Assembly: GCA_902761575.1 (NCBI GenBank)
Contig: CACWKU010000002.1
Span: forward strand, 5,578 to 69,577
Direction: 5' to 3'
DNA length: 64,000 nt
DNA from: an uncultured bacterium
GTDB lineage: Bacteria > Verrucomicrobiota > Kiritimatiellia > RFP12 > UBA3636
The position numbers and the translations under genes are program-made. The notes beneath the pieces were generated by a model. That model saw only the letters and a program-made list of their open reading frames with translations. It was not told where the DNA came from and did no database searches. Below are positions 1 to 64,000 of the stretch, piece after piece; position 1 is the stretch's first letter; the number at the start of each line of letters is the position of its first letter.

Positions 1-1760
1 CCGCAGCCGCCGTCGCCTCCTCGAAGTGCCAGACGCCAACATAGTCGGTCCAGACGTCCTCGGGCTCCTCGGACGAAACCGTTCCGTTGCCGTAGTACAT
101 GAAGATTTTCGTGTTCTCGGCGGTCGATGCCAGCTTGACCCAGACGAGCGACTCGCCGTTTTCGTCCCAAGTGTCGACTTCGTGGGGAAGCGGGGCCCCG
201 TTTTCGTCGAAGAACATCAGGTCGCCGCCGTTCGGAAGTGTGAAATCGCCGTAGTCGAATCCGACGATGACCGACTCGTCCAGCCGCACGAGCGCGGGAA
301 CGCCGGACGGAATTCCGGCGAGGGCGTCGGTCGCGAGCGTGATTTCGACCGATTTCTTGAACGCGGACGGCTTCGGCACGGGACGCTTGAACGTATAGGT
401 CGCGGAGACGATGCCGCTCGGACCCTTGCCTGTTGCATAGGCGCGCGCCTTGATCGTCGTCGTGGCGTCGAGGACGATCGGGCTGGTGTATTCCGTGCCG
501 GAATCCGTCGGGACGGAGCCGTCGGTCGTGTAGTAGATCGTCGCCCCTTCCGTCGCGCACGAGAGCGTCACGCTCGCCGATGGATAGAACGTGGAGCCCG
601 GCGCCGGATCGAACGCGGGATCCGCAGCGCGCTCGCCGTACTCGTAGCAGCCCACGGCAGGCGGATTGGCGAACGCGACGTTGTCGAGGTCGACGCCGAT
701 GCCCGCGTAGGTCGCGCCCTCGCCGATCGCGGGCGAAGTCGCGGTCAGGTGGTAGTCGCCGTTCGCCGCGTCGACGAACCACGCCTCGCCGCTACCGGAG
801 ACACTCTGCGATTGGGTTCCAAGAGCGGCGGTCCCGTTCGCGAACAGGTTGTTGGAGAATTGAGCCGCGTAGCCCGACACGATTCGATTGTCACTGGGCA
901 GCGTGAGGTTCGGATCGGCGCCTTCGCTTCCCGAAACATTGTCCGCGAGAAGGCTGTTGACGAACGCGAAGCTGAATTTGTTGGCGGCATAATACTCCGC
1001 CGTGTACACGCCTCCGCCAGTGCCGGAAGATTCATTGCCCGCAATCGTCGAATTCCGAACGGTCAATAGATTATGATAGTTTCCGAAGCTCGCATAGATG
1101 CCGCCGCCATCCCCCGTCGCGTTGTTCCCGAAAACCATACTCGCGTCAATCGTGATTGCCCCGGACGGATTGTAGATGCCAATGCCGCCGCCATGGCAAT
1201 ACCCGTTCCTCGATCCTCCCTCGTTGGAATCGATGATCGAGTGATCGATTCTGCCTTTCCCTTCATAGAAGCTGACGGCAGCGCCATAGAGGTTGTTCGC
1301 AGTCGCGGTCCCTACGCCTGTTGCATTGCCGGAAACGCGGCACCAGGAGATCGTCCCGTTCTTGACATAGGCGCCCGCTCCAGACCCACTTGCCCAGGTG
1401 GCCGAGGTTCGTCCACCCGTCAGCGTCACGTGCGAGACCGTCGATCCGTCGTCGATCGTCACAACACGCGTGTTCGCGCCGGGCGTCGCCGTCTGCTTGA
1501 TGATCGTGCTGTCCCAGCCCTGGCCTTCGAGTGTGACGCCGTTCGTGACCATCAGCTGCGCGTCGATCTCGAACGTTCCCGCGGCGAGGGTGACGGTGCC
1601 GCCGGTCGACGCAGCCGCGTCGATCGCGGCCTGGATGGTCTGCCGCGTGTCGGCGGGAGTTGCCCCCGGCTCCGGCTGGATCGGATCGGCGGAAGCGAGG
1701 CCGGCTACGCAGGCGAGCGAGACGGCCATCCAATCGAGGATCGTGTGTTTGGGTTTCATA
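1..1760 (-). CDS. Secreted multidomain protein, 3' end beyond window. Signal peptide, right-handed beta-helix (Pmp-like, GCYE), chitobiase/beta-hexosaminidase C-like domain, DUF2341-like, LamG-like
   Basis: Reverse-strand reading from ATG (revcomp) at 1758-1760 gives MKPKHTILDWMAVSLACVAGLASA.. (signal peptide). It continues ..IQAAIDAAASTGGTVTLAAGTFEIDAQLMVTNGVTLEGQGWDSTIIKQ.. (beta-helix), ..PPAVGCYEY.., TIYYTTDGSVPTDS..IKARAY (chitobiase C-like), DYGDFTLPNGGDLMFFDENG..LVWVKL (DUF2341-like), YVGVWH. The reading frame runs open through position 1. Confidence 0.75.
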
Positions 1761-1890
1761 GTCGGCGACTCCATTCACGGGGTGGTTGTCACGGGACCTA
1801 TCATACCGCACGGCGGCCGTCTTGGAACTTATACGAAAGTACCATCCGCGGACTATACGCGGAAGCGCGTCCGGGCTTCGGGCAGACCTG

Positions 1891-4350
1891 GAGTCAGTCG
1901 ATGGAGAACACCGCTCGCGGCCTGGCCGCAGGCTGTCCGCCACTCCCTTCGCCGCCTCCGGGGCCGAGGCCCTCGCCGTCGGACACGCTGCCGTATTCGT
2001 AGCAGCCCATCGAGGGCGGATCGACGAAGGCGCTGCCCGCGAGGTCGAGGGCGACGCCGGTCGCCGTGCCGGCGCCTTTCGCGGGGGAATCCTGAGCAAT
2101 CGTGAAAATGCCCGCCGCGGCGTTCCCGAACTTGGGCTCGCCCGTCGCGCTGTGATCGCCGAGCTTGTCGGCCGGGACGTCGAAGAGGCAGTAGTCCACG
2201 CCGCCCGCGTAGCTCATGTCCACCGTCTTCTCCGCGGTGCCGGAGGCGTTGCCTGCGACGATGCAGTCAACCAGCGACGCTTTCTTGCCCGTGTCGTTCG
2301 CCGAATGGACTCCGCCGCCCGTTCCGCTCGCCCGGTTGCCGACGATGGTGGTGTTGCGCACCGTGCGGGCGTAGTTCTTGTAGAAGAGGTCCAGACCGAT
2401 GCCGCCGCCATTGCCGAACGCCCGGTTCCCGCAGACGAGGCACGCGTCGACGACGGCCTCGCCGCGGACCGTCTGGTCGCGGCACCCGATTCCGCCCCCG
2501 GCGCAGTAGGTGGCGCCCTTCATGCCCACCTGGTTCTGCACGACGGCACAGCGCTCGACGGTGCCCTTGTCGAGGAAGATCCCGCCGCCGAAGCACGAGT
2601 TCCCGGTGGCGCCGGCGAGGTTCTTGAGGACGCGGCACTCGACGAGGGAGCCGTCCGACAGATAGACGCCGCCGCCGTGATTGTATCCGCCGGACGTGAC
2701 GCCGCCCGTCAGCGTGACGCCGCGGAGGGTCGAGCCGCCGTCGAGGGTCGCGACGCGCTTGGTCGCCCGCTGCCGGATGGCCGTCGTCCGCCAGCCACTG
2801 CCGGCGACGGTGACGCCGCCGGTGATCGCCAGTTCCGCGTCGACGAGGTAGGTCCCTCCGGCGAGCGTCACGGTTCCGCCGGCGGCCGCCGCGGCGTCGA
2901 TCGCCGCCTGCAGGGCCGCCGTGTCGTCGTCTCCGCTGGGCTCGAGCGCGCCGGTCCCGGAGGCGGCGGTAGTGAAGCTGCCCTGCCGCCGGGTGCCGAG
3001 GCGGCCCGTCGCATTGTTGACGACGGACGCCGTCCAGTGGTAGGTGGTTCCCGGGGTCAGGCCCTTGATCCAGGCGACGAAGCGGTTGCGCTGCCCGGCG
3101 AGGACGATCCGCTCCGGCCCGAGGCTGTCCGCGTCGGTGCCGCAGGCGAAGGCGATGTCGCACGCGCTCGCCCCGGCGCCCGGCGAGGCGATCATGCCGG
3201 AGAGCGTGACGACCGTGGACGCGGGCTGGACGAAGAACTCCTCGAGGACGGGCGCGGCGGGGGCCGGCGCCGCGTAGGCGGCGCACTCGCGCACTCCGCG
3301 CAGGAGCGCGGACTTGCAGGCGTCGTCGAAGGTGCCGTCGATCCGATCCGCCGCATGCAGGAGCTTGTCGTAGCCCGCGAAGGAGACCGGGACGGAGGCC
3401 GCGAGCGCGATGGAGGCGCCAGCCGCCTCGGACTCGTTCGCGGGGTTCGCCGCAAGCGAGTCGATGCCCTGGCGGAAGACCTGCTTCGCGAAGGCGTCGA
3501 CGGAGAGTCCGCGGGCGGCGGCCGCCGACTCGAACGCCGCGTATTCGGCGGCGGAGAGCTTCACGGCGGCGGAGGGCTCGTCCGAATAGGTCTCCTTGAC
3601 GATCAGCGTCTCGTCCGCGTTCCAAGCCGCTTCCGCGGCGGACATCTCCGCGGCGTCGAGTCCGAACGCGGCGAGGACGGCGCGCGCCATCTGCCGATCG
3701 CCCGTCGGCGCCATGTGGACGCCGTCGACGGTCGCGGCGCGCCCGCCCATGTTGTATCCGGCCTGTTCGCTCAGGCGCGGATTGTCGATGTCGTTGATCC
3801 AGCCGCGCACGGCGTGGAAGGTGTCGGCATACGGAACGCCCTCGGCGGCGGCGATCTCCCTGACGCCGGCCGCGTACCGGCGGATTTCGCCGTTTTCCGC
3901 CTCGCCGGCCGCCGTGGTCGGCGAAAGAAGGACGGGAACGGCGCCGGCGGCCTTGGTCTTGGCGACCATCTGGAGCTCGTTGGCGTAGAACTTTTCATAC
4001 GTCGAGTTCGCGTCCTGGTACCAGACGTCGTTGACGCCCGCGCTGATGGTGACGACGTCGGGATCGTGCGCGAGGACGTCGGCGTCGAACCGCGCGAGCA
4101 TCGCGGCCGACTTGTCGCCCTTCACGCCCGCGCCGTACCAGGTCACGTCGATGCCGTTCGCGGCGAGGCCCCGGACGACGAGATTGACGTATCCGTGGCG
4201 ATTGGTCACGCCGTACCAGGTGATCGAGTCGCCCATGAAGACGAGCGTGTCGCCGGTCTTGACGACCTTCTCGCCGGCGACGGCGGCGAAGGGGGCGGCG
4301 ATGGCGGCTGCGCAGGCGAGCGCGGCAAGGAGCGGAGTCCGGGGTCTCAT
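1891..4350 (-). CDS. Secreted SGNH/GDSL hydrolase fused to Fn3-like and right-handed beta-helix domains. C-terminal tail ..PRAVFSID
   Basis: ORF 1894..4410(-). Likely start at MRPRTPLLAALACAAAIAAPFAA (ATG revcomp 4348-4350) with RBS GAAAGAACCTCCC. GDSIT SGNH motif, GTTYHWTASVVNNATG Fn3-like, beta-helix repeats, PPSMGCYEYG, ends RAVFSID. Confidence 0.8.
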
Positions 4351-4443
4351 GGGAGGTTCTTTCGATGGTTGTGGCAAGACGGCGCCCAGTCTACGCCAAA
4401 CGCCGCCCAACGACCATCACCCGGAAGTATACGTCCCGGCGCG

Positions 4444-7416
4444 CTATTCCGGGGCGCCGGAGCGCAGGAGCATGAAGCCGCGGTCGGCGTTCACGGGGAC
4501 GGGGACGAGGATCCGCGTGCCGTCCGCGCTGACGCCGAGGTCGGCCTTCTTGAGCGAGACGGGGGCCCAGTCCGCGGCCTTGGCATTGAGGTCGGCGTTG
4601 GTGCAGACCGCGATGCCGAGGACCGCGGTGCCGCCCTCGATCGCGAGCGTCGCGATCCCGGGCGCCTCGAGCTCGGTGGTCGAGACGAGCGCCATTCCGT
4701 CGGGAACGGCGGAGGAGAAGCCGCCGCGCAGCTCGCCCAGAGACAGGCGCACCGGCACCGCGTCGGGGAGCGACGCGAAGGCGTTCGCGCCGGGGACCAC
4801 GCCGTCGCCGATCTCGATGGCGGAGACCGCCGCCGGATCCCACGGCGCGTCGGACGCGGCCGCGAAGTCGTCCATCGCCCCGGAGCCCGAGAGGGTCAGG
4901 ACGCCGTCCGCGTCGAGCGTGGCGACGACCGAGTCGCCGACCTGCCACGATTCCGACGCGGACGAAACCGCCTTGAACACCCAGGTGTTCGGCCCGTCGG
5001 ACTGGAGCGTCAGCTCGGAGGAGTCGTAGACCTCGCCGGTGTAGAGCTCGCGGACCCGCTCCATGCCGGCCGGCAGGCTGATCCGGATCGTCGCGTTCGA
5101 CGCCGTGTGGAACATGAGGACGTCGCCGTGGCGGCGGACGCAATGCCCGATCGGCGCGATCGGCGTGGCCCCCATCCCGACGAGGAGGTCACGCCACACC
5201 GTCGGGTTGGTGACGTGGTACGGCATGTTGTTGATATCGCGCACCGTCGCCTGCGACGACGGGAGGCTGAACGGGCAGTGGAAGAGCCAGACCGACTTGA
5301 AGTCGGAGGCGGAGACGCGCTGCTGCAGCGCGGTCCGCATCTCGCCTTCCGGCGCGAAGACGTTGAGGAAGACGGCCTTGCGGTAGCGGCCCGCGGGCTG
5401 GGCGAGGAAGTCGTCGAGCGACATGAAGTCGAACGGCACGCCCGACGCGTAGAGGCCCGGCAGGGAGTGCGTGTAGACGAGGGCGTGCGTGAACGTCTCG
5501 ACGTTCGAGCACCGCAGGCGCTCGCGCCAGTCGGCGACGACGGCGACCTCGTTGCCGGAGTCCTCCGGCCGCGCGCCGATCTGCCCGAGGACGCGCTGCG
5601 TGTCGGCGATGGCCTGCAGGACGGGCGGCGTGTCCATCGAGAACGGCCGCTTGTCGATGTCGTGCTCGGGGTCGAGCATCTGGAGGCCGCATCCGTCGAA
5701 GTAGCGGTTGAGCCAGTTGCGGCGCGTGGTCATCGCCGACTCCCGGTCGCTGCGGGTGCAGATGTACTGGAGCTGGACGTAGTCGGAGACATGGTGGTGC
5801 CGCATGTCGTCCTCGAGCATGACGAGCTTGCCGTGGCGGTGGAAGGTCGCCGGAATCGTGCGGTGGTAGTAGGCGCCGCCCGCGAGCCGGCACTCCTCCG
5901 TGTAGTCGGCGGGATTGGACATGAAGTCGACGTCCGGCGAGGAGAGGACCCGGTCGATCATCACGTTCGCCGCCTCCGGCTGGTGGGTCGTCATGACGTA
6001 GCCGTAGTACATGCCGACGAGGCGCCCGGGGAGCTCGGTCTTGACGGTGTGCGCGACGTTCGTCATGAGGTCGGCGATCACGGTGGCCTGGCACTCGTAG
6101 AAGTCGATCACCTTCTGCTCGGTCGCATTGCTCGCGCGGTTCAGGAAGAAGCGGTCGTTGTCGTTCCTGCGCTCCGACATCGTCGGCGGGTCCTGGCCCG
6201 CGTACTTCCCGTTCTTCCATTGGCGGAACGCCTCGGTCATCCGAAGCCCCGTGTCCGGGCCCTCGTCCATCCCGTACATGTGCCACTCGGTATAGATGCC
6301 CCAGCAGGGGCGAACCGCGATGACGCGGTTGCCCCACGACTGCGCCTTGATGTAGGCGGCGAGCTGCGTCAGGAGGCTCTGCACCTCGGCGCAATAGGCG
6401 GCCGAGGCCGGCGAGGGCCGCGCGACGCGGTCCGTGCGCTCGTCGCCGTCGCTGACGATGTCGCCCCTGGCGTAGCCGATCCGCTCCTCCGGATGCGCCG
6501 CAAGCCACTTCGGCAGCTCCATGCGGATCAGCACCAGGATGCGCGCGTCGGGCGCCGCCTGGAGCAGCGCGGCGGCCTTGTCGCCGAGAGCGGTGAACTG
6601 GTACGAGCCGGCCGCCTTCTCGTATTCGGAGGGCCGCAGGTTGAGCTGGTTGATCGTGATTCCGAGATTCGCCATCTTCGCGACCGCCTGCTTGCAGTAG
6701 TCGCTGTCGACGCCGCTCTGGTTGAACACGGGCTCGACCAGCGTCCCGTTGAGCGAGATCTTCGGCATGCCGTTGGTGTAGACGATCCGCGCGTCGGGCG
6801 TGTCCCCCGCCAGCCGTGCGGCCCGGGCCGCGCGCTCCTCCTCCGTCGTGCAGTTGTTCACGTAGGGCGTGATGTCCCCGGCGATGGGCGTCCACGCGTC
6901 GCCGATCTCCGTCGCCGCGCGCCAGGAGGAATCGTCGAAGCTCGGATCGTGCCAGTCGCCCGCCGCGATGCCGTCCGCGACCTTGAAGGTCTGCGCGTCG
7001 CTGTTGACGACGACGTGGCGGCCGTCCGTGAGCTCGATGTCCCCGCGGAGGATGATCCCCGCCTTGCTCACGTGGTTCGTCGCGAGCATCGCGAGGACGT
7101 TGCGCCCCTGCTGCAGGCCGTTGCCGTCCACGATCGCGTTGCGCGAGAAGGACGTGCCGTTCATCCAGTACAGGGCGCCGTCGTCGACGTACACCTTGAT
7201 GGACGCCCGACGAACCGGCCCCGGCACGTCGAATGCCGCGCGGAACGAATAGGTCTCGTGCGACTGCGCCTCTGCCGCGCCCCAGATCCAGCGCGAGGCG
7301 GAATCGTATTCCGCGCGGGCGGCGGACGCCGCGACGACGAGCAGCGCGGCGGCCGCGAATGCGAGTCCCTTCGGCGGGAGGAAGGGCGCGGAGAGAGGCA
7401 TGCGACGGAAGGTCAT
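4444..7416 (-). CDS. Secreted putative glycoside hydrolase with galactose-binding-like N-terminal domain (GH2/GH35/GH42-like; family uncertain)
   Basis: ORF 4444..7482(-); start MTFRRMPLSAPF.. preceded by GAAAGGACCACCC RBS. Signal peptide AALLVVAASAARA. Motifs IKVYVDDGALYWMNGTSF and FDDSSWRAATEIGDAWTP resemble sugar-binding jelly-roll domains of beta-galactosidase-type enzymes. Long TIM-barrel-like middle region. Confidence 0.45.
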   Translation of the reverse strand: MTFRRMPLSAPFLPPKGLAFAAAALLVVAASAARAEYDSASRWIWGAAEAQSHETYSFRAAFDVPGPVRRASIKVYVDDGALYWMNGTSFSRNAIVDGNGLQQGRNVLAMLATNHVSKAGIILRGDIELTDGRHVVVNSDAQTFKVADGIAAGDWHDPSFDDSSWRAATEIGDAWTPIAGDITPYVNNCTTEEERAARAARLAGDTPDARIVYTNGMPKISLNGTLVEPVFNQSGVDSDYCKQAVAKMANLGITINQLNLRPSEYEKAAGSYQFTALGDKAAALLQAAPDARILVLIRMELPKWLAAHPEERIGYARGDIVSDGDERTDRVARPSPASAAYCAEVQSLLTQLAAYIKAQSWGNRVIAVRPCWGIYTEWHMYGMDEGPDTGLRMTEAFRQWKNGKYAGQDPPTMSERRNDNDRFFLNRASNATEQKVIDFYECQATVIADLMTNVAHTVKTELPGRLVGMYYGYVMTTHQPEAANVMIDRVLSSPDVDFMSNPADYTEECRLAGGAYYHRTIPATFHRHGKLVMLEDDMRHHHVSDYVQLQYICTRSDRESAMTTRRNWLNRYFDGCGLQMLDPEHDIDKRPFSMDTPPVLQAIADTQRVLGQIGARPEDSGNEVAVVADWRERLRCSNVETFTHALVYTHSLPGLYASGVPFDFMSLDDFLAQPAGRYRKAVFLNVFAPEGEMRTALQQRVSASDFKSVWLFHCPFSLPSSQATVRDINNMPYHVTNPTVWRDLLVGMGATPIAPIGHCVRRHGDVLMFHTASNATIRISLPAGMERVRELYTGEVYDSSELTLQSDGPNTWVFKAVSSASESWQVGDSVVATLDADGVLTLSGSGAMDDFAAASDAPWDPAAVSAIEIGDGVVPGANAFASLPDAVPVRLSLGELRGGFSSAVPDGMALVSTTELEAPGIATLAIEGGTAVLGIAVCTNADLNAKAADWAPVSLKKADLGVSADGTRILVPVPVNADRGFMLLRSGAPE

Positions 7417-7514
7417 GGGTGGTCCTTTCATGTGTTGGGGAAAGACGCCGGCGAGTCTAGAGGAACCGCGGTCCACGGACAATCACCCGAAGGTATACGC
7501 CCGCCGCATGCACC

Positions 7515-10013
7515 CTAGTCGTCCCAGACGCTGCTCCACGCCACGCGCGACCATTCGGTCTCGCGGGCGGAGAAGAAGTTCGGCAGGCCGGGCGGGGTCA
7601 TGCGGAGGTAGGACCAGTCCGGCATGTCCGGGAAGACGTGGTACTTGGACGACTTCTTCTTCTTGTACTGGTAGTTGCCGCCGAAGTTGACGTAGGAGTC
7701 CAGGTTCTCGCCGTCGTAGTTGAAGCCGCCCTCGGCGGTCGAGGACATCCGCCAGCGGTACTCCGGCTCCTGCACGTCGTACAGGCAGAGGACCGTCCCG
7801 TTGAAGTGGAGCTTGACCTGCTTCCAGTCCTCGATCCACCGGAAGACGTTCTCGAACCCGCCCGAGTAGTTGTTGTCCTGGTGGAAGTCCTGCGACTCCT
7901 CCACGGGGATGGAGGGGATGATCCCGAGCATGCAGACGGCGTTGACCGTCGTCTCGCTGGCCCGCCCGCGGAAGTAGTGGATCCCGCCGGCCTTGTCGGT
8001 GAAGGACGCCTCGCCGGGGGCCTGCTCCTCCTCCTCCATGTGGGACTGGATGATGCGCGTGATACCCCCTCCGACGCGATCGGAGAGCTGCGCGCCGTCC
8101 GTCTGGTCGATCTCCAGCTTCGCGGCGGCGGCGTTCCAGACGTAGTCGCCGCTGACGCCGAGGCAGACCGAGAAGTTGGGGTCGTAGTGGTGCTGCTGCC
8201 AGAAGTTGGAGAGCGTGGTGACCGTGTCGCCGGCGAGCATCGCGCTGGGGACGTCCTCGGTGGAGGCCGCGTCCCGGGCTCCCTTCCCGTTCGTGTTGAA
8301 GTTGCCCTCGACGTAGAGGTGGCGGGCCGTGACGATGCTGACGTCGCTGCCCTGCAGGTCGGCTCCGTTCCGGATGCGGACGCAGGGGATGGGCCTGATC
8401 CGGCCCGTGCCCCCGTCGGCGCGGTCCGTGCCCGTCTCCGCGTCGTAGCGGCCGACCGGAACGAAGGCCGGCTCGTCCACGTCGACGTAGATGATCTTGT
8501 CCGGCCCCTCGTCCCCGCCGGGCGCCGCGTCGAGGATGCGCCGGAGCGGGGAGTTCCTCCGCAGGATCTCGTCCAGGTAGAGGTCGACGGGCTTCATCAC
8601 CCACTGGATGCGCCGGTCCACGAAGTAGTTGTCCGTCTGGATCGCCCCGCCGTTCTGGCCCTCCGAGCCACGGTTCGCGAGGTTGTAGGCGCCGGTCGTC
8701 ACCGTGTCCTTGTCGTAGACGGTGCAGACGTGCGCCGTGGTCCTCCTCTTGGACCGGGTCCAGTTGTCCTCGAAGTTCAGCCCCGGATTCACGACGTCGC
8801 CGTAGGACTGCGAGCTGACGTTCGTCGAGGCGATGGCCGGGACGGCCCTCTTGAGCAGGTGGGTGATGTCCTCGCCGCGGGCGCCGTCGGAGCCGACCCC
8901 GCGGTAGAGACTGTAGTTGCCGTCGGCGTCGACGTGCAGGTAGAGCGCCGCCTTCCGCGCCAGCTTCTGGCTTTCGGCCTCGGCGTTGTAGTCGGAGTCC
9001 CAGCGGGTCTTCGGCGGCTCGATCAGGTAGTGGTTGTCCTTCTCGGCGCCGATCGGCGGGGTGAGCTTGGTGACGCCGTTGTCGCCCGTCTGCACGGCGT
9101 TGCCGTAGTAGAGGGACGACTGGGCGACCCATTCCGCGTCGCCGAGGCTGGAGTCGACGTAGCGGGTCCCGTCCCAGATCTTCTTCGCCTTCTTCTGCCG
9201 GTCCTTCTCCTCCGTCCCGAGCTCGGCGTCGTCCCCGAAGCGGACCGTCGCCATGCGGTAGGCCCCGCGCGACTGGCCGTTGAGCACGACGTCGTAGTTC
9301 ATGGACCAGTCCCCGGTCGACTTGTCCACGTTGATCGAGAGGCCCCCGTCGTTGAAGTCGTCGAGCCCGGTGTTCTTGCGCTGGTGGAGGAAGCGCCCGA
9401 CGCAGGTGAGGTTCCGGTTGAAGTTGGCGATCTTCGTGACGTACATGGAGCCGTTGGAGTGGACCTTCCCGGTGAACGTCTGGCCCGGGTTGCCGGGGTT
9501 GGCCTCGAAGTCCCCCTCGTAGAACGCGCCGTACTCCCCCAGGGAGGTCCCCTGCGCGAGGATTGTCTGCTTGAGCGCGCAGGACACGCCGGAGAGGCGG
9601 TTGCGCGCGCCGGCGTAGACGGTCACGTACTGCGACGCGGAGCTGACGGTGCTGGCGGGGCCGCCGGAGTCGGTGCCGTCGCCCAGGACGACCTTCACGC
9701 GGAGCTCGTACTCGCCCGCGTCGACCGGCGTCGCGGGGGCGGCGATCGTGGCGTACTTCTCCCGGATCCCGGCGATCTTCTCGTTGTTGATGATGGCCTG
9801 GACCCGCTTGACGCCGTAGGCGAGCCCCGACTCCGCCACGACGAACGCGCGCTGCACGTCGAGGGTCCGGCGCGCGAGGCGCATCGAGCGGACGGAGAAC
9901 CGCGTGACCAGCGCCACGACGAGGCAGGTCGTGAACACCAGCACGAGGACCGCGGGGAGGACCACGCCCGCGCTGCGGAGCGATCGGGTTCCGGGATGGC
10001 GGCGGGCGGTCAT
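7515..10013 (-). CDS. Large membrane-anchored hypothetical protein (N-terminal TM helix), last gene of pseudopilin-like cluster. Possible giant minor pseudopilin or secretion-associated protein
   Basis: ORF 7515..10298(-). Likely start MTARRHPGTRSLRSAGVVLPAVLVLVFTTCLVVALV (ATG revcomp 10011-10013), directly abutting the stop of the upstream pilin-like gene (TAG 10017-10019). No recognisable catalytic motif. Confidence 0.5.
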   Translation of the reverse strand: MTARRHPGTRSLRSAGVVLPAVLVLVFTTCLVVALVTRFSVRSMRLARRTLDVQRAFVVAESGLAYGVKRVQAIINNEKIAGIREKYATIAAPATPVDAGEYELRVKVVLGDGTDSGGPASTVSSASQYVTVYAGARNRLSGVSCALKQTILAQGTSLGEYGAFYEGDFEANPGNPGQTFTGKVHSNGSMYVTKIANFNRNLTCVGRFLHQRKNTGLDDFNDGGLSINVDKSTGDWSMNYDVVLNGQSRGAYRMATVRFGDDAELGTEEKDRQKKAKKIWDGTRYVDSSLGDAEWVAQSSLYYGNAVQTGDNGVTKLTPPIGAEKDNHYLIEPPKTRWDSDYNAEAESQKLARKAALYLHVDADGNYSLYRGVGSDGARGEDITHLLKRAVPAIASTNVSSQSYGDVVNPGLNFEDNWTRSKRRTTAHVCTVYDKDTVTTGAYNLANRGSEGQNGGAIQTDNYFVDRRIQWVMKPVDLYLDEILRRNSPLRRILDAAPGGDEGPDKIIYVDVDEPAFVPVGRYDAETGTDRADGGTGRIRPIPCVRIRNGADLQGSDVSIVTARHLYVEGNFNTNGKGARDAASTEDVPSAMLAGDTVTTLSNFWQQHHYDPNFSVCLGVSGDYVWNAAAAKLEIDQTDGAQLSDRVGGGITRIIQSHMEEEEQAPGEASFTDKAGGIHYFRGRASETTVNAVCMLGIIPSIPVEESQDFHQDNNYSGGFENVFRWIEDWKQVKLHFNGTVLCLYDVQEPEYRWRMSSTAEGGFNYDGENLDSYVNFGGNYQYKKKKSSKYHVFPDMPDWSYLRMTPPGLPNFFSARETEWSRVAWSSVWDD

Positions 10014-10015
10014 GG

Positions 10016-10621
10016 CTAGAGCTTCCTCTTGAGGTTGCGGCAGGCGCCGATGACGACGACGTCCATGCCCTGGCGCCCGGGGCCGGTCGTGTCGCGCTCG
10101 GCCGATCCGATCGCCGGATCGCCGACGTGGGCGGCGAGGGCGACGGAAACGCCCGTCACGAGGCGGAACATCGGGATGCCGCTGTCCGCCGGCCCGACCC
10201 ATTCGCAGAGCGTGCGGGCCGGATCGTTCCCCTTTCCGTTCCTGCGATGGACGATCCTCGACTCGCGGACGGTCGGGCCCTCCTCGTAGCCGATCCATTC
10301 GGCGGTGTCCTCCTCGTCGCCGCTCGCCGCGGCCTCGAGCGCGGATTCGTCCGAGTAGAGGCGGACGCCGCGGTTGTCCGCGTCGACGAGCAGGCAGAAG
10401 TTGGCCTCGACGAGGTCGACGAAGGCGGCCTGCAGGACGCGGGCCTGGTTGTTGAACTCGACCTGCGAGCGGAGCGCGCGGCCCGCGTTCGAGAGGAAGA
10501 GGTAGAGCGAAAGGACGGCCGCGACGATGATCGAGCCCGCCGCAGACGCGATCAGCACCTCGGCGAGCGTGAAGCCGGCGCGCCGGCGCGTCGCGGCGCG
10601 GAGGGAGGCCGTCGGTTCCAT
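10016..10621 (-). CDS. Prepilin-type N-terminal cleavage/methylation domain protein (pseudopilin-like)
   Basis: N-terminus MEPTASLRAATRRRAGFTLAEVLIASAAGSIIVAAVLSLYLF matches the type IV pilin / T2SS pseudopilin N-methylation motif G-F-T-L-x-E followed by a hydrophobic helix. Confidence 0.8.
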   Translation of the reverse strand: MEPTASLRAATRRRAGFTLAEVLIASAAGSIIVAAVLSLYLFLSNAGRALRSQVEFNNQARVLQAAFVDLVEANFCLLVDADNRGVRLYSDESALEAAASGDEEDTAEWIGYEEGPTVRESRIVHRRNGKGNDPARTLCEWVGPADSGIPMFRLVTGVSVALAAHVGDPAIGSAERDTTGPGRQGMDVVVIGACRNLKRKL

Positions 10622-10634
10622 TTCCGCCCCCTCC

Positions 10635-11414
10635 TCACATGTACGAGAACGAGACGGCCTCGCTGTACAGCGAGATCCTGTAGTCCGTGCCGTTCGTCTC
10701 GGGGTTCGTCGTCCGGGCGAAGTTCACCATGATCGGCGTCCCGGGGTCGCGGGCGATGTAGGAGACGATCTTGTCGTTGGACACGTGCTTGTGCTCCTCG
10801 CCGAGCGAGATCTCCTGCGCCTGCTTCCCGCCCGGCTTCATGACGATCGTCACCGCCTCGAAGGAGGCGGGCATGCTCGCGAGCGTGGACTGCGTGTAGA
10901 CGGAGCCGTCCGTCGCGAGGGCGTAGAACATGACGGGGCGCTCGAAGTTGGGGTTGAGCTCCAGGTCCCCGGTGCTCAGGCTGCCCGACTCCGCGTAGGT
11001 CGAGTACTGGTTCGCGATCAGCCCGTGCAGCTCCTCGGAGCGCGTCCGGCCCCGGAACGTCCAGGTGCACTTGATGTCGACCATCGCGAACTCGGCGCCG
11101 TCCTCGACGACGTTGGTGATGGCCGTCCGGACCGTCCCCATGACGAGCCCCCGGGACGGATCCTTCGACATTGAGGCCAGCACGACCTGCCGGGCCGGAT
11201 AGAACTCCTCGGAGATGTTCTCGAAGGCGACGGCCTTGAGCTCCTCGTACCGGTTCAGGCACGCGCCCTGCGCGGCGATGCGCTGGGCCGTCGCCCGGGA
11301 GCTCTGCTCCACGACGGCGATCCCGCGGAAGGCGCAGGCGGACAGCAGCGCCACGAGCGCGCCGGCGACGGCGACCTCGATGAGGGTGAAGCCAGACGTA
11401 TTCTTCGCTTTCAT
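10635..11414 (-). CDS. Prepilin-type N-terminal cleavage/methylation domain protein (pseudopilin-like)
   Basis: Start MKAKNTSGFTLIEVAVAGALVALLSACAF (ATG revcomp 11412-11414, RBS GAGGAACCGA). Classic GFTLIEV prepilin motif. The ORF-track start at 11507 is probably an upstream alternative-codon artefact. Confidence 0.8.
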   Translation of the reverse strand: MKAKNTSGFTLIEVAVAGALVALLSACAFRGIAVVEQSSRATAQRIAAQGACLNRYEELKAVAFENISEEFYPARQVVLASMSKDPSRGLVMGTVRTAITNVVEDGAEFAMVDIKCTWTFRGRTRSEELHGLIANQYSTYAESGSLSTGDLELNPNFERPVMFYALATDGSVYTQSTLASMPASFEAVTIVMKPGGKQAQEISLGEEHKHVSNDKIVSYIARDPGTPIMVNFARTTNPETNGTDYRISLYSEAVSFSYM

Positions 11415-11458
11415 TCGGTTCCTCGATTTCGGTGGTGGATTCTCTGCGCGAGCCCCTC

Positions 11459-11475
11459 GTTCCGCCCCGCGGAAC
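11459..11475. promoter_or_regulatory. 7-3-7 palindrome GTTCCGC-CCC-GCGGAAC in the 5' region of the pseudopilin operon, ~45-60 nt upstream of ATG 11414. A TATAAT -10-like hexamer lies further upstream in gene orientation
   Basis: Perfect inverted repeat. In gene orientation the upstream region reads ..cgTATAATtgccgcgg.. about 50 nt further 5'. Confidence 0.35.
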
Positions 11476-11613
11476 CGGTTGGGTTCGACGAGGCGGAATT
11501 CTTGCACGCCGCGAAGCGCCGCGGCAATTATACGAACGGTTCGCGAACGCTTCCGGAGGATGATACGAAAGTATCAGAGCGCCGGTCGCCGACACCCTGG
11601 CCCCAGGATGCCG

Positions 11614-12324
11614 CTACGGCGGTTCGCCCGAAAAGCCGAGGCAGCAATCGAGATACGGCAGCAGCGCGGCGGTCCAGATTTCGTAGCCCTTCTCGGTCAG
11701 ATGGACGAAGTCGTGCGCGGTCTCCTTCGCGAGGGTGCCGTCGGGCTCGAGCAGCTTCGGCCCGAAGTCGCACCACAGGACGTTCCGGCCGTCCGCGAGC
11801 AGACGGATCCGCTCGTTGACGCGGGCGTCGCGGAGGCGCTTGGCGTCGTCGGGCCTCTCGCCGCTCGGCAGGATGGCGTGAAGGACCACCCGGGCGCGCG
11901 GGCAGCGCTCGCGGATGGTGCGCACGACTTCGGCGACGGCGCGCGCGGTGTCGTCCGGCGGCTCCTCGCTCTCGCTGCGCAGGAAGGAGTTGTTCGTGCC
12001 GACGAGCAGCACGACCGCCGCCGGGTCGAGCCCGTCGAGCTGTCCGTTCCGGAGGCGCCAGAGGACGTTCTCCGTGCGGTCGCCGCCGAAGCCGAGGTTG
12101 ATCGCCCGGTACTTCGGCCCGGCGAAGACGCGGTCCCAGACGTTCTTTCCGGCGGCCTCCCAGTGCTCGGTGATGGAGTCGCCGACGAAGGCCACCTTGA
12201 ACGACGGCCCCTCCTCGGCGGCCAGCGCGCGGAGCCGCTCGAAGCGCCCGAACCACCATTCGGCGTACTGGAAGTCGCGGCGGTCCGTCGGCACGATCGC
12301 CGGAATGTCGGGAAGGCTCTCCAT
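11614..12324 (-). CDS. SGNH/GDSL family esterase (PAF-acetylhydrolase / sialate O-acetylesterase-like small hydrolase)
   Basis: Tail frame of ORF 11614..13251(-): MESLPDIPAIVP..FKVAFVGDSITEHWE..GFGGDRT..LLVGTNN..DFVHLTEKGYEIW. GDS(I/L) block I, Gly block II, GTNN block III, DxxH block V of SGNH hydrolases. ATG revcomp 12322-12324. Confidence 0.75.
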   Translation of the reverse strand: MESLPDIPAIVPTDRRDFQYAEWWFGRFERLRALAAEEGPSFKVAFVGDSITEHWEAAGKNVWDRVFAGPKYRAINLGFGGDRTENVLWRLRNGQLDGLDPAAVVLLVGTNNSFLRSESEEPPDDTARAVAEVVRTIRERCPRARVVLHAILPSGERPDDAKRLRDARVNERIRLLADGRNVLWCDFGPKLLEPDGTLAKETAHDFVHLTEKGYEIWTAALLPYLDCCLGFSGEPP

Positions 12325-12326
12325 GG

Positions 12327-15300
12327 CTACAGGGACGGGGCGACGTCCGATTCGACGACGCGGTAGAACGCCGCGGGCTCGTTCTCGTCGAGGGCGATCG
12401 AAAGCTCGCCCGTTCCGGCGAGGAGGTCCGAGCCCTTCGTCCACGTCGCGACGTCGACGGCAAAATCGACCGCGAGGTCGGTCGTCTTCTCGAGCGCGTA
12501 CCAGCGGTCCGCCTTCGCCCCGGAGACGCCGACCCGGACCGTCGAGGCGCCGACCGAGATCGACGCGGGCTCCGGCGTCGCGGCGTCGCCGGCCACCGTC
12601 ATGGTGACCGTGCCGTCGCCGTTGTCCGTCACCCGGTAGGCGAGGCTGCCTCCGACGACGAGGGCGTGCCCGTTCGTCGCGAAGACGTAGTCGCCCGCGG
12701 CCGCCGGGCTCCAGCTCGCGTCCCAGAGGAGCTCGACCGGATCCGCGCCCGATGCGAGCGCGTCGGCGACCGTCGCGTATTCGGTCCCGCCTGCCCGCGC
12801 GAGGTTCGCGTCGAGCCCGTCGAAGCGGTACGCGCCGTCGAGGGAGACGACGTCGGTCGGACCGACGTAGCGGACGGTCGAGACGCCGGTCTGCCGCTCG
12901 GCCAGCGCGTACGTGCCGAGCGAGGTGCCGCCGACCGAGTAGGAGACCGTGTGCGCGGCGTCGTCGAGCGTCACCGTCACGGTCACGGCGGCGCTCACGT
13001 CCGCGACGACGGCGAGGTTCGTCGCCACCCCGGCCGCCGTCAGGACCGCGTAGCGGTTGGCGCCGTCCGCCCGGACGACCGTGATGCCCGCGCGCGAGCC
13101 CGTGTCGAACGGCTCGTCCGAGGGGTCGCCGAAGCGGAAGGTCGACGAGATCGTGACGACCGACGCCCGGGGCGCGGTCGTCGCCGCCGTGAAGGTCGCG
13201 TTGGAGACGGCGATCGCGCCGTCCGCGACCACGGCCTTGTCGCCCGACCACGCGCCCGTCTCTCCGAACGCCGACGCCGTCTCATGGATCCAGGCCGCGT
13301 TCACGTCGACCTTGATCGTGCCCTGCGCGAGCGTGACGCCCTTTGTGTAGGCGACGCCGTCGACCGTGAGCGAAACCGTCCCCTCGTAGGCGTTCCCCGC
13401 CGTCACGACGCCGGCGGGAACCGCGAACGACAGGGTCCCGTTCGCCGCGTCGATCGTGCCGGCGTAGCCGACGCCGCTGATCGTGAGCGCGGCCGACGCG
13501 ACCGCGCCCGCGGGGATCTCGCCCGTGAAGGCGACCGTGACGGCGCTGCCGTTGTAGTCCGTCCCCGGGCGCGCCGCGGGCTCGCCGAGCGCGATCGAGG
13601 GCGGAGGCGGCGTGGTGCCGAACTCGTAGCAGCCCATGGACGGCGGATTCGCGAAATCGCCCCCCATGAGGTCCTTCCCGATGCCGGAGTACGTCGCGCC
13701 CGCGCCCTTCGCCGGGGAGTCCGAGGCGAGCGTATAGTCGTCCGCGGCGGCGTCCGCGAACTTCGGGTCGCCGACAAGGCAGTGCGCGCCGACCTGCTCG
13801 CCCGACGTTTCGATCGTCACGCAGTCCGCGGCGTCGAAGAGGCAGTAGTCCACGTTCGTCGCGTGGTGCAGCTTCACATCGGGATTGCCGCCCACCGTGG
13901 TGTTGCCAGCGACAATGCAGTTGACCATCGTGAGCTTGCTGCTGTAGTCGCTGCCGACGCTCAGCGCGCCGCCTTCGGAAGACCGACCCTCGACGCCCGA
14001 CACGTTCCCCACGATCGTGGTGTTGCGGATCGTCACGGGGCTGCCGTAGTTCTTCAGCTCCATGCCGATGCCGCCGCCCTTGCTCGCGCCCCAGGCGTAG
14101 GCCGCCCGGTTCCCGAGGACCAGGCAGGCGTCGATCGTGACCGGGCCGGAGTAGTCGCCGTTCACGCCGATGCCGGCGCCCTTGCCGCCGTTGCCGTCGT
14201 TCGTGTTGAAGGCGACGATCGAGTGGTCGATCGTGCCCTGCTTGATGAAGACGCCGCCGCCGTAGCCGCCCTTGCCCGAAACCGTGTTGTTGCTGATGCA
14301 GCACCAGGAGACCGTGCCGTTCTCGACGTACACGCCGGCTCCGTGCACGTACTGGTCGGCCAGCGTTCCGCCCGTCGCCGTCAGGTCCTTGAGCGTCGCC
14401 TCCCCGGCGAGCGTCGCGACGCGCCCGGTGCCGACCTGCCGGATGATCGTTCGCTCCGGGCCCTGGCCCTCGAGCGTGACGCCGTTCGTGACCATGAGCT
14501 GCGCGTCGATGCGGAAGACGCCGCTGCCGAGCGTGACGGTCCCGTGCGTCGGCACGGCCGCGTCGATCGCCGCCTGGATGGCGTTGCGGTCGGCGGCGCC
14601 GGTCGCGTCGCCGCTCGGCGCGATCGCGCCGGTCGGATCGATGTGCGTTCCGCCGCCGCCACCGCCGCCGCCCGTCTTGGGGATGACCACGTCCTTCGTC
14701 TGCGTCGCGAACGGCGCGTCGAAGGCCGCCGTGTAGCGGCCCGTGCCGTCCCCGTCCGCGGTCGGCGCCTGGACGACCGCGTAGGCCGTCGTCGCGGTCT
14801 GCGTCTTCCGGTGGGCGGAATTCCCCGTGCAGACCGCGGTCGCCGTGCAGGTCGCGTTGTCCGCGGACCAGACGTAGGACGGCGCGCCCCACGTGTGGGT
14901 ATGCGGCGTTCCCGAGACGTCCGTCGCCTCGCCGGCGGTAAGGAACGAGGCCGAGGACTGGTCGTACTCGGCCTTCACCCAGTCGGCGGAAGAGACCGCG
15001 TCGCGGAGGCGGAACTCGTCGAAGAGCCCGGTGAAGTGCCCCTGCACGACGTCCTTGTCCTTCGCGCCGAAGATCAGCTTGTTGTCGGAGTCCTGCACGG
15101 CCGAGATGGACGCGTCCGCGAGCTTCACGCCGTTGGCGTAGGTCGTGAGCGTCGTGCCGTTGAAGACGGCGGCGAGATGGACCCAGCTGTTTTCCGCAGA
15201 AGGCACCGTGCTGGAAACGGCCGTAAGCGAACCTGCGTATCCGTTGAGGGTCGTGTAGTTGGGAAGCGCGAGCTCCCAGTCCGGCGCATAGCCGCCGCCG

Positions 15301-16997
15301 CGGTTGCGGCTTGCGAAGCGCGCGAGGCCGTCCACCGTCGTGAGCGCCGTCATCTTGACCCAGGCGGACATCGTGAAGTCGCCGCCGACGTCGAGGAGCG
15401 TCGAGTCGGCGACCTTCAGCATGGACTGGCCGTTGTACGACGCGGCGTTCGCGGAATTGACGCGCGCCTTGCCGAAGACGCCGTCGGCCGCGACCTGCTG
15501 CGTCGCCGCGGCGGCGCCGATGGGCTCGGCGTCGAGGCCGTTGACGGAATCCGCGACCGTGCCGTTCGCCTCGGCCATGTGCCAGACGCCGACGTAGTCC
15601 GCCTTCCAGGTCCAGCGCGGCTCGACCGCGTCCGCGGGCTCGCCGCCGTAGTACATCGTGAACGAGGCGCCCTGCGAGAGCGCGGGGACCTTGACCCACA
15701 CGAGCGAGGCGCCGTCCGGGTTCCACTGCTCGATCTCGTAGGAGAGGGAATCGCCGGAGCCGTCCGCGAAGCGGAGCTCGCTTCCGCTCGCGGAGTCCGC
15801 CATGTCGGCGTAGCTGAAGCCCGAGGGCGAGCCGGCGGCGAGCCGCACCGCGACCGGGAAGTCGGCGAGCGTCGACGACCCCGCGTAGCCCGAGACCGTG
15901 AACTCGACCTGCTTCGAGAAGACGGACGTATCGACGGCCTCCACCGGCTCCGTCGGCAGGTCGGCCGCGGTCGCGGCGGGCAGCTCGTGCACCGCCGCGA
16001 GCATGGCGTAGTTCGCGATGGCGGGCACGCTGTCGTGCGTGGACATCGCCCGCCCGCAGTCGATCATCTGGTCGTACGTGACGAGGGAGGCGAGCGGCGT
16101 CGCCGAGAGCTTCACCGTCGCGCCGCTCGTGGCCGCGACCCGGACGGGGTTCTGCTTCATCAGCTCCGCGCCCCGGTAGAAGAGATCCCGGTGGTACTCG
16201 CCGAGCGACTTGCCGGCCCGGCCCGCCGCCGCCTTGACGGCCATGTATTCGGCCTCGGTGATCTGCACGCTCGGATGGAACTCGATGAACGGGGCGTTCG
16301 CGTTCCACGCCGCCTCGGCGTTGGCCAGCTCGGTCGCGTCGAACCCGAACGCCTTCAGCACCTCGCGGGCGAGGATGCGGTTGCCGACCACGTCCATGTG
16401 GGTGCCGTCCTTGGTCGCCTTGTACCCGAACTGGTTGATGACCGGATTGGCGGGGTCGTCGACGCATTCCCGGAAGGCCTCGTAGGTCTGGGCGTAGGGG
16501 ATGTTCCGCGCCTGTGCGATGCCCTTGACGGCCGCCGCGTAGTCGCAGACGTTCTGCTTGAATCCCTCGCCGTTGACGCCCGTCGGCGAGAGCAGCACCG
16601 GCTTGATCCCATTGGCGATCGCCATGTCCGCCATCGCGGCGACGTCGTTCGGCGTGCTGTTCGTGTTGACGGGCCAGTTGCTTCCGCAGTCGTTCACGCC
16701 CGCGAAGATGGTGCAGACGTCCGGGTCCTTGGCGACGACGTCGTTCTGGAAGCGGTTCTTCATCTGGACGGCGGTCTGGCCGCTGATGCCGACGCCGTAC
16801 CACGTCACGTCGATGCCGTTCGCGGCAAGGCCCTGGACGACCAGGCGCAGGTAGCCGTCGACCGTATCCTTGCCGAACTGGGTGATCGAGTCGCCCATGA
16901 AGACGAGGGTGTCGCCGTTCTTGATCACCTTCTCGCCGCCGTGGGCGGCGAGGGCGAACGCGGCCAGGAAAAGCGGGAGGACGTGTCTTGCTTTCAT
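12327..16997 (-). CDS. Giant secreted multidomain protein: SGNH hydrolase, DUF2341, LamG, Gly8 linker, right-handed beta-helix, large C-terminal region shared with the 26490-31727 paralog. Tail ..AFYRVVESDVAPSL
   Basis: ORF 12327..16997(-), 1556 aa. MKARHVLPLFLAAFALAAHG signal; VFMGDSITQFG; SGYAGSSTLADFPVAVRL..LVWVKVP (DUF2341); YVGVWHM..LFDEFRLRD (LamG); GGGGGGGG; beta-helix repeats; PPSMGCYEFG. Confidence 0.85.
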   Translation of the reverse strand: MKARHVLPLFLAAFALAAHGGEKVIKNGDTLVFMGDSITQFGKDTVDGYLRLVVQGLAANGIDVTWYGVGISGQTAVQMKNRFQNDVVAKDPDVCTIFAGVNDCGSNWPVNTNSTPNDVAAMADMAIANGIKPVLLSPTGVNGEGFKQNVCDYAAAVKGIAQARNIPYAQTYEAFRECVDDPANPVINQFGYKATKDGTHMDVVGNRILAREVLKAFGFDATELANAEAAWNANAPFIEFHPSVQITEAEYMAVKAAAGRAGKSLGEYHRDLFYRGAELMKQNPVRVAATSGATVKLSATPLASLVTYDQMIDCGRAMSTHDSVPAIANYAMLAAVHELPAATAADLPTEPVEAVDTSVFSKQVEFTVSGYAGSSTLADFPVAVRLAAGSPSGFSYADMADSASGSELRFADGSGDSLSYEIEQWNPDGASLVWVKVPALSQGASFTMYYGGEPADAVEPRWTWKADYVGVWHMAEANGTVADSVNGLDAEPIGAAAATQQVAADGVFGKARVNSANAASYNGQSMLKVADSTLLDVGGDFTMSAWVKMTALTTVDGLARFASRNRGGGYAPDWELALPNYTTLNGYAGSLTAVSSTVPSAENSWVHLAAVFNGTTLTTYANGVKLADASISAVQDSDNKLIFGAKDKDVVQGHFTGLFDEFRLRDAVSSADWVKAEYDQSSASFLTAGEATDVSGTPHTHTWGAPSYVWSADNATCTATAVCTGNSAHRKTQTATTAYAVVQAPTADGDGTGRYTAAFDAPFATQTKDVVIPKTGGGGGGGGTHIDPTGAIAPSGDATGAADRNAIQAAIDAAVPTHGTVTLGSGVFRIDAQLMVTNGVTLEGQGPERTIIRQVGTGRVATLAGEATLKDLTATGGTLADQYVHGAGVYVENGTVSWCCISNNTVSGKGGYGGGVFIKQGTIDHSIVAFNTNDGNGGKGAGIGVNGDYSGPVTIDACLVLGNRAAYAWGASKGGGIGMELKNYGSPVTIRNTTIVGNVSGVEGRSSEGGALSVGSDYSSKLTMVNCIVAGNTTVGGNPDVKLHHATNVDYCLFDAADCVTIETSGEQVGAHCLVGDPKFADAAADDYTLASDSPAKGAGATYSGIGKDLMGGDFANPPSMGCYEFGTTPPPPSIALGEPAARPGTDYNGSAVTVAFTGEIPAGAVASAALTISGVGYAGTIDAANGTLSFAVPAGVVTAGNAYEGTVSLTVDGVAYTKGVTLAQGTIKVDVNAAWIHETASAFGETGAWSGDKAVVADGAIAVSNATFTAATTAPRASVVTISSTFRFGDPSDEPFDTGSRAGITVVRADGANRYAVLTAAGVATNLAVVADVSAAVTVTVTLDDAAHTVSYSVGGTSLGTYALAERQTGVSTVRYVGPTDVVSLDGAYRFDGLDANLARAGGTEYATVADALASGADPVELLWDASWSPAAAGDYVFATNGHALVVGGSLAYRVTDNGDGTVTMTVAGDAATPEPASISVGASTVRVGVSGAKADRWYALEKTTDLAVDFAVDVATWTKGSDLLAGTGELSIALDENEPAAFYRVVESDVAPSL

Positions 16998-17033
16998 CGT
17001 TCGTTGCTTCTTTCGGAAGACGGTTCGTGACGA

Positions 17034-19208
17034 TCAATCGACGAGAAACGCGACGCGGGGGCGCCTGGCGCCGCCCGTGACGTCGGTCGCGGGCCCGGCG
17101 GAGAGGAACGACGCCGAGGCCTGGTCGTACTCGGCCTTCACCCAGTCGGCGGAAGAGACCGCGTCCCGGAGGCGGAACTCGTCGAAGAGCCCGATGAAGT
17201 GCCCCTGCCAGCAGTCCTTGTCGTAGGCGCCGAAGACGAGCTTGTCGTTGGTGTCCTGCACCGCGGCGATCGTCTGCTCGAAGACCTTCGCGCCGTTGGC
17301 GTACGCCGTCAGCGTCGTTCCGTCGAACACGCCGGCGACGTGCACCCACGCGTCCTGCGCGCCCGGAATCGCGCCCGAGACCGCGGTCTTCGAGCCGGAA
17401 TAGCCGTTCAGCGTGTCGTACCCCGTGATCGCGAGCTGCCAGTCCGGCGTGTCGTAGACCGCCGCCACGTAGCGGTTGCGGCTCGCGATGCGCGCGATGC
17501 CGTCGCCCGGGGTCGCGCCGGTCATCTTGACCCAGCCGGAGAAGGTGAAGTCATCGCCGAGGTCGAGGATCGTCGAATCGCCGACCTCCAGCATCGACTG
17601 TCCGGTATATGCATTGAGGCCCGGCACCCCGTTGATCCGCGCGTTGCCGAAGACGCCCTCCGCCGCGGCCTGCCGGGAGGCGGAGTTGCCCTTCGGAACG
17701 GCGGTCATCCCGTTCGCGGAATCCGCGACCGCGCCGCCGTCCTCGGCCATGTGCCAGACGCCGACGTAGTCCGCCTTCCAGGTCCAGCGCGGCTCGACCG
17801 CGTCCGCGGGCGCGCCGCCGTAGTACATCGTGAACGTCGTCCCCTGCGAAAGCGCGGGGAGCTTGACCCAGACGAGCGAGGCTCCGTTCGGGTCCCACTG
17901 CTCGACCTCGTACGAGAGCGAGCGCCCGGCGGCGTCGGCGAAGCGGAGCTCGCCGCCGCTCGACGGGTCGGCCATGTCGGCGTAGCGGAAGCCCGAGGGC
18001 GAATCGGCGGCGAGCCGCACCGCGACCGGGAAGTCGGCGAGCGCCGACGACCCCGCGTAACCCGAGACCGTGAAGACGACCTGCTTGGCGAACGCGGACC
18101 TGTCGACGGTCCGGACCGGCTCCTTCGGCAGATCGGCCTCCGACGCGGCGGGAAGCTCGTGCACCGCGGCGAGCACGGCGGCATCGAGGACGCCCGGCAG
18201 GCTGCCGAGCTCGGAACGGATGTCCGTCTCGTTCGCACGGAGCGCGCGGCCGCAGTCGAGCGCCGCGTCGTAGGTGGGGAACCCGATGCGCGCCGACAGG
18301 GAGAACTCCACGTCCGCCCCGTCCGTCTCGGACACCTCCGCAGGCTGCTGCGACAACCGCTCGATGCCGCGGAAGAACAGGTCCCGGTGGAAGTCGGCCA
18401 GGGACCTTCCGGCCCGGGCCGCGGCCGCCTTCACGGCCCGGTACTCGGCGGCGGTGATCCGCACGCTCGGGCGGGCCTGGTAGAACGGCTCGATCTCGTT
18501 CCACGCCGCCGCCGCCTTCGCCAGCTCCTCGGCCGAGTCGAAGCCGAGCGCCTTCAGCATCTCGATCGCGATGATGCGGTTCCCGACGACGTCCATGTGC
18601 AGGCTGTCGACGGTGGCGCGGATGGGGAACCCCTTGTCCGTCTTCCCGATGACGGGATTCACGGGATCCTCCACGTACGCCCGGAACGCCTCGTGGGTCG
18701 TTCCGTACGGGACGTTCCGCGCCTGCGCGATGGCCTTGACCGCCGCCGCGTAGTCGAGGATGCTCTGCGGGAAGGACTCGAGCGAGCTGCCCGTCGGGGA
18801 GCACAGCACCGGCGTGATCCCCGCCGCGATCGCCATGTCCGCCATCGCGGCGACGTCGTCCGGCGAGCTGGCCGCGTTGTTCGGCCACCCCTGCGCGCAG
18901 TCGTTCACGCCGGCGAGGATCGTGACGACATCCGGGTTCTTGGCGATGACGTCGTTCTGGAAGCGGGCCCGCATCTGCGCGGCGGTGTTGCCCGCGATGC
19001 CGACGCCGTGCCAGGTCACGCGGACGCCGTTCGTCGCGAGGCCGCGCGCGACGAGCGGCAGGTAGCCGGCGGCGCTGTCCTTGCCGTACTGCGTGATCGA
19101 GTCGCCCATGAAGACGAGCGTGTCGCCGTCGTGGATCGCCTTCTCGCCGCCGCTCGCGGAGAGCGCGGCGAAAGCCAGGGGGAGCAGGAATGCGCGTGTC
19201 GTTCTCAT
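17034..19208 (-). CDS. Secreted SGNH hydrolase, DUF2341, LamG protein. C-terminal tail ..RPRVAFLVD
   Basis: ORF 17034..19208(-). MRTTRAFLLPLAFAALSASG signal, VFMGDSITQYG, DUF2341 and LamG blocks homologous to the 12327 and 24275 genes. Confidence 0.85.
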   Translation of the reverse strand: MRTTRAFLLPLAFAALSASGGEKAIHDGDTLVFMGDSITQYGKDSAAGYLPLVARGLATNGVRVTWHGVGIAGNTAAQMRARFQNDVIAKNPDVVTILAGVNDCAQGWPNNAASSPDDVAAMADMAIAAGITPVLCSPTGSSLESFPQSILDYAAAVKAIAQARNVPYGTTHEAFRAYVEDPVNPVIGKTDKGFPIRATVDSLHMDVVGNRIIAIEMLKALGFDSAEELAKAAAAWNEIEPFYQARPSVRITAAEYRAVKAAAARAGRSLADFHRDLFFRGIERLSQQPAEVSETDGADVEFSLSARIGFPTYDAALDCGRALRANETDIRSELGSLPGVLDAAVLAAVHELPAASEADLPKEPVRTVDRSAFAKQVVFTVSGYAGSSALADFPVAVRLAADSPSGFRYADMADPSSGGELRFADAAGRSLSYEVEQWDPNGASLVWVKLPALSQGTTFTMYYGGAPADAVEPRWTWKADYVGVWHMAEDGGAVADSANGMTAVPKGNSASRQAAAEGVFGNARINGVPGLNAYTGQSMLEVGDSTILDLGDDFTFSGWVKMTGATPGDGIARIASRNRYVAAVYDTPDWQLAITGYDTLNGYSGSKTAVSGAIPGAQDAWVHVAGVFDGTTLTAYANGAKVFEQTIAAVQDTNDKLVFGAYDKDCWQGHFIGLFDEFRLRDAVSSADWVKAEYDQASASFLSAGPATDVTGGARRPRVAFLVD

Positions 19209-19230
19209 CGCTTGCTTGTCGCCTCCGGCC

Positions 19231-21000
19231 TCAGTCGATGCAGAACACCACGCGGGGCCGCGGCGCGGTGATCGTCAGCGTCCGACGAAGGACGTAGATC
19301 GTGTTCTGGTGGTCCACCTCCACCCGGGCCTCGTAGGTCCCGGCCTGCACCGGCGGGCCGGAGAGCTTCGTCGAGCCCCGGTAGTACTCGAGCATGCCGA
19401 GCGACGAGGACGTGAGCGCGGCGAAGTCGGTCCCGACGAGCGTCGCCGCGAGCGGCGTTCCGTCGTAGGCCTTGGTCGTCTCGCCGCCGATGGAGAACGT
19501 CGGCGTGCCGGCCGTGCAGTTCGCGTTCGTGCAGGTCGCGGTCAGCGTGTCGCCGGACGCCGTCAGTTTCCAGCCGTGCTCGTGCGGATCCTCCGACTGC
19601 GACTGCAGCTTGAAGCTGTCGGTCCGGAACGCGCCCGCCGCGTTGCCCTCGGCGTCGAAGAAGTTCACCGGATCCGTGTTCGCGAAGCCGTACCGGACGG
19701 CGAGCGGCTCGGGGAAGGTCGGGCAGGAGACGGCGAGCGTGTCCGCGTCGACGATGCGGACCGTCCCGTCGAAGAACTTGGTCGTCCCGTAGTAGTCCCC
19801 GCCGACCTGGAACCCCCGCAGCGCCTGGCCGTCGCCGCTCGTGATCGCCGTGTGCGTGTCGAAATGGACGAGGATCTCGCTCGCGTTGCCGGGGTTCACC
19901 TCCGAGCGGAGATAGACCGGGCCCTCCGGGTAGAGGCCCGGCTCGCCGTAGACGTACTTGCGCGCGAATTCGCTCAGGCGCCTGCCGAGCTCCGGCTTCT
20001 TCGGCGGGTGGATGTCCGTGAGGTCGCCGATGTCGAGCGTCGGGACAACGTGGACGCCCTGCTCCTGCCGGCCCACCCAGTTCTGCGAGTCGCGCACGTC
20101 GCACCACTGCCCGTAGGCGCCGTAGAACGGAAGCTGCGCGACGAGGAACGGCATGTCCGCGTCGTTCCAGAGCGCGCGCCAGTTCCGGACCAGGGCCTGC
20201 AGCTTGAAGCGGTAGTTGTAGCCGAACCCGAACATGCCGTCCGACTCGCCCTGGTACCAGAGCACGCCCTTGACCGGAAGCGGCGGGATGGGCTCGAGGT
20301 TGTTCAGGATCATCTTCGAGTAATGGTCCTTCGCGCTCGTGCAGTCGGGAAGCCACTCGTCGATCAGCGAGCCGTCGACCGCCGCCGTGACGATGCCGAC
20401 GGGGACGCCCAGCTTCCCCTGCAGCTCCTTGGCGAAGAAGAATCCCATCGCCGAGCACTTCCCCGCCGTCGCGGACGACGCGACCTGCCAGGCGTTCTGG
20501 TTGAGCTGCCACTCGAAGTGGTTCTCGGTCGCCTCGATGAAGCGGATCGTCGGATAGTCGGCGTCCTGGAGCCACGCGGCCGCGTCGGCGAAGCGCTCGA
20601 TCGGATAGTAGGCGTTGGACTGCCCGCTCGCGAGCCACACCTCGCCGACCAGGATGTTCGTGGCCGTGAGCGTCGTCGTGCCGTCCGTCGCCGTGAGCGT
20701 GTACGGGCCGCCCGCCTCCATCGCGGGGAACTCGACGCGCCAGCGGGCCTCGCCGTCCGAGGCGTAGGGGCTTTCGAGATCCGCGGTCGCCGAAAGCGTC
20801 CGCCCGGCGAACGTGACCGTGACGGTCCTGCCCTGGATCGCGGCGCCGGAGATCGGCAGCGTGACGCCGCGCTGGAGCACGGCGTTGCTGTCGTAGTACT
20901 GGTTGACGCGGAACTTGGGGATCGTGTAGGCGGCCTGCGCGGCCGGCGCCAGTCCCGCGGCGATTGCGGCGATTGCGGCGAAGCGTTCGATGGCGTTCAT
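19231..21000 (-). CDS. Sialate O-acetylesterase-like carbohydrate esterase (SASA family) with C-terminal Ig-like region. Tail ..PRPRVVFCID
   Basis: ORF 19231..21009(-); ATG start MNAIERFAAIAAIAAGLAPAAQA (signal). The ORF-track first codon is TTG. GEVWLASGQSNAY and VLWYQGESD motifs are typical of sialic-acid 9-O-acetylesterases. Confidence 0.7.
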   Translation of the reverse strand: MNAIERFAAIAAIAAGLAPAAQAAYTIPKFRVNQYYDSNAVLQRGVTLPISGAAIQGRTVTVTFAGRTLSATADLESPYASDGEARWRVEFPAMEAGGPYTLTATDGTTTLTATNILVGEVWLASGQSNAYYPIERFADAAAWLQDADYPTIRFIEATENHFEWQLNQNAWQVASSATAGKCSAMGFFFAKELQGKLGVPVGIVTAAVDGSLIDEWLPDCTSAKDHYSKMILNNLEPIPPLPVKGVLWYQGESDGMFGFGYNYRFKLQALVRNWRALWNDADMPFLVAQLPFYGAYGQWCDVRDSQNWVGRQEQGVHVVPTLDIGDLTDIHPPKKPELGRRLSEFARKYVYGEPGLYPEGPVYLRSEVNPGNASEILVHFDTHTAITSGDGQALRGFQVGGDYYGTTKFFDGTVRIVDADTLAVSCPTFPEPLAVRYGFANTDPVNFFDAEGNAAGAFRTDSFKLQSQSEDPHEHGWKLTASGDTLTATCTNANCTAGTPTFSIGGETTKAYDGTPLAATLVGTDFAALTSSSLGMLEYYRGSTKLSGPPVQAGTYEARVEVDHQNTIYVLRRTLTITAPRPRVVFCID

Positions 21001-21111
21001 GGTGGGCAAGGGGCGGTTGCGTGGGGGAAAGGGGCTTTCCTTGACGTGCAGACTACCACCGGATCCGATTCCCGGTCAATGCCTTGCATTGCACTTTCCG
21101 ATAATAATTTA

Positions 21112-21141
21112 TTGACTTTTTCGATACACTTGCGGTAGGAT
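21112..21141 (+). promoter_or_regulatory. Sigma70-like promoter (TTGACT-18-TAGGAT) ending 7 nt before the ATG of the AraC-type regulator. Implies a leaderless or near-leaderless transcript
   Basis: TTGACT at 21112-21117, TAGGAT at 21136-21141, ATG at 21149. It lies in the divergent intergenic region 21010-21148. Confidence 0.45.
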
Positions 21142-21148
21142 TCCCCCC

Positions 21149-22345
21149 ATGAAGAAAGTCCTCGTCGTCTCCTCGATCAACGGCATCGCCGGCCGCAACG
21201 GCCTCACCGGCATCTTCGACTTCGTCAACGAGGGCCACGACTGGAGCATCCGCTTCCTGCAGAATCCCGGCGATTCCGCCGACGGGATGCTGCCCGCGGC
21301 GCTCCGGGGCGGCGTGGACGGCGTTATCGTGAGCCCCCGCGCGATGACGCCGGGGATCCGCCGGCTGCTGGACCGGCCGGTCCCGGTCGTGATGGTCCAC
21401 AACCCGGGCGGCGGCGTCCCGCGGCACGGCCCCCGCTTCTCCCTCCTGAAGAACGACGACCGATCCGTGGGCCGGCTCGCCGCCGAATACCTGCTCTCGA
21501 AGTCCCGGTTCCGCTCCTACGCCTTCATTCCGACGCCCTCGCCGACGACCTGGTCGGACGAGCGGCTCGCCGGATTCGCCGAGGCCCTGTCCGCGAAGGG
21601 CATGGCGCCCGTCGTGTGGAGCGCCGAGCGGCAGCCGCTCGGGGACTTCCTCAAGTCGCTGCGCAAGCCCGCCGCCGTCCTGGGGGCGACGGACCTCGAA
21701 GCCATCGACGCGCTCGCCGCGTGCCGCCGGCTGCGCATCGACGTCCCCTCGCGCGTCGCCGTGATGGGCGTCGACAACGACGAGATGATGTGCGAGGCGA
21801 CGAAGCCGACGCTCTCGAGCGTCCGGACGGACGACGTCGCGCTCGGCCGCCGCGCCGCGGAGGAGCTGGCCTTCCTGATGTCGGCGAAGGGCCCCCTCCC
21901 GCCGCGCGAGGCGATCCTCGTCCCGCCCGCCGGGGTCTCGGAACGGAACTCGACGCGCACCGTCCCCCCGGCGGGGTATCTCATCCAGGAGGCGCTCTCG
22001 TTCGTCCGGCGCCACGTGAACGAGGGCATCGGCGTCGACGACGTCGTGCGGCACCTGCACGTCTCGCACTCGCTCGTCCGCGCCCGGTTCCGCGAGGTCT
22101 ACGGCAAGTCCCTCCGCGACGTGATCCTGGACCTGCGGATCCGGACGGCGGCGTCGATGCTGCTCCGGACGAAGGCGTCCGTCCACGCGATCGCGCGGAA
22201 AACCGGATTCGCCTCCGACGCCCATTTCGTCCGCCTCTTCCGGAAGAAGACGGGCTCGACCCCGTCCGACTACCGCGCCGCGGGACGCCGGTCCTCGCGC
22301 CGCCCCGCCGCGAGGGCCGGCTCCGGGAACCGCACGGAAGCGTAG
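21149..22345 (+). CDS. AraC/XylS-family transcriptional regulator with N-terminal periplasmic-binding-protein-like sugar-binding domain (XylR-like)
   Basis: N-terminal LacI/PBP-like region (VVMVHNPGG.., GATDLEAIDALAACRRLRIDVPSRVAVMGVDNDE) plus C-terminal AraC HTH (..LSFVRRHVNEGIGVDDVVRHLHVSHSLVRARFREVYGKSLRDVILDLRIRTAASMLL.. GFASDAHFVRLFRKKTGSTPSDYR). Confidence 0.85.
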   Translation: MKKVLVVSSINGIAGRNGLTGIFDFVNEGHDWSIRFLQNPGDSADGMLPAALRGGVDGVIVSPRAMTPGIRRLLDRPVPVVMVHNPGGGVPRHGPRFSLLKNDDRSVGRLAAEYLLSKSRFRSYAFIPTPSPTTWSDERLAGFAEALSAKGMAPVVWSAERQPLGDFLKSLRKPAAVLGATDLEAIDALAACRRLRIDVPSRVAVMGVDNDEMMCEATKPTLSSVRTDDVALGRRAAEELAFLMSAKGPLPPREAILVPPAGVSERNSTRTVPPAGYLIQEALSFVRRHVNEGIGVDDVVRHLHVSHSLVRARFREVYGKSLRDVILDLRIRTAASMLLRTKASVHAIARKTGFASDAHFVRLFRKKTGSTPSDYRAAGRRSSRRPAARAGSGNRTEA

Positions 22346-22364
22346 TTGCAAACGCGACCGGAAC

Positions 22365-22373
22365 TGCTAGAAT
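22365..22373 (+). promoter_or_regulatory. Extended -10 element TGcTAGAAT upstream of the isomerase gene. The same 12-mer CTGCTAGAATCG recurs at 57036-57047
   Basis: TGCTAGAAT matches the TGnTAnAAT extended -10; 49 nt upstream of ATG 22422. Confidence 0.4.
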
Positions 22374-22421
22374 CGCGCGCAGTCGTCCGCACGCGCGGAG
22401 AAAGACGAGCCGAATCCCACC

Positions 22422-23222
22422 ATGAAGACCAACGAGCTGTCCGTCTTCCACCACCACGTCCTCGAGTTCGCCAAGGCGCGCGGAATCCCGCTCGCGGAGG
22501 CCCTCGCCGCGACGCGGGCCATGGGGTTCGACGGACTCGTGACCGAACGGGCGCTCCTCTCGGACGGCGACGCCCTGAAGCGCCTCCTCGGCGCGAACGG
22601 CCTGCGCATCGTTTCGGTCTACGACTGGATCGACTTCGTCCACGACGACCCCGCGGCCTGCGCGCGCCGGACCGAGGAGCTCCTGCGGACCGCAAAGGAG
22701 TTCGGCGCTGCCAACGTCCTCGTCCTTCCTGGATGCTTCCGCGAGGGCGACGACGAGGCCGCCGGACTCGACCGGATCTGCGGCGGCCTCTCGGACGCCT
22801 GCCGCCTGGCGACGTCCCTCGGGATCGACGTCACGATCGAGGACTTCGGCCTTCCCGGCTCGCCCAACGGCACCATCGCCGGCTGCGCGGCGATCCTCGA
22901 GCGCGTGCCGGGGCTCGGCTTCGCCTTCGACACGGGCAACTTCGCCTGCTACGGCGAGGACCCGCACGACGCCTGGCCACTCCTCCGCGACCGCGTCGTC
23001 TTCGTCCACCTGAAGGACCGCGCGTCCGGGCCGCACGGACTCGACGTCTCCGCCGAGGTGCCGGTCGGCGACGGCGCCCTCGACCTCGGCCGCCTCGTCC
23101 GCCGCATGCGCGCCGACGGCTACGCCGGCGGCTTCGTCGCGGAGCACTTCGGCCATCCCGACCAGGAGGCGGCCATGCGCCGCTCGGCGGACTTCTTCCG
23201 CGGGATTGTCAGTCGATGCTGA
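22422..23222 (+). CDS. Sugar phosphate isomerase/epimerase (xylose-isomerase-like TIM barrel)
   Basis: 266 aa; ..AANVLVLPG.., FAFDTGNF, VVFVHLKD.. are motifs typical of AP-endonuclease-2/xylose-isomerase-like TIM barrel proteins. Confidence 0.7.
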   Translation: MKTNELSVFHHHVLEFAKARGIPLAEALAATRAMGFDGLVTERALLSDGDALKRLLGANGLRIVSVYDWIDFVHDDPAACARRTEELLRTAKEFGAANVLVLPGCFREGDDEAAGLDRICGGLSDACRLATSLGIDVTIEDFGLPGSPNGTIAGCAAILERVPGLGFAFDTGNFACYGEDPHDAWPLLRDRVVFVHLKDRASGPHGLDVSAEVPVGDGALDLGRLVRRMRADGYAGGFVAEHFGHPDQEAAMRRSADFFRGIVSRC

Positions 23223-24222
23223 ACACCACGCGCGGGGGCTTGGACGGCGTCGGCATCGGGACGAAGAGGAGCTGGTTGATGACCGCGCGCTCGGACCCGT
23301 CGTCGAGGTAGTTCATCGTGTAGTAGTCGGTGGAGCTCGACGAGGTCTTCTGCGTGTCGCAGACGTCGGAGGCCGTCATCAGGTCCTTGCGGATCGCCAT
23401 CGTCGTCGACCCGCCGCCGTCGCAGCAGACGCCCCCGACGCAGCCCAGCGCCAGCTGGAGCGCGGCCACCTCGTGGTAGGCGAGGCCGTCGGAGACGCCC
23501 TCGCGCCGCCCGTCCACCGCGCCGGCCCACAGGACGCCGTCCGCGGTCGTGCCGAAGAACGTGTAGTTGGCCCGGCTGAAATAGGTCGCGTTGGCTCCCC
23601 ACGTCGCGACGCCGTCGTGGATCGTGTAGGCCTCGTGCGTGACGACGTTGTCCCAGGCGTCGGCCTTCGTCTTTCCGGTTTCGGGATCGACGGCGGGCCA
23701 ATCCTTGTCGAACTTGTAGCTTTTGTTGTCGTTGAACGCGAACCCGGCCTTCGTGCCCGTCGCTTCCGCGCCGTTCGGAATCACCGCGCCGTCCGCCTTC
23801 GCGTAGCCCTGGGGCTTGGGGCTGAAGTAGACCAGGGTCCCTTCGCGGTATTCCATCGTCATGTTGATGGCGAAGAGCGCGTTATGCTGCGCGGCGGTCC
23901 AGGACGTCGTCCGGCGCTTCGTCGACTCCTGCGTGTGGTCGACGAACTTCATCCGGACGGGGGCGTTGGCGTAGTCGATGCGAAGCAGGTGCAGGTCGTT
24001 CTTCGAGGCGGTGAAGCCGTCCACGGTCCCGAGCAGGTTCGTGAAGCGCCCGTAGTAGTACTCGACGCCGTTCGTGAGCTGCATCCACTTCGCGGTGTGG
24101 AGCCCCATCTCCCGCAGCTCCGCGGGGAACTTCGCGGCGGCCGCCTCGCCCGTCAGGAGTTCGCCCGCGGACGCGTGCGCGGCGAGGCAGAGGAGCGCGA
24201 TCGATCGGAGGATGGTTTTCAT
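23209..24222 (-). CDS. Secreted phosphodiester glycosidase family protein (NAGPA-like). Tail ..PPRVVFSID
   Basis: MKTILRSIALLCLAAHASA signal; ..LALGCVGGVCCDGGGSTTMAI.. resembles the conserved DGGGS block of the phosphodiester glycosidase family. Confidence 0.6.
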   Translation of the reverse strand: MKTILRSIALLCLAAHASAGELLTGEAAAAKFPAELREMGLHTAKWMQLTNGVEYYYGRFTNLLGTVDGFTASKNDLHLLRIDYANAPVRMKFVDHTQESTKRRTTSWTAAQHNALFAINMTMEYREGTLVYFSPKPQGYAKADGAVIPNGAEATGTKAGFAFNDNKSYKFDKDWPAVDPETGKTKADAWDNVVTHEAYTIHDGVATWGANATYFSRANYTFFGTTADGVLWAGAVDGRREGVSDGLAYHEVAALQLALGCVGGVCCDGGGSTTMAIRKDLMTASDVCDTQKTSSSSTDYYTMNYLDDGSERAVINQLLFVPMPTPSKPPRVVFSID

Positions 24223-24274
24223 GGTCGTGTCTATTGGTTCTGATCGGAACGGTACCCTGCGGGAGGGGTTCCTG

Positions 24275-26422
24275 TCAATCGATGGAGAAGACGGCGCGGG
24301 ATCGTCCGGCCTGCCCGCCGCCGGAGATGTCCGTCGCCGGGGAGGCCGAGAGGAAGGAGGCGGAGGCCTGGTCGTATTCGGCCTTCACCCAATCGGCGGA
24401 GCAGACGGCGTCGCGAAGGCGGAACTCGTCAAAGAGGCCCGTGAAGTGCCCGTTGTAGAGGCCGCCCTTCGTGCCGAAGCAGAGCTTGTTGTTGCTGTCC
24501 TTCGCCGCCGTGATCGCGCCGTTCAGGGCGACCGCGCCGTCGACGTAGACCGTCAGCGCCGTGCCGTCGTAGACGGCGGCGACGTGCCGCCAGCCGTCCA
24601 TGGCGGACGGGATCGTTTCCGAGAGCGTGGCGCCGCCGTTGCCGCAGGCCTGCAGCGTCGTGGCGTCCGCGAGCGCGATCTCCCATTCCGGCGTGGTGCC
24701 GTCGGCGCTGCGGACTGCTATGCGCGCAAGGCCGCCGCCGTCGATCGTGTCGGTCATCTTCACCCAGCCCGACAACGTGAAATCGCTGCCGAGGTCGAGA
24801 AGATAGGAGTCGCTCACGCAGAGCATCGAGCGCCCGGTGCCCTTGTTCCGGACGGAAGTGTTGAACCGCCCCTTGCCGAAGACGCCCTCGCCCGCGACGG
24901 AATACGCCTCTCCGCTTCCGTTCGGCGAGGCCGCCAGCCCGTTGCCCGCGGCGTCGTAGACGTCGCCCTCCGCCTCGGCCATGTGCCAGACGCCGACGTA
25001 GTCGGCCGACCACGCACGGAACGCCCGGACCTCGTCGGTTGGCGTGCCGCCGTAGTACATCGTGAACGTCGTCCCTCGCGCGAGCGAGGGGACCTTGACC
25101 CAGACGAGGGAGACGCCGTTCGTGTTCCATTCCTCGACGTCGCAGTCCAGCGACCTGCCCGCGGCGTCGGCGAAGCGCAGCTCGCTCCCGTTCGTCGGGT
25201 CTGCGAGGTCCGCGTAGCGGAACCCTTCGGGCGAATCCTCGGCGAGGCGGACGGCGATCGGGAAATCCGCGAGAGCCGTCTGTCCCGCGTAGCCCGAGAC
25301 CGTGAACGCGACCGCGCGCGTGAAGCGATCGGTCTGGACGTCCTGCGGCTCGATGACGACGGGATCGCCGGGCTCGCACTCGCGGATGCCGCGCAGCATC
25401 GCCATGCCGATGGTCGCGTCGACGTGCCCCTTCCTGCTGTCGGCCGGAACGTAGGCGGACGCGAGCGAGGTGGAAAGGAGCTTGTCGTAGTCGGCCATGT
25501 TGATCGAGAAGCCCGCGGAGAAGGTCTCCGCGCCGGACCCGGAGGCCTCCTGCTCGACCGACGGATTCGCGGCGAGCGAGGCGAGCCCGCGCCGGAAGAC
25601 GACCTTGGAGAATTCGCCGCCGCCCATCCCGGCGTTGGCCGCGGCCTGCTTGAACGTCGCGAGCTGTGCGCCGGTGATCTTGACCGCGGGGTGGATCGAC
25701 CAGATTTTCTCGTTCGCGTTCCAGGCCGCCTCGGCGTTCGCCATCTGCCCGTCGTCCATCCCCAGCGCGCGAAGGAGCGTCCGCGCCATCACGCGGTCGC
25801 CCGCCGGCGCCATGTGGACGCCGTCGATCGTCGCCTTGTAGTGGAGCTGGTATTCGAGGTAGGGCGTCTCGGAGCTCGCCTTCCAGTCGGTGATCGCCTG
25901 CCAGGTGTCGCAGAGCGGAACGGCGTAGGTCGCCGCGTAGCCGCGCACCGTTGCCGCGTAGGCGCTCGTCGAGTCGCCGTCCTCGGTGTTGAACACCGCG
26001 AACGTCGGCGTCATCACGACGGGGATGACGCCCGCCGCCTTCGCCATCTGGATCATTGCCTCGACGTCCTCGGGGCCGCTCGCCGGCTCCTGGTCGGAGA
26101 GGGCGACGTCGTTCACGCCGGCGCTGATCGTCACGATGGCCGGATGGTTGTCGACGACGTCTCGCTGGAAGCGCGCGCGCATTTGCGAGGCCTTCTCGCC
26201 GGGGACGCCGCGTCCGATCCAACGAACGTCGATCCCGTTCGCCGCGAGCCCCTGGACCGCCAGGTTCACGTAGCCGTGCGAACGCTCGGCGCCGTAGTGG
26301 GTGATCGAATCGCCCAGGAAGACGACCGTGTCGCCGCTTCGCACCAGCGGCTCGCCGCGTGCGGCAAGGGCGGCCGCCAGCGCGATCGAGGCGGCGACGG
26401 GAAGGATTCTTGTCGTGTGCAT
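24275..26422 (-). CDS. Secreted SGNH hydrolase, DUF2341, LamG protein. Tail ..RSRAVFSID
   Basis: ORF 24275..26473(-); ATG start MHTTRILPVAASIALAAALAARG; VVFLGDSITHYG; SGYAGQTALADFPIAVRL..LVWVKVP; YVGVWHM..LFDEFRLRD. Confidence 0.85.
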   Translation of the reverse strand: MHTTRILPVAASIALAAALAARGEPLVRSGDTVVFLGDSITHYGAERSHGYVNLAVQGLAANGIDVRWIGRGVPGEKASQMRARFQRDVVDNHPAIVTISAGVNDVALSDQEPASGPEDVEAMIQMAKAAGVIPVVMTPTFAVFNTEDGDSTSAYAATVRGYAATYAVPLCDTWQAITDWKASSETPYLEYQLHYKATIDGVHMAPAGDRVMARTLLRALGMDDGQMANAEAAWNANEKIWSIHPAVKITGAQLATFKQAAANAGMGGGEFSKVVFRRGLASLAANPSVEQEASGSGAETFSAGFSINMADYDKLLSTSLASAYVPADSRKGHVDATIGMAMLRGIRECEPGDPVVIEPQDVQTDRFTRAVAFTVSGYAGQTALADFPIAVRLAEDSPEGFRYADLADPTNGSELRFADAAGRSLDCDVEEWNTNGVSLVWVKVPSLARGTTFTMYYGGTPTDEVRAFRAWSADYVGVWHMAEAEGDVYDAAGNGLAASPNGSGEAYSVAGEGVFGKGRFNTSVRNKGTGRSMLCVSDSYLLDLGSDFTLSGWVKMTDTIDGGGLARIAVRSADGTTPEWEIALADATTLQACGNGGATLSETIPSAMDGWRHVAAVYDGTALTVYVDGAVALNGAITAAKDSNNKLCFGTKGGLYNGHFTGLFDEFRLRDAVCSADWVKAEYDQASASFLSASPATDISGGGQAGRSRAVFSID

Positions 26423-26489
26423 GGCCGCTGTCTCCGGATGGCGTCGCGAAGCGATTGCGTTCCCGATTCCCATCGGAGGAAGGATCTCC

Positions 26490-29400
26490 CTACGGGTTCG
26501 GAGCCTTGTCCGACTCGCGGATCTGGTAGAACGCGCACGTCTCGTTCTCGCCGATGGCGATCTCGAGCTCGCCCGTTCCGACGAGAAGATCGGTGGCCGA
26601 GGTCCAGGTCGTCTCGTCGAGGACGAAGCCCTGCGAGAGGTCCGTCGTCTTCTCGAGCGCGTACCAGCGGCCGGCCTTGATCCCGTCGACGCCGACGAGG
26701 ACCGTCGTCTCGCCGACCGTGATCGACTTGGCGCGGACGTGGACGGTGCCGTCGGTCACGGTCACCGTGATCGTGCCGTCGCCGTTGTCCGTGACGGCGT
26801 GGTCGAGGTCGCCGCCGATCTCGAGGTCGTACCCGTTCGTCGTGATGGTGTGCACGCCCGGCGTCGTCGGGTTCCAGGACGCGTTCCAGAGCAGCTGGAT
26901 CGGCTTCTTGCCCGACTGGACGGCCTCCTCGACGGTCGGGTACTCCGTGTCGCCGGCCTTCGCGACGTTCGTATCGAGCCGTTCGAGCAGATACGTGCCG
27001 TCGAGCGCGGTGACGGCGGTCGCGCCGGAGTAGCGCATGGTCGAGACGCCGTCCGCCTTCTCCGCCATCGGATAGGTGCCGAGCGCCATGCCGTCGACCG
27101 AATAGGAGACCTTCTTCGCCCAGCAGTCCATCACGACCATGACGGTCACCGGGGAGGCGGTCTCCGCGACGACGGAGAGGTTCGTCGCCACGCCGTTCGC
27201 CGTCGCGACCGCGTAGCGAGCGACGCCGTCGACCTGGATGACGGTGATGGCCGCGCGGTCGGAGGTCTCGAAGGCGTCGTCCGACGGCTCGCCAAACACG
27301 AAGGTCGACGTGATCGTGACGACGGCGTCGCCGGGCGCGGCCGTCGCCGCCGTGAAGGTCGCGTTGGAGACGACGATCGCGCCGTCGGCGACAACCGCCT
27401 TCTCGCCGGACCACGCGCCCGTCGATTCGAACGTGGACGCCGTCTCGTGGATCCAGCCCGACTCCTCCGCGATGACCGGCCGGCCCTGTTCGAGGACGGT
27501 GGTCTTGGTGTATTCGTCGTCGCCCACGACGAGCGTGATCGTGGCCTCGTAGGTGTTGCCGACCGTGACGGCGGTCGCGGGGACCTCGATCGTGATCGTC
27601 CCGTTCTCCGCGTCGACCGTGCCGGGGTAGTCCACGCCGCCGATCGTGATCTTGGCCGTCGGCTCCGTCCCCTCGGGGATGTCGCCGGTGAAGTCGACCG
27701 TGACGGTGCTGCCGTTGAAGTCCCGGCCGGGGCGCGACACGGGCTCGCCGAGCTCGATTGGCTCGAGCGGGATCGTCCCGTCGGAGAAGAGCGCGGTGGA
27801 GACGGCGCTAGGGCCGAGGTCCGGCGCGTAGGCGCGGGCCTTGATCGTGGTCCGCTCGGTGAGCGTGATCGGGCCGCTGTAGACCGCGCTCGACGCGGTG
27901 GGACGGGAGCCGTCGGTCGTGTAGTAGATCGTGGCGCCGGCCGTCGCGCAGGCGATCGTCACCTCGATCGAGCCGACGAATTCCGTGCCCGCCCCGGGAT
28001 CGAAGGTCGGCTTCGCGGCCCGGTCGGCGTACTCGTAGGCGCCCATCGACGGCGGATCGGAGAACTCGAGGCCGGCCAGGTCGAGGCCGAGGCCCTCGTA
28101 GGAGTCGCCGCCCTCGACCGCGGGGCACTCCAGGACGATGCCGTAGTCCTCGTTCTCGGGGTCGACGAACCACGCCGCGCCGCTGCCGGCGACGCTCTGC
28201 GATCCCTCGCCCAGCGCCTCCGTCCCGTTGGCGAAGAGGTTGTAGCTCGACTGCGCCGCGTAGCCGGCGCGGTTGTTCTCCTCCTGGAACACGAGGTTCG
28301 GGTCGCCGAGCCCCGCGACGTTGTCGGCCAGGATGCTGTTCACGAGCGCGAAGTCGTACGTCGAGCGGACGCCGTTCTGCGTGATGTAGATGCCGCCGCC
28401 GGTGGCCGAGGCCTCGTTGGCCACGATCGTCGTGTTGCGGACCGTGAGCACGTAGGGGTTGATGCCGTTCCAGAAGTACCCGACGATCGCGCCTCCGTGG
28501 CCCTGCGGCGCGCGGTTTCCGTAGAAGAGGCACGCGTCGACGAGGACGTCGCCCGTCGGGCAGTAGACGCCGAGGCCGCCGCCGTGGCTCGCGCCGGCGC
28601 TCGCCAGCGCCTCGTTGTACGCGAAGATCGTGTGGTCGACGGAGCCCTGCTTGATGCTGACGCCCGCGCCGTAGACGTTGTTGACGTGGTCGATGGCCGG
28701 GTCGAATCTGTCGACGCCCGCGACGTTGTTGGAGATGCAGCACCAGGAGATCGTCCCGTCCTCGACCAGGGCGCCGGCGCCGGAGACCCACTTGCCCGCG
28801 ACGAAGCCGCCCGTCAGCGTCACGCTCTCGAGCCGCGCGCCCTCGCGCAGCGTCGCGCAACGCGACTGCTTGCCCGTCGTCGTCTGCCGGATGACCGTGT
28901 TCGTCCATCCCTGGCCGACGAGCGTGACGCCGTTCGTGATCATCAGCTGCTCGTCGATCTCGAAGAGGCCCTCGGCGAGGACGACGGTCCCGGACGTCGG
29001 CGCCGCGGCGTCGATTGCGGCCTGGATCGTCCACCACGTCGCGGCGGGATCGCCGTCGACCGGATGGATGCCCGGCGTCTGTTCCACGTAAGTGTAGGTC
29101 GCGGAGACGACGGCGCTCGGATCCAGATCCTGCTTGTAGGCGCGCGCCTTGATCGTCGTCGTGGCGGAGATTTCGATCGGCGCCGTGTATTCCTCGCTGG
29201 AATCCGTCGGATCCGTTCCATCGGTCGTGTAGTAGATCGACGCGCCGGCCGTCGCGCAGGAGAGCGACACGCTCAACGGCGCGGAGAACGTGGCGCCCGA
29301 CGCGGGATCGAACACGGGGTTCCGGACCATGGTCTCCGGCCCGACCTCCTGGGCCTCACCGTAGGAGAAGACGTCCGTCCCGGACATGTTCATCGCCTTG

Positions 29401-31727
29401 TATTCCGCGATCGCGTAGTCGGCGGAACGCGCGTCCGCCGAAAGGCGGAGCTCGTCCATGAAGCCGACCCAGTTCGACTCGCTGCCGGCCGCGTTGTTGC
29501 CGAAGGCCAGCGGAAGGTCGTTGTCCGCGGCGGACTTGCCGCTCATCTCGATGGGCGTCTGCGCGACGCCGTTCACGTAGAAGGTGACTGTCGTGCCGCT
29601 GTACACGAGCGCAAGGTGCAGCCAGTTCGCGCGCACGTCGGGCACGGTCACCCAATGGTCGCCCGAGCCGGAACCGCGGGCGGAGACCTGCGTGGCGGAA
29701 TTGTCCACCGAGGTGCTGTACCTCGCCTCGGCCTCCCATCCGTCCGCGTCCGTGTAGGCGTTCTTGCGTGAAACGTAGCGCATCGAGTAGTTGGCGAACG
29801 TCCCGGTGGCCTTGAACCAGCCGGAGAACGTCAGCGAATCCCCGCAGTCGAGCAGGGGGTCGTTCGCGACGGCGAGATAGGACTTGTTTCCTTGCGCCGT
29901 CGCCATCTGGCGGCCGTTGCCGACCTGGCCCGCGACGCCGACCGAGTCCGCCGCCGCGTTCGCGCCGGTCGGAACCGCCGCGAGGCCGTGGCCGGTGGCG
30001 TCCTGCGCGTTGCCGTTCGCCTCGTTGAGGTGCCAGACGCCGACGTAGCCGCTCCAGACGTCCTCCGGTTCCGCCGAGGAGACGGCGCCGTTGCCGTAGT
30101 ACATCGTAATCGTCGTGCCCGCCGCGGTCGAGGGGAGCTTCACCCAGACGAGCGACTCGCCGGACTCGTCCCAGGTGTCGACTTCGTGCGGCAGCGGATT
30201 GCCGTCCTCGTCGACGAACATCATGTCGCCGCCGTTCGCGAGGGAGAAGTCGCCGTAGTCGAATCCGTCGATGGCCGACTCGCTCAGCCGCACGAGGGCG
30301 GGGAGCCCCGTCGTGATCTCGGTTTCCGAAAGGGCGCTGGCGAGGGTGATGTCGACGCATTTCAGGAATCCGTCCGGCTTCGGCGCAGGCGCCTTGTACA
30401 CATAGGTCGCGGAAACGACGGCGCTCGGGGCCATGTCCGTCTTGTACGCGCGGGCCTTGACCGTCGTCGTCGCGGAGATTGCGATCGGGCCGGTGTAGGG
30501 CGTGCTCGCATCCGTCGGGTCGGAGCCGTCGAGCGTGTAGTAGATCGCCGCGCCCGCCGTTTCGCACGAGAGCGTCGCGTTCGTCGTCGGATAGAACCTC
30601 GTGCCCGACGCCGGGAAGAACACGGGGGCCTTGACCTTCGCGACGCCGCCCGCCTCGTAGCAGCCCATCGACGGCGGACTGCCGAAATCGACGCCATCGA
30701 GATCGACGCCGATGCCGCTGTACGTCGCGCCCGCCTCGCGAGCCGGCGACGTGGAAGAGAGACGATAGTTGCCATCCGCCGAGTCGACGAACTGAGGATC
30801 GCCGGTCAGGCTGTTCGCGCCCAGCTTGTCGTCAGCGATGTCGAAGAAGCAGTAGTCCACGCCGCCATCGTAGTTCAGGGCCATGGTCGTCGCGGCGCCC
30901 GCCGTCGTGTTGCCGGCGACGATGCAGTCGATCATCGTGAGCTTCTTGCCGCTGTCGTTGTTCGTGAAAACGGCGCCGCCCTTCGATGTGGTCTCGCCTT
31001 CGCCGGCCGCGTTGCCGACGATCGTGGTGTTGCGAACGACCACGGGGTTCTGCTGATATATGAACTCGATGCCGATGCCGCCGCCCCGCCCGTAGCCGGT
31101 GGTCCTGATCGCACGGTTCCCGCTGATGAGGCACGAGTCGATCGTGATCGGTCCGAGGGGACGGTAGGCGCCGATTCCGCCGCCGCCCAGCTCGTCCGAG
31201 GTCGAGGTGCTGACGGAGTTGTCCGCGATGATGCAGTGATCCACCTGACCGCCCGCGCCCTGGGAGAACCCGACGCCGCCGCCATACTTGATGTTGGCCT
31301 CGCTCACCGAGTTGTTGGTGATGCAGCACCAGGAGACCGTGCCACCGCTGACATACGCGCCGCCGCCGGACTTGTCATTGGTTCCGGTGACCCGGCCGCC
31401 CGTCAGCGTGACGCGCTCGACCTTCGCGCCACCGGAGACCGTCACGACACGCGTGTTTTCCGACGGCGTCGCGGCGGTCTGCTTGATGACCGTGCTGTCC
31501 CAGCCCTGGCCGACGAGCGTGACGCCGCCGGTGACCATGAGCTGCGAGTCGATCTCGAAGAGACCGGCGCCGAGGGTGACGGTTCCCTGCGAGGGTACCG
31601 CGGCGTCGATCGCGGCCTGGATGGCCGCCGTGGTCGCGGTGGCGTCCGCGCCCGGAAGAATCAGGTCGGCGGATGCGATGCCGGCTGCCAGGGCGAGCGC
31701 GGCGAGGAGCGTGTGCTGGGGTCTCAT
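26490..31727 (-). CDS. Giant secreted protein with three beta-helix modules, three chitobiase-C/Fn3-like domains, DUF2341, LamG, plus C-terminal region paralogous to the 12327-16997 gene. Tail ..AFYQIRESDKAPNP
   Basis: 1745 aa; MRPQHTLLAALALAAGIASA signal. Three copies of ..TIYYTTDG(S/T)xPT..IKARAY..; three IQAAIDAA..TVxL..GLFEID.QLM(V/I)TNGVTLVGQGW beta-helix starts; PPSMGCYE/PPSMGAYE. Confidence 0.85.
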   Translation of the reverse strand: MRPQHTLLAALALAAGIASADLILPGADATATTAAIQAAIDAAVPSQGTVTLGAGLFEIDSQLMVTGGVTLVGQGWDSTVIKQTAATPSENTRVVTVSGGAKVERVTLTGGRVTGTNDKSGGGAYVSGGTVSWCCITNNSVSEANIKYGGGVGFSQGAGGQVDHCIIADNSVSTSTSDELGGGGIGAYRPLGPITIDSCLISGNRAIRTTGYGRGGGIGIEFIYQQNPVVVRNTTIVGNAAGEGETTSKGGAVFTNNDSGKKLTMIDCIVAGNTTAGAATTMALNYDGGVDYCFFDIADDKLGANSLTGDPQFVDSADGNYRLSSTSPAREAGATYSGIGVDLDGVDFGSPPSMGCYEAGGVAKVKAPVFFPASGTRFYPTTNATLSCETAGAAIYYTLDGSDPTDASTPYTGPIAISATTTVKARAYKTDMAPSAVVSATYVYKAPAPKPDGFLKCVDITLASALSETEITTGLPALVRLSESAIDGFDYGDFSLANGGDMMFVDEDGNPLPHEVDTWDESGESLVWVKLPSTAAGTTITMYYGNGAVSSAEPEDVWSGYVGVWHLNEANGNAQDATGHGLAAVPTGANAAADSVGVAGQVGNGRQMATAQGNKSYLAVANDPLLDCGDSLTFSGWFKATGTFANYSMRYVSRKNAYTDADGWEAEARYSTSVDNSATQVSARGSGSGDHWVTVPDVRANWLHLALVYSGTTVTFYVNGVAQTPIEMSGKSAADNDLPLAFGNNAAGSESNWVGFMDELRLSADARSADYAIAEYKAMNMSGTDVFSYGEAQEVGPETMVRNPVFDPASGATFSAPLSVSLSCATAGASIYYTTDGTDPTDSSEEYTAPIEISATTTIKARAYKQDLDPSAVVSATYTYVEQTPGIHPVDGDPAATWWTIQAAIDAAAPTSGTVVLAEGLFEIDEQLMITNGVTLVGQGWTNTVIRQTTTGKQSRCATLREGARLESVTLTGGFVAGKWVSGAGALVEDGTISWCCISNNVAGVDRFDPAIDHVNNVYGAGVSIKQGSVDHTIFAYNEALASAGASHGGGLGVYCPTGDVLVDACLFYGNRAPQGHGGAIVGYFWNGINPYVLTVRNTTIVANEASATGGGIYITQNGVRSTYDFALVNSILADNVAGLGDPNLVFQEENNRAGYAAQSSYNLFANGTEALGEGSQSVAGSGAAWFVDPENEDYGIVLECPAVEGGDSYEGLGLDLAGLEFSDPPSMGAYEYADRAAKPTFDPGAGTEFVGSIEVTIACATAGATIYYTTDGSRPTASSAVYSGPITLTERTTIKARAYAPDLGPSAVSTALFSDGTIPLEPIELGEPVSRPGRDFNGSTVTVDFTGDIPEGTEPTAKITIGGVDYPGTVDAENGTITIEVPATAVTVGNTYEATITLVVGDDEYTKTTVLEQGRPVIAEESGWIHETASTFESTGAWSGEKAVVADGAIVVSNATFTAATAAPGDAVVTITSTFVFGEPSDDAFETSDRAAITVIQVDGVARYAVATANGVATNLSVVAETASPVTVMVVMDCWAKKVSYSVDGMALGTYPMAEKADGVSTMRYSGATAVTALDGTYLLERLDTNVAKAGDTEYPTVEEAVQSGKKPIQLLWNASWNPTTPGVHTITTNGYDLEIGGDLDHAVTDNGDGTITVTVTDGTVHVRAKSITVGETTVLVGVDGIKAGRWYALEKTTDLSQGFVLDETTWTSATDLLVGTGELEIAIGENETCAFYQIRESDKAPNP

Positions 31728-31876
31728 GGTCGAGTCCTTTCCTTGGGTTGTCGAACGACGCCGACCAGTCTAGAAAATCCGCCCTCCCCGGACAATCACT
31801 CCGAAGTATACCCTCCGATGTATACGAAGGTATAACGCCCGGGTCTGCGCCCCTCGCTCGCACCGCGGCGCGCGGG

Positions 31877-33726
31877 TCAGCCTTCGGCCGGATCTCGGGC
31901 GGCCTCCGACGCGAAGAACTGCGTCCAGCGGCCGTAGTAGTAGCCCATCAGGCCCGAGAGCTGGCGGTGGGCGTAGTCGTCGAGCGTGCGGCGCACGCCG
32001 GACGGTTCGACCCAGGTGGTGTACATGCGCTTCACGGCCTCGGGGCCGTGGTCCGGGTCCAGCTCGGCGGCGAGGCGCTCATAGCGGTCCAGCCGGAAGT
32101 ACGGCGACGCGGCGAGGACGCGGTCCATCTCGAGCATGCCGGCGAGGAACGCCGCGCGCGCCGCGGCGTCCGTGCGCAGCGACGGCAGCAGGTCGCGCGC
32201 GCGGTCGGAGAGGACCTGCCGGCGCAGGTCCGTGAGATCGTAGACGAAGGTCTCGACGCCGAGCAGCTCCGGCCGCTCTTTCGCGACGGCCTCCAGCAGG
32301 TCGCGCGCCCGCACGACGTCGGCGCGGTCGTAGTAGAAGCCGGTCTTCGGGCCCCAGGTCGACGCGCTCGCGACCTCCCACGCCGGGAACGCGCAGTACA
32401 CGCACTCGAGCGTGCCCTCCTGCCGCTGCGGGACGGAGTAGACGCTCCGCCGGAGCAGCCCGAGCGCCTCCACGAGGCGCGGGTCGTCCGTGCCCCAGCG
32501 GCGGCGCGCGTAGGCGGCGTCGGGCTCGGCGCGCCCGCCCGTGATGCGGCGCGTGAACGCCTCGTAGAACCACGGGTTCGTCTCCAGCCCCTCGGAGAGC
32601 AGCCCCCAGCCGTGGCCGTCCGGCGACCGCTCGACGACGCCGAGCCCGCCGTAGAGCCCGTGGTTGCCGCCGAAGTTCAGCAGCTCGCACCAGATCGCGG
32701 GGAGTTCGCCCCACGACCGCGCGCCCTCCTCGCCTCGGGCCATGTCGTAGACGAGGTTCTCGACGAGACTCAGCGCCGGATCGAGCCCGGCGACCATTTC
32801 GTCGGTCGGGTTCTTGCCCCACGCCTGCACCATCCATGTGGCGCCGGGCGAGGCCTTCTGCTGGGCCGCCTGGACGGCGCGGAACGCGGCCGTGACGTCG
32901 ACGCCCTCGCTGTTGCCGCCCTCGTGGAAGAGGTCGCCCGCGAAGGCCGCGGCGCGGTCGGTGCCGTAGACGCGGAAGAGGTTGCGGTACCAGATTTCGG
33001 CGAGGCGCGCGAAGGCCGGGTCGGTCGGGTCCATCACGACCGGGCGCTGCAGCCCGCCCCAGGTCCCCTGCTCGAAGAACCGGACGCCCCCGAGCCCGTA
33101 CCGCGCGGGGTCGCGCCCCATCGCGCTGGGGAGGAGACCCGTGAAGCCCTGCAGGACGGGCTCGATGCCCAGCGCCCGCATCTCGCGCACCAGGAAGCGC
33201 CCGAGCGCGGCATCGCGCTCGACGACCTCCTTCGGGACGGGGCCGCCCGTCCCCTCGAGGTTGCCCATCGCCCACCAGGCCGTGGCGGCGAGGTCGGGGA
33301 TGAACGCGCGGATCCCCGCCTCGTCCATGCCAAGTTCGCGCAGCACGAGCTGCCAGACCTTCGGGAGGCCCGCGATCACGAGCGCGCGGTTGAACCCGTA
33401 CAGCGCCAGGCGGTCGATCTCCTCGCGCCACCACGATTCGCCGCGGTAGCCCGCCGTGTAGCAGAGCGTGCAGTAGTTGTACGCGAGCGCGACCCGCACC
33501 AGCTCCAGTGCCCCTCCGCGACGTCACGCAGGTACGCGCCGAGCGCGAGCGCCTTGTCGCCCTCCGTCGGTCCGGCGACGACGATCCGCCCGCCGTCCGC
33601 GCGGTATGAGGCCGCCGGCGCGTCCTCGAACCGCAGCGCCGCGGCCCTCTTCTCCCCGAGCACGCGCCGAGCCAGCGCCTCCGCCGGCGCGGGCCCGTCT
33701 CCATTCGGTCTTTCCATGGCATTCAT
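31877..33726 (-). pseudogene. Alpha-N-acetylglucosaminidase (GH89/NAGLU-like) split by an apparent +/-1 frameshift between the N-terminal domain (33376..33726) and the TIM-barrel/C-terminal part (31877..33499)
   Basis: Frame A MNAMERPNGDGPAPAEALARRVLGEKRAAALRFE..GGRIVVAGPTEGDKALALGAYLRDVAEGHWSWCG resembles the NAGLU N-domain. Frame B ALAYNYCTLCYTAGYRGESWWREEIDRLALYGFNRALV..WWAMGN..HEGGNSEG..ELLNFGGNHGLYG resembles the GH89 TIM barrel. Both frames are open only in the 33376-33499 overlap. Confidence 0.5.
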
Positions 33727-33825
33727 CGTCCTAAAAAGGTGTGCCAGCACGTCGCCGAGTCTACCACGCGGGCCGACGGCCGAACAACGGTACGAAAGGA
33801 CACCGGGCCGGCTCCTACTGGACGC

Positions 33826-36800
33826 CTACTCGTCGATCGTGCCGATGCCGACGGCGAAGAGATGCGGGTAGGGCTGGTCCAGGACGGCCGTGAGGATGCC
33901 GAGGGTGTCGAGCGATCCGTTGGTCAGGGTCGCGGGGAGGCGGAAGGCCGTGGCGTCGTCCAGGTTCTCCTTGCAGAGGAGCGCGACGACGACCTCGCCG
34001 CGGGCGTCGACCTTGCCGGCCCGGAAGCCGACCGTGAGCGTGTCGCCCGAAAGATCGATCGACGTGAACTCGACGTAGGTGTGGCCCTCGTAGTCGTCCA
34101 GCGCCTGGATGCCGCCGCCGTTCGGGCCCGGGATGTCCCAGGGGCGGGGCTGCGCGTCGGGGTCGAACTCGTAGCAGCCGATCGACGGCGTGTCCCAGAC
34201 GAAGTACTTGTCGTCGAGGTCCTTGCCGATGTACGCGTAGGTCGAGCCCGCCTCCTTCGCCGGAGAGCCCTCCAGTAGATGGTAGTCGCCGCTGGCGGCG
34301 TCGACGAACAGGGGGTCGCCGTAGAGGGAGTCCGGCGCCTGGTCCGCCTCCGACGCGAGCCCGAAGAAGCAGTTCCGGGAATTGACCGCGTCCTTCAGGA
34401 CGTCCGTGATCGAGTAGTTCGACTCGTTCGAGTTCATTTTGTTCCCGACCGCGATGGTGTTGATGATCGTGGCCTTCCCCGGGGTGAAGCCGGCCATGTG
34501 CTCGAAGCGGATTCCGCCCGCGTACAGGGTGCCCGTGTTGCCCGAGACCGTGCAGTTCCGGACGACGCACTCGTGGTTCGCCCCGCGGACGCCGATGCCG
34601 CCGCCGGACCCGTTGCCCACGATGCGGTTGTCGACGACGAGGCACGCGTCGACGAGCACGGGGCCCTCCGTGTCGACGGCCCCGATGCCGGCGCCGTAGA
34701 CGTTCTGGACCTGGGCCGAACGGTTCTCCGCGACGAGGCAGTGGTCGATCGTGCCCTGTCCGCCGGAGAAGGAGACGCCGCAGCCGTACATGTAGTGCGT
34801 GCTGCCGACGTTGTTGCTGATGCAGCACCACGAGATCGTACCGTTCCGAACCCACGCGCCGGCGCCGCCGAAGGTCTGCGTGCTGCCGCCGTTGATCCAC
34901 ACGCCGGTGTCGCCGGACTGCGCGTTCGCGTTGCCGCCCGTCAGGGTGAGTTTCGCGACCGTCGCGCCCTCGTCGACCATCGCCAGGCGGATGGCGGAGC
35001 CTGCGGCCGCACGGATGACCGTGTTCTCCCAGCCCTGGCCGACGAGCGTGACGCCGCCCGTCACATTGAGCTGCGCGTCGATGTAGAAGACGCCGTCGCC
35101 GAGCGTGACGGTGCCGGCGGGCGACTTGGCGGTACCGGCGGCCGCGGCGTCGATGAGGGCCTGGATCGTCCGCCGGTCCGTTTCTCCGGTCGCGTCCCCG
35201 CTGGGCGCGACCGGCTCAGTAGGGTCCGATCCCGTCTTGGGGAGCCTCACGGTCTTCGTCGCCGTCCCGGCGAACGGCGCGTTCGCGAACGTCGCGGTGT
35301 AGAGCCCCTCGCCGGCTTCGGTCTCGGTCGGCTCCCGGACGACCTCGTAGGCGGCCGTCACGGTCTCGTTCGTCACGTGCGAGGAGTCCGCCGTGCAGAC
35401 GGCGGTCGCCGTGCAGTCGTAGCCGGACGCCGTCATCGTCCACGCGTACGCCGGCGCGCCCCAGGTGTGGGCGTGGGGCGGGGGCGGCTCTCCGCCGCCG
35501 GCCTCGTAGCAGCCGATGGACGGCGGCACGGCGAAGGCCCTGCCGTCGAGGTCGACGCCCGCGCCGGAGCCGGCCGCGCCCGCCCCCTTCGCCGGGGAGT
35601 CTTCCTTCAGGCGGTAGTCGCCGTTCGCGGCGTCGGCGAATCCGGGGTCCCCGGAGAGGAAGCCCGCGAGATCGTGGTTCACGCCGCCGATGTTCACCGT
35701 CGTCTCGCTCGCGAGCCCGACGAAGCAGTTCTTCGAGCCCGTCGCGTCGAAGAACGAGTTGTTGGACCGCAGGTTGGATTCCGATTCGCCCAGCTTGTTC
35801 CCGACAAGGATGGTGTTGACGAGCACGAGCTTCCCGGGGCCGGTCGCCGACGCGAGGTCGAGGCCACCGGAGTTGGAGACCGCCTCGTTGCCGACGATCG
35901 TGCAGTTGCGGACGGTGCAGTCGCCTTCGAGGTTCTTCACGCACAGGCCGCCGCCCGATCCGCCGCCGGTCGTGATGGCGTTGCCCGCGACGAGGCACGC
36001 GTCGATCGTCACGGCGCCCTTCGTGTCGTTGACGGCGATGCCCGCGCCGAAGCCGCCCTGGAGGCCGCTCGCCGATGCGTTGTTGGCGACGATGGAGTGG
36101 TCGATCGAGCCCTGTCCGCCGGCGAAGGAGACGCCGTAGCCAGAGTTGGCGTGGTTCTTGCTGACGTTGTTGGTGACGCAGCACCAGGAGACGGTGCCGT
36201 CCTTGACCAGTACGCCGGCGCCGTTCTCGGACTGGGCCTTGATGGCGCCGCCCGTCAGGGCCACGCCCTCGATCTTCGCTCCGCCGTCCAGCATCGCGCA
36301 GCGCTGGGCGGTCCAGGAAGACTCGTTCACCACGCGCTTGACGACGGTGTTCGTCCAGCCCTGGCCGGCGAGCGTGACGCCGTTCGTGACATTGAGCTGC
36401 GCGTTGACGTAGAACGTGCCGGCGGAGAGCGTGACGGTGCCCGCGGGGCTCTTGGCGGCCGCGGCGTCGATCAGGTCCTGGATCATCTTCGCGTCGGTGA
36501 TGCCGGACTGGTCGCCGCTGGGCTGCCCGTTGACGATCTCGGGACCGACCGCGGCGGCGGCGAAATCGTCCACGTAGTCCCAGACGATGTCGTTGTAGTT
36601 GTAGCTGCCCGTTCCCGGCGACGCGTTCTGCTGGAAGGTGTGGCCGCGCGTGGCGAGCGTATGGAGCTCGCTCTCGAGCCCCATCGCGTGCAGCTTCTCC
36701 CAGCACTTGACCGAGTTCATGGCCGCATAGCTGTCGGCATCGCCGTGCAGGAAGAACATCTTGCAGGTCTTCGCATCGAACGCGAAGTCGTCGACCAGGA

Positions 36801-38231
36801 CGTCCGTGTCGAGATTGCCGCCGTTCGCGTTCGTGCCATCGGCTCCGTCGGTGAGCGCGTAGGCGGGATAGAACGCGATCGCCCACTTGACGTTGCAGGG
36901 CTGGTCGTCGATGTCGTCGATCCGCGCGTACGCCGGCGTGAGCGAGGTCGTCGCGCCCATCAGCGTCAGGTGGCCGGCCGCCGAACCGCCCATGATGCCG
37001 ATGCTGTCCGGATCGAGCCCGCGGCTCGGCGCCTCCGCGCGGACGAGGCGGATGGCGCGCTGGAGGTCCTGCCACGCCGACATGTGCTTGGCGAGGTTCG
37101 CGGGGCGGGGCGTGCGGTACTTGAGCGCGACGACAGCCATGCCCTTCTCGTTGAGGTAGCGACGCGTGGGGACGACCTCGAAGCCGTCGTGGTTGTTGAA
37201 GCCGTAGGCGCCGCCCGCGTAGATGATCTGGATCGCCCGCGTCTTGAGCTCCTTCGGGAGGTGCCATTCGATAAAGGGAACGACCTGGTCCGCGCTGAAG
37301 TCGGGCGTCTGGCCGTCGGGCCAGATGTTCTCCTTGATGTAGGTCGCGCGGTCCTCGTCGGACGCCCAGCGGTCGAACGCGGCCACCTCCGCACCGAGCG
37401 CGCCGAGAAATCCCATCTGGCACATGAACTCGATGGCGCGCCCGAACTCGGAAGCGGTCGCAGGGGCGTGTCCGCGTCCGGGGACGAGGTGGATTTCGGA
37501 GGGAACCTTCGCCCCGTTCGAAACCGTCATCGTACGGAGCTTCCGGTAGATGCGCGTCATCGCGATGGGAGACGTTACATCGTCGTCCTGGCCGTGGAAG
37601 AGGCACATGGTGCAGGTCTTGTTGTCGAACGCGAAGACCGTGTCGATCGCCGTGTCGCTCGTGAGCACGCGCGTCGGGGACATCGGGATCGCGAAGTTGA
37701 CGTTGCAGGCGAGGTCGTCGACGTCGTCGACCTTCGCGTACGCGGCGGTCTGCGAGCTGGTCGCGAGGAGGAGCGCGAGGTGCGCGCCGTCCGCGAAGCC
37801 CATGACGCCGATCTTGTCCGCGCTGTAGCCGCGCTCCGCGGCGGCCTGGCGCACGAGGCGCACGGCGCGCTGGGCGTCCTCCAGGGCCGGCTTGTAGACG
37901 GGAAGACCGGCCGCGCTCGGACGATGGCGGAGCCACACGCACGCGACGCCGTTCGCGAGGAGCTTCGCCTCGAGCGGTTGCAGCGCGGCGCCGTCGCCGA
38001 CGCTGGCGTAGTCGGAACCGGGGAGGATGATCACGCACGCGCCCGTGGGGGCGGCGGGCGCGTCGGACCATTCGAGGTACGGCGCCGCGACGCCGGCCTG
38101 CGCGTCGGGCATCCCGCCCTCCGGCCAGAGGGTCTGCGTGGTGCTTGCGGCGCCGGCGAGCGGCAGCAGGGCCGCGAGGGCGGCGATGAATCCGGCGAGG
38201 ATGATTTTCCTCCGATGGATGGTGTTCGACA
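33826..38231 (-). CDS. Secreted protein with two tandem alpha/beta-hydrolase (esterase-like) domains followed by two tandem right-handed beta-helix domains. Tail ..HLFAVGIGTIDE
   Basis: ATG start MSNTIHRRKIILAGFIAALAALLPLAGAAS (revcomp 38229-38231). Two homologous blocks with ..VIILPGSDYAS..WLRHRP..GVMGFADGAHLAL.. and ..IIYAGGAYGF..ALKYRTPRP..GIMGGSAAGHLTL... Two blocks with ..TLSAGTFYVNAQLNVTNGVTLAGQGWTNTV.. and ..TLGDGVFYIDAQLNVTGGVTLVGQGWENTV..; PPSIGCYE twice. Confidence 0.8.
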
Positions 38232-38429
38232 TGGCGTTTTTCTCCTGGTGCGTCGCCGTCGGGCGCATTCCCTCGGCGACGGCGACCATACTAGCACGCG
38301 CCGTCTTCCGTCCGAAACTACACAACCGTGTAGCACCCGTTTTCCGGCCCGCGAAGCGCCCCCGGAAGCGAGGCTCCGCCGCCCCTCGCGGCATCCGTGC
38401 GCGTGGCGGGGTGAGACACTCCTCCACGA

Positions 38430-38456
38430 AAAATGTCGCCTGCCAGGCGACATTTT
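38430..38456. repeat. 27-bp perfect palindrome AAAATGTCGCCTG-C-CAGGCGACATTTT in the divergent intergenic region, ~92 nt upstream of the RhuM ATG
   Basis: Both 13-nt arms are exact reverse complements; A/T-rich ends. Confidence 0.8.
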
Positions 38457-38547
38457 CCCCGGGGCGTTGTGGCAGTCTATCCCCCGTTCCGCGGGAACAT
38501 CCCGCGATACATCCCCAAACCACCCCCCAAGCAGAAAGGATTCCCCA

Positions 38548-39030
38548 ATGCCAGAGCCCAATGGTTGTGAACCGGAAGAAGTCTCGCCGCCGCAAAAGAA
38601 CGAGATCGTCGTCTACCAGCCGGACGAAACGCTCCGGCTTGACGTTCGTCTCGAAAACGAGACGGTCTGGCTGACGCAGAGCCAGATGGGAACGTTGTTC
38701 GGATGCACCACGAGAAACGTGCGCCTCCACCTGGAAAACATCTACGCATGCGGCGAGTTGACGCCCGAGGCAACTAGGAAGGATTTCTTCCTGGTTCGCC
38801 AGGAAGGCGTCCGGCAAGTCCGAAGGATGGTGACGTGCTACAACCTCGACGCCATCATTTCCGTCGGCTACCGCGTGAATTCCGTGCTTGGAGTCCGGTT
38901 CCGCCAGTGGGCGACGACCGTTCTGAAGGAATACCTGATCGGCGCCTCCCTCAAGGACCTCGGCAAGAAGTGCTTCGGCTTCACAAAAATGGATCCCGCG
39001 GAAATCCCGGGCCTGAAGGCGCGGCTCTGA
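38548..39030 (+). CDS. RhuM-family protein (virulence RhuM family, commonly in mobile/defense islands)
   Basis: 160 aa; RBS AAAGGA then ATG 38548. ..ETVWLTQSQMGTLFGCTTRNVRLHLENIYACGEL..VRRMVTCYNLDAIISVGYRVNSVLGVRFRQWATTVLKEYLI closely follows the conserved RhuM core (..ETVWLSQ..M..LF..HYNLDAIISVGYRV.S..G.QFRQWAT.VLKEY). Confidence 0.8.
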   Translation: MPEPNGCEPEEVSPPQKNEIVVYQPDETLRLDVRLENETVWLTQSQMGTLFGCTTRNVRLHLENIYACGELTPEATRKDFFLVRQEGVRQVRRMVTCYNLDAIISVGYRVNSVLGVRFRQWATTVLKEYLIGASLKDLGKKCFGFTKMDPAEIPGLKARL

Positions 39031-39080
39031 CGCCCCTCGCCGGGCATTCGCCGTTTTGCATCTTCCGATCCCGGCCGCCG

Positions 39081-39149
39081 GGCGACTTGCCGACTTGCCG
39101 ACCCGTCGACTTGGTCCAAGTCGTCAAGTTGACTGGTTGCCAAGTCGCC
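39081..39149. repeat. Array of CGACTTG(C/G) / CAAGTCG motifs: tandem direct repeat, 17-bp palindrome, 11-bp palindrome and outer inverted repeat
   Basis: cgacttgc at 39083-39090 and 39091-39098; cgacttgg-t-ccaagtcg at 39107-39123; gtcaa-g-ttgac at 39123-39133; ggcgacttgcc at 39081-39091 versus gccaagtcgcc at 39139-39149. Confidence 0.7.
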
Positions 39150-47134: not shown

Positions 47135-49900
47135 ATGAAACCTTGGAAGCAAGTGGTCAAGCCCCACCGCGACGTGCTGGAGGGGGCCTTCACGCAGAGC
47201 GACTTCGCCGTGGACCTGATGAAGGTCGTGAACGGCGAGGCGCCGGCCGAATACCAGGACGCGCGGCTCTTCTTCGAGCGCACGTTCGTCACGCAGGGCA
47301 TCGCGGAACTGCTCGCGGCCGTGGCGGGGCGTCTCGCCGGCTCCGGCGGCCATCCCGTGATCGAGCTCAAGACGAACTTCGGCGGCGGCAAGTCGCACAC
47401 GCTGCTGGCGATCTGGCACCTGGCGAAGAACGCGGCGGACGCGCAGTCGCTGCCCGGCGTTGCGGAGGTCCTCGACAAGGCCGGAATCGGCGAAGTGCCG
47501 GAGGCGCGCGTCGCCGCAGTCGACGGCAACTACCGCGGGCCGGCCGAGCCGCGGCGCGAAGGAGGGCGAGTCGTCCGGACGCTCTGGGGCGACCTCGCGT
47601 TCCGGCTGCTGGGAGGCGCGGGCTACGACCTCGTGGCGGAAAGCGACGCGGCCGGGACGGCGCCGGGCAAGGAGAAGCTCGAAGCGCTTCTGCGCAAGGC
47701 CGCGCCGTGCGTGATCCTCCTCGACGAGCTCGTCGCCTACTACCGGCAGCTGGACAGGCCGGACCTGCCCGGCGGCTCCTACGACGCCAACCTCTCGTTC
47801 GCGCAGCAGCTCACCGAGGCGGTATCGAACACGCCCGGCGCCGTGATGCTCGCCACGCTCCCGCAGTCCGAGGGCGAAGCCGGCGGGGAATGGGGGAGCA
47901 AGGCGTTGCGCGAGGTGGGCAACGTCGTCCACCGGCTCGCCGCCACGTGGCATCCCGTCTCGCGCGACGAAAGCTTCGAGATCGTCCGCCGGCGCCTGTT
48001 CGAGCCGGTCGCGGACGAAGCCGCGATGCGCGAAACGTGCGAGGCGTACCGGGCGTTCTGCCACGAGAACCGGGCGGCGCTGCCGCGCGAGGCGCAGGAG
48101 GCGGCGTTCGTCGAGGCGTTCCCGAAATGCTATCCGATCCATCCCGAGGTTCTGTACCGCCTCTACGAGGACTGGGCGACCCTGCCCGACTTCCAGAAGA
48201 CGCGCGGCGCGCTGAAGTTCCTGGCGCTCGTCGTGCACCGGCTCTGGAAGGACCCCGGCTGCGACGAACCGCTGGTGATGCCGGGTTCGCTGCCGCTCGA
48301 CGCGTCCCCGGTCGCCAGCCAGGTCGCGCAGTGGCTCGTTAGCGGGAACTGGGGCCCGATCCTTTCCGCCGAGGTGGACGGCCCCGGCTCCGCGCCGGTC
48401 CGGCTCGACGCGGCCGACCCGCAGCTGGGCCGGCTGAAGGCGGCGCGGCGCGTGGCGAGGACGGTCTTCCTTGGGAGCGCGCCCTCCGTGTCCGGGCAGG
48501 CCGTCCGCGGACCCGACACGGCGCACGTACTGCTGGGCTGCGCGCGCCCCGGCGAGGAGCTATCCTTCTACCGCGACGCGCTCGACAAGATGGCGGACAC
48601 GTTCCGGTACCTCTTCCGCGACGGGGACCGCTACTGGTTCGACGTGCGCCCGAACCTCAACCGGACCGTCCACGAAAAGGCCGAGCGCGTTTCCGCGCGG
48701 GCCGTCGAGGAGGAGATCCGGTCGGCCTTCGACGCGAAATGGGGCGCCGGGCAGGCGCCGTGCGTCAACCACGCCCACGTCTTCGAGCCGGGGGCGAGGG
48801 TTCCGGACGACATCGTGTCGGGCCTGCGCGTCGTCGTCCTGCCGGCGGATTCGCCCTATTCGCCCCGGGCGGAGAAACCCGCCTTCGAGGCGGCGCGCGC
48901 GATCCTCGAATACCGCGGCGCGGCGGCGCGGACCTACAGGAACCGCCTCGTCTTCCTCGCGCCGGACTTCGATAAACTCGCCCGCGCCACCCAGCTCTGC
49001 CGGATGGTCGTCGCCTGGAGGGAGGCGGCCGAAGACATCGCCGCCAAGCGCATCGACGCCACCGTCGGCGAACAGGAGAACGCCGGCCGCCAGGCGCGGG
49101 TCCTCCGCGAATCCCTCGAACAGCTCGTGGGCGAAACCTTCTGCCATCTGCTCGTTCCGTCGATCGGGCCGAAGGGGCCGTCCGGCCCGTGCTCGTTCGA
49201 ACGGTTCGAAGTGCGCACGGCGCCCGTCGAACGGCTCTCGGAAACCGTCTCCCGCGCGCTCGTCTCGAACGAGATCGTCGTCGGGAACTGGGCCGCGCGC
49301 TTTCTCGGCGACCATCTTGGCGAAACCTATTTCGGTAACGCGGACGAAGTGTCCGTCCGCAAGGTCTGGGACGACATGGCGCGCTATCTCGACTACCGGC
49401 GCCTCGCCGACTTGGACGTGCTGCGCACCGCCGTCGAGAACGGCGTGCGCGACGGACTCTTCGGCTACGCTTCGGGAAAGAACGCGGACGGAAGCTACGA
49501 AGGATTCAAGTTCAAGGAACCGGTGATGGCGGGAGTCGGAGACCGGGATATCTTGATCAAGGCATCGAAGGCCGAGAAGGTTCAACCACCTCCGCCCCCG
49601 CCGCCTCCCGGTGGAGGCAAAGGACCGAAGCCACCGCCGCCGCCACCACCACCTCCTCCTCCTCCCAAGCCCGCTGGCAAGCGGAACTTCGCGGGCTCGG
49701 TGTCGCTGGACATTTCCGGCGACCTCTCTTCGTTCGACGAAATCCGGGACGACGTCCTCGCCCTCCTTGCCGGTCGTGGCCTGAACGCGAGCGTCCGCCT
49801 GGACATCCGCGCCGAAAGCGGCGAACCCTTCCCGCCCGACCTCCTCCGCGCCCTCAAGACCAACAGCCGCCTCCTGGACGAATCCTCACTCTCCTAACCT
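47135..49900 (+). CDS. DUF499-family ATPase (BrxC/PglY-like P-loop NTPase) with C-terminal poly-proline linker
   Basis: ATG 47135, 4 nt after the DUF1156 stop. MKPWKQVVKPHRDVLEGAFTQSDFAVDLMKVVNG.. is a typical DUF499 N-terminus. Walker A ..KTNFGGGKSHTLLAIWHL.., Walker B ..CVILLDELVAY... Pro-rich PPPPPPPGGGKGPKPPPPPPPPPPPPKP at roughly nt 49584-49668. Confidence 0.8.
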
Positions 49901-49925
49901 ACGGAGAGCGGACCGCACCCGCGAC

Positions 49926-49949
49926 GCGCTCGCCTTTCGGCGAGTGCGC
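49926..49949. terminator. GC-rich hairpin between the convergent DUF499 gene (+) and the 49979-50284 gene (-). Candidate bidirectional terminator
   Basis: gcgctcgcc-tttc-ggcgag(t)gcgc imperfect stem-loop, 26 nt after the DUF499 stop. No clear U-tract. Confidence 0.35.
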
Positions 49950-49978
49950 CGCAGACGCGAGGAATGGAAACCGATCCG

Positions 49979-50284
49979 TTAGGAACCCGGTTCCGGCCCG
50001 TCGGTCCACTCCAGCTCCGGCTCCAGTTCCCAGAACGTCTTGCCGTCGATGAGCGGCTCGGAGAGGAACGCCTTCATGGCTTCTTCGGACGTTTCCTTTT
50101 CCGTTTTCCAGACGAAAGTCCGGGCCGTCATGTCGTAGACGTCCATAAAGAAGAATTGCGGTTTTCCGTCTTCTCCCGGTTTGAACGTGCAGCCGTGGAC
50201 GAAATAGTCTTTGCCTTGGTACCGGACAAAGCCTTCGCCGTGTTCCATTTCTTCGAGGAAATCCCGAGTGTCAGCGTTTTTCAT
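49979..50284 (-). CDS. Hypothetical small protein (101 aa), lower-GC island
   Basis: MKNADTRDFLEEMEHGEGFVRYQGKDYFVHG..; ATG revcomp 50282-50284. Its first 14 nt overlap the end of the upstream gene (ATGAAAAACGCTGA). Confidence 0.5.
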   Translation of the reverse strand: MKNADTRDFLEEMEHGEGFVRYQGKDYFVHGCTFKPGEDGKPQFFFMDVYDMTARTFVWKTEKETSEEAMKAFLSEPLIDGKTFWELEPELEWTDGPEPGS

Positions 50285-50648
50285 GGAATTCGACTCCTTT
50301 CAGGTGTTGTTCGTATTCTTCGTAGAGTTTCTTCGGTCCCCATTGGGCTTCGCCTCTGTTTCCATCCGAAGTCCACTTGTGGTAGTGGAAGACTGGTTCA
50401 TAGCCGACCGACAGAGCGGGCTCGAACGTGTAGTCCAGATCGAAAAGCGGACGCCCGGTTGCTTTGTCGTAGATCCGCATTTGGCGAAACGTTCCGTCGG
50501 GACCGAACCGGATTCTGGCCTTTCCGTCCCGGGAAAAGAACGGGAGGTTGTGCTGTCCTCTCGTTCCTTCCACCACGACGACCTCCCCGATCTTTCCGAC
50601 GCCGAGGTAGTCCGAACTGCCGCGGGCACTGGAACTATTGCCTCCCAT
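50271..50648 (-). CDS. Hypothetical protein (~125 aa), lower-GC island
   Basis: Probable start MGGNSSSARGSSDYLGVGKIGEVVVVEG.. (ATG revcomp 50646-50648), overlapping the end of the DUF4417-like gene. The ORF-track 190-aa version has an Arg/Ser-rich N-terminal extension that looks non-coding. Confidence 0.45.
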   Translation of the reverse strand: MGGNSSSARGSSDYLGVGKIGEVVVVEGTRGQHNLPFFSRDGKARIRFGPDGTFRQMRIYDKATGRPLFDLDYTFEPALSVGYEPVFHYHKWTSDGNRGEAQWGPKKLYEEYEQHLKGVEFHEKR

Positions 50649-51270
50649 CGCCGACCTCCCTTCCGAAATAGTCGTAGGGCACGTAGATGATGGGGCCGCG
50701 CATTTCGGGAAACGGTTTCCCGAGACAGATGATCGCGCTCGGATCGAGCCGTTCCAGCATGGCGTCGTAGCCGTAGAGGTAGCCGGGCTTGTCGCGCCGA
50801 TTCCCGTTCGTCGTGACGGCGACCGGGGCGTTCTGTTCCACACCCAGGAAGCAGTAGCGAAGACTCCACCGCGAACCCCATCCGACGGACGGGATCACGT
50901 GAAGGCCCTTGCTCTGCCACCAGGCGCCGCACCAACGGTTCATGCCGATCGCCTCGATCATCTGCCACTCGCGCATCTCGCGGTAGCGCGAGAAGTCGGG
51001 GCTGAGAAGGAACCGGTACAGGGAGTAGGTCCCTAGGTTCGCCTCCACGTTGTTGCGGAACTTCCGGAAGCGCGTGTCGTCCACGAAGAAGTGGACGCCC
51101 TTCCGATAGTTCTCCGGCTTGTCCCGTCGACTCGTCCGCGAACAGGCCACGAGTCCGATGTCGCCATCGGGCAACGGCTCCCTGCGGATGATGTCGAACT
51201 GGAACTCCCCCACGCAGGGGAATTGGTCCCGAACGAAGTTCGGGTCTTCTCGCATTTGTTTGCTTGTCAT
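50635..51270 (-). CDS. DUF4417-like protein (tentative)
   Basis: 211 aa; ..VHFFVDDTRFRKF..YSLYRFLLSPDFS..WCGAWWQSKGLHVIPSVGW..; lower GC than the surrounding genome. The domain assignment is from memory and not verified. Confidence 0.4.
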   Translation of the reverse strand: MTSKQMREDPNFVRDQFPCVGEFQFDIIRREPLPDGDIGLVACSRTSRRDKPENYRKGVHFFVDDTRFRKFRNNVEANLGTYSLYRFLLSPDFSRYREMREWQMIEAIGMNRWCGAWWQSKGLHVIPSVGWGSRWSLRYCFLGVEQNAPVAVTTNGNRRDKPGYLYGYDAMLERLDPSAIICLGKPFPEMRGPIIYVPYDYFGREVGDGRQ

Positions 51271-51429
51271 TTCGGACTTTGTTGTTTGTATTCATGTGGA
51301 GGGGTCCATGAAGGTTGACTTTTGGGTCCGAAATGTGAGAGTATTGAGCGCGGTCCACTCTTGAATGTCCCACATTCCGGAGTCCCCCCCGCCGCCGGTT
51401 CCGCTGCAACGGTTCCGGCGGCACTTTTT

Positions 51430-51963
51430 TCATTGCGCACCCCTTTCGATCTTGCCCAGCTGGATGCGGGCGACCTCAAGGGACACGCCAAACTCTTCCT
51501 TGATGCGTTTGTCGGTCATTCCTGCGACCAGACGGCAGGGGGCCAGTAGTTCGGCGGCGAACTCGTTCGCCTGCCACTCCGGATCCTCGAAAGGGCGAAG
51601 CGAGGCTTTCCTGTTGCGACGGGCGTAGGCCACATAACTGTCTGGCACTTCGTCGGCGAGAAGCAGATGCCCGATCTCGTGCGCGATGGTGAACCGAGCG
51701 CGGGGATCGTCGGCAACTGCGGCTTCGTAGGTTGATTGTCGGATTTCAATGCGGTTCTCCTCGGGGATGGCCTGTGCATATTTGCCGGGAAGGTCTTCGT
51801 CCTCGACTACATCATAGACAAACCCCTTGATGATGCGAGGCATAGTCTGTTCAAGGAAGTCCACGACGTGAAAGTATCGTTCGGTGTCTAAACCGACCAG
51901 TCGACGAACATGACGAGCGATGAATCGGATTTCCTTGCGTGAAGTTGGGTTGTAGATGATCAT
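51430..51963 (-). CDS. ImmA/IrrE-family metallopeptidase (DUF955, HEXXH)
   Basis: Start MIIYNPTSRKEIRFIARHV.. (ATG revcomp 51961-51963); ..FTIAHEIGHLLLADEV.. HExxH zinc motif; ..ANEFAAELLAP... The start overlaps the stop of the upstream XRE gene (ATGA). Confidence 0.75.
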   Translation of the reverse strand: MIIYNPTSRKEIRFIARHVRRLVGLDTERYFHVVDFLEQTMPRIIKGFVYDVVEDEDLPGKYAQAIPEENRIEIRQSTYEAAVADDPRARFTIAHEIGHLLLADEVPDSYVAYARRNRKASLRPFEDPEWQANEFAAELLAPCRLVAGMTDKRIKEEFGVSLEVARIQLGKIERGAQ

Positions 51964-52331
51964 TTTTCTAGCTCCTTCAAAAAAGCGGAGATGAGGTTCG
52001 CATCGACCGCGTTGCCCTCCTGTATCTTGCGTGCGAATGCCACCACTGCTCGCCTGGAATCTGCGGAGAAGTTCGTAAGGTCCAAACGGACGCTGGTCGA
52101 GCTCTCGGCGATTGCGTTGGACAGTTCGGTTCGTTGCGCGGCATCGAGGTGGTAGTCGTCGGACAGTGTTTGCTCCCATCCTTCCGGCACGTGCTTGCGT
52201 CCCATCTCGACGGCGGAGAGGAACGCGGATGAAACGCTGAGTTTGTCGGCCATCGTCTTGAGTAGTTCGTTTCTATCGATTCTGAGTTTTCGCAAGAACC
52301 TTCCTAGCGGTGAAAGGGTTCGGGCGTTCAT
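51960..52331 (-). CDS. XRE-family helix-turn-helix transcriptional regulator, partner of the ImmA/IrrE peptidase
   Basis: Start MNARTLSPLGRFLRKLRIDRNELLKTMADKLSVSSAFLSAVEMGRK.. (ATG revcomp 52329-52331). Classic HTH_XRE N-terminal region. Translationally coupled to the ImmA gene. Confidence 0.75.
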   Translation of the reverse strand: MNARTLSPLGRFLRKLRIDRNELLKTMADKLSVSSAFLSAVEMGRKHVPEGWEQTLSDDYHLDAAQRTELSNAIAESSTSVRLDLTNFSADSRRAVVAFARKIQEGNAVDANLISAFLKELEK

Positions 52332-53006
52332 GGTTGGGTTCTCCTTCGGTGTTTCGCTTGGGTGGGCGAGGGGGCGCTTTGCTTTCTTTTGCTGTTTTGC
52401 TCTCAACGAGGGCGTAGACTAGCAGAAACACCCCTGCTTGTCAACCAGAAAAAGTTAAATTTTAAACCTATGCAGAACAATCGATTCTCAGCTAGGGATC
52501 AATCGGAGGACAGCCCCTTCAAGGTTCTCAAATGACCGCGACGCGGCGATACAACGTCGAATCGGCGCGCGGCCGGGGCAAGCATTCGTGGTTGACTTAT
52601 CCGTGTGAACAACGGCGGGAACACTGGCGGGCGGGGATCGGCCTGCATCGTCGAGCTCTTCGGGAGCGACGCGAACGGGCGGAAGATGATCGCGTGGGGG
52701 CGGCGGATCGGGTGCCGGGACGCAGGGCGCGGGTTCGAGCCCGGGCGCGGAGTCTACACACGGCTTCTGGTCGACGACGGCGACGTCCAGCAGCACAACT
52801 TCCTGATGGAGCTCGTCGACAACCCCGCCGGCCTCCGGGCGATCAATCCGGCGGAATGACCCCGCCACGCGTCGCGCGAAGCGCGGCGGCCAACGCCCTC
52901 CGTGGCGGGGTGCGGACCCCGCCACGCCTTCACATTTCCGGCGCGTGGCAACCGCCGTCGAGCGGAAGAAACTACCGGACGGGATGCGGATCGGGACGGG
53001 CGCGGA

Positions 53007-53741
53007 TCACTTCACGACCTCCCAATGACCGCCCTTGTCGGGACCGACGCGGCGGATGACGCCGGAGGCCTTCAGTCGGCTCAAATTCTTCTCTACGCCC
53101 CGAACGGAAAGTCCTGTCACGACCGCCAATTCGTTTTGTGTGGCGTGTGGATTCTCCGCCAAGTGGCGGATGATTTTCTCTGTACTTTTCTCCGCACTTT
53201 TCTCCACACCTTTCTCCACACCGGCAAGGGTGTTGGCGTCGAGACCGTAGTTGAGGTTCGGGAGTACCATGGTGAAACCCATCGCGCCGGAACTGAAGGT
53301 CGGCTTTAGAACGCGACCGCGCTTTTCGGATTCGAAGGCGTAGGCGTCGATGATTTTCCCGAAACCGCTTCCGCGGCGCTCCATCAGGTCCAGGCGTTGG
53401 AAAAGGTCGGCAATGACGGGGTTGCGACGCAGGGATGACACACGGCGCAAATCGGCGTTTTCGGCCGTCCTGCCGCTTGGCATGGCGCCCGGAGAAAAGA
53501 ACTCCATCCGGTCGTCGAAGATGTCGACGTGCAGTTCCCCGCCGAGTTCGAGGTAATCCCGGTGGATGAGACCATTGACGATGCATTCTTCGTAGGCGCG
53601 TTCGGGATACTCGGGGTATTCGATCCGCCGGTCGGGCGCCTTGCGCCACATCATCTTCGTGTTCGCGACGACGAACCTCTTCGCGGCCTTGAGAAGCGAG
53701 ATGAGCCCGCCGGAATACTCGTGGTCGTCGATGGCCTCCAT
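53007..53741 (-). pseudogene. 5'-truncated gene for a RecG-like/AlbA_2 family protein. Only the HATPase_c_4 and C-terminal winged-HTH part remains
   Basis: MEAIDDHEYSGG..YPEYPERAYEECIVNGLIHRDYLELGGELHVDIFDDRMEFFSPGAMP..RGSGFGKIIDAY.. then C-terminal HTH ..HATQNELAVVTGLSVRGVEKNLSRLKASGVIRRVG. The expected N-terminal AlbA_2 domain is absent; upstream frames give Arg-rich junk. Confidence 0.45.
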
Positions 53742-54008
53742 CACGCCGTTCGCTTTCGTGAGGCCCCGCCACCGGGTGCAGAACACGCGCGAATGCCGTC
53801 TTCCAGTTTCACGGGATTCCTGTGTTCCGGCCGGCGGACAGCTCCGCATTGCCGTTGACGGCTCCGATGATAGCACACCGCCTTCGCCGGGACAACCAGT
53901 CGCGCGAGAGCGCGGGAACCGAGGCGGGCGCTGCGCAAATCAGGATACCGGACGGGGACGGCTGTCGAGGAATCCGATCAGGGCGGCGGGGGCGGCTTGC
54001 CCGGGCAA

Positions 54009-56927
54009 TCAGCGGAGGATGAGGAGCGTCGGGAGGATGCCGGCGGATTCGTAGCAGCCGATGTCGATCGTCCGGACGACGCGGGGGTTGCCCGCGAGGT
54101 CGAGGTCGACGGGCGACGCCATCTCCGAGCCGGCGTCGACGGTCGGGGAGGTCTCGACCGGACGGAAGCCCTTCCGGACCCTGGTGGCCCCGGCGACCAT
54201 CTCGAGTCCGTCCGGAAGCTCCGAATCCGCCGCGCAGGTCACGAAGCTCGCGTAGGCGCCGGGCAGGCGGTCGGCATAGGTTTCCGTCCAGTCGTCGGCG
54301 AAGAGCTTCCGTCCGCTCGCCGTCCCCGTGTTGCGGTGGAAGAGCGTGTTGCGGACGACCGGATTCTGGTTCGCGGCGGCCGCGGGGAAGAACAGCACGG
54401 GATAGAAGTTCCCCTGGTTTCCGAGCCCGCGGTTCTCGGCGAGGGTGCAGTTCTCCATCAGCGTGCCGGCGCCGCCGAGGAAGACGGCCGAGCCGACGGA
54501 GTCGTTCGTCGTCGCGTTGTAGGCGACGAGCGACTGGCGGAGGATGCCGCCCGCCATGTGGACGGCCGCGGCGCCGCCCCAGGTCCCCAGCTTGACGGAC
54601 CGGTCCTCCGCGACGTCGCTCCAGTTGCGGGTCGCGAAGTTGTTCGTGATCACGCAGTGCGTGACGAGCCCCTTCGCGGACAGGCACGCGATGCCGGCGC
54701 CGCTGGACTGCGTCTTCGGCCAGCCGCCGCCGAAGGCGAACATCGCCGCGTTGCGGACGATGCAGTTCTCCACGGTGCCGCCGTTCGCCTCGATGAGGAT
54801 GTTGCCGCCCTTCTCGTCCTTGTAGCCGCCAATCCGGCCGCGTTCGACGGCGAGGCCGGAGAGGACCGCGCCCTCGTTGTCGAGCACGAAGACGCGGTGG
54901 GCGTCGACGGCGGCGGAATTGCCGGCGTTCAGCGTCTCGGGCCCCGCCACGTTGCGCACGACGACGTCCTCGGGGTTGCCCGTGTCGCCGGCGATCTTGA
55001 CCGCCTTGTCCACGACGACGGCCTCGGAGACCGCGTACAGGCCCGGCAGCACGCAGATGCCGTCGCCGTCCTCCGCGACGTCCACGGCGTGCGCGATCGT
55101 CGCGAACGGGGCCTCGCGCGTGGTGCCGGCGTTGGCGTCGCTGCCCGACGGGGAGACGTACCAGTCGAACGAATCGGCTACGGACTTGGTCGTGAAGGAG
55201 CCCGACATCGTCACGCTCTGCGGGACCTGCGCGTCGTTTTCGACCCGGAGCGCCCAGTAGTACTTCGTCGAGGCCGTCAGGTTGGTGATCTCGAAGGAGA
55301 AGCCGGTCGCCGCGCCCGCGACGACGAGCGCCGGCGTGCCGATGCGATTCTCCCGCCTGTTGTACGCGAAATAGACGTCGCAGGACGTGGCGAGGTTGTT
55401 GCCGACGTCGAAGATCGTGCCGGAGATCGTCGCCGTCGTCGTGCCGGGCGCCACCGCCACCGGGTCGAGATCCGGCGCCGTGGGGGGGCCGCGCCAGTAG
55501 GTCGCGGCGACGATTCCGCTCGGCTCCCGGCCCTCCTTGAAGGCGCGGGCCTTGAACGTCGTCGTGGCGGTGAGGGCGATCGGCTCCACATAGGCGGCGC
55601 TCGACTCCGTCGGCTCGGTGCCATCGGTCGTGTAGCGGATCGTCGCGCCGTCCGTCGTGCACGAGAGCTCCACGGAGACGCCCGGGTAGAACATCGTGCC
55701 CGGGGCCGGGGAGAACGCGGGGTCGTCCGCCGGGCCGGGCTCGTCGGGGTCGTATTCGCAGCAGCCGATGTCGACCGCGGCGCCGACGACGCGCGGGTTG
55801 CCGGCGAGGTCGAGCCCGACGGGGGACTGCATCCCGGCGCCCGCGTCGACGACCGAGGAGCCCGGGGCCGGGCGATAGACCTTGCGGAACCGGAAGCCCG
55901 AGTCCACCATCGCGAGGCCGTCCGGGAGGTCCGAATCCGTCGCGCAGTGGTCGAACCGCCCGTAGGCGTTCGCCAGGGCGGCGGCGGGAAAGCCCGCGAC
56001 CCAGGCGTCGGCGAAGAGCTTGCGGCTGCCCGCGGTCCCGACGTTCCCGTAGATGAGCGTGTTGCGGACGATCGGGTCCATGGCCACGACGTTCTGCGCC
56101 GCGAAGAACACGGGATAGAAGTCGCCCGCGTCGCCGAGCCCGCGGTTTTCGAAGACGGTGCAGTTCTCCATCAGCGTGCCGCCGTTGCAAAGGAACACGG
56201 CCGAGCCGTAGGCGTCGTTCGTCGTCGTGTTGTACGCGACGAGCGACTGGCGCAGGACGCCGCCCGCCATGTGGACGCCCGCCGCGCCGCCCTGCTGCCA
56301 GAAGTTGAAGCCGAGCCCGCAGCGGGTCGCGAAGTTGTTCGTGACGACGCAGTGCGTAACGAGGCCGTTCGGGGAGAGGCAGGCGATGCCCGCGCCGCCG
56401 CTGGCGGTCTTCGGGTATCCGCCGGCGCCGATGGAGAAGATCGCCGCGTTGCGGAGGATGCAGTTCGTCACCGTGCCGCCCTTCGCGTCGATCAGGACGT
56501 TTCCGCCCGTGCTGTCGCGCAGGCCGCCGATGCGGCCGCGCTCGGCGGTGAGGCTGGAGAGGACCGCGCCGGCGTTGTCGAGGACGAAGACGCGGTGGGC
56601 GCCGACGGACGGGGAGGCGGTCGCGTCCAGCGTCTCGGGACCTTTCGTGTTGCGGACGACGACGTCGGCCGGGTCGCCCGTGTCTCCGACGACGGCCACC
56701 GCGTTGGTCACGGCGACCGCCGCGGAGACCGCGTAGGTGCCGGCGAGCACGCGGACCGTGTCGCCGTCCTGCGCGGCGTCCACGGCGCGGGCGATCGTCG
56801 CGAACGCGGTCGCGCGCGTCCGGCCGTCGGCAGCATCGCTGCCCGCCGTGGAGACGTACCAGTCGGCCGCGGGGGCGGCCGCGGCGGCAAGGGCGAGCGT
56901 TGCGATCAGGTTCCTGGCGGCGTTCAT
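54009..56927 (-). CDS. Secreted protein made of two tandem copies of a beta-helix plus chitobiase-C/Fn3 unit (internal tandem duplication). Tail ..AGILPTLLILR
   Basis: MNAARNLIATLALAAAAAPAADWYVSTAGSDAADG.. signal. Second copy begins ..FDWYVSPSGSDANAGT... The two halves are colinear at protein level and alignable by eye at DNA level; (V)DIGC(C)YE ends both copies. Confidence 0.85.
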   Translation of the reverse strand: MNAARNLIATLALAAAAAPAADWYVSTAGSDAADGRTRATAFATIARAVDAAQDGDTVRVLAGTYAVSAAVAVTNAVAVVGDTGDPADVVVRNTKGPETLDATASPSVGAHRVFVLDNAGAVLSSLTAERGRIGGLRDSTGGNVLIDAKGGTVTNCILRNAAIFSIGAGGYPKTASGGAGIACLSPNGLVTHCVVTNNFATRCGLGFNFWQQGGAAGVHMAGGVLRQSLVAYNTTTNDAYGSAVFLCNGGTLMENCTVFENRGLGDAGDFYPVFFAAQNVVAMDPIVRNTLIYGNVGTAGSRKLFADAWVAGFPAAALANAYGRFDHCATDSDLPDGLAMVDSGFRFRKVYRPAPGSSVVDAGAGMQSPVGLDLAGNPRVVGAAVDIGCCEYDPDEPGPADDPAFSPAPGTMFYPGVSVELSCTTDGATIRYTTDGTEPTESSAAYVEPIALTATTTFKARAFKEGREPSGIVAATYWRGPPTAPDLDPVAVAPGTTTATISGTIFDVGNNLATSCDVYFAYNRRENRIGTPALVVAGAATGFSFEITNLTASTKYYWALRVENDAQVPQSVTMSGSFTTKSVADSFDWYVSPSGSDANAGTTREAPFATIAHAVDVAEDGDGICVLPGLYAVSEAVVVDKAVKIAGDTGNPEDVVVRNVAGPETLNAGNSAAVDAHRVFVLDNEGAVLSGLAVERGRIGGYKDEKGGNILIEANGGTVENCIVRNAAMFAFGGGWPKTQSSGAGIACLSAKGLVTHCVITNNFATRNWSDVAEDRSVKLGTWGGAAAVHMAGGILRQSLVAYNATTNDSVGSAVFLGGAGTLMENCTLAENRGLGNQGNFYPVLFFPAAAANQNPVVRNTLFHRNTGTASGRKLFADDWTETYADRLPGAYASFVTCAADSELPDGLEMVAGATRVRKGFRPVETSPTVDAGSEMASPVDLDLAGNPRVVRTIDIGCYESAGILPTLLILR

Positions 56928-57001
56928 CGTGTGTTCCTCGTGGGCGGTGGTGGGAAACGGCTACGGGGCGAATCCTACCACGCGCGGGAACGCGCCGGAA
57001 A

Positions 57002-57047
57002 CTACACAACCGTGTAGTGGCCCGTTCCCGGCCGGTTCTGCTAGAAT
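57002..57047. promoter_or_regulatory. Divergent promoter region with the 16-bp palindrome CTACACAACCGTGTAG (57002-57017) and extended -10-like TGCTAGAAT (57039-57047) only 7 nt before the kinase ATG
   Basis: The same palindrome plus flank (CCGAAACTACACAACCGTGTAG..CCCGTT..CCGGCC) recurs at 38311-38350 upstream of the 33826-38231 gene. The CTGCTAGAATCG 12-mer recurs at 22362-22373. Confidence 0.5.
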
Positions 57048-57054
57048 CGTCCGC

Positions 57055-59154
57055 ATGAAACGCTTCCTGGTCCCGCTGCTCCTGCCGTGCGCGCTGGCGT
57101 CCGCCGCGCCGGACGGCGTCCTGCGCACGGCGCGGGAGGTCAACGAGTTCCTCGAGCGCGGGCACGGGAAGACGAACTACGTGCTCTCGGTCCAGGTCAT
57201 CAACGACCCGGCGGACACCGCGATGATCGTCCGCGACGAGACGGGCCGGACCGCCGTGCCGAACCAGAATCCGGTGGCGGGCCTCCGCAAGGGCGACCTG
57301 CTGGAGATCCGCGGCTTCGCCTCCGTCAACGAGAACGGCGAGACCTGGATCCAGCCGATGGAGGTGGAGAAGCGCGGGAGCGCGCCCGCGCCGGGGCCGG
57401 CCGACATGGGCCTCGCCGAGCTGAACAGCCCGGAGAACGCCTGGCTCCCGGTACGCGTCTCGGGCACGGTCTTCAGCGTCACGCCCGACGAGTTCGACGA
57501 CGATTTCGTCGTCGCGATGCTCTGCGACGGCGAGGCGACGACGCCCGTCGTCCTGTCGCGCAAAGTCTACGAGCGATCGAAGGTCGAGCCCGACGCGACG
57601 ATCCGCCTGACGGGGTGGTACTGGCGGTCGTTCAGCGGCATCCGGAAGTTCACGGGCCCCGGCGTCGTCCACGACCCGGCGACGCCGGTCGAGATCCTCT
57701 CGCCCCCGCCGGCCGACCCGTTCGCGGCGCCGCCGCTCGAGCGGCGCTTCTACCGCACGCCGGAGGAGATCGCGCGGATGGGCCCCCGGACGGTCGCCGG
57801 CCGCGTGATCGCCGTCTGGGGCGAGGGGAACCTGATGGCGAAGGACGCGGACAACCGCGTCGTCAACGTCACGATGATGGAGGGACAGCCGGTCCCGCGC
57901 CTGGGCGAGGCCGGCACGTTCGTCGGGTATCCCTACACGGACCTGATGCGCGTCAACCTGATGCGGGCGCGCTTCCGGCCCGGCGACTTCCCGGAGACGC
58001 CCGAGGACGCCCCGGAGGACGTCTCGGCGCAGGAGCTGCTCGCCGGAAACCTGCTCACGACGAACGACATCTGGCTCGTCACCTGCCACGGAAGGCTGCT
58101 CCGCCTGCGCGGGACCGTCCGCAGCCTGCCGGCGGAGGAGAGCCCCGACCAGCGCCTGTACCTCGACTGCGACGGTCGTCCGGTGCCCGTCGACATCGGC
58201 TCCTGCCGGGAGGTCGCGAGGCGGACGCCCGTCGGCGCCGAGGTCGAGGCGACCGGGCGGTGCCTGCTCGAGACGGACAGCTGGCGCACGGACAACGTCT
58301 TCCCCCACGTCCGCGGGTTCGCGCTCGTCGCGCGCACCGCCGAGGACGTCCGCGTGACGAAGCGCCCCTCGTGGTGGACGCCGAAGCGGCTGGCGCGCGT
58401 CGTCGGGCTTTCGCTGGCGGGGCTCGTCGTCGCGCTCGCCTGGATCGTCGCGCTCCTCCGGCTCGCCGAACGCCGCGGTCGGGCGCTCTACCGGTCGCGG
58501 CAGACGGAGGACGCGGAGCGCCACGCGCGCGAGATCGCCGAACTGCGGATGCGGGACCGCACGCGCCTCGCCGTCGAGCTGCACGACACGATCTCGCAGA
58601 ACCTCACCGGCGCGACGATGCAGATCGGCACCGCCGCGCAATTCGTCGGGACCGACGCCGCGCGGGCGGTCCGCCACATCGACATCGCCACGCGCACGCT
58701 CGACGCCTGCCGCGAGGAGCTGCGCAACTGCATCTGGGACCTCCGGAGCAACACGCTCGACGAGAAGGACCTCGCCGCGGCGGTCCGTCGGACCGTCCAG
58801 CGGCTCGTCGGCGACGCCCGCCTGGACATCCGGTTCGACGCGCCCCGGGAGAAGATCTCGGACAACGCGGTCCACGCGCTGCTCAACATCGTGCGCGAGC
58901 TCGCGGCCAACGCCGTCCGCCACGGCGGCGCCTCGGTCGTCCGCGTCTCCGGCTCGCTCGAGGACGGAATGCTCTCCTGCGCGGTCGAGGACGACGGCTT
59001 CGGGTTCGACCCCGACGACCGCCCCGGCCTCGCCGAAGGGCACTTCGGGCTCCAGGGGGTCGAGGAGCGCGTCGACGAGCTCGGCGGCGAGCTCTCGATC
59101 CGGAGCCGGAAGGGCGAGGGGACCCGGGTGAGCTTCCGGATCCGGGCCGAATGA
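57055..59154 (+). CDS. Sensor histidine kinase (HisKA_3/NarX-DegS type) with large periplasmic sensor domain and one TM helix
   Basis: ATG 57055; signal/TM MKRFLVPLLLPCALASA; TM LARVVGLSLAGLVVALAWIVALL; H-box ..RTRLAVELHDTISQNL..; HATPase ..IVRELAANAVRHGGAS..VEDDGFGFDP..GLQGVEERV..GG. Confidence 0.85.
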   Translation: MKRFLVPLLLPCALASAAPDGVLRTAREVNEFLERGHGKTNYVLSVQVINDPADTAMIVRDETGRTAVPNQNPVAGLRKGDLLEIRGFASVNENGETWIQPMEVEKRGSAPAPGPADMGLAELNSPENAWLPVRVSGTVFSVTPDEFDDDFVVAMLCDGEATTPVVLSRKVYERSKVEPDATIRLTGWYWRSFSGIRKFTGPGVVHDPATPVEILSPPPADPFAAPPLERRFYRTPEEIARMGPRTVAGRVIAVWGEGNLMAKDADNRVVNVTMMEGQPVPRLGEAGTFVGYPYTDLMRVNLMRARFRPGDFPETPEDAPEDVSAQELLAGNLLTTNDIWLVTCHGRLLRLRGTVRSLPAEESPDQRLYLDCDGRPVPVDIGSCREVARRTPVGAEVEATGRCLLETDSWRTDNVFPHVRGFALVARTAEDVRVTKRPSWWTPKRLARVVGLSLAGLVVALAWIVALLRLAERRGRALYRSRQTEDAERHAREIAELRMRDRTRLAVELHDTISQNLTGATMQIGTAAQFVGTDAARAVRHIDIATRTLDACREELRNCIWDLRSNTLDEKDLAAAVRRTVQRLVGDARLDIRFDAPREKISDNAVHALLNIVRELAANAVRHGGASVVRVSGSLEDGMLSCAVEDDGFGFDPDDRPGLAEGHFGLQGVEERVDELGGELSIRSRKGEGTRVSFRIRAE

Positions 59155-59179
59155 ACGCCTTCACGCGAAAGGGAATCCA

Positions 59180-59800
59180 ATGGAGAAGACCAAGGTGCTG
59201 GTCGTCGACGACCACGCGATCGTCCGGATGGGGATAGTCGCGCTGCTGAACGCGCAGCCGAACCTGGAGGTGGTCGGCGAGGCCAAGAACGGCGAGCTCG
59301 GCGTCAAGGCCGCGAACAAGCTGAGGCCCGACGTCGTCGTGATGGACATCCTGATGCCCGTGATGGACGGCGTCGAGGCGACCCGCCAGATCGTCGCCTC
59401 GCGGCCCGGGGCGAAGGTGCTGGTCCTCACCACCTCGACCACGGCCAGCGAGCTGGCGGCGGCGCTCGAGGCCGGCGCGACCGGCGTCATCCCCAAGACG
59501 ACGGGCAACGCGGCGCTCCTCGCCGCCGTCCGTTCCGTCGCCGCGGGAAGGCGCGTGGTGACGAGCGAGATCGAGGAGATCATCGCGAGCGACGAGCCCG
59601 CGCCGAACCTGACGCAGCACCAGCTCGACATGCTCGCGTCGATCGTCCGCGGCCTCACGAACGCGGACATCGCCCTGCAGTTCGGCATCTCGGAGAACAC
59701 CGTCCGCAAGGCGACCTCGACCATCTTCGCGAAGCTCGGCGTCGCCAACCGCACCGAGGCGACCGCGATGGCCCTTCGCAAGGGCCTCGTGAAGCTCTGA
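59180..59800 (+). CDS. LuxR/NarL-family response regulator
   Basis: Receiver VLVVDDHAIVRMGIVALL..DVVVMDILMP; C-terminal LuxR HTH LTQHQLDMLASIVRGLTNADIALQFGISENTVRKATSTIFAKLGVANRTEA. Confidence 0.9.
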   Translation: MEKTKVLVVDDHAIVRMGIVALLNAQPNLEVVGEAKNGELGVKAANKLRPDVVVMDILMPVMDGVEATRQIVASRPGAKVLVLTTSTTASELAAALEAGATGVIPKTTGNAALLAAVRSVAAGRRVVTSEIEEIIASDEPAPNLTQHQLDMLASIVRGLTNADIALQFGISENTVRKATSTIFAKLGVANRTEATAMALRKGLVKL

Positions 59801-59866
59801 GCGCGCGGACCATCACCCGTCCGTATAGTTGCCAGAAAGACCGGAATCGGGTAGAACAGGGACCGT

Positions 59867-62002
59867 ATGCAACGCGTTCTCCCGCTTCTTCTGGCGCTCG
59901 CTCTCCTCGTTCCGGCCGCCGCCCCGGCCGACGAGGCGGCCGGCGGGGCCGTCCTTCGCTCCATCGCGGAGATCGACGCCTTCACCGCGGACGCCACGCC
60001 CCGCAAGGTCCCCTTCGAGGTGACGGGAAGGGTCGTCGGGGCCTTCGTTCTGCCGAAGGCGGCCGAAGTCGTCCTTTCCGACGATTCCGGCACGCGCATG
60101 TCCTTCTACCGGGACCTCGGCCTGCCGCGGCCGGAGCCGGGCGAAACGATTGCGGCGAGCGGCGTCGCCAACATGAGCGCGGAACACGAGCCGTACGTCC
60201 TCCTCGAGGACTACCGCGTCCTCGGGCGCGGCCCGCGCCCCGAGCCCGTCGCCGTGCGGCTTCCGGCGTTGAACGCCCGCGAGCACAACCTAGCGGTCGT
60301 CCGGACGGAGGGCACCGTGGCCGACGCCTTCCCGGACGAGGTCGACCGCCGGTACACGATCCTGCTTCTCGAGGACGGGGGCGTCGTCGTCCCCGTCTCG
60401 TTCCCGCGGGACGCCTTCGGCGACCGGCGGGACCTCGTCGACGCGCGGATCCGCGTGACCGGCGTCTATCGCCGGAACGTCGAGGGCGTCCGCAAGTACT
60501 CCTGGCCGAACATCGCCCCGTCCGCGCCGGAGGACATCGAGGTCCTCGAGCCGCCGCCGGCGGATCCGTTCTCCGCCCCGCCCCTGGAGAGCCGCCTCTA
60601 CCTCACGTCCGGCGAGATCGCGCGGATGTCGCGGCGGTCCGTCTCCGGCGAGGTGCTCGCGACCTGGTCGGGCGACCGGGCGATGCTGCGGACCGCGGAC
60701 GGGCGGATCGTCAACCTCACCCTCGCGCACGGCGTCGCGCTCCCGCCGTGCGGCGAAACGGTCGTCGCCGCCGGCCGACCCGAGACGGACCTCTTCCGCA
60801 TCAACCTCGCGGCCGCGCGCTGGAAGGCCGCCGCGCCGCGGCCGCCGGCGGCGGACGAGGAGGCGGCGGACGCCGCGGCCGCGTTCTGGGACGACGAGGG
60901 GCTGCACTCCATCAACGCGCAGATCCACGGGACGCTCGTGCGCGCTCGCGGCGTCGTCCGGACCCTGCCGTCCCCCGGCGACCCGGACCTGCGCTTCGTG
61001 CTCGACGCCGGCGACGCGTCGATCCCCGTGGACGTGACCTCCAACCCCGGCATCGCCGACGGTCTCCGGATCGGCAGCGAGGTCCAGGCCACCGGCCGGT
61101 GCATCCTGCTCACGGATCCCGGGCGGCGGGACTACGACTCGGCGAAGGTCCACGGCGTCGCGCTCGTCCTCCGCTCGCCCGCCGACCTGGTCGTGCTGCG
61201 GCGCGCGCCGTGGTGGACCTCTGGCCGGCTGATGGCGGTGATCGCCGTGATGCTGGCCGTGATCGCCGGCGGCCTCGTCTGGAACCGCGCCCTGCGGAAC
61301 CTCGCGGACCGCCGCGGACGCGAGCTCTACCGCGAGCAGGTCGCCCACGCCGTCGCGGAGTTCAAGACCGACGAGCGCACGCGCCTCGCCGTCGAGCTTC
61401 ACGACTCGCTCTCGCAGGCGCTCTCCGGCGTCGCCTGCCACCTGGCGGTCGGCGCAGGGTCCTTCGAGGCCGACCCCGCGGCCGCCGTGCGCTGCCTCGA
61501 GACCGCGCGCAAGATGCTCGACTCCTGCCGCACGGAGCTGCGCCAGTGCCTCTTCGACCTGCGCAGCGACACCCTGGAGGAGCGCGACTTCGCCGTCGCG
61601 ATCCGCAAGACGCTCGAGCAGCTCGACGACTACGCCGAGCTGGCGATCCGGTGCGACGTCCCCCGCCAGATCCTCCGGGACACCACCGCGCACGCCATCC
61701 TCTCCATCCTCCGCGAGCTGACCGGCAACGCCATCCGCCACGGCGGCGCCACCCGGATCGAGGTCGAGGGCTCCGTCGAGCCGGACCGCATCGTCTTCAC
61801 GGTCCGCGACAACGGCTCCGGCTTCGATCCGGCGGCCTGCGTCGGCCCCGCGCAGGGCCACTTCGGCCTCGAGGGCGTCCGCAACCGCCTCGCGAAGCTC
61901 AACGGCGTCTTCACGATCGAATCGGCGCCCGGCGCCGGGGCGACCGCCGTCGTGACCATCCCCCTTCCCGCCGCCCGGGCGCAGGAGACCCCGCAACCAT
62001 GA
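59867..62002 (+). CDS. Sensor histidine kinase, paralog of the 57055-59154 kinase (same architecture)
   Basis: MQRVLPLLLALALLVPAAAPA signal; TM LMAVIAVMLAVIAGGLVW; ..RTRLAVELHDSLSQAL..; ..ILRELTGNAIRHGGAT..VRDNGSGFDP... The periplasmic region is colinear with the first kinase (..PPPADPFSAPPLE..). Confidence 0.85.
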   Translation: MQRVLPLLLALALLVPAAAPADEAAGGAVLRSIAEIDAFTADATPRKVPFEVTGRVVGAFVLPKAAEVVLSDDSGTRMSFYRDLGLPRPEPGETIAASGVANMSAEHEPYVLLEDYRVLGRGPRPEPVAVRLPALNAREHNLAVVRTEGTVADAFPDEVDRRYTILLLEDGGVVVPVSFPRDAFGDRRDLVDARIRVTGVYRRNVEGVRKYSWPNIAPSAPEDIEVLEPPPADPFSAPPLESRLYLTSGEIARMSRRSVSGEVLATWSGDRAMLRTADGRIVNLTLAHGVALPPCGETVVAAGRPETDLFRINLAAARWKAAAPRPPAADEEAADAAAAFWDDEGLHSINAQIHGTLVRARGVVRTLPSPGDPDLRFVLDAGDASIPVDVTSNPGIADGLRIGSEVQATGRCILLTDPGRRDYDSAKVHGVALVLRSPADLVVLRRAPWWTSGRLMAVIAVMLAVIAGGLVWNRALRNLADRRGRELYREQVAHAVAEFKTDERTRLAVELHDSLSQALSGVACHLAVGAGSFEADPAAAVRCLETARKMLDSCRTELRQCLFDLRSDTLEERDFAVAIRKTLEQLDDYAELAIRCDVPRQILRDTTAHAILSILRELTGNAIRHGGATRIEVEGSVEPDRIVFTVRDNGSGFDPAACVGPAQGHFGLEGVRNRLAKLNGVFTIESAPGAGATAVVTIPLPAARAQETPQP

Positions 62003-62619
62003 GCAAGATCCGAATCCTTCTCGCCGACGACCACATGCTGATGCGCATGGGCATCGCGACCCTCGTCTCGACCGCCAAGGACATGACGGTCGTCGGCGAG
62101 GCCTGCAACGGCCGCCAGGCCGTCGAGCTCGCCGGCTCGCTCCGGCCCGACGTCGTCATCATGGACCTGATGATGCCCGAGATGTCCGGCGGGGAGGCGA
62201 CGAAGGCCATCCACGCGGCGCACCCCGGGATCAAGATCGTGATCCTCACCACCTACGGCACGTCGGCGGAGCTGGCGACGGCCGTCACGAACGGCGCCGT
62301 CGGCGTCCTGCTGAAGGACAAGGTGGAGATGGACCTGCTGAACACCATCCGCTTCGTCGTCGAGGGCAACCAGGTGATCCCCACCCGGCTGCTCGCGCAG
62401 ATCGAGGAGGACAAGGCGATGGGCAAGCTCACGGACCGCCAGATGGAGATCCTGGCCTCCGTCGCGGAAGGCCAGTCCAACGCCGACATCGCCCTGCAGT
62501 TCGGCCTCTCGGAGATCACCGTGAAGAAGCACCTCTCCGCGATCTTCGAGCGCCTCGGCGTCGCCAACCGCTCCGAGGCGGTCGCCCTCGCCTTCCGCAA
62601 GCAGATGCTCAAGGCCTGA
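61999..62619 (+). CDS. LuxR/NarL-family response regulator, paralog of the 59180-59800 regulator
   Basis: ATG overlaps the kinase stop (ATGA). ILLADDHMLMRMGIATLV..DVVIMDLMMP; LTDRQMEILASVAEGQSNADIALQFGLSEITVKKHLSAIFERLGVANRSEA. Confidence 0.9.
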   Translation: MSKIRILLADDHMLMRMGIATLVSTAKDMTVVGEACNGRQAVELAGSLRPDVVIMDLMMPEMSGGEATKAIHAAHPGIKIVILTTYGTSAELATAVTNGAVGVLLKDKVEMDLLNTIRFVVEGNQVIPTRLLAQIEEDKAMGKLTDRQMEILASVAEGQSNADIALQFGLSEITVKKHLSAIFERLGVANRSEAVALAFRKQMLKA

Positions 62620-62620
62620 T

Positions 62621-62639
62621 CCCGCGCCGCCGGCGCGGG
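62621..62639. terminator. GC-rich stem-loop (cccgcgc-cgccg-gcgcggg) 2 nt after the response-regulator stop, between convergent genes. Candidate bidirectional intrinsic terminator without U-tract
   Basis: 7-bp perfect stem with a 5-nt loop. The downstream gene is on the opposite strand and ends at 62774. Confidence 0.4.
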
Positions 62640-62773
62640 GCCCGCTCGGCTCCGATGGAGGCGTTGTCGTTCCCGCGGCAGGGACGCGCCCGCGGCGCGT
62701 CCGTCGTTCGGGCGTTCCGCGGAACCGCCAGTACCGTGTCGCGGCTGCGGAAAGAGGGAGAGAGGGGGGCGCG

Positions 62774-64000: not shown

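Follow-up and report, generated by a model that had tools for sequence, protein, structure and literature searches.

Outside a few systems, little is understood of how Gram-negative bacteria choose folded periplasmic enzymes for export or for retention at the cell surface, especially for machineries that resemble the type II secretion system (T2SS) and in the little-studied PVC phyla. Several C-terminal signals have known readers. PEP-CTERM, LPXTG and GlyGly-CTERM signals are read by membrane-embedded sortases, whereas a free C-terminal strand or carboxylate is recognized by strand addition in PDZ and TPR ligands (the YxF-COOH end of outer-membrane proteins (OMPs) by DegS and the EEVD-COOH end of Hsp70/Hsp90 by TPR clamps) and in the OMP β-signal. 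For T2SS substrates we know of no linear recognition signal. In type IVb pili, the minor pilins TcpB and CofB at the tip recognize the export signals of TcpF from Vibrio cholerae and of CofJ from ETEC (PMC9565799, PMC10120004, PMC6048534), so that there is precedent for export through a disordered terminal signal whose reader is a minor pilin from the same operon (PMC9565799, PMC10120004). A literature search on sorting or secretion signals of Kiritimatiellae yielded nothing relevant.

The window, that is, the whole stretch of 64,000 nucleotides analysed here, comes from an uncultured member of the Kiritimatiellae from the rumen and contains five genes of a glycan-degradation locus that share a tail, strictly at the C terminus of their products:

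1894..1920, minus strand: tail P-R-A-V-F-S-I-D and TGA stop (gene 1894–4350; protein end ..ARPRAVFSID, stop at 1894–1896)
17034..17060, minus strand: tail P-R-V-A-F-L-V-D and TGA stop (gene 17034–19208; protein end ..RRPRVAFLVD)
19231..19257, minus strand: tail P-R-V-V-F-C-I-D and TGA stop (gene 19231–21000; protein end ..PRPRVVFCID)
23209..23235, minus strand: tail P-R-V-V-F-S-I-D and TGA stop (gene 23209–24222; protein end ..KPPRVVFSID)
24275..24301, minus strand: tail S-R-A-V-F-S-I-D and TGA stop (gene 24275–26422; protein end ..GRSRAVFSID)

The shared ending of these minus-strand genes had been described in an initial annotation of the DNA, and translation reproduced all five C termini. 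In each gene the TGA stop follows the tail directly, which is unremarkable at 68% GC. A strict DNA pattern, CGNGYNGTNTTYWSNATHGAYTGA, which encodes R-[AV]-V-F-x-I-D-stop, matched four times in the window and never in 100 dinucleotide shuffles (mean of 0.00). At the protein level, R.[VMAIL][FL].[IV][DE] occurs at the five C termini only, with no internal copy in 11 large window proteins. The consensus, [K/R]-[R/K/P]-P-R-V-[V/M/A]-F-x-[I/V]-D-COOH, is a lineage-specific short linear motif. Across 34 distinct tails, the terminal D and I/V at position −1 are each present in 33, F at −3 in 30 and V at −5 in 28; the most diverged tail among the five window genes is that of 17034. Two positive charges precede a hydrophobic strand and a negative charge closes it, with residues of high β propensity (V, V/M, F and I/V) in between; the hydrophobic stretch (V-V-F-x-I) is 3–5 residues long and is followed by the terminal Asp. 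On its floppy linker, this peptide of 8–10 residues looks like a docking or export tag of an undescribed kind.

All five tailed proteins begin with a signal peptide (basic n-region, hydrophobic h-region and AxA-like site). The 1894 product (818 aa) continues with an SGNH esterase domain and a PL6-like β-helix that ends in ..PPSMGCYE, from which a G/P-rich linker of 25 aa leads to the tail. The products of 17034 (724 aa) and 24275 (715 aa) both combine SGNH, DUF2341 and LamG domains; that of 19231 (589 aa) has a sialate O-acetylesterase-like SASA domain and an Ig-like domain; and that of 23209 (337 aa) is a NAGPA phosphodiester glycosidase that ends in ..NQLLFV, followed by an 8-aa P-rich linker. 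A Gly/Pro-rich linker had been ascribed to every tail; it is indeed G/P/A-rich in four genes but comprises just two residues, 'AP', in 19231. Likewise, the description of the hosts as five different enzymes was too generous, as 17034 and 24275 are paralogous over their full length (48% identity), with 1894 related to them through its N-terminal SGNH part (37–40%, BLAST). The domain that immediately precedes the tail does, however, take four unrelated forms (PL6-like β-helix, LamG, Ig-like after SASA, and NAGPA).

The tail is independent of the domains upstream of it. Beyond the SGNH paralogy, an all-versus-all BLAST of the five proteins found a separate match of 12–16 aa at the extreme end as the sole similarity. 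NAGPA orthologs of at least about 66% identity carry the linker and tail variants (PRVVFSID, QRVMFTID, PRVMFRID, RSLAFYVD and others), whereas homologs at or below 65% identity end right at ..LLFV, and two of these bear a 78-aa C-terminal domain in place of the tail. The SASA family shows the same pattern, its distant homologs stopping before the tail position, and fusion proteins of SASA and β-helix end in GCYE-linker-RRPRVMFTVD or RTKVIFYVD. By the BLAST comparison and the tail-less homologs, the tail as the end of a longer shared domain, the outcome against which the initial annotation had proposed to check itself, is ruled out in four contexts, which favours its claim. The pattern of the tail is retained in orthologs at 56–97% identity and the linker diverges: in NAGPA ortholog pairs at 60–85% identity, tail identity is approximately 0.5 versus 0.25–0.36 for the linker. 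Some close orthologs (P0021, P0034 and P0073) lack the tail, which is therefore dispensable.

This pattern-level conservation goes with a narrow distribution. DNA-pattern scans covered 185,579 species genomes, metagenomes and, as a noise control, viral contigs, the latter giving five chance matches. The species genomes gave 72 matching stretches, six of them real, and the strict tail was confined to three related MAGs (RUG13889, RGIG1497 and SRR873595_bin.42), on orthologs of window genes only. Among the 120 metagenome stretches listed, at least 11 had the true context (13 tails), all on the enzyme families of the window. When 69 ORFs from 14 related loci were scanned with a loose motif, no further tails came up. 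Profile searches cannot find the motif, because a 10-column tail profile tops out at 18 bits, equivalent to E ~1e3 for a 5.8-billion-protein database (local test). Across the species genomes and the metagenome matches listed, the carriers are a few closely related rumen Kiritimatiellae and about five enzyme families. The second outcome that the initial annotation had named as refuting, no enrichment across the genome beyond this cluster, largely came true, as nothing beyond the families of the window turned up in either set, and there is no sign that the tail is a genome-wide sorting signal. Look-alikes were set aside as unrelated: ..GKPRVVFTID in Acidobacteriaceae, ..AMNGYRAVFDID in a soil family, ..GTPIRAVFSID in a Bacteroidales lipoprotein, ..YARAVFQID in a TonB-dependent receptor and ..LRAVFSID in a Verrucomicrobiales pseudopilin.

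Within the carriers, the tail comes in lineage flavours. Relatives at 60–64% GC use xFYVD on three host families and relatives at 69% GC use VF[S/C/T]ID, and both flavours, ..ID and ..VD, coexist within one genome. This is suggestive of lineage 'dialects' and would fit a shared reader, but it is confounded by shared modules and by the orthologs of 17034, which retain their own flavour. Two loci (L084 and L086) have a tail-bearing NAGPA gene in a different neighbourhood, with no second tail nearby.

In β-helix proteins, the tail follows the GCYE motif, at the place where curated 'choice-of-anchor Q' domains precede anchors. The only relevant match to a curated model was that of NF041518 to the paralog 54009 (E = 5.5e-6, 26.5 bits, cutoff of 25). 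The C terminus of 1894, one of the five tailed genes, gave no NF041518 match at E ≤ 1, yet it contains ..PPSMGCYE and aligns with the family. Two further tail classes had been proposed in the window, and both are ordinary: LLILR corresponds to the terminal strand that β-helix proteins of the GCYE (choice-of-anchor Q) family usually have, and AFYRVVESD forms the final strand of a rare C-terminal domain of 78 residues.

We propose that the tail acts in trans as a free, strand-forming peptide, docking, exporting or retaining the accessory enzymes of the locus on a shared partner, and we give this reading a probability of roughly 40%. A free strand-forming peptide is suggested by the alternating hydrophobic residues (V, F and I/V), the basic patch in front of them and the terminal Asp. 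In the Sec-exported accessory enzymes, namely the SGNH and sialate-type O-acetylesterases and the phosphodiester glycosidase of one glycan-degradation locus, the tail hangs on a flexible P/G/A-rich linker behind the final folded domain. It would add as a β-strand, in trans, to the shared partner, and this strand addition would either export the enzymes together across the outer membrane or keep them in one place at the cell surface. The linker and tail are predicted to be disordered: AlphaFold2 modelled both as coil in NAGPA and in the β-helix half of 1894, with pLDDT dropping from 72 to 53 into the linker and tail of NAGPA and lying at 33–35 in the 1894 model, from shallow alignments (33 and 18 sequences) with which a fold-back in cis could have been missed. 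The tail is found on very few families, for which a dedicated machinery seems costly; this counts against docking in trans.

That the tail acts in trans, and on which partner, is our inference. By analogy with TcpF and TcpB, the most concrete candidate, and the only one for a receptor, is a pseudopilin module of the same operon, consisting of two prepilin-type proteins and a large PilX_N/HpsA-like protein:

10635..11414, minus strand: pseudopilin-like gene, 259 aa, N terminus MKAKNTSGFTLIEVAV.., prepilin motif at 16.0 bits, just below the TIGR02532 cutoff of 16.3
10016..10621, minus strand: second pseudopilin gene, 201 aa, prepilin-type N-terminal cleavage/methylation domain (TIGR02532 at 20.9 bits, cutoff of 16.3; PF07963 at 25.7, cutoff of 21.2)
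7515..10013, minus strand: 832-aa protein with a hydrophobic N-terminal segment and weak PilX_N and HpsA-like matches, both below cutoffs

The 832-aa protein may be a large minor-pilin-like protein. The pseudopilin genes are flanked by tail-bearing genes, with which they share the strand and the direction of transcription, and in the related locus L111 a tail-bearing SGNH–LamG gene is located approximately 1.2 kb upstream of a pseudopilin ortholog, again on the same strand. Against such a link, no pseudopilin genes were found in the flanking DNA examined of L088, L213, L214, L084 and L086. PDB sequence searches with three unannotated proteins gave a weak geopilin-like N terminus as their sole result, and PDZ, TPR and TonB-type domains were not found in the locus. 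Co-location in one lineage makes the module a candidate receptor of the tail. The more specific claim, that in PVC bacteria a pseudopilus encoded in the locus (a T2SS/T4P-like filament) reads the tail as a linear, transferable C-terminal signal for export or display, is decidedly doubtful.

Among the other explanations, the strongest is one that we consider unlikely. The tail could be a structural leftover of the terminal β-strand that ordinarily closes members of the GCYE β-helix and LamG families (G-x-Φ-x-Φ-x-R-COOH). Expansion of the linker would have pushed it outward and recombination copied it between neighbouring genes, and it would now fold back in cis or do nothing specific. The tail may indeed be a modified structural element, because related β-helix proteins have an ordinary terminal strand with which it aligns: MAFFT places PRAVFSID, PRVMFTVD and TKVIFYVD in the columns of SGYVIRLR, RGSMFMVR, PGTMFRLQ and GTLLILR from other GCYE proteins. 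In addition, a sixth related gene just left of the window encodes an 838-aa LamG paralog whose diverged end, ..AGAVISVR (..KGTVIAVE in its L088 ortholog), is at the position homologous to the tail of 17034; locus L214 has a near-identical GCYE-linker-tail module on two β-helix proteins; and close tail-less orthologs exist. However, NAGPA and the Ig-like domain of SASA offer no acceptor domain of homologous kind, and distant homologs of both are complete proteins that lack a tail. Neither AlphaFold2 model docks the tail in cis, F(−3), I/V(−1) and D(0) are retained across orthologs despite linker drift, and a capping strand would not need linkers of 8–35 residues. The predicted free and flexible state of the tail, its charge layout and its high β propensity would also suit tails that bind each other, as an antiparallel β-zipper in which the basic patch faces the Asp and carboxylate and bundles the enzymes, or that bind the outer membrane as a small amphipathic anchor whose Arg/Lys would contact LPS phosphates while V-F-I enters the lipid and which would keep the enzymes on the surface. 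No receptor gene is linked consistently across loci, which speaks for such binding, but eight residues are very short for stable anchoring, the ..ID and ..VD flavours occur together in one genome and we know of no natural enzyme-bundling β-tail; we therefore regard either form as improbable.

The initial annotation had favoured a general, proteome-wide sorting signal with a dedicated sortase-like or protease partner, a sibling of PEP-CTERM, LPXTG, GlyGly-CTERM and the type IX secretion (T9SS) C-terminal domain. A conserved tag on signal-peptide proteins with differing domains, placed after a choice-of-anchor-type domain, speaks for such a signal, and its statement that the tail matches none of the known signals was borne out: no sorting-signal model in NCBIfam or Pfam matched the whole proteins or their C-terminal 99–139 residues at E ≤ 1, and the last 40 residues of all five proteins contain no PEP motif and gave no NCBIfam PEP-CTERM match at that threshold. 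Yet the strict tail is restricted to orthologs of window genes in three related MAGs, and neither the metagenome matches listed nor the 14-locus scan adds other families. The tail also cannot act like PEP-CTERM, LPXTG or GlyGly-CTERM signals, because it has no membrane-spanning hydrophobic segment, and exosortase, sortase and rhombosortase genes were not found in the 64 kb and its flanks. We consider a general signal highly improbable. Stability control is less credible again: PDZ domains and tail-specific proteases read free C-terminal strands (Prc/Tsp; DegS with OMP YxF-COOH), and a tail predicted to be free and C-terminal could shield the enzymes from a periplasmic tail-specific or PDZ protease, mark them for it or report export to a PDZ sensor. 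But the window contains no PDZ or Ctp/Prc gene that we could find, the known ligands of such readers end in a hydrophobic residue rather than Asp, and the restriction of the tail to these enzymes would stay unexplained, so that we give this very little credence. Last, the peptide could be a by-product of a 3′-end element in DNA or RNA (a terminator, regulator site or recombination site), as the tails of 19231 and 23209 are identical at 22 of 24 bases. High third-position identity is, however, expected at a GC3 above 0.9. Synonymous codons differ between tails (Ser TCC versus AGC, Arg CGA versus CGC, Val GTG versus GTC and Asp GAC versus GAT), indicating that the tail is conserved as protein and not as DNA; in orthologs, amino acids change and the physicochemical pattern stays. 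With unrelated sequence beyond the stops, a DNA-level repeat or regulatory element is effectively refuted.

The tag is common to the accessory esterases and the glycosidase of one locus, and at 8–10 residues it is small enough for direct testing. If it is read by a pseudopilus, it would be the first case outside type IVb pili of a sequence-defined substrate signal of its type, a glycan-utilization locus would carry its own 'address label' for its accessory enzyme set and, as no linear signal is known there, the tail would provide a direct handle on T2SS substrate recognition. If transferable, it could become a compact tool for enzyme display or co-localization. If it is instead a modified structural strand, it would clarify how such endings originate and spread between neighbouring genes. 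Its general importance is limited by the narrow distribution.

Compared with known systems, the tail shares with sortase-type signals (PEP-CTERM/exosortase, LPXTG/sortase, GlyGly-CTERM/rhombosortase and MYXO-CTERM; NCBIfam models, D. Haft) that it is a C-terminal tag on exoproteins with unrelated catalytic domains, in those systems often after 'choice-of-anchor' domains. Those signals are tripartite, with a signature motif, a transmembrane helix of approximately 20 residues and a basic cluster, and mark tens of proteins per genome, whereas the tail has 8–10 residues, lacks the helix and its basic cluster, ends in Asp and marks about five families. The T9SS C-terminal domain of Bacteroidota is likewise a C-terminal mark on secreted glycan-degrading enzymes, and the alternation of the tail with a small C-terminal β-sandwich domain in NAGPA homologs recalls it. 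However, in T9SS, a Bacteroidota machinery, the element is a folded domain of 70–100 residues, and the tail is a peptide, too short for such a domain and without a match to TIGR04183/TIGR04131-type models. The ..[I/V]-D-COOH end recalls the ..V-D-COOH of EEVD, but EEVD is cytosolic, PDZ ligands and the OMP β-signal end in hydrophobic or aromatic residues (F, Y or W for the β-signal, where the residue closes an amphipathic strand of a β-barrel), and the tail ends in D (33 of 34) on soluble enzymes, with no linked PDZ or TPR gene. The terminal strand of GCYE/choice-of-anchor Q proteins has the position, length and alternating hydrophobic residues of the tail and aligns with it column for column; it differs in starting 3–4 residues after GCYE and ending in R, K, Q or H, whereas the tail follows a linker of 8–35 residues, has the P-R basic patch, ends in D and is also found on proteins that are not β-helices.

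The dockerin–cohesin cellulosome embodies the same idea, a C-terminal module after a flexible linker that assembles the enzymes for one substrate on a common scaffold; dockerins, however, are Ca-binding domains of approximately 70 residues with dedicated cohesin receptors, and the tailed proteins contain no such domains. TcpF and CofJ carry an N-terminal signal with a key Tyr, one substrate per system, whereas the tail is C-terminal, has another motif and at least five substrates, and is known here from sequence. As in TcpF and CofJ, a short terminal peptide, whose disorder is here a prediction (AlphaFold2 coil and low pLDDT in two proteins, though at the C terminus), is placed on Sec-exported folded proteins. 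The genes of the tailed proteins lie among pilin-type genes in the window, and one lies near such a gene in L111. The TcpF signal is lineage-specific and transferable between proteins, and the tail described here sits behind unrelated domains.

The five tail-bearing genes of the window end in ..ARPRAVFSID (gene 1894, named, like the others, by its stop position), ..RRPRVAFLVD (17034), ..PRPRVVFCID (19231), ..KPPRVVFSID (23209) and ..GRSRAVFSID (24275), each followed by TGA, which confirms the common C-terminal tail described in the initial annotation. Searched as degenerate DNA, R-[AV]-V-F-x-I-D-stop matched four times in the window against a mean of 0.00 in 100 shuffles, and the motif was absent from the interior of the 11 largest window proteins. 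A typical Sec signal peptide opens each of the five proteins. Synonymous sites vary among the tails (Ser TCC versus AGC, CGA versus CGC, GTG versus GTC, GAC versus GAT) and the DNA 3′ of the stops is unrelated between the genes; a DNA element is therefore excluded as the cause of the similarity, and the constraint acts on the peptide. The 3′ ends of NAGPA gene 23209 and a convergent sugar-phosphate isomerase-like gene (22422-23222, plus strand) overlap by 14 bases (23209-23222), so that the last four NAGPA tail codons are also read on the other strand.

From 34 distinct tails we derived the consensus [K/R]-[R/K/P]-P-R-V-[V/M/A]-F-x-[I/V]-D, in which F, the terminal D, V(-5) and I/V(-1) are almost invariant and position -2 is free. 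Among NAGPA orthologs of 60-85% identity the tail is ~50% identical versus 25-36% for the linker; it is therefore pattern-constrained, at a level below the catalytic domain and above the linker. In the two AlphaFold2 models (NAGPA protein; beta-helix half of 1894) confidence is high through the last domain residue, and linker and tail form a low-confidence coil in both.

The window (68% GC) matches STEW19-1 scaffold_894, from a cattle-rumen metagenome, at 100% identity outside scaffold gaps. Among species-level genomes, three rumen MAGs lie nearest: RUG13889 ('uncultured bacterium'), 'Kiritimatiellae bacterium RGIG1497' and 'uncultured Verrucomicrobia bacterium SRR873595_bin.42'; Kiritimatiellae is the named source of one homolog. 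The main features of the window are:

1-39,000, minus strand: glycan-degradation locus with very large multi-domain proteins (beta-helix, DUF2341, LamG, CHB_HEX_C), a GH89-type NAGLU, an AraC-type regulator and the five tail-bearing genes
7515-11414, minus strand: three pilin-type genes inside the glycan-degradation operon
12330-12569 and 26493-26730, minus strand: C-terminal domain, the last 78-80 residues of a 1556-aa and a 1745-aa protein, ending AFYRVVESD and AFYQIRESD
54009-54044 and 62774-62800, minus strand: LLILR endings, DIGCYESAGILPTLLILR and AAGCYEVKAGTLLILR, each before a stop
39599-49897, plus strand: adjoining defence island with a Z1-domain/helicase protein (MzaC-like, 2.4e-30), a DUF4420 protein (MzaD-like, weak), a DUF1156 adenine methylase (HmaB, 1467 bits) and a DUF499 AAA+ ATPase (HmaC, 948 bits)

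Long plus-strand ORFs at 26-1069 and 1073-2002 are antisense shadows of a minus-strand LamG/beta-helix gene, their translations matching the opposite strand of related genes; the second, which overlaps the tail region, was rejected as a gene.

Judged from homolog searches, the tail is an add-on and not the end of a shared domain. In an all-vs-all BLAST, 17034 and 24275 were full-length paralogs, 1894 resembled them in its N-terminal SGNH part only, and 19231 (SASA) and 23209 (NAGPA) were unrelated to the remaining tail-bearing proteins; between unrelated domains the tail appeared as a distinct match of only 12-16 residues. A third SGNH-DUF2341-LamG paralog, 12327, is colinear with 17034 and 24275 until '..ASFLxAGxATDVxG' and runs on into further domains exactly at their tail position. 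NAGPA orthologs down to ~66% identity carry '..NQLLFV', a variable 8-10-residue linker and then the tail (variants include PRVVFSID, QRVMFTID, PRVMFRID, PRVAFYVD and RSLAFYVD), whereas more distant homologs (<=65%) stop directly after LLFV and two (P0039, P0051) have a 78-residue C-terminal domain in place of the tail. The SASA family behaves in the same way, and its fusions with a beta-helix and then a GCYE-linker end RRPRVMFTVD, KKCGVGLFID or RTKVIFYVD. A 1663-aa BD-FAE/beta-helix protein of the window ends HLFAVGIGTIDE before its stop (ending at 33826-33860, minus strand), loosely like the second of these.

We scanned a strict pattern, with the reading frame checked, over one genome per species (185,579 species). 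Six of 72 stretches were real tails, found in three related rumen MAGs and each on an ortholog of a window gene; the others belonged to unrelated families or were short ORFs arising by chance, and viral contigs, scanned to gauge noise, yielded five chance matches. A codon-biased metagenome scan returned at least 120 stretches, and among the matches listed at least 11 had true context, in SGNH-LamG, NAGPA and GCYE beta-helix families only. Scanning the 69 ORFs of 14 related loci with a loose motif found nothing further. A tail-only profile search was not feasible, since ten columns yield at most 18 bits (E ~1e3 at database scale), and for the same reason no library contains such a motif. The tail accompanies the gene that bears it to new genomic surroundings: two relatives of 60-64% GC have their tailed NAGPA gene flanked by unrelated genes that all lack a tail. 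Look-alike endings occur in unrelated families of other phyla (L014, L024, L065, L082; L103, L112, L154, L177, L187, L207; L083):

Acidobacteriaceae proteins of 330-360 aa: GKPRVVFTID, then stop
High-GC soil family: AMNGYRAVFDID, then stop
Bacteroidales lipoprotein: YYGTPIRAVFSID, then stop

These are probably ordinary last strands and can serve as negative controls in any motif search. Because the tail is limited in the scans to orthologs and families of window genes, the general sorting or secretion signal first proposed is weakened, and the species scan gave no genome-wide enrichment beyond those families. What stands of that proposal is a real, previously undescribed C-terminal tag on exported enzymes, locus- and lineage-restricted.

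The tail probably descends from an ordinary terminal strand, as two comparisons suggest. The PL6-lyase-like beta-helix of 1894 belongs to a family with the C-terminus '..D-x-G-C-Y-E', the 'choice-of-anchor Q' domain of NCBIfam (match on paralog 54009). In most homologs GCYE is followed by 3-4 residues and an 8-residue strand (SGYVIRLR, TGFTMIFR, RGSMFMVR, PGTMFRLQ; in the window GTLLILR), and MAFFT puts the tail in exactly the columns of this strand and treats the G/P linker as inserted sequence. The gene that runs off position 1, to the left of the window, encodes an 838-aa CHB_HEX_C/DUF2341/LamG protein (12592-15108 of L210) that ends ..AGAVISVR (ATRPQSAGAVISVR, then stop); its ortholog in L088 ends ..SDRKGTVIAVE, and in both proteins the ending is positionally homologous to the 17034 tail. 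The 838-aa ending looks like a diverged sixth tail, its last residue being R in one protein and E in the ortholog. A long linker was probably added to this strand, together with a basic P-R patch and the terminal Asp, after which it was copied onto NAGPA and SASA proteins.

Both further tail classes of the initial annotation dissolve on comparison with homologs. LLILR is the usual terminal strand of GCYE/choice-of-anchor Q beta-helix proteins, a widespread 8-residue element, and AFYRVVESD is the last strand of the 78-residue domain. The latter occurs in 30 of 1.84 billion representative proteins (279-2456 residues), always at the extreme C-terminus, and is a candidate lineage-specific anchoring domain.

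The tail peptide is free, flexible and strand-prone, has a + + / hydrophobic / - layout, is constrained in pattern and specific to the lineage, and is borne by exported enzymes of one pathway. Our inference is that it works in trans, adding as a strand to a common partner, whose binding would export or retain the pathway enzymes together. Lineage 'dialects' (xFYVD on three host families in the 60-64% GC relatives versus VF[S/C/T]ID at 69% GC) would fit a common reader, but shared modules confound them. The minus-strand genes 12327-16997, 26490-31727 and 33826-38817 contain one, two and two internal beta-helix domains, five in all, which end ..PPS[MI]G[CA]YE and pass directly into P/G linkers without a terminal strand of their own. 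These domains are as many as the tailed enzymes, and may be acceptor sites for the tails or a coincidence of number. Three rivals to this trans action remain: the tail may be a structural strand, modified but inactive in trans; it may zip to other tails or serve as a small anchor in the outer membrane; or it may affect stability to proteolysis. The lack of any transmembrane segment excludes a sortase-type signal.

The only concrete partner candidate in the DNA is the pseudopilin module, transcribed in the same direction between 12327 and 1894. Its three proteins have 259 aa (beginning ..GFTLIE), 201 aa (over the cutoffs for the prepilin N-methylation domain) and 832 aa (weak matches of PilX_N and HpsA-like type). 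Pilin-type genes in a glycan operon are an unusual association and may reflect pseudopilus-linked enzyme export or display. In TcpF (and CofJ), a disordered terminal segment is the export signal and is bound by the tip minor pilin of the same operon (PMC9565799, PMC10120004, PMC6048534). Those signals are N-terminal, however, whereas the present tail is C-terminal; the link to the pseudopilin is one of co-location within one lineage, and pseudopilin genes were not seen in the examined flanks of the related loci L088, L213 and L214. That the tail is a linear signal by which a pseudopilus exports or displays its substrates is an unlikely reading. The tail is best filed under the known concept of C-terminal targeting or docking peptides, with a partner that is a candidate only; what is new is this particular tag.

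Follow-up and report, generated by a model that had tools for sequence, protein, structure and literature searches.

The window analysed here, a stretch of 64,000 nucleotides with a G+C content of 68%, is occupied by a dense, largely minus-strand cluster of genes for secreted glycan-active proteins, among which Pfam searches recognised GDSL/SGNH esterases, Laminin_G_3, DUF2341, pectate-lyase-like beta-helices, SASA, NAGLU and NAGPA. Near-identical or identical DNA is found in cattle-rumen assemblies (L012), and homologues are labelled Kiritimatiellae bacterium, with close relatives including the rumen MAG RUG13889 (L001, L004). The cluster also contains a gene for an AraC/periplasmic-binding hybrid regulator (21149-22345). 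A defence island is located at about 39.5-53.9 kb, and at least three gene starts in the window require relocation.

A kinase-regulator-kinase trio extends over 57055-62002 on the plus strand. The first member, HK1 (57055-59154), is a sensor histidine kinase with HisKA_3 and HATPase_c domains and a large periplasmic domain. It is followed by a NarL/FixJ response regulator with a LuxR/GerE HTH (59180-59800), in which Pfam identified Response_reg and GerE and whose closest solved relatives are VraR, DevR and NarL. This regulator reached no NCBIfam equivalog cut-off, the NarL equivalog scoring 128.8 bits against a cut-off of 250. The second sensor kinase, HK2 (59867-62002), is 39-41% identical to HK1 and 53% identical to the kinase of L019, which belongs to the TATAC type described below, and has no regulator of its own adjoining it in the window or in L028. 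The periplasmic domains of the kinases matched no known family.

A previous, sequence-only reading of this DNA had described conserved, collinear non-coding blocks in front of several minus-strand genes. These blocks are indeed present on the minus strand, as could be read directly from the sequence, and are most strongly developed in three elements, designated A (4431-4351), B (7497-7417) and C (31810-31728). Pairwise identities are 72% for A and B, 68% for A and C and 76% for B and C. The 20-nt upstream block TATACYTYSGRGTGATKGTC has three exact matches in the window (4412-4431, 7478-7497 and 31791-31810) and a fourth copy with three mismatches at 59808-59827 (chance expectation 0.03). Similarly, TAGACTSGNCGNCGTC is exact in A, B and C and carries one mismatch in D, and every one of the four occurrences of GTATAC in the 64 kb lies within A, B or C. 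An nhmmer profile search of the window recovered three strong copies (E 1e-21 to 1e-24), with D being marginal (E~1) and no match for E. Despite this weak profile match, D and E show the same layout of box, 1 nt, -35, 17-18 nt and -10, and both are diverged members of the A/B/C family.

In the following, hexamers are named by their predicted role as -35 or -10. Module A (4351-4431, minus strand), which has an orthologue in L004, stands upstream of a GDSL/pectate-lyase-like gene (1894-4350) and consists of the box TATACTTCCGGGTG (4431-4418), an A at 4417, the -35 TGGTCG (4416-4411), a 17-nt spacer and the -10 TAGACT (4393-4388), followed by a leader of about 30 nt with the SD sequence GAAAGAA (4363-4357) and the ATG at 4350. 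Module B (7417-7497, minus strand), with orthologues in L010 and L011, precedes a gene of 990 aa (4444-7416); it has the box TATACCTTCGGGTG (7497-7484), an A at 7483, TTGTCC (7482-7477), a 17-nt spacer, TAGACT (7459-7454), the SD sequence GAAAGGA and the ATG at 7416. Module C (31728-31834, minus strand), upstream of a gene of 1745 aa (26490-31727) and with orthologues in L001, L003/L006, L009 and L028, carries two boxes, a distal perfect palindrome TATACCTTCGTATA (31834-31821) and the proximal TATACTTCGGAGTG (31810-31797), followed by TTGTCC (31795-31790), 17 nt, TAGACT (31772-31767), an SD sequence and the ATG at 31727. The diverged module D (33723-33802, minus strand), upstream of the NAGLU gene, has the box TGTCCTTTCGTACC (33802-33789), a G, TTGTTC (33787-33782), 18 nt and TGG-TAGACT with the -10 at 33763-33758; its orthologue in L028 has the perfect box TACACCTTCGTGTA. 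The likewise diverged module E (1761-1843, minus strand), upstream of the gene ending at 1760, is composed of the box GGTACTTTCGTATA (1843-1830), an A, GTTCCA, 17 nt and TATGAT (1805-1800), and the orthologous box in L016 is GATACTTTCGTATA.

The family comprises more promoters than the earlier reading had listed, namely those at 38332, 57003-57016, 59814 and 11575 and a copy F just beyond the window (L012 18195). In detail, module G (38233-38332, minus strand; orthologue L022 6866) lies upstream of a BD-FAE/pectate-lyase-like gene (true ATG at 38232), and has the perfect box TACACGGTTGTGTA (38332-38319), a G, TTTCGG, 18 nt and TAGTAT (38293-38288), after which comes GGTCGCCGTC, the same as in A and C. 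A bidirectional control region (56928-57054) is centred on the perfect palindrome TACACAACCGTGTA (57003-57016), with TTTCCG, 18 nt and TAGGAT (56977-56972) on the minus strand for a beta-helix gene (54009-56927), and TGGCCC, 18 nt and TAGAAT (57042-57047) on the plus strand for HK1 (ATG 57055). The same bidirectional layout with a perfect box occurs in L022, L024 and L025. The HK2 promoter (59808-59866, plus strand) contains the half-degenerate box CACCCGTCCGTATA (59814-59827), a G, TTGCCA (59829-59834), 17 nt and TAGAAC (59852-59857). On the opposite strand, 59827-59808 forms an additional copy of the A/B-type box (TATACGGACGGGTGATGGTC). This inverted partial copy is explained as a relic of a divergent C-type promoter, L028 having an intact divergent arrangement with the perfect TATACCGGCGTATA. 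Finally, the promoter of a pseudopilin-like operon (11415-11575, minus strand; genes 10635-11414, 10016-10621 and 7515-10013) has the palindrome GATACTTTCGTATC (11575-11562) and the -10 TATAAT (11532-11527), which stands at an atypical distance, 22 nt past the -35 position. Its leader of about 105 nt includes a long hairpin; the fold z was -0.56 and there was no Rfam match.

The earlier reading had proposed TATAC(T/C) as the -10 hexamer. This assignment has to be revised, since TATAC(T/C) belongs to a transcription factor-type palindrome at about -50 to -37, of which TATAC forms the half at about -50 to -46, and the second block of that reading, TTCGG(G/A)TGAT(T/G)GTCCG, contains the -35, TTGTCC. 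Several comparisons suggest that TAGACT is the -10 and TTGTCC the -35 of the A/B/C-type elements. When the elements are aligned on the invariant TAGACT, the hexamer standing precisely 17 nt before it is TTGTCC in B and C but TGGTCG in A. The core TTGnCn, 16-18 nt, TAGnnT also occurs at other promoters in the window, i.e. those of the AraC-hybrid gene (TTGACT/TAGGAT), of the gene at 21009 (TTGACC/TAGTCT), of the gene at 22422 (TTGCAA/TAGAAT) and of HK2 (TTGCCA/TAGAAC). Relatives of lower G+C content have TACAAT, TAAAAT or TATAAT in the position of TAGACT and at equal distance, and the layout with TACAAT / TAAAAT is kept in the orthologues of gene B in L019 (80% protein identity) and L020 (75%). 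In addition, the ATG of the kinase genes follows 6-9 nt past this hexamer in the window, L022, L024, L025 and L028, which argues for its being the -10 and for leaderless transcripts; at HK1, where TAGAAT-cgtccgc-ATG leaves a gap of 7 nt before 57055, the mRNA would thus be leaderless.

The spacer of 17-18 nt in all members agrees with the 17 +/- 1 bp of sigma70-type promoters. As TTGTCC/TAGACT matches the E. coli consensus at only 8 of 12 positions, a generic promoter scan with a threshold of 9/12 made no call on the A/B/C-type elements. An ECF-sigma promoter of the GGAAC..CGTC type, as might be suggested by the conserved CGTC, was also considered and was rejected for want of a conserved -35 partner at 16-17 nt. 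The further proposal that elements following the stop codon of an upstream gene act as internal promoters is plausible for A, B, C and D, where the scan revealed nothing resembling a terminator.

The upstream box is a 14-bp dyad, TAYAC-N4-GTRTA, and in every member the palindrome stands 1 nt upstream of the -35. Perfect palindromes in the same register are TATACCTTCGTATA, TACACGGTTGTGTA, TACACAACCGTGTA and GATACTTTCGTATC in the window, and TATACACCGGTATA and TATACTCGCGTATA (L019) and TATACTTTCGTATC (L020) in relatives. The complete architecture (box, 1 nt, 6 nt, 17-18 nt, TAnnnT) has nine matches in the window, seven of them directly upstream of gene starts, against 0.94 expected from 100 Markov simulations, in which the maximum was 4. 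Across 15 sources, 36 of 39 matches are placed 6-72 nt upstream of the start of a long ORF. In total the architecture is present at about 10 promoters of the window and at about 26 in related rumen Kiritimatiellae contigs. Boxes scoring at least 8/10 are intergenic in 10 of 20 cases, although intergenic DNA makes up 7.6% of the window (p = 6e-7), and the three perfect palindromes of this box scan are all situated in promoter regions (chance 0.25 for at most one mismatch).

In A, B and C the left half of the box is perfect and the right half degenerate (GGGTG or GAGTG), whereas the boxes of D, E and F are degenerate at other positions. The consistently non-palindromic right half of A, B and C (G[G/A]GTGA) could point to a different or additional specificity. 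Hybrid boxes exist as well (L016 20768, L022 6866), and position 3 of the box may or may not discriminate between regulators. Two other readings of the box were set aside. An UP element, as the A+T-richer composition might suggest, is not favoured, the box being dyad-symmetric, regulon-specific and missing from other promoters (the neighbouring 21009 operon, for one, lacks it), and AraC-type direct repeats (TATAC-N6-GTGAT, taken as the two boxes of a single monomer) are superseded by the perfect 5-4-5 palindromes in the same register.

Seven two-component loci carry the box in their promoters, and which variant they have follows the recognition helix of the regulator. A perfect CTACAC-N4-GTGTAG is found in the promoter of the kinase-regulator operon in the window and in L022, L024 and L025, whose kinases are 77%, 65% and 46% identical; the regulators of these CTACAC-box systems share 74-82% identity and the recognition helix SENTVRKATSTIF. 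TATAC-N4-GTATA, on the other hand, is found in the promoters of the HK2-like systems L019, L028 and L031, and the regulators beside the L019 and L031 kinases have the helices SEITIKKTLQ and SEITVKKHLS. The promoters of two distant paralogue systems with other helices (L026, L034) contain no such box. Such a combination of box and kinase-regulator loci is what is classically seen where a two-component system regulates both itself and a regulon. The regulator of the window belongs to the TACAC group, as opposed to the TATAC half-sites of A, B, C and E, and the window contains no gene for a TATAC-group regulator. Either a single regulator fed by both kinases would read TAYAC, or a TATAC-type paralogue would be encoded elsewhere in the genome.

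Taken together, we consider it probable that the elements are activator-dependent sigma70-type promoter modules and not structured RNA leaders, and that a response regulator drives a glycan regulon through them. Each module would be composed, in this order, of the 14-bp TA(Y)AC-N4-GT(R)TA box, 1 nt, the -35, a variable spacer of 17-18 nt, the -10 (TAnnnT), a discriminator and start region rich in G+C (..CGNCGTC), a 5'UTR of about 30 nt without structure and the SD sequence GAAAGGA. The predicted -35 hexamers are mostly weak (TTGTCC, TGGTCG, TTTCGG and others), which fits with a dependence on an activator. If transcription is assumed to start 7 nt after the -10, the centre of the box would lie at -43.5 with a 17-nt spacer and at -44.5 with an 18-nt spacer. 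A phosphorylated dimer of a NarL/LuxR-family response regulator would bind there and recruit RNA polymerase; the candidate binder is the regulator encoded at 59180-59800, together with HK1 and HK2, and/or a paralogue preferring TATAC. In this way the regulon of secreted glycan-degrading enzymes might be switched on gene by gene, along with the kinase-regulator operon itself. The part of the earlier reading that saw a shared promoter and regulator-binding site under constraint as a cis element, co-regulating the glycan-enzyme genes, is supported by the recurrent architecture and block-wise conservation. The conserved ..CGNCGTC after the -10 and six of the 17 spacer positions lie outside the activator model; a common origin, a preferred start site or a second operator could be responsible for them.

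The dyad might also be an operator for another protein, namely the AraC hybrid (21149-22345) or an unlinked dimeric regulator, which could even act as a repressor. A gene for an AraC hybrid is part of the cluster here and likewise in L016, L022 and L024, and the divergent promoter region from which the hybrid gene itself is read contains half-sites resembling TTTCG(A)TAC. AraC proteins, however, typically bind tandem asymmetric sites, and the 5-4-5 palindrome fits a symmetric dimer. Moreover, the segment 11592-23210, which carries the hybrid gene, is absent from L004 and L011, yet A and B are intact. The perfect boxes at the seven two-component loci, with the variant following the recognition helix, speak against any other binder, and the weak -35 hexamers and the position of the site abutting the -35 argue for activation and not repression. 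We regard a different binder as unlikely, and the AraC hybrid as a weaker candidate than the response regulator.

The similarity of the elements may reflect function or descent. A, B and C all agree at 10 of 14 positions of the box, 4 of 6 of the -35, 6 of 6 of the -10 and 6 of 17 of the spacer, which measures 17 nt in the three window copies and 18 nt in the L009 orthologue of C. The spacer is therefore 35% three-way identical, against 7% expected from composition, and the resemblance of A and C carries on for roughly 55 nt inside the part that encodes the signal peptide. On these grounds A, B, C and F are true homologues, i.e. duplicated or reused promoter cassettes, which accounts for an alignment reaching past the functional boxes. 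The downstream genes had been taken for paralogs; the leaders A, B and C do align, but blastp detected no similarity between gene B and either gene A or gene C. The mature N-termini encoded behind the three elements are also non-homologous, Pfam recognising a GDSL esterase after A, no above-threshold domain after B and a pectate-lyase-like fold after C. In L004 and L016, gene B has, in place of element B, a promoter of the 11575 type including the long leader. This different regulon promoter in some strains, and the lack of relationship between gene B and genes A and C, suggest that promoter modules have been reused.

It might then be argued that the similarity is mainly a historical residue, 5' cassette ends having been duplicated or exchanged by recombination in a mosaic cluster and not every block being under selection. 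Besides the signal-peptide and spacer similarity and the changed promoter of gene B, cassette-sized rearrangements between strains are in line with this possibility: the segment 11592-23210 is missing from L011 and L004, element C sits near HK2 in L003 and L006, and gene C and HK2 diverge from one two-box region in L028. A strict 19-base pattern searched across a genome collection that did not include the source genome returned only A/B/C orthologues, in close relatives, and chance coding matches in low-GC genomes, and the reuse of promoters as such is documented (PMC3575422). Conservation is, however, block-wise and not uniform. Boxes, -35 and -10 are kept in orthologues whose proteins are 75-80% identical, whose G+C content differs and whose other upstream sequence is wholly different, and the elements are conserved above synonymous sites in the comparisons with divergent relatives, with 89% identity against 70% at codon position 3 for L009 and 94% against 84% for L003. 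These observations argue for constraint on the elements, and descent as the main explanation appears quite improbable. Both ancestry and constraint apply to A, B and C, and the historical view is compatible with the activator model, as it covers the origin of the copies and not their function.

We consider it very improbable that the elements are cis-regulatory RNA leaders, such as a riboswitch, an attenuator, a processing site or an anti-SD hairpin, with their promoter at TATAC or further upstream. In B, the pyrimidine tract GTCTTTCC could pair with the SD sequence GAAAGGAC, and a small invariant inverted repeat (AGAC..GTCT) spans the -10 and start region. The anti-SD pairing is however not kept in A, C or the orthologues, no conserved -35 precedes TATAC, and the gene before it ends only 12-23 nt away. 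The covariation and Rfam checks suggested along with the sequence-only reading, run here as RNAalifold and an Rfam search, lent no support to an RNA reading: the alignment of nine A/B/C-type sequences contained three invariant and no covarying pairs at -1.68 kcal/mol, and no element matched Rfam at gathering or E<=1 thresholds. Nor do the elements fold better than shuffled sequences, the short leaders having z values between +0.2 and +0.7 and the full elements values of -1.07, +1.58 and +1.16. The proposed 5'-UTR RNA structure or RNA-processing site thus finds no counterpart in fold, covariation or Rfam match.

It is hardly credible that the elements are mobile or serve recombination, be it as a MITE, a shufflon site or an invertible phase-variable promoter, despite strain rearrangement breakpoints at cassette borders near the elements and the one inverted partial copy at 59808-59827. 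No inverted repeats flank A, B or C over a distance of 600 nt, and terminal repeats, target duplications and an adjoining recombinase gene are likewise missing. Every copy has the same orientation and a fixed distance relative to a start codon, and the inverted copy is explained as the second half of a divergent promoter region, which L028 has in intact form.

Returning to the activator-dependent promoter, its closest known counterparts are found in E. coli, in a non-canonical form of class II activation by a NarL/FixJ-family response regulator. There, a NarL dimer at a site just upstream of a weak -35 activates transcription, the site being at -43.5 in yeaR and at -44.5 in ogt, which has another at -77.5 (PMC10853779). 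As in these promoters, a palindromic site is placed directly upstream of a weak -35, its centre being at about -43.5/-44.5 under the assumed start, and the candidate binder is a dimeric response regulator with a LuxR/GerE HTH. Some promoters have a second upstream site in both cases. The NarL regulon uses 7-2-7 heptamers (TACYYMT-NN-AKRRGTA), whereas the boxes described here have the 5-4-5 arrangement TAYAC-N4-GTRTA and depart from that of NarL. The signal of NarL is nitrate, while here it is presumably a glycan, with binding and activation being predicted.

A comparison for the reuse of modules is offered by putative mobile promoters (Matus-Garcia, Nijveen and van Passel 2012; PMC3575422), a class defined by no less than 80% identity across 50 nt or more in front of genes that are not paralogous. 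In both cases homologous upstream regions precede non-homologous coding sequences in one genome, and the same gene can have different family promoters across strains, as seen for gene B in the window on the one hand and in L004 and L016 on the other. The elements of the window remain below the 80% identity (68-76%), and non-paralogy applies to gene B with respect to genes A and C. The copies are furthermore confined to one regulon or cluster, and no mobility mechanism is evident.

Polysaccharide-utilisation loci of Bacteroidetes have dedicated sensors, e.g. hybrid two-component systems or SusR. Similar to these, a membrane sensor kinase in the window adjoins and diverges from genes for secreted glycan enzymes, and apparently controls both them and itself. 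The Bacteroidetes hybrid is, however, a single polypeptide with an AraC output, whereas here a HisKA_3 kinase is combined with a separate NarL-type regulator. In addition, the host belongs to the Kiritimatiellae, there are no SusC/SusD genes, and each gene has its own promoter copy instead of one promoter for an operon.

The elements are an ordinary kind of regulated promoter; they do not represent a new kind of element and nothing about them is mechanistically unexpected. A literature search returned no promoter or operator description for rumen Kiritimatiellae, and we know of none for this uncultured group. For their glycan-degradation clusters our analysis provides a concrete regulatory model, with a box, its position, kinase and regulator candidates and targets. 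The box can be used for predicting regulon members in metagenome-assembled genomes, and the consensus TTGnCn, 17-18 nt, TAGnnT, along with the putatively leaderless kinase mRNAs, should aid in the correction of gene starts. In addition, the cluster is a natural case of unrelated genes being preceded by reused promoter modules. It is possible, if somewhat doubtful, that a regulator "code" underlies these arrangements, in which NarL-type paralogues would separate TACAC-N4-GTGTA from TATAC-N4-GTATA by one base per half-site, HK1 and the orphan HK2 of the contiguous HK1-regulator-HK2 trio would converge on one regulator in this lineage, and recombination would exchange cassettes (box, core promoter and leader, in some cases with the signal peptide) among enzyme genes that are not related. 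If this were true, strains would rewire which glycan enzymes answer to which sensor.

For at least four genes of the window the longest-ORF start is wrong, the true starts, which were placed by promoter architecture together with public-assembly gene calls, lying 90–590 nt downstream (38232 instead of 38817, 57055 instead of 56737, 11414 instead of 11507 and 10013 instead of 10298).

The glycan cluster harbours pseudopilin-like proteins (10016–11414, minus strand): two small genes there carry the prepilin-type N-terminal cleavage/methylation motif GFTLIE, with a weak N_methyl match, and are followed by an 832-aa gene. The promoter of this operon is followed by a leader of about 105 nt (11415–11526, minus strand) with a 16-bp hairpin (UUCCGCCUCGUCGAACC...GGUUCCGCGGGGCGGAA). 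This leader is kept in relatives (5388–5533 in L004, part of the rumen MAG RUG13889, and, in two further related sources, L016 9830–10000 and L011 7560–7710), and there it can stand before gene B (4444–7416 in the window, minus strand, 990 aa) instead. Its whole-fold z is only -0.56, and no Rfam match was found for it.

Between close strains (92–98% identity) whole gene cassettes have been inserted, deleted or transposed. When the window is compared with L004, L011 and L006, another related source, the breakpoints (4442/4443, 7372, 11447–11591, 23211 and 38760–38937) lie at stop codons or promoter modules. Of the response-regulator gene (window 59180–59800, plus strand), L006 keeps no more than the final ~45 nt, which adjoin a NUDIX gene. 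The glycan cluster is also broken by a defence or restriction-like island (39599–53876), which contains a Z1-domain protein, DUF4420 (PD-(D/E)XK), a DUF1156 methyltransferase, DUF4417, an IrrE-like M78 peptidase and a HATPase_c_4/wHTH protein.

The alpha-N-acetylglucosaminidase (NAGLU) gene (31877–33722, minus strand) lacks 64 nt at 33480–33500 when compared with its RUG13889 orthologue (L001). This deletion puts the TIM barrel out of frame with the N-terminal domain and marks either a pseudogene or an assembly error.

Five otherwise dissimilar secreted proteins of the window have in common the C-terminal tail [PS]-R-[AV]-[VA]-F-x-[IV]-D-stop (RPRAVFSID, RPRVVFCID, PPRVVFSID, RSRAVFSID and RPRVAFLVD), located at the gene 3' ends on the minus strand (1894–1920, 17034–17060, 19231–19260, 23209–23235 and 24275–24300). 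The tail is unlike PEP-CTERM and looks like a putative sorting or anchoring signal.

At the kinase genes, and in the related source L028 also at the NAGLU gene, the -10 hexamer is followed by the ATG at a short distance (window 57042–57057; L022 9990–10003; L024 686–699; L025 4840–4853; L028 15170–15221). The TGGTATAAT-N6-7-ATG layout is found before unrelated genes too, in L019 and L020. As the ATG lies only 6–9 nt past the hexamer, the arrangement implies that the kinase genes of these Kiritimatiellae, together with the NAGLU gene in L028, would have leaderless mRNAs.

Follow-up and report, generated by a model that had tools for sequence, protein, structure and literature searches.

An inverted repeat shared by promoters of secreted beta-helix proteins as candidate operator of a NarL/LuxR-type response regulator in rumen-type Kiritimatiellae

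Results

Genes and promoter elements of the locus

The window, i.e. the complete 64-kb stretch of DNA that was analysed, contains two minus-strand genes for secreted beta-helix proteins, each preceded by a copy of the same short palindrome, and two paralogous two-component systems. The relevant features are, in order of position:

21149-22345, AraC-type regulator with a periplasmic-binding-protein-like domain, in the wider gene cluster
31877-33499, minus strand, alpha-N-acetylglucosaminidase (NAGLU), directly downstream of the first target gene
33826-38232, minus strand, first target gene, secreted protein of 1468 aa (Pfam, NCBIfam)
38288-38296, minus strand, extended -10 element TGcTAGTAT of the first target gene, 24 nt downstream of copy 1
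38318-38333, no strand assigned, palindrome copy 1, CTACAC-AACC-GTGTAG, exact match with orthologous copies in other loci
54009-56927, minus strand, second target gene, secreted beta-helix protein of 972 aa (Beta_helix, DUF1565, CHB_HEX_C_1)
56972-56980, minus strand, extended -10 element TGgTAGGAT of the second target gene, 24 nt downstream of copy 2
57002-57017, no strand assigned, palindrome copy 2, with the flanking A/T a 7-4-7 repeat ACTACAC-N4-GTGTAGT
57039-57047, plus strand, extended -10 element TGcTAGAAT of the kinase operon, 24 nt from copy 2
57055-59154, plus strand, first sensor histidine kinase (Pfam HisKA_3 and HATPase_c)
59180-59800, plus strand, first response regulator, NarL/FixJ family (Pfam Response_reg and GerE)
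59867-62002, plus strand, second kinase, paralog of the first kinase
61999-62619, plus strand, second regulator, paralog of the first regulator

The first target protein combines two BD-FAE esterase domains with two beta-helix domains (DUF5123 and pectate-lyase-like); its gene starts at 38232 and not, as initially annotated, at 38231. The NAGLU gene is probably co-transcribed with it. In a genome of the Tb.RUG.298 type, NAGLU has a palindrome copy of its own (L025-8767), followed after 23 nt by TATAAT and after another 6 nt by the ATG.

As is characteristic for a NarL/FixJ operator, a regulator with receiver and GerE/LuxR domains is encoded alongside a HisKA_3 kinase. The nearest solved structures of this first regulator are LiaR/VraR, DevR and NarL. 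The periplasmic sensor of the first kinase (residues 20-465; window 57112-58449) had no match in Pfam. The same residues were modelled as four tandem OB folds with a pLDDT of 89, and the PDB matches to this sensor were tandem-OB proteins only (HIN domains, RPA, LEF-3). The four-OB-fold architecture is common to at least 46 kinase clusters with 34-98 % identity, including the second kinase of the window.

Two exact copies of a 6-4-6 palindrome

The 16-mer CTACACAACCGTGTAG, a perfect 6-4-6 inverted repeat, occurs twice in the window, at 38318-38333 and 57002-57017 in plus-strand coordinates, which corrects the earlier positions by 1-2 nt. On the gene (minus) strand both copies read CTACACGGTTGTGTAG. 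A search with up to three mismatches to CTACACAACCGTGTAG revealed one further match in the window, located within a gene. In 100 dinucleotide-preserving shuffles the matches averaged 0.05; none of the shuffles reached three matches, and none even two. A 16-bp palindrome shared by the two promoters, as proposed in the initial annotation, was confirmed. Matches with one or two arm mismatches in the window and in the first 23 high-GC loci were only intragenic chance matches, all with two mismatches.

A shared string of 40 nt had also been described. Of this, a block of 20 nt is identical between the copies (GAAACTACACAACCGTGTAG, at 38314-38333 and 56998-57017), while the remainder is approximate and can only be aligned with small indels: copy 2 has CCGGAAAC in place of CCGAAAC, and the copies are unequal in the gaps that precede CCCGTT and CCGGCC (2 versus 3 nt; TT versus CC). 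Aligned on the gene strand, the similarity of the two upstream regions is limited to about 60 nt, from approximately 16 nt upstream of the palindrome to just beyond the -10 hexamer. The end of a 15.7-kb insertion lies 9 nt from copy 1; the module from palindrome to ATG has remained intact. The right-hand flank of copy 1, CCCGTT..CCGGCC, straddles the insertion junction and is probably a vestige or a coincidence outside the site. A hairpin aaaaatgtcgcc-tgcc-aggcgacatttt between A and T runs (38431-38458) is located inside the island, at its left end and upstream of a RhuM fragment; it was not called by the terminator scan.

Promoter geometry

The palindrome is separated from the ATG by 85 nt at copy 1 (ATG at 38232) and by 74 nt at copy 2 (ATG at 56927). 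On the gene strand, the earlier estimate of about 24 nt to a -10-like hexamer proved exact for both copies, with TAGTAT at 38288-38293 and TAGGAT at 56972-56977. TGn precedes both hexamers and makes them extended -10 elements. Copy 2 indeed lies in the divergent region in front of the first histidine kinase gene (ATG at 57055) and is equidistant, with 24 nt, from two divergent -10 hexamers. The three promoter sides of copies 1 and 2 are the only places in the window where a perfect 6-4-6 palindrome is found 22-27 nt upstream of TAnnnT.

A consensus scan detected no full sigma-70 promoter in either palindrome region, and a -35 element is absent beside these hexamers. In particular, the spacing of a sigma-70 or ECF hexamer pair, with a -35-like element 15-18 nt upstream of the -10, was not found, the arm being 24 nt away. 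Taking the hexamer as -12 to -7, the palindrome extends from about -52 to -37 and abuts the -35 position, rather than overlapping it as first described. Its centre would then be at -44.5/-45.5 relative to predicted start sites, compared with -41.5/-42.5 for classical class II sites, which are 2-3 bp closer.

On the kinase side, TGcTAGAAT is followed by 7 nt and the ATG. This short distance and the lack of a Shine-Dalgarno sequence indicate that the mRNA of the first kinase is probably leaderless. The same order of -10 element, 6-7 nt and ATG, again without a Shine-Dalgarno sequence, was observed in every kinase ortholog examined (window, L002, L039-L042, L014) and at the NAGLU gene of L025 (8767 site).

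The terminator scan showed neither a terminator-like site nor a T-tract in the two palindrome regions, and Rfam returned nothing relevant for 38000-39600, the copy-1 region, which was the sole region scanned. A conserved hairpin, GTCGCCGTCG-N14-CGACGGCGAC, occupies the extreme 5' end of the mRNA predicted for the first target gene (minus strand, 38251-38286); its folding energy is -20.5 kcal/mol and its z-score -2.7. Orthologs retain this hairpin, in L033 with G-U or compensated changes, and it may serve as a leader that stabilises the mRNA or has a regulatory role.

Loci retrieved through the kinase

Homologs of the first kinase comprised orthologs with 58-98 % identity, two proteins with 46 % (P0019 and P0020) and a paralog family with 34-43 %. 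Ortholog loci were fetched by their exact kinase protein sequence, independent of the motif. All four (L039-L042) contain CTACAC-N4-GTGTAG with zero arm mismatches, placed in the divergent region that separates a secreted-enzyme gene from the kinase/regulator operon:

L039, kinase 77 % identity, centre AAGT, 24 nt on the enzyme side, 24 nt on the kinase side
L040, kinase 65 % identity, centre AATC, 24 nt on the enzyme side, 25 nt on the kinase side
L041, kinase 58 % identity, centre ACCT, 24 nt on the enzyme side, 34 nt on the kinase side, one helical turn more
L042, kinase 46 % identity, centre GTTT, 24 nt on the enzyme side, 23 nt on the kinase side

Spacers and flanks of the four sites are mutually unrelated in sequence. 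Two additional copies in the ortholog loci, one of them with a single arm mismatch, are located upstream of neighbouring enzyme genes. The second kinase/regulator pair is absent from L039-L042, where the palindrome is present. Invariant arms amid diverging flanks, the fixed spacing to the -10 hexamer and the presence of the site in four of four loci retrieved by protein support the earlier reading of the palindrome as a transcription-factor binding site.

Copies in other genomes

An 18-mer was searched in one genome per species (185,579 species), a -10 hexamer not being required. Seven loci were obtained: two chance matches in Chitinophagales and Firmicutes, and five loci in three Kiritimatiellae-type rumen genome bins. 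These five hold eight palindrome sites. Seven of the eight have TAnnAT exactly 24 nt off on the enzyme-gene side and the gene of a signal-peptide protein 50-70 nt on; Tb.RUG.298, the more distant bin, has a perfect TATAAT at this position. At the eighth site, L006-1494, the enzyme side is disrupted and TAGAAT is found 24 nt away on the kinase side only.

A metagenome scan with a free centre added about 15 Kiritimatiellae-like loci, and searching the fetched loci with up to one arm mismatch revealed further sites with new centres. Taken together, the motif scans of public genomes and metagenomes showed the same arms at about 30 promoter sides, counted without redundancy, from rumen Kiritimatiellae; most of these are 24 nt from the -10 (range 22-25 nt, in one case 34 nt). 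The metagenome scan together with secondary sites provided 63 non-redundant promoter sides, 39 of them with TAnnAT within 20-36 nt. The tally of hexamer positions was 33 at 24 nt, 8 at 22-27 nt and 1 at 34 nt, and two further promoter sides have TATACT at 24 nt; these counts cover the fetched loci, part of the collection was retrieved by a pattern demanding perfect arms and a -10, and the counts are not independent as many sites are orthologous.

The centres vary (GGTT, GCTT, AGGT, ACTT, GATT, AAAC, GACT, AACT), while the arms are perfect at all promoter copies except L039-6852, which has one mismatch in the promoter-distal arm. Inverted half-sites in a 6-4-6 arrangement, 7-4-7 at divergent sites, around at least eight different centres are the pattern expected from a dimeric protein that reads the arms alone. 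Every copy in the collected loci lies upstream of a gene and shows the promoter geometry. Downstream of the copies are NAGLU, the gene of a smaller beta-helix protein, or genes orthologous or paralogous to the two targets in the window; the copies in L005, L007, L012, L014, L018, L030, L033, L034, L036 and L039 precede an ortholog of the first target. A dispersed repeat of the REP or MITE type, with a longer conserved unit, terminal repeats and a scatter independent of promoters, was not recognised, as only 16-20 nt are common across genomes and the copies stand at promoters.

Several candidates were rejected or set aside. L009-10137 and L025-6786 had been considered as a site between convergent genes; in fact the palindrome lies 23 nt upstream of TACACT and the gene of a 407-aa beta-helix protein. 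The low-GC metagenome matches L008, L010, L011, L013, L017, L020, L023, L024, L026-L029, L032, L035 and L038 as well as the genome-scan matches L001 and L004 originate from AT-rich, unrelated organisms and have no conserved context.

Rearranged copies were observed in two loci. L015 carries two divergent-promoter copies 508 nt apart (1710-2233), each with an N-terminal fragment of the kinase gene, and in L006 unrelated sequence takes the place of the enzyme-side promoter at 1494. These are either assembly artefacts or real local duplications.

L019, L031 and L037 belong to a different lineage with a GC content of 0.56-0.60 and proteins with T9SS-type C-terminal domains. In L019, CTACAC(C/T)TTTGTGTAG is present twice, about 770 nt apart (10111-10126 and 10882-10897), with TAGTAT 24 nt away. 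A tblastn search of the three loci revealed no homolog of the kinase or the regulator of the window; an unrelated LuxR-type helix-turn-helix protein without receiver domain is encoded 1.1 kb away in L019 (11993-13168). In all three loci the arms match and TAGTAT follows at 24 nt, but the kinase and regulator homologs are missing, and these loci were set apart from the system described here.

Regulator specificity and a second motif

In seven of seven orthologs, the recognition-helix segment of the first regulator reads ENTVRKATS without variation; in the paralogs these positions are taken by KKHLS, KDHLT or REHVA. The CTACAC palindrome is absent from seven loci of the paralog family and from L047, the locus of P0019, the other protein with 46 % identity. 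Several paralog-type loci possess different repeats at its position:

L047, CTACCC-N4-GGATAG, 24 nt to TATAAT, helix PNTVKKHLE
L049, GTATAC-N4-GTATAC, 27 nt to the -10, helix EIMVKKHLS
L048, GTATAC-N4-GGATAG, 27 nt to the -10, helix EPGVKKHLK
L045, CACCCTA-N6-TAGGGTG, 22 nt to the -10, helix EFTVREHVA

A sequence shared by L043 and L046 was rejected as an operator, being the ribosome-binding site and start region.

In its helix, the second regulator of the window is almost identical to the regulator of L049. GTATAC occurs four times in the window, always between genes; three of these hexamers are part of a shared motif GTATAC-N4-GGGTGATKGTCC, and the fourth is located 8 nt from one of these. 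The motif and its variant have the following positions:

4411-4432, 7477-7498 and 31790-31835, motif upstream of the exoprotein genes 1894-4410, 4444-7482 and 26490-31727, the last also with TTATAC-N4-GTATAC
59806-59827, variant upstream of the second kinase gene, in opposite orientation

Judged by these sequences, the GTATAC motif is probably the operator of the second two-component pair. The helices and repeats of the paralogs, the GTATAC motif and the lack of the second pair in L039-L042 suggest that the window holds two regulons, and the CTACAC palindrome appears to belong to the first pair. Both adjacent two-component regulators had been named as potential binders. This can be upheld for the first (59180-59800), whose gene is the sole DNA-binding one that always adjoins the site; the second (61999-62619) is missing in several of the loci with the site and probably governs a separate regulon through a different motif of its own.

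Discussion

A candidate operator and its proposed mode of action

Comparative support for the palindrome was obtained on the levels of sequence, geometry, conservation and linkage to a two-component system. We consider it probable that (A)CTACAC-N4-GTGTAG(T) is an operator of the first NarL/LuxR-type regulator (59180-59800) in rumen-type Kiritimatiellae, and this regulator would be read best as a -35-adjacent, bidirectional, autoregulating activator. The identity of the binder, the choice of activation over repression, the transcription start sites and the signal are predictions from the same comparisons.

A dimer of the phosphorylated first regulator would bind both arms, the 4-bp centre not being read. 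With the site exactly 24 bp upstream of a TG-extended -10 hexamer that lacks a -35 element, the centre would be placed at about -44.5, adjoining the -35 position, and the dimer would recruit or position the RNA polymerase in the manner of a class II activator. At copy 2, the dimer would be equidistant from two divergent promoters and thus could drive both the second beta-helix gene and the probably leaderless kinase/regulator operon, resulting in a positive autoregulation. Copy 1 would drive the esterase/beta-helix gene and probably also the downstream NAGLU gene. An acetylated glycan would be the substrate of this small regulon, which may comprise secreted esterases, beta-helix enzymes and one glycosidase of the GH89 type. 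The kinase probably responds to a glycan fragment, which its four-OB-fold domain would sense in the periplasm. Activation seems favoured over repression by the missing -35 element and the fixed, helically phased distance, which is 24 nt and in addition 34 nt, one helical turn more, on the kinase side of L041. A site at -44.5/-45.5 could be compatible with repression or with an action via another factor as well.

Alternative explanations

The palindrome may be the operator of a repressor or another factor encoded elsewhere, the adjacent regulator being a target and not the binder. Palindromic operators are typical of repressors too, and the linkage between site and two-component system would also be expected if another regulator controlled the system and the enzymes alike. 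As a counterpoint to the first regulator, the same arms exist in the unrelated lineage of L019, L031 and L037 without an ortholog of this regulator. A different DNA-binding protein is available in the wider cluster, the AraC-type regulator, which is also present in L039 and L040. However, it is absent from L041 and L042 and is located 16-36 kb away in the window, and AraC-type proteins usually bind direct repeats. The missing -35 element and a site fixed 24 nt upstream of the -10 suit an activator better than a repressor; repressors usually overlap the -10, the -35 or the start site. In every locus the first regulator is the only DNA-binding gene that adjoins the site, and among the paralogs regulator helix and operator vary together. 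We thus regard control by a repressor or another factor as unlikely.

Alternatively, the copies might resemble each other due to a duplication of promoters together with paralogous genes, or as a small repeat element, the palindrome itself being functionless. The similarity of the two promoters of the window over about 60 nt around the palindrome and the rearranged or duplicated copies, i.e. the pair 508 nt apart in L015 and the disrupted side of L006-1494, would fit such an origin. In contrast, the arms are perfect and centre, spacer and flanks unrelated in kinase orthologs down to 46 % identity, in genomes with a GC content of 0.59-0.68, and neutral remnants would lose the 12 of 12 arm positions and the exact distance of 24 nt. 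Copies with one arm mismatch numbered zero in the first 23 high-GC loci and one (L039-6852) among the loci fetched later, and every copy is located upstream of a gene. A functionless duplicate is very improbable on these grounds.

An alternative sigma-factor element or an RNA hairpin, as terminator or leader structure, can hardly be maintained: on the plus strand GAAAC-N19/20-CGTT loosely resembles ECF-type -35/-10 pairs, and the 6-bp stem with its 4-nt loop could fold if transcribed, but the ECF-like reading was rejected for its wrong spacing (24 nt from arm to hexamer are too long for a -35/-10 pair) and for a CGTT flank that is unconserved in other genomes, the -10 elements resemble housekeeping ones and include a perfect TATAAT, a linked sigma gene is missing, the two-fold symmetry and bidirectional use point to a dimer, and the palindrome, lying upstream of both predicted starts, would not be transcribed and has neither a T-tract nor, in the scanned copy-1 region, an Rfam match.

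Relation to known regulators

The proposed operation of the first regulator has counterparts in several known systems, and within the NarL/FixJ family, inverted half-sites around a middle of 4 bp are recognised by SsrB and LiaR. LuxR and TraR activate as class II activators from a palindromic box centred near -42.5; the lux box has 18-20 bp and lies between divergent transcription units, and both proteins sense autoinducers and have no receiver domain. As proposed here, a dimer with a LuxR-type helix-turn-helix occupies an inverted repeat that replaces the -35 element at a fixed distance to the -10. The box centre of LuxR/TraR is 2-3 bp closer to the start than the -45.5/-44.5 that follow from the predicted starts in Kiritimatiellae.

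SsrB, a NarL/FixJ regulator, recognises an 18-bp 7-4-7 palindrome with a degenerate 4-bp spacer at Salmonella SPI-2 promoters including its own operon (PMC2837388). Shared features are a GerE-type response regulator, inverted heptamers, sites at the own operon and at genes of secreted proteins, and the recognition of the site by interspecies conservation amid drifting flanks (PMC2837388). Unlike the palindrome described here, SsrB sites are degenerate, one heptamer may suffice, and there is no strict spacing to the start (PMC2837388), whereas our palindrome has virtually no variation in its arms and keeps a constant 24 nt to the -10. Sequence, organism, sensor and regulon are all unrelated.

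LiaR/VraR (PDB 5hev, 4gvp) are the nearest solved homologs of the first regulator, with E-values of 7e-38 to 3e-34, and stem from autoregulated kinase/regulator operons, as is proposed for the first regulator. LiaR binds T(X)4C(X)4G(X)4A, its recognition helix contacting the inner C and G, which are 4 bp apart (PMC4482077). The innermost bases of our palindrome, CAC-N4-GTG, have the same spacing. The sites of LiaR, at about -120 to -77, involve tetramerisation and extended secondary sites (PMC4482077), in contrast to the single compact site adjoining the -35 position here. According to the alignment, the base-contacting residues K174, K177 and T178 of LiaR would correspond to N, R and K in the first regulator.

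The regulators of polysaccharide utilization loci in Bacteroidota (hybrid two-component systems, SusR, ECF sigma/anti-sigma pairs) resemble the present system, as predicted, in the glycan-sensing membrane sensor beside the controlled enzyme genes and in the expansion of the family into many paralogs, each with its own locus. Differences are the classical two-protein system with a NarL-type instead of an AraC-type output, four tandem OB folds instead of a beta-propeller/Y_Y_Y domain, and the lack of SusC/SusD genes.

Implications for the Kiritimatiellota

Kiritimatiellota are abundant, mostly uncultured degraders of polysaccharides in the rumen and in marine sediments. Our literature search found no paper on promoters or transcription-factor motifs in this phylum; one paper merely mentions kinases and regulators near glycoside hydrolases in Pontiella. 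With its good conservation and a well-supported candidate regulator, the palindrome stands as a genuine cis-regulatory site of a mechanistically conventional type: a NarL-family dimer on an inverted repeat by the -35 position is textbook, hence the value lies in annotation and prediction rather than in a new concept. What can be used is a concrete operator sequence with its probable regulator, a predicted promoter architecture of extended -10, missing -35 and leaderless kinase mRNA, and a small, defined regulon, likewise predicted, of secreted esterases, beta-helix enzymes and a GH89-type glycosidase. The operator offers a means to delimit co-regulated sets of enzymes in metagenome-assembled genomes.

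More tentatively, and with a chance slightly short of even, the site could be one instance of a regulatory code specific for Kiritimatiellota, in which the paralogs of an expanded family of two-component systems each have their own short inverted repeat at a constant 22-27 bp from the -10 of the enzyme genes under their control. Classical systems would then fill the role that hybrid two-component systems have in Bacteroidota, with leaderless, self-activated operons and a periplasmic sensor of four tandem OB folds that would be previously undescribed. The window would already show two such regulons, CTACAC-N4-GTGTAG for the first pair and the GTATAC-containing motif for the second. If this reading is true, the glycan regulons of an uncultured rumen lineage would be predictable from sequence alone.
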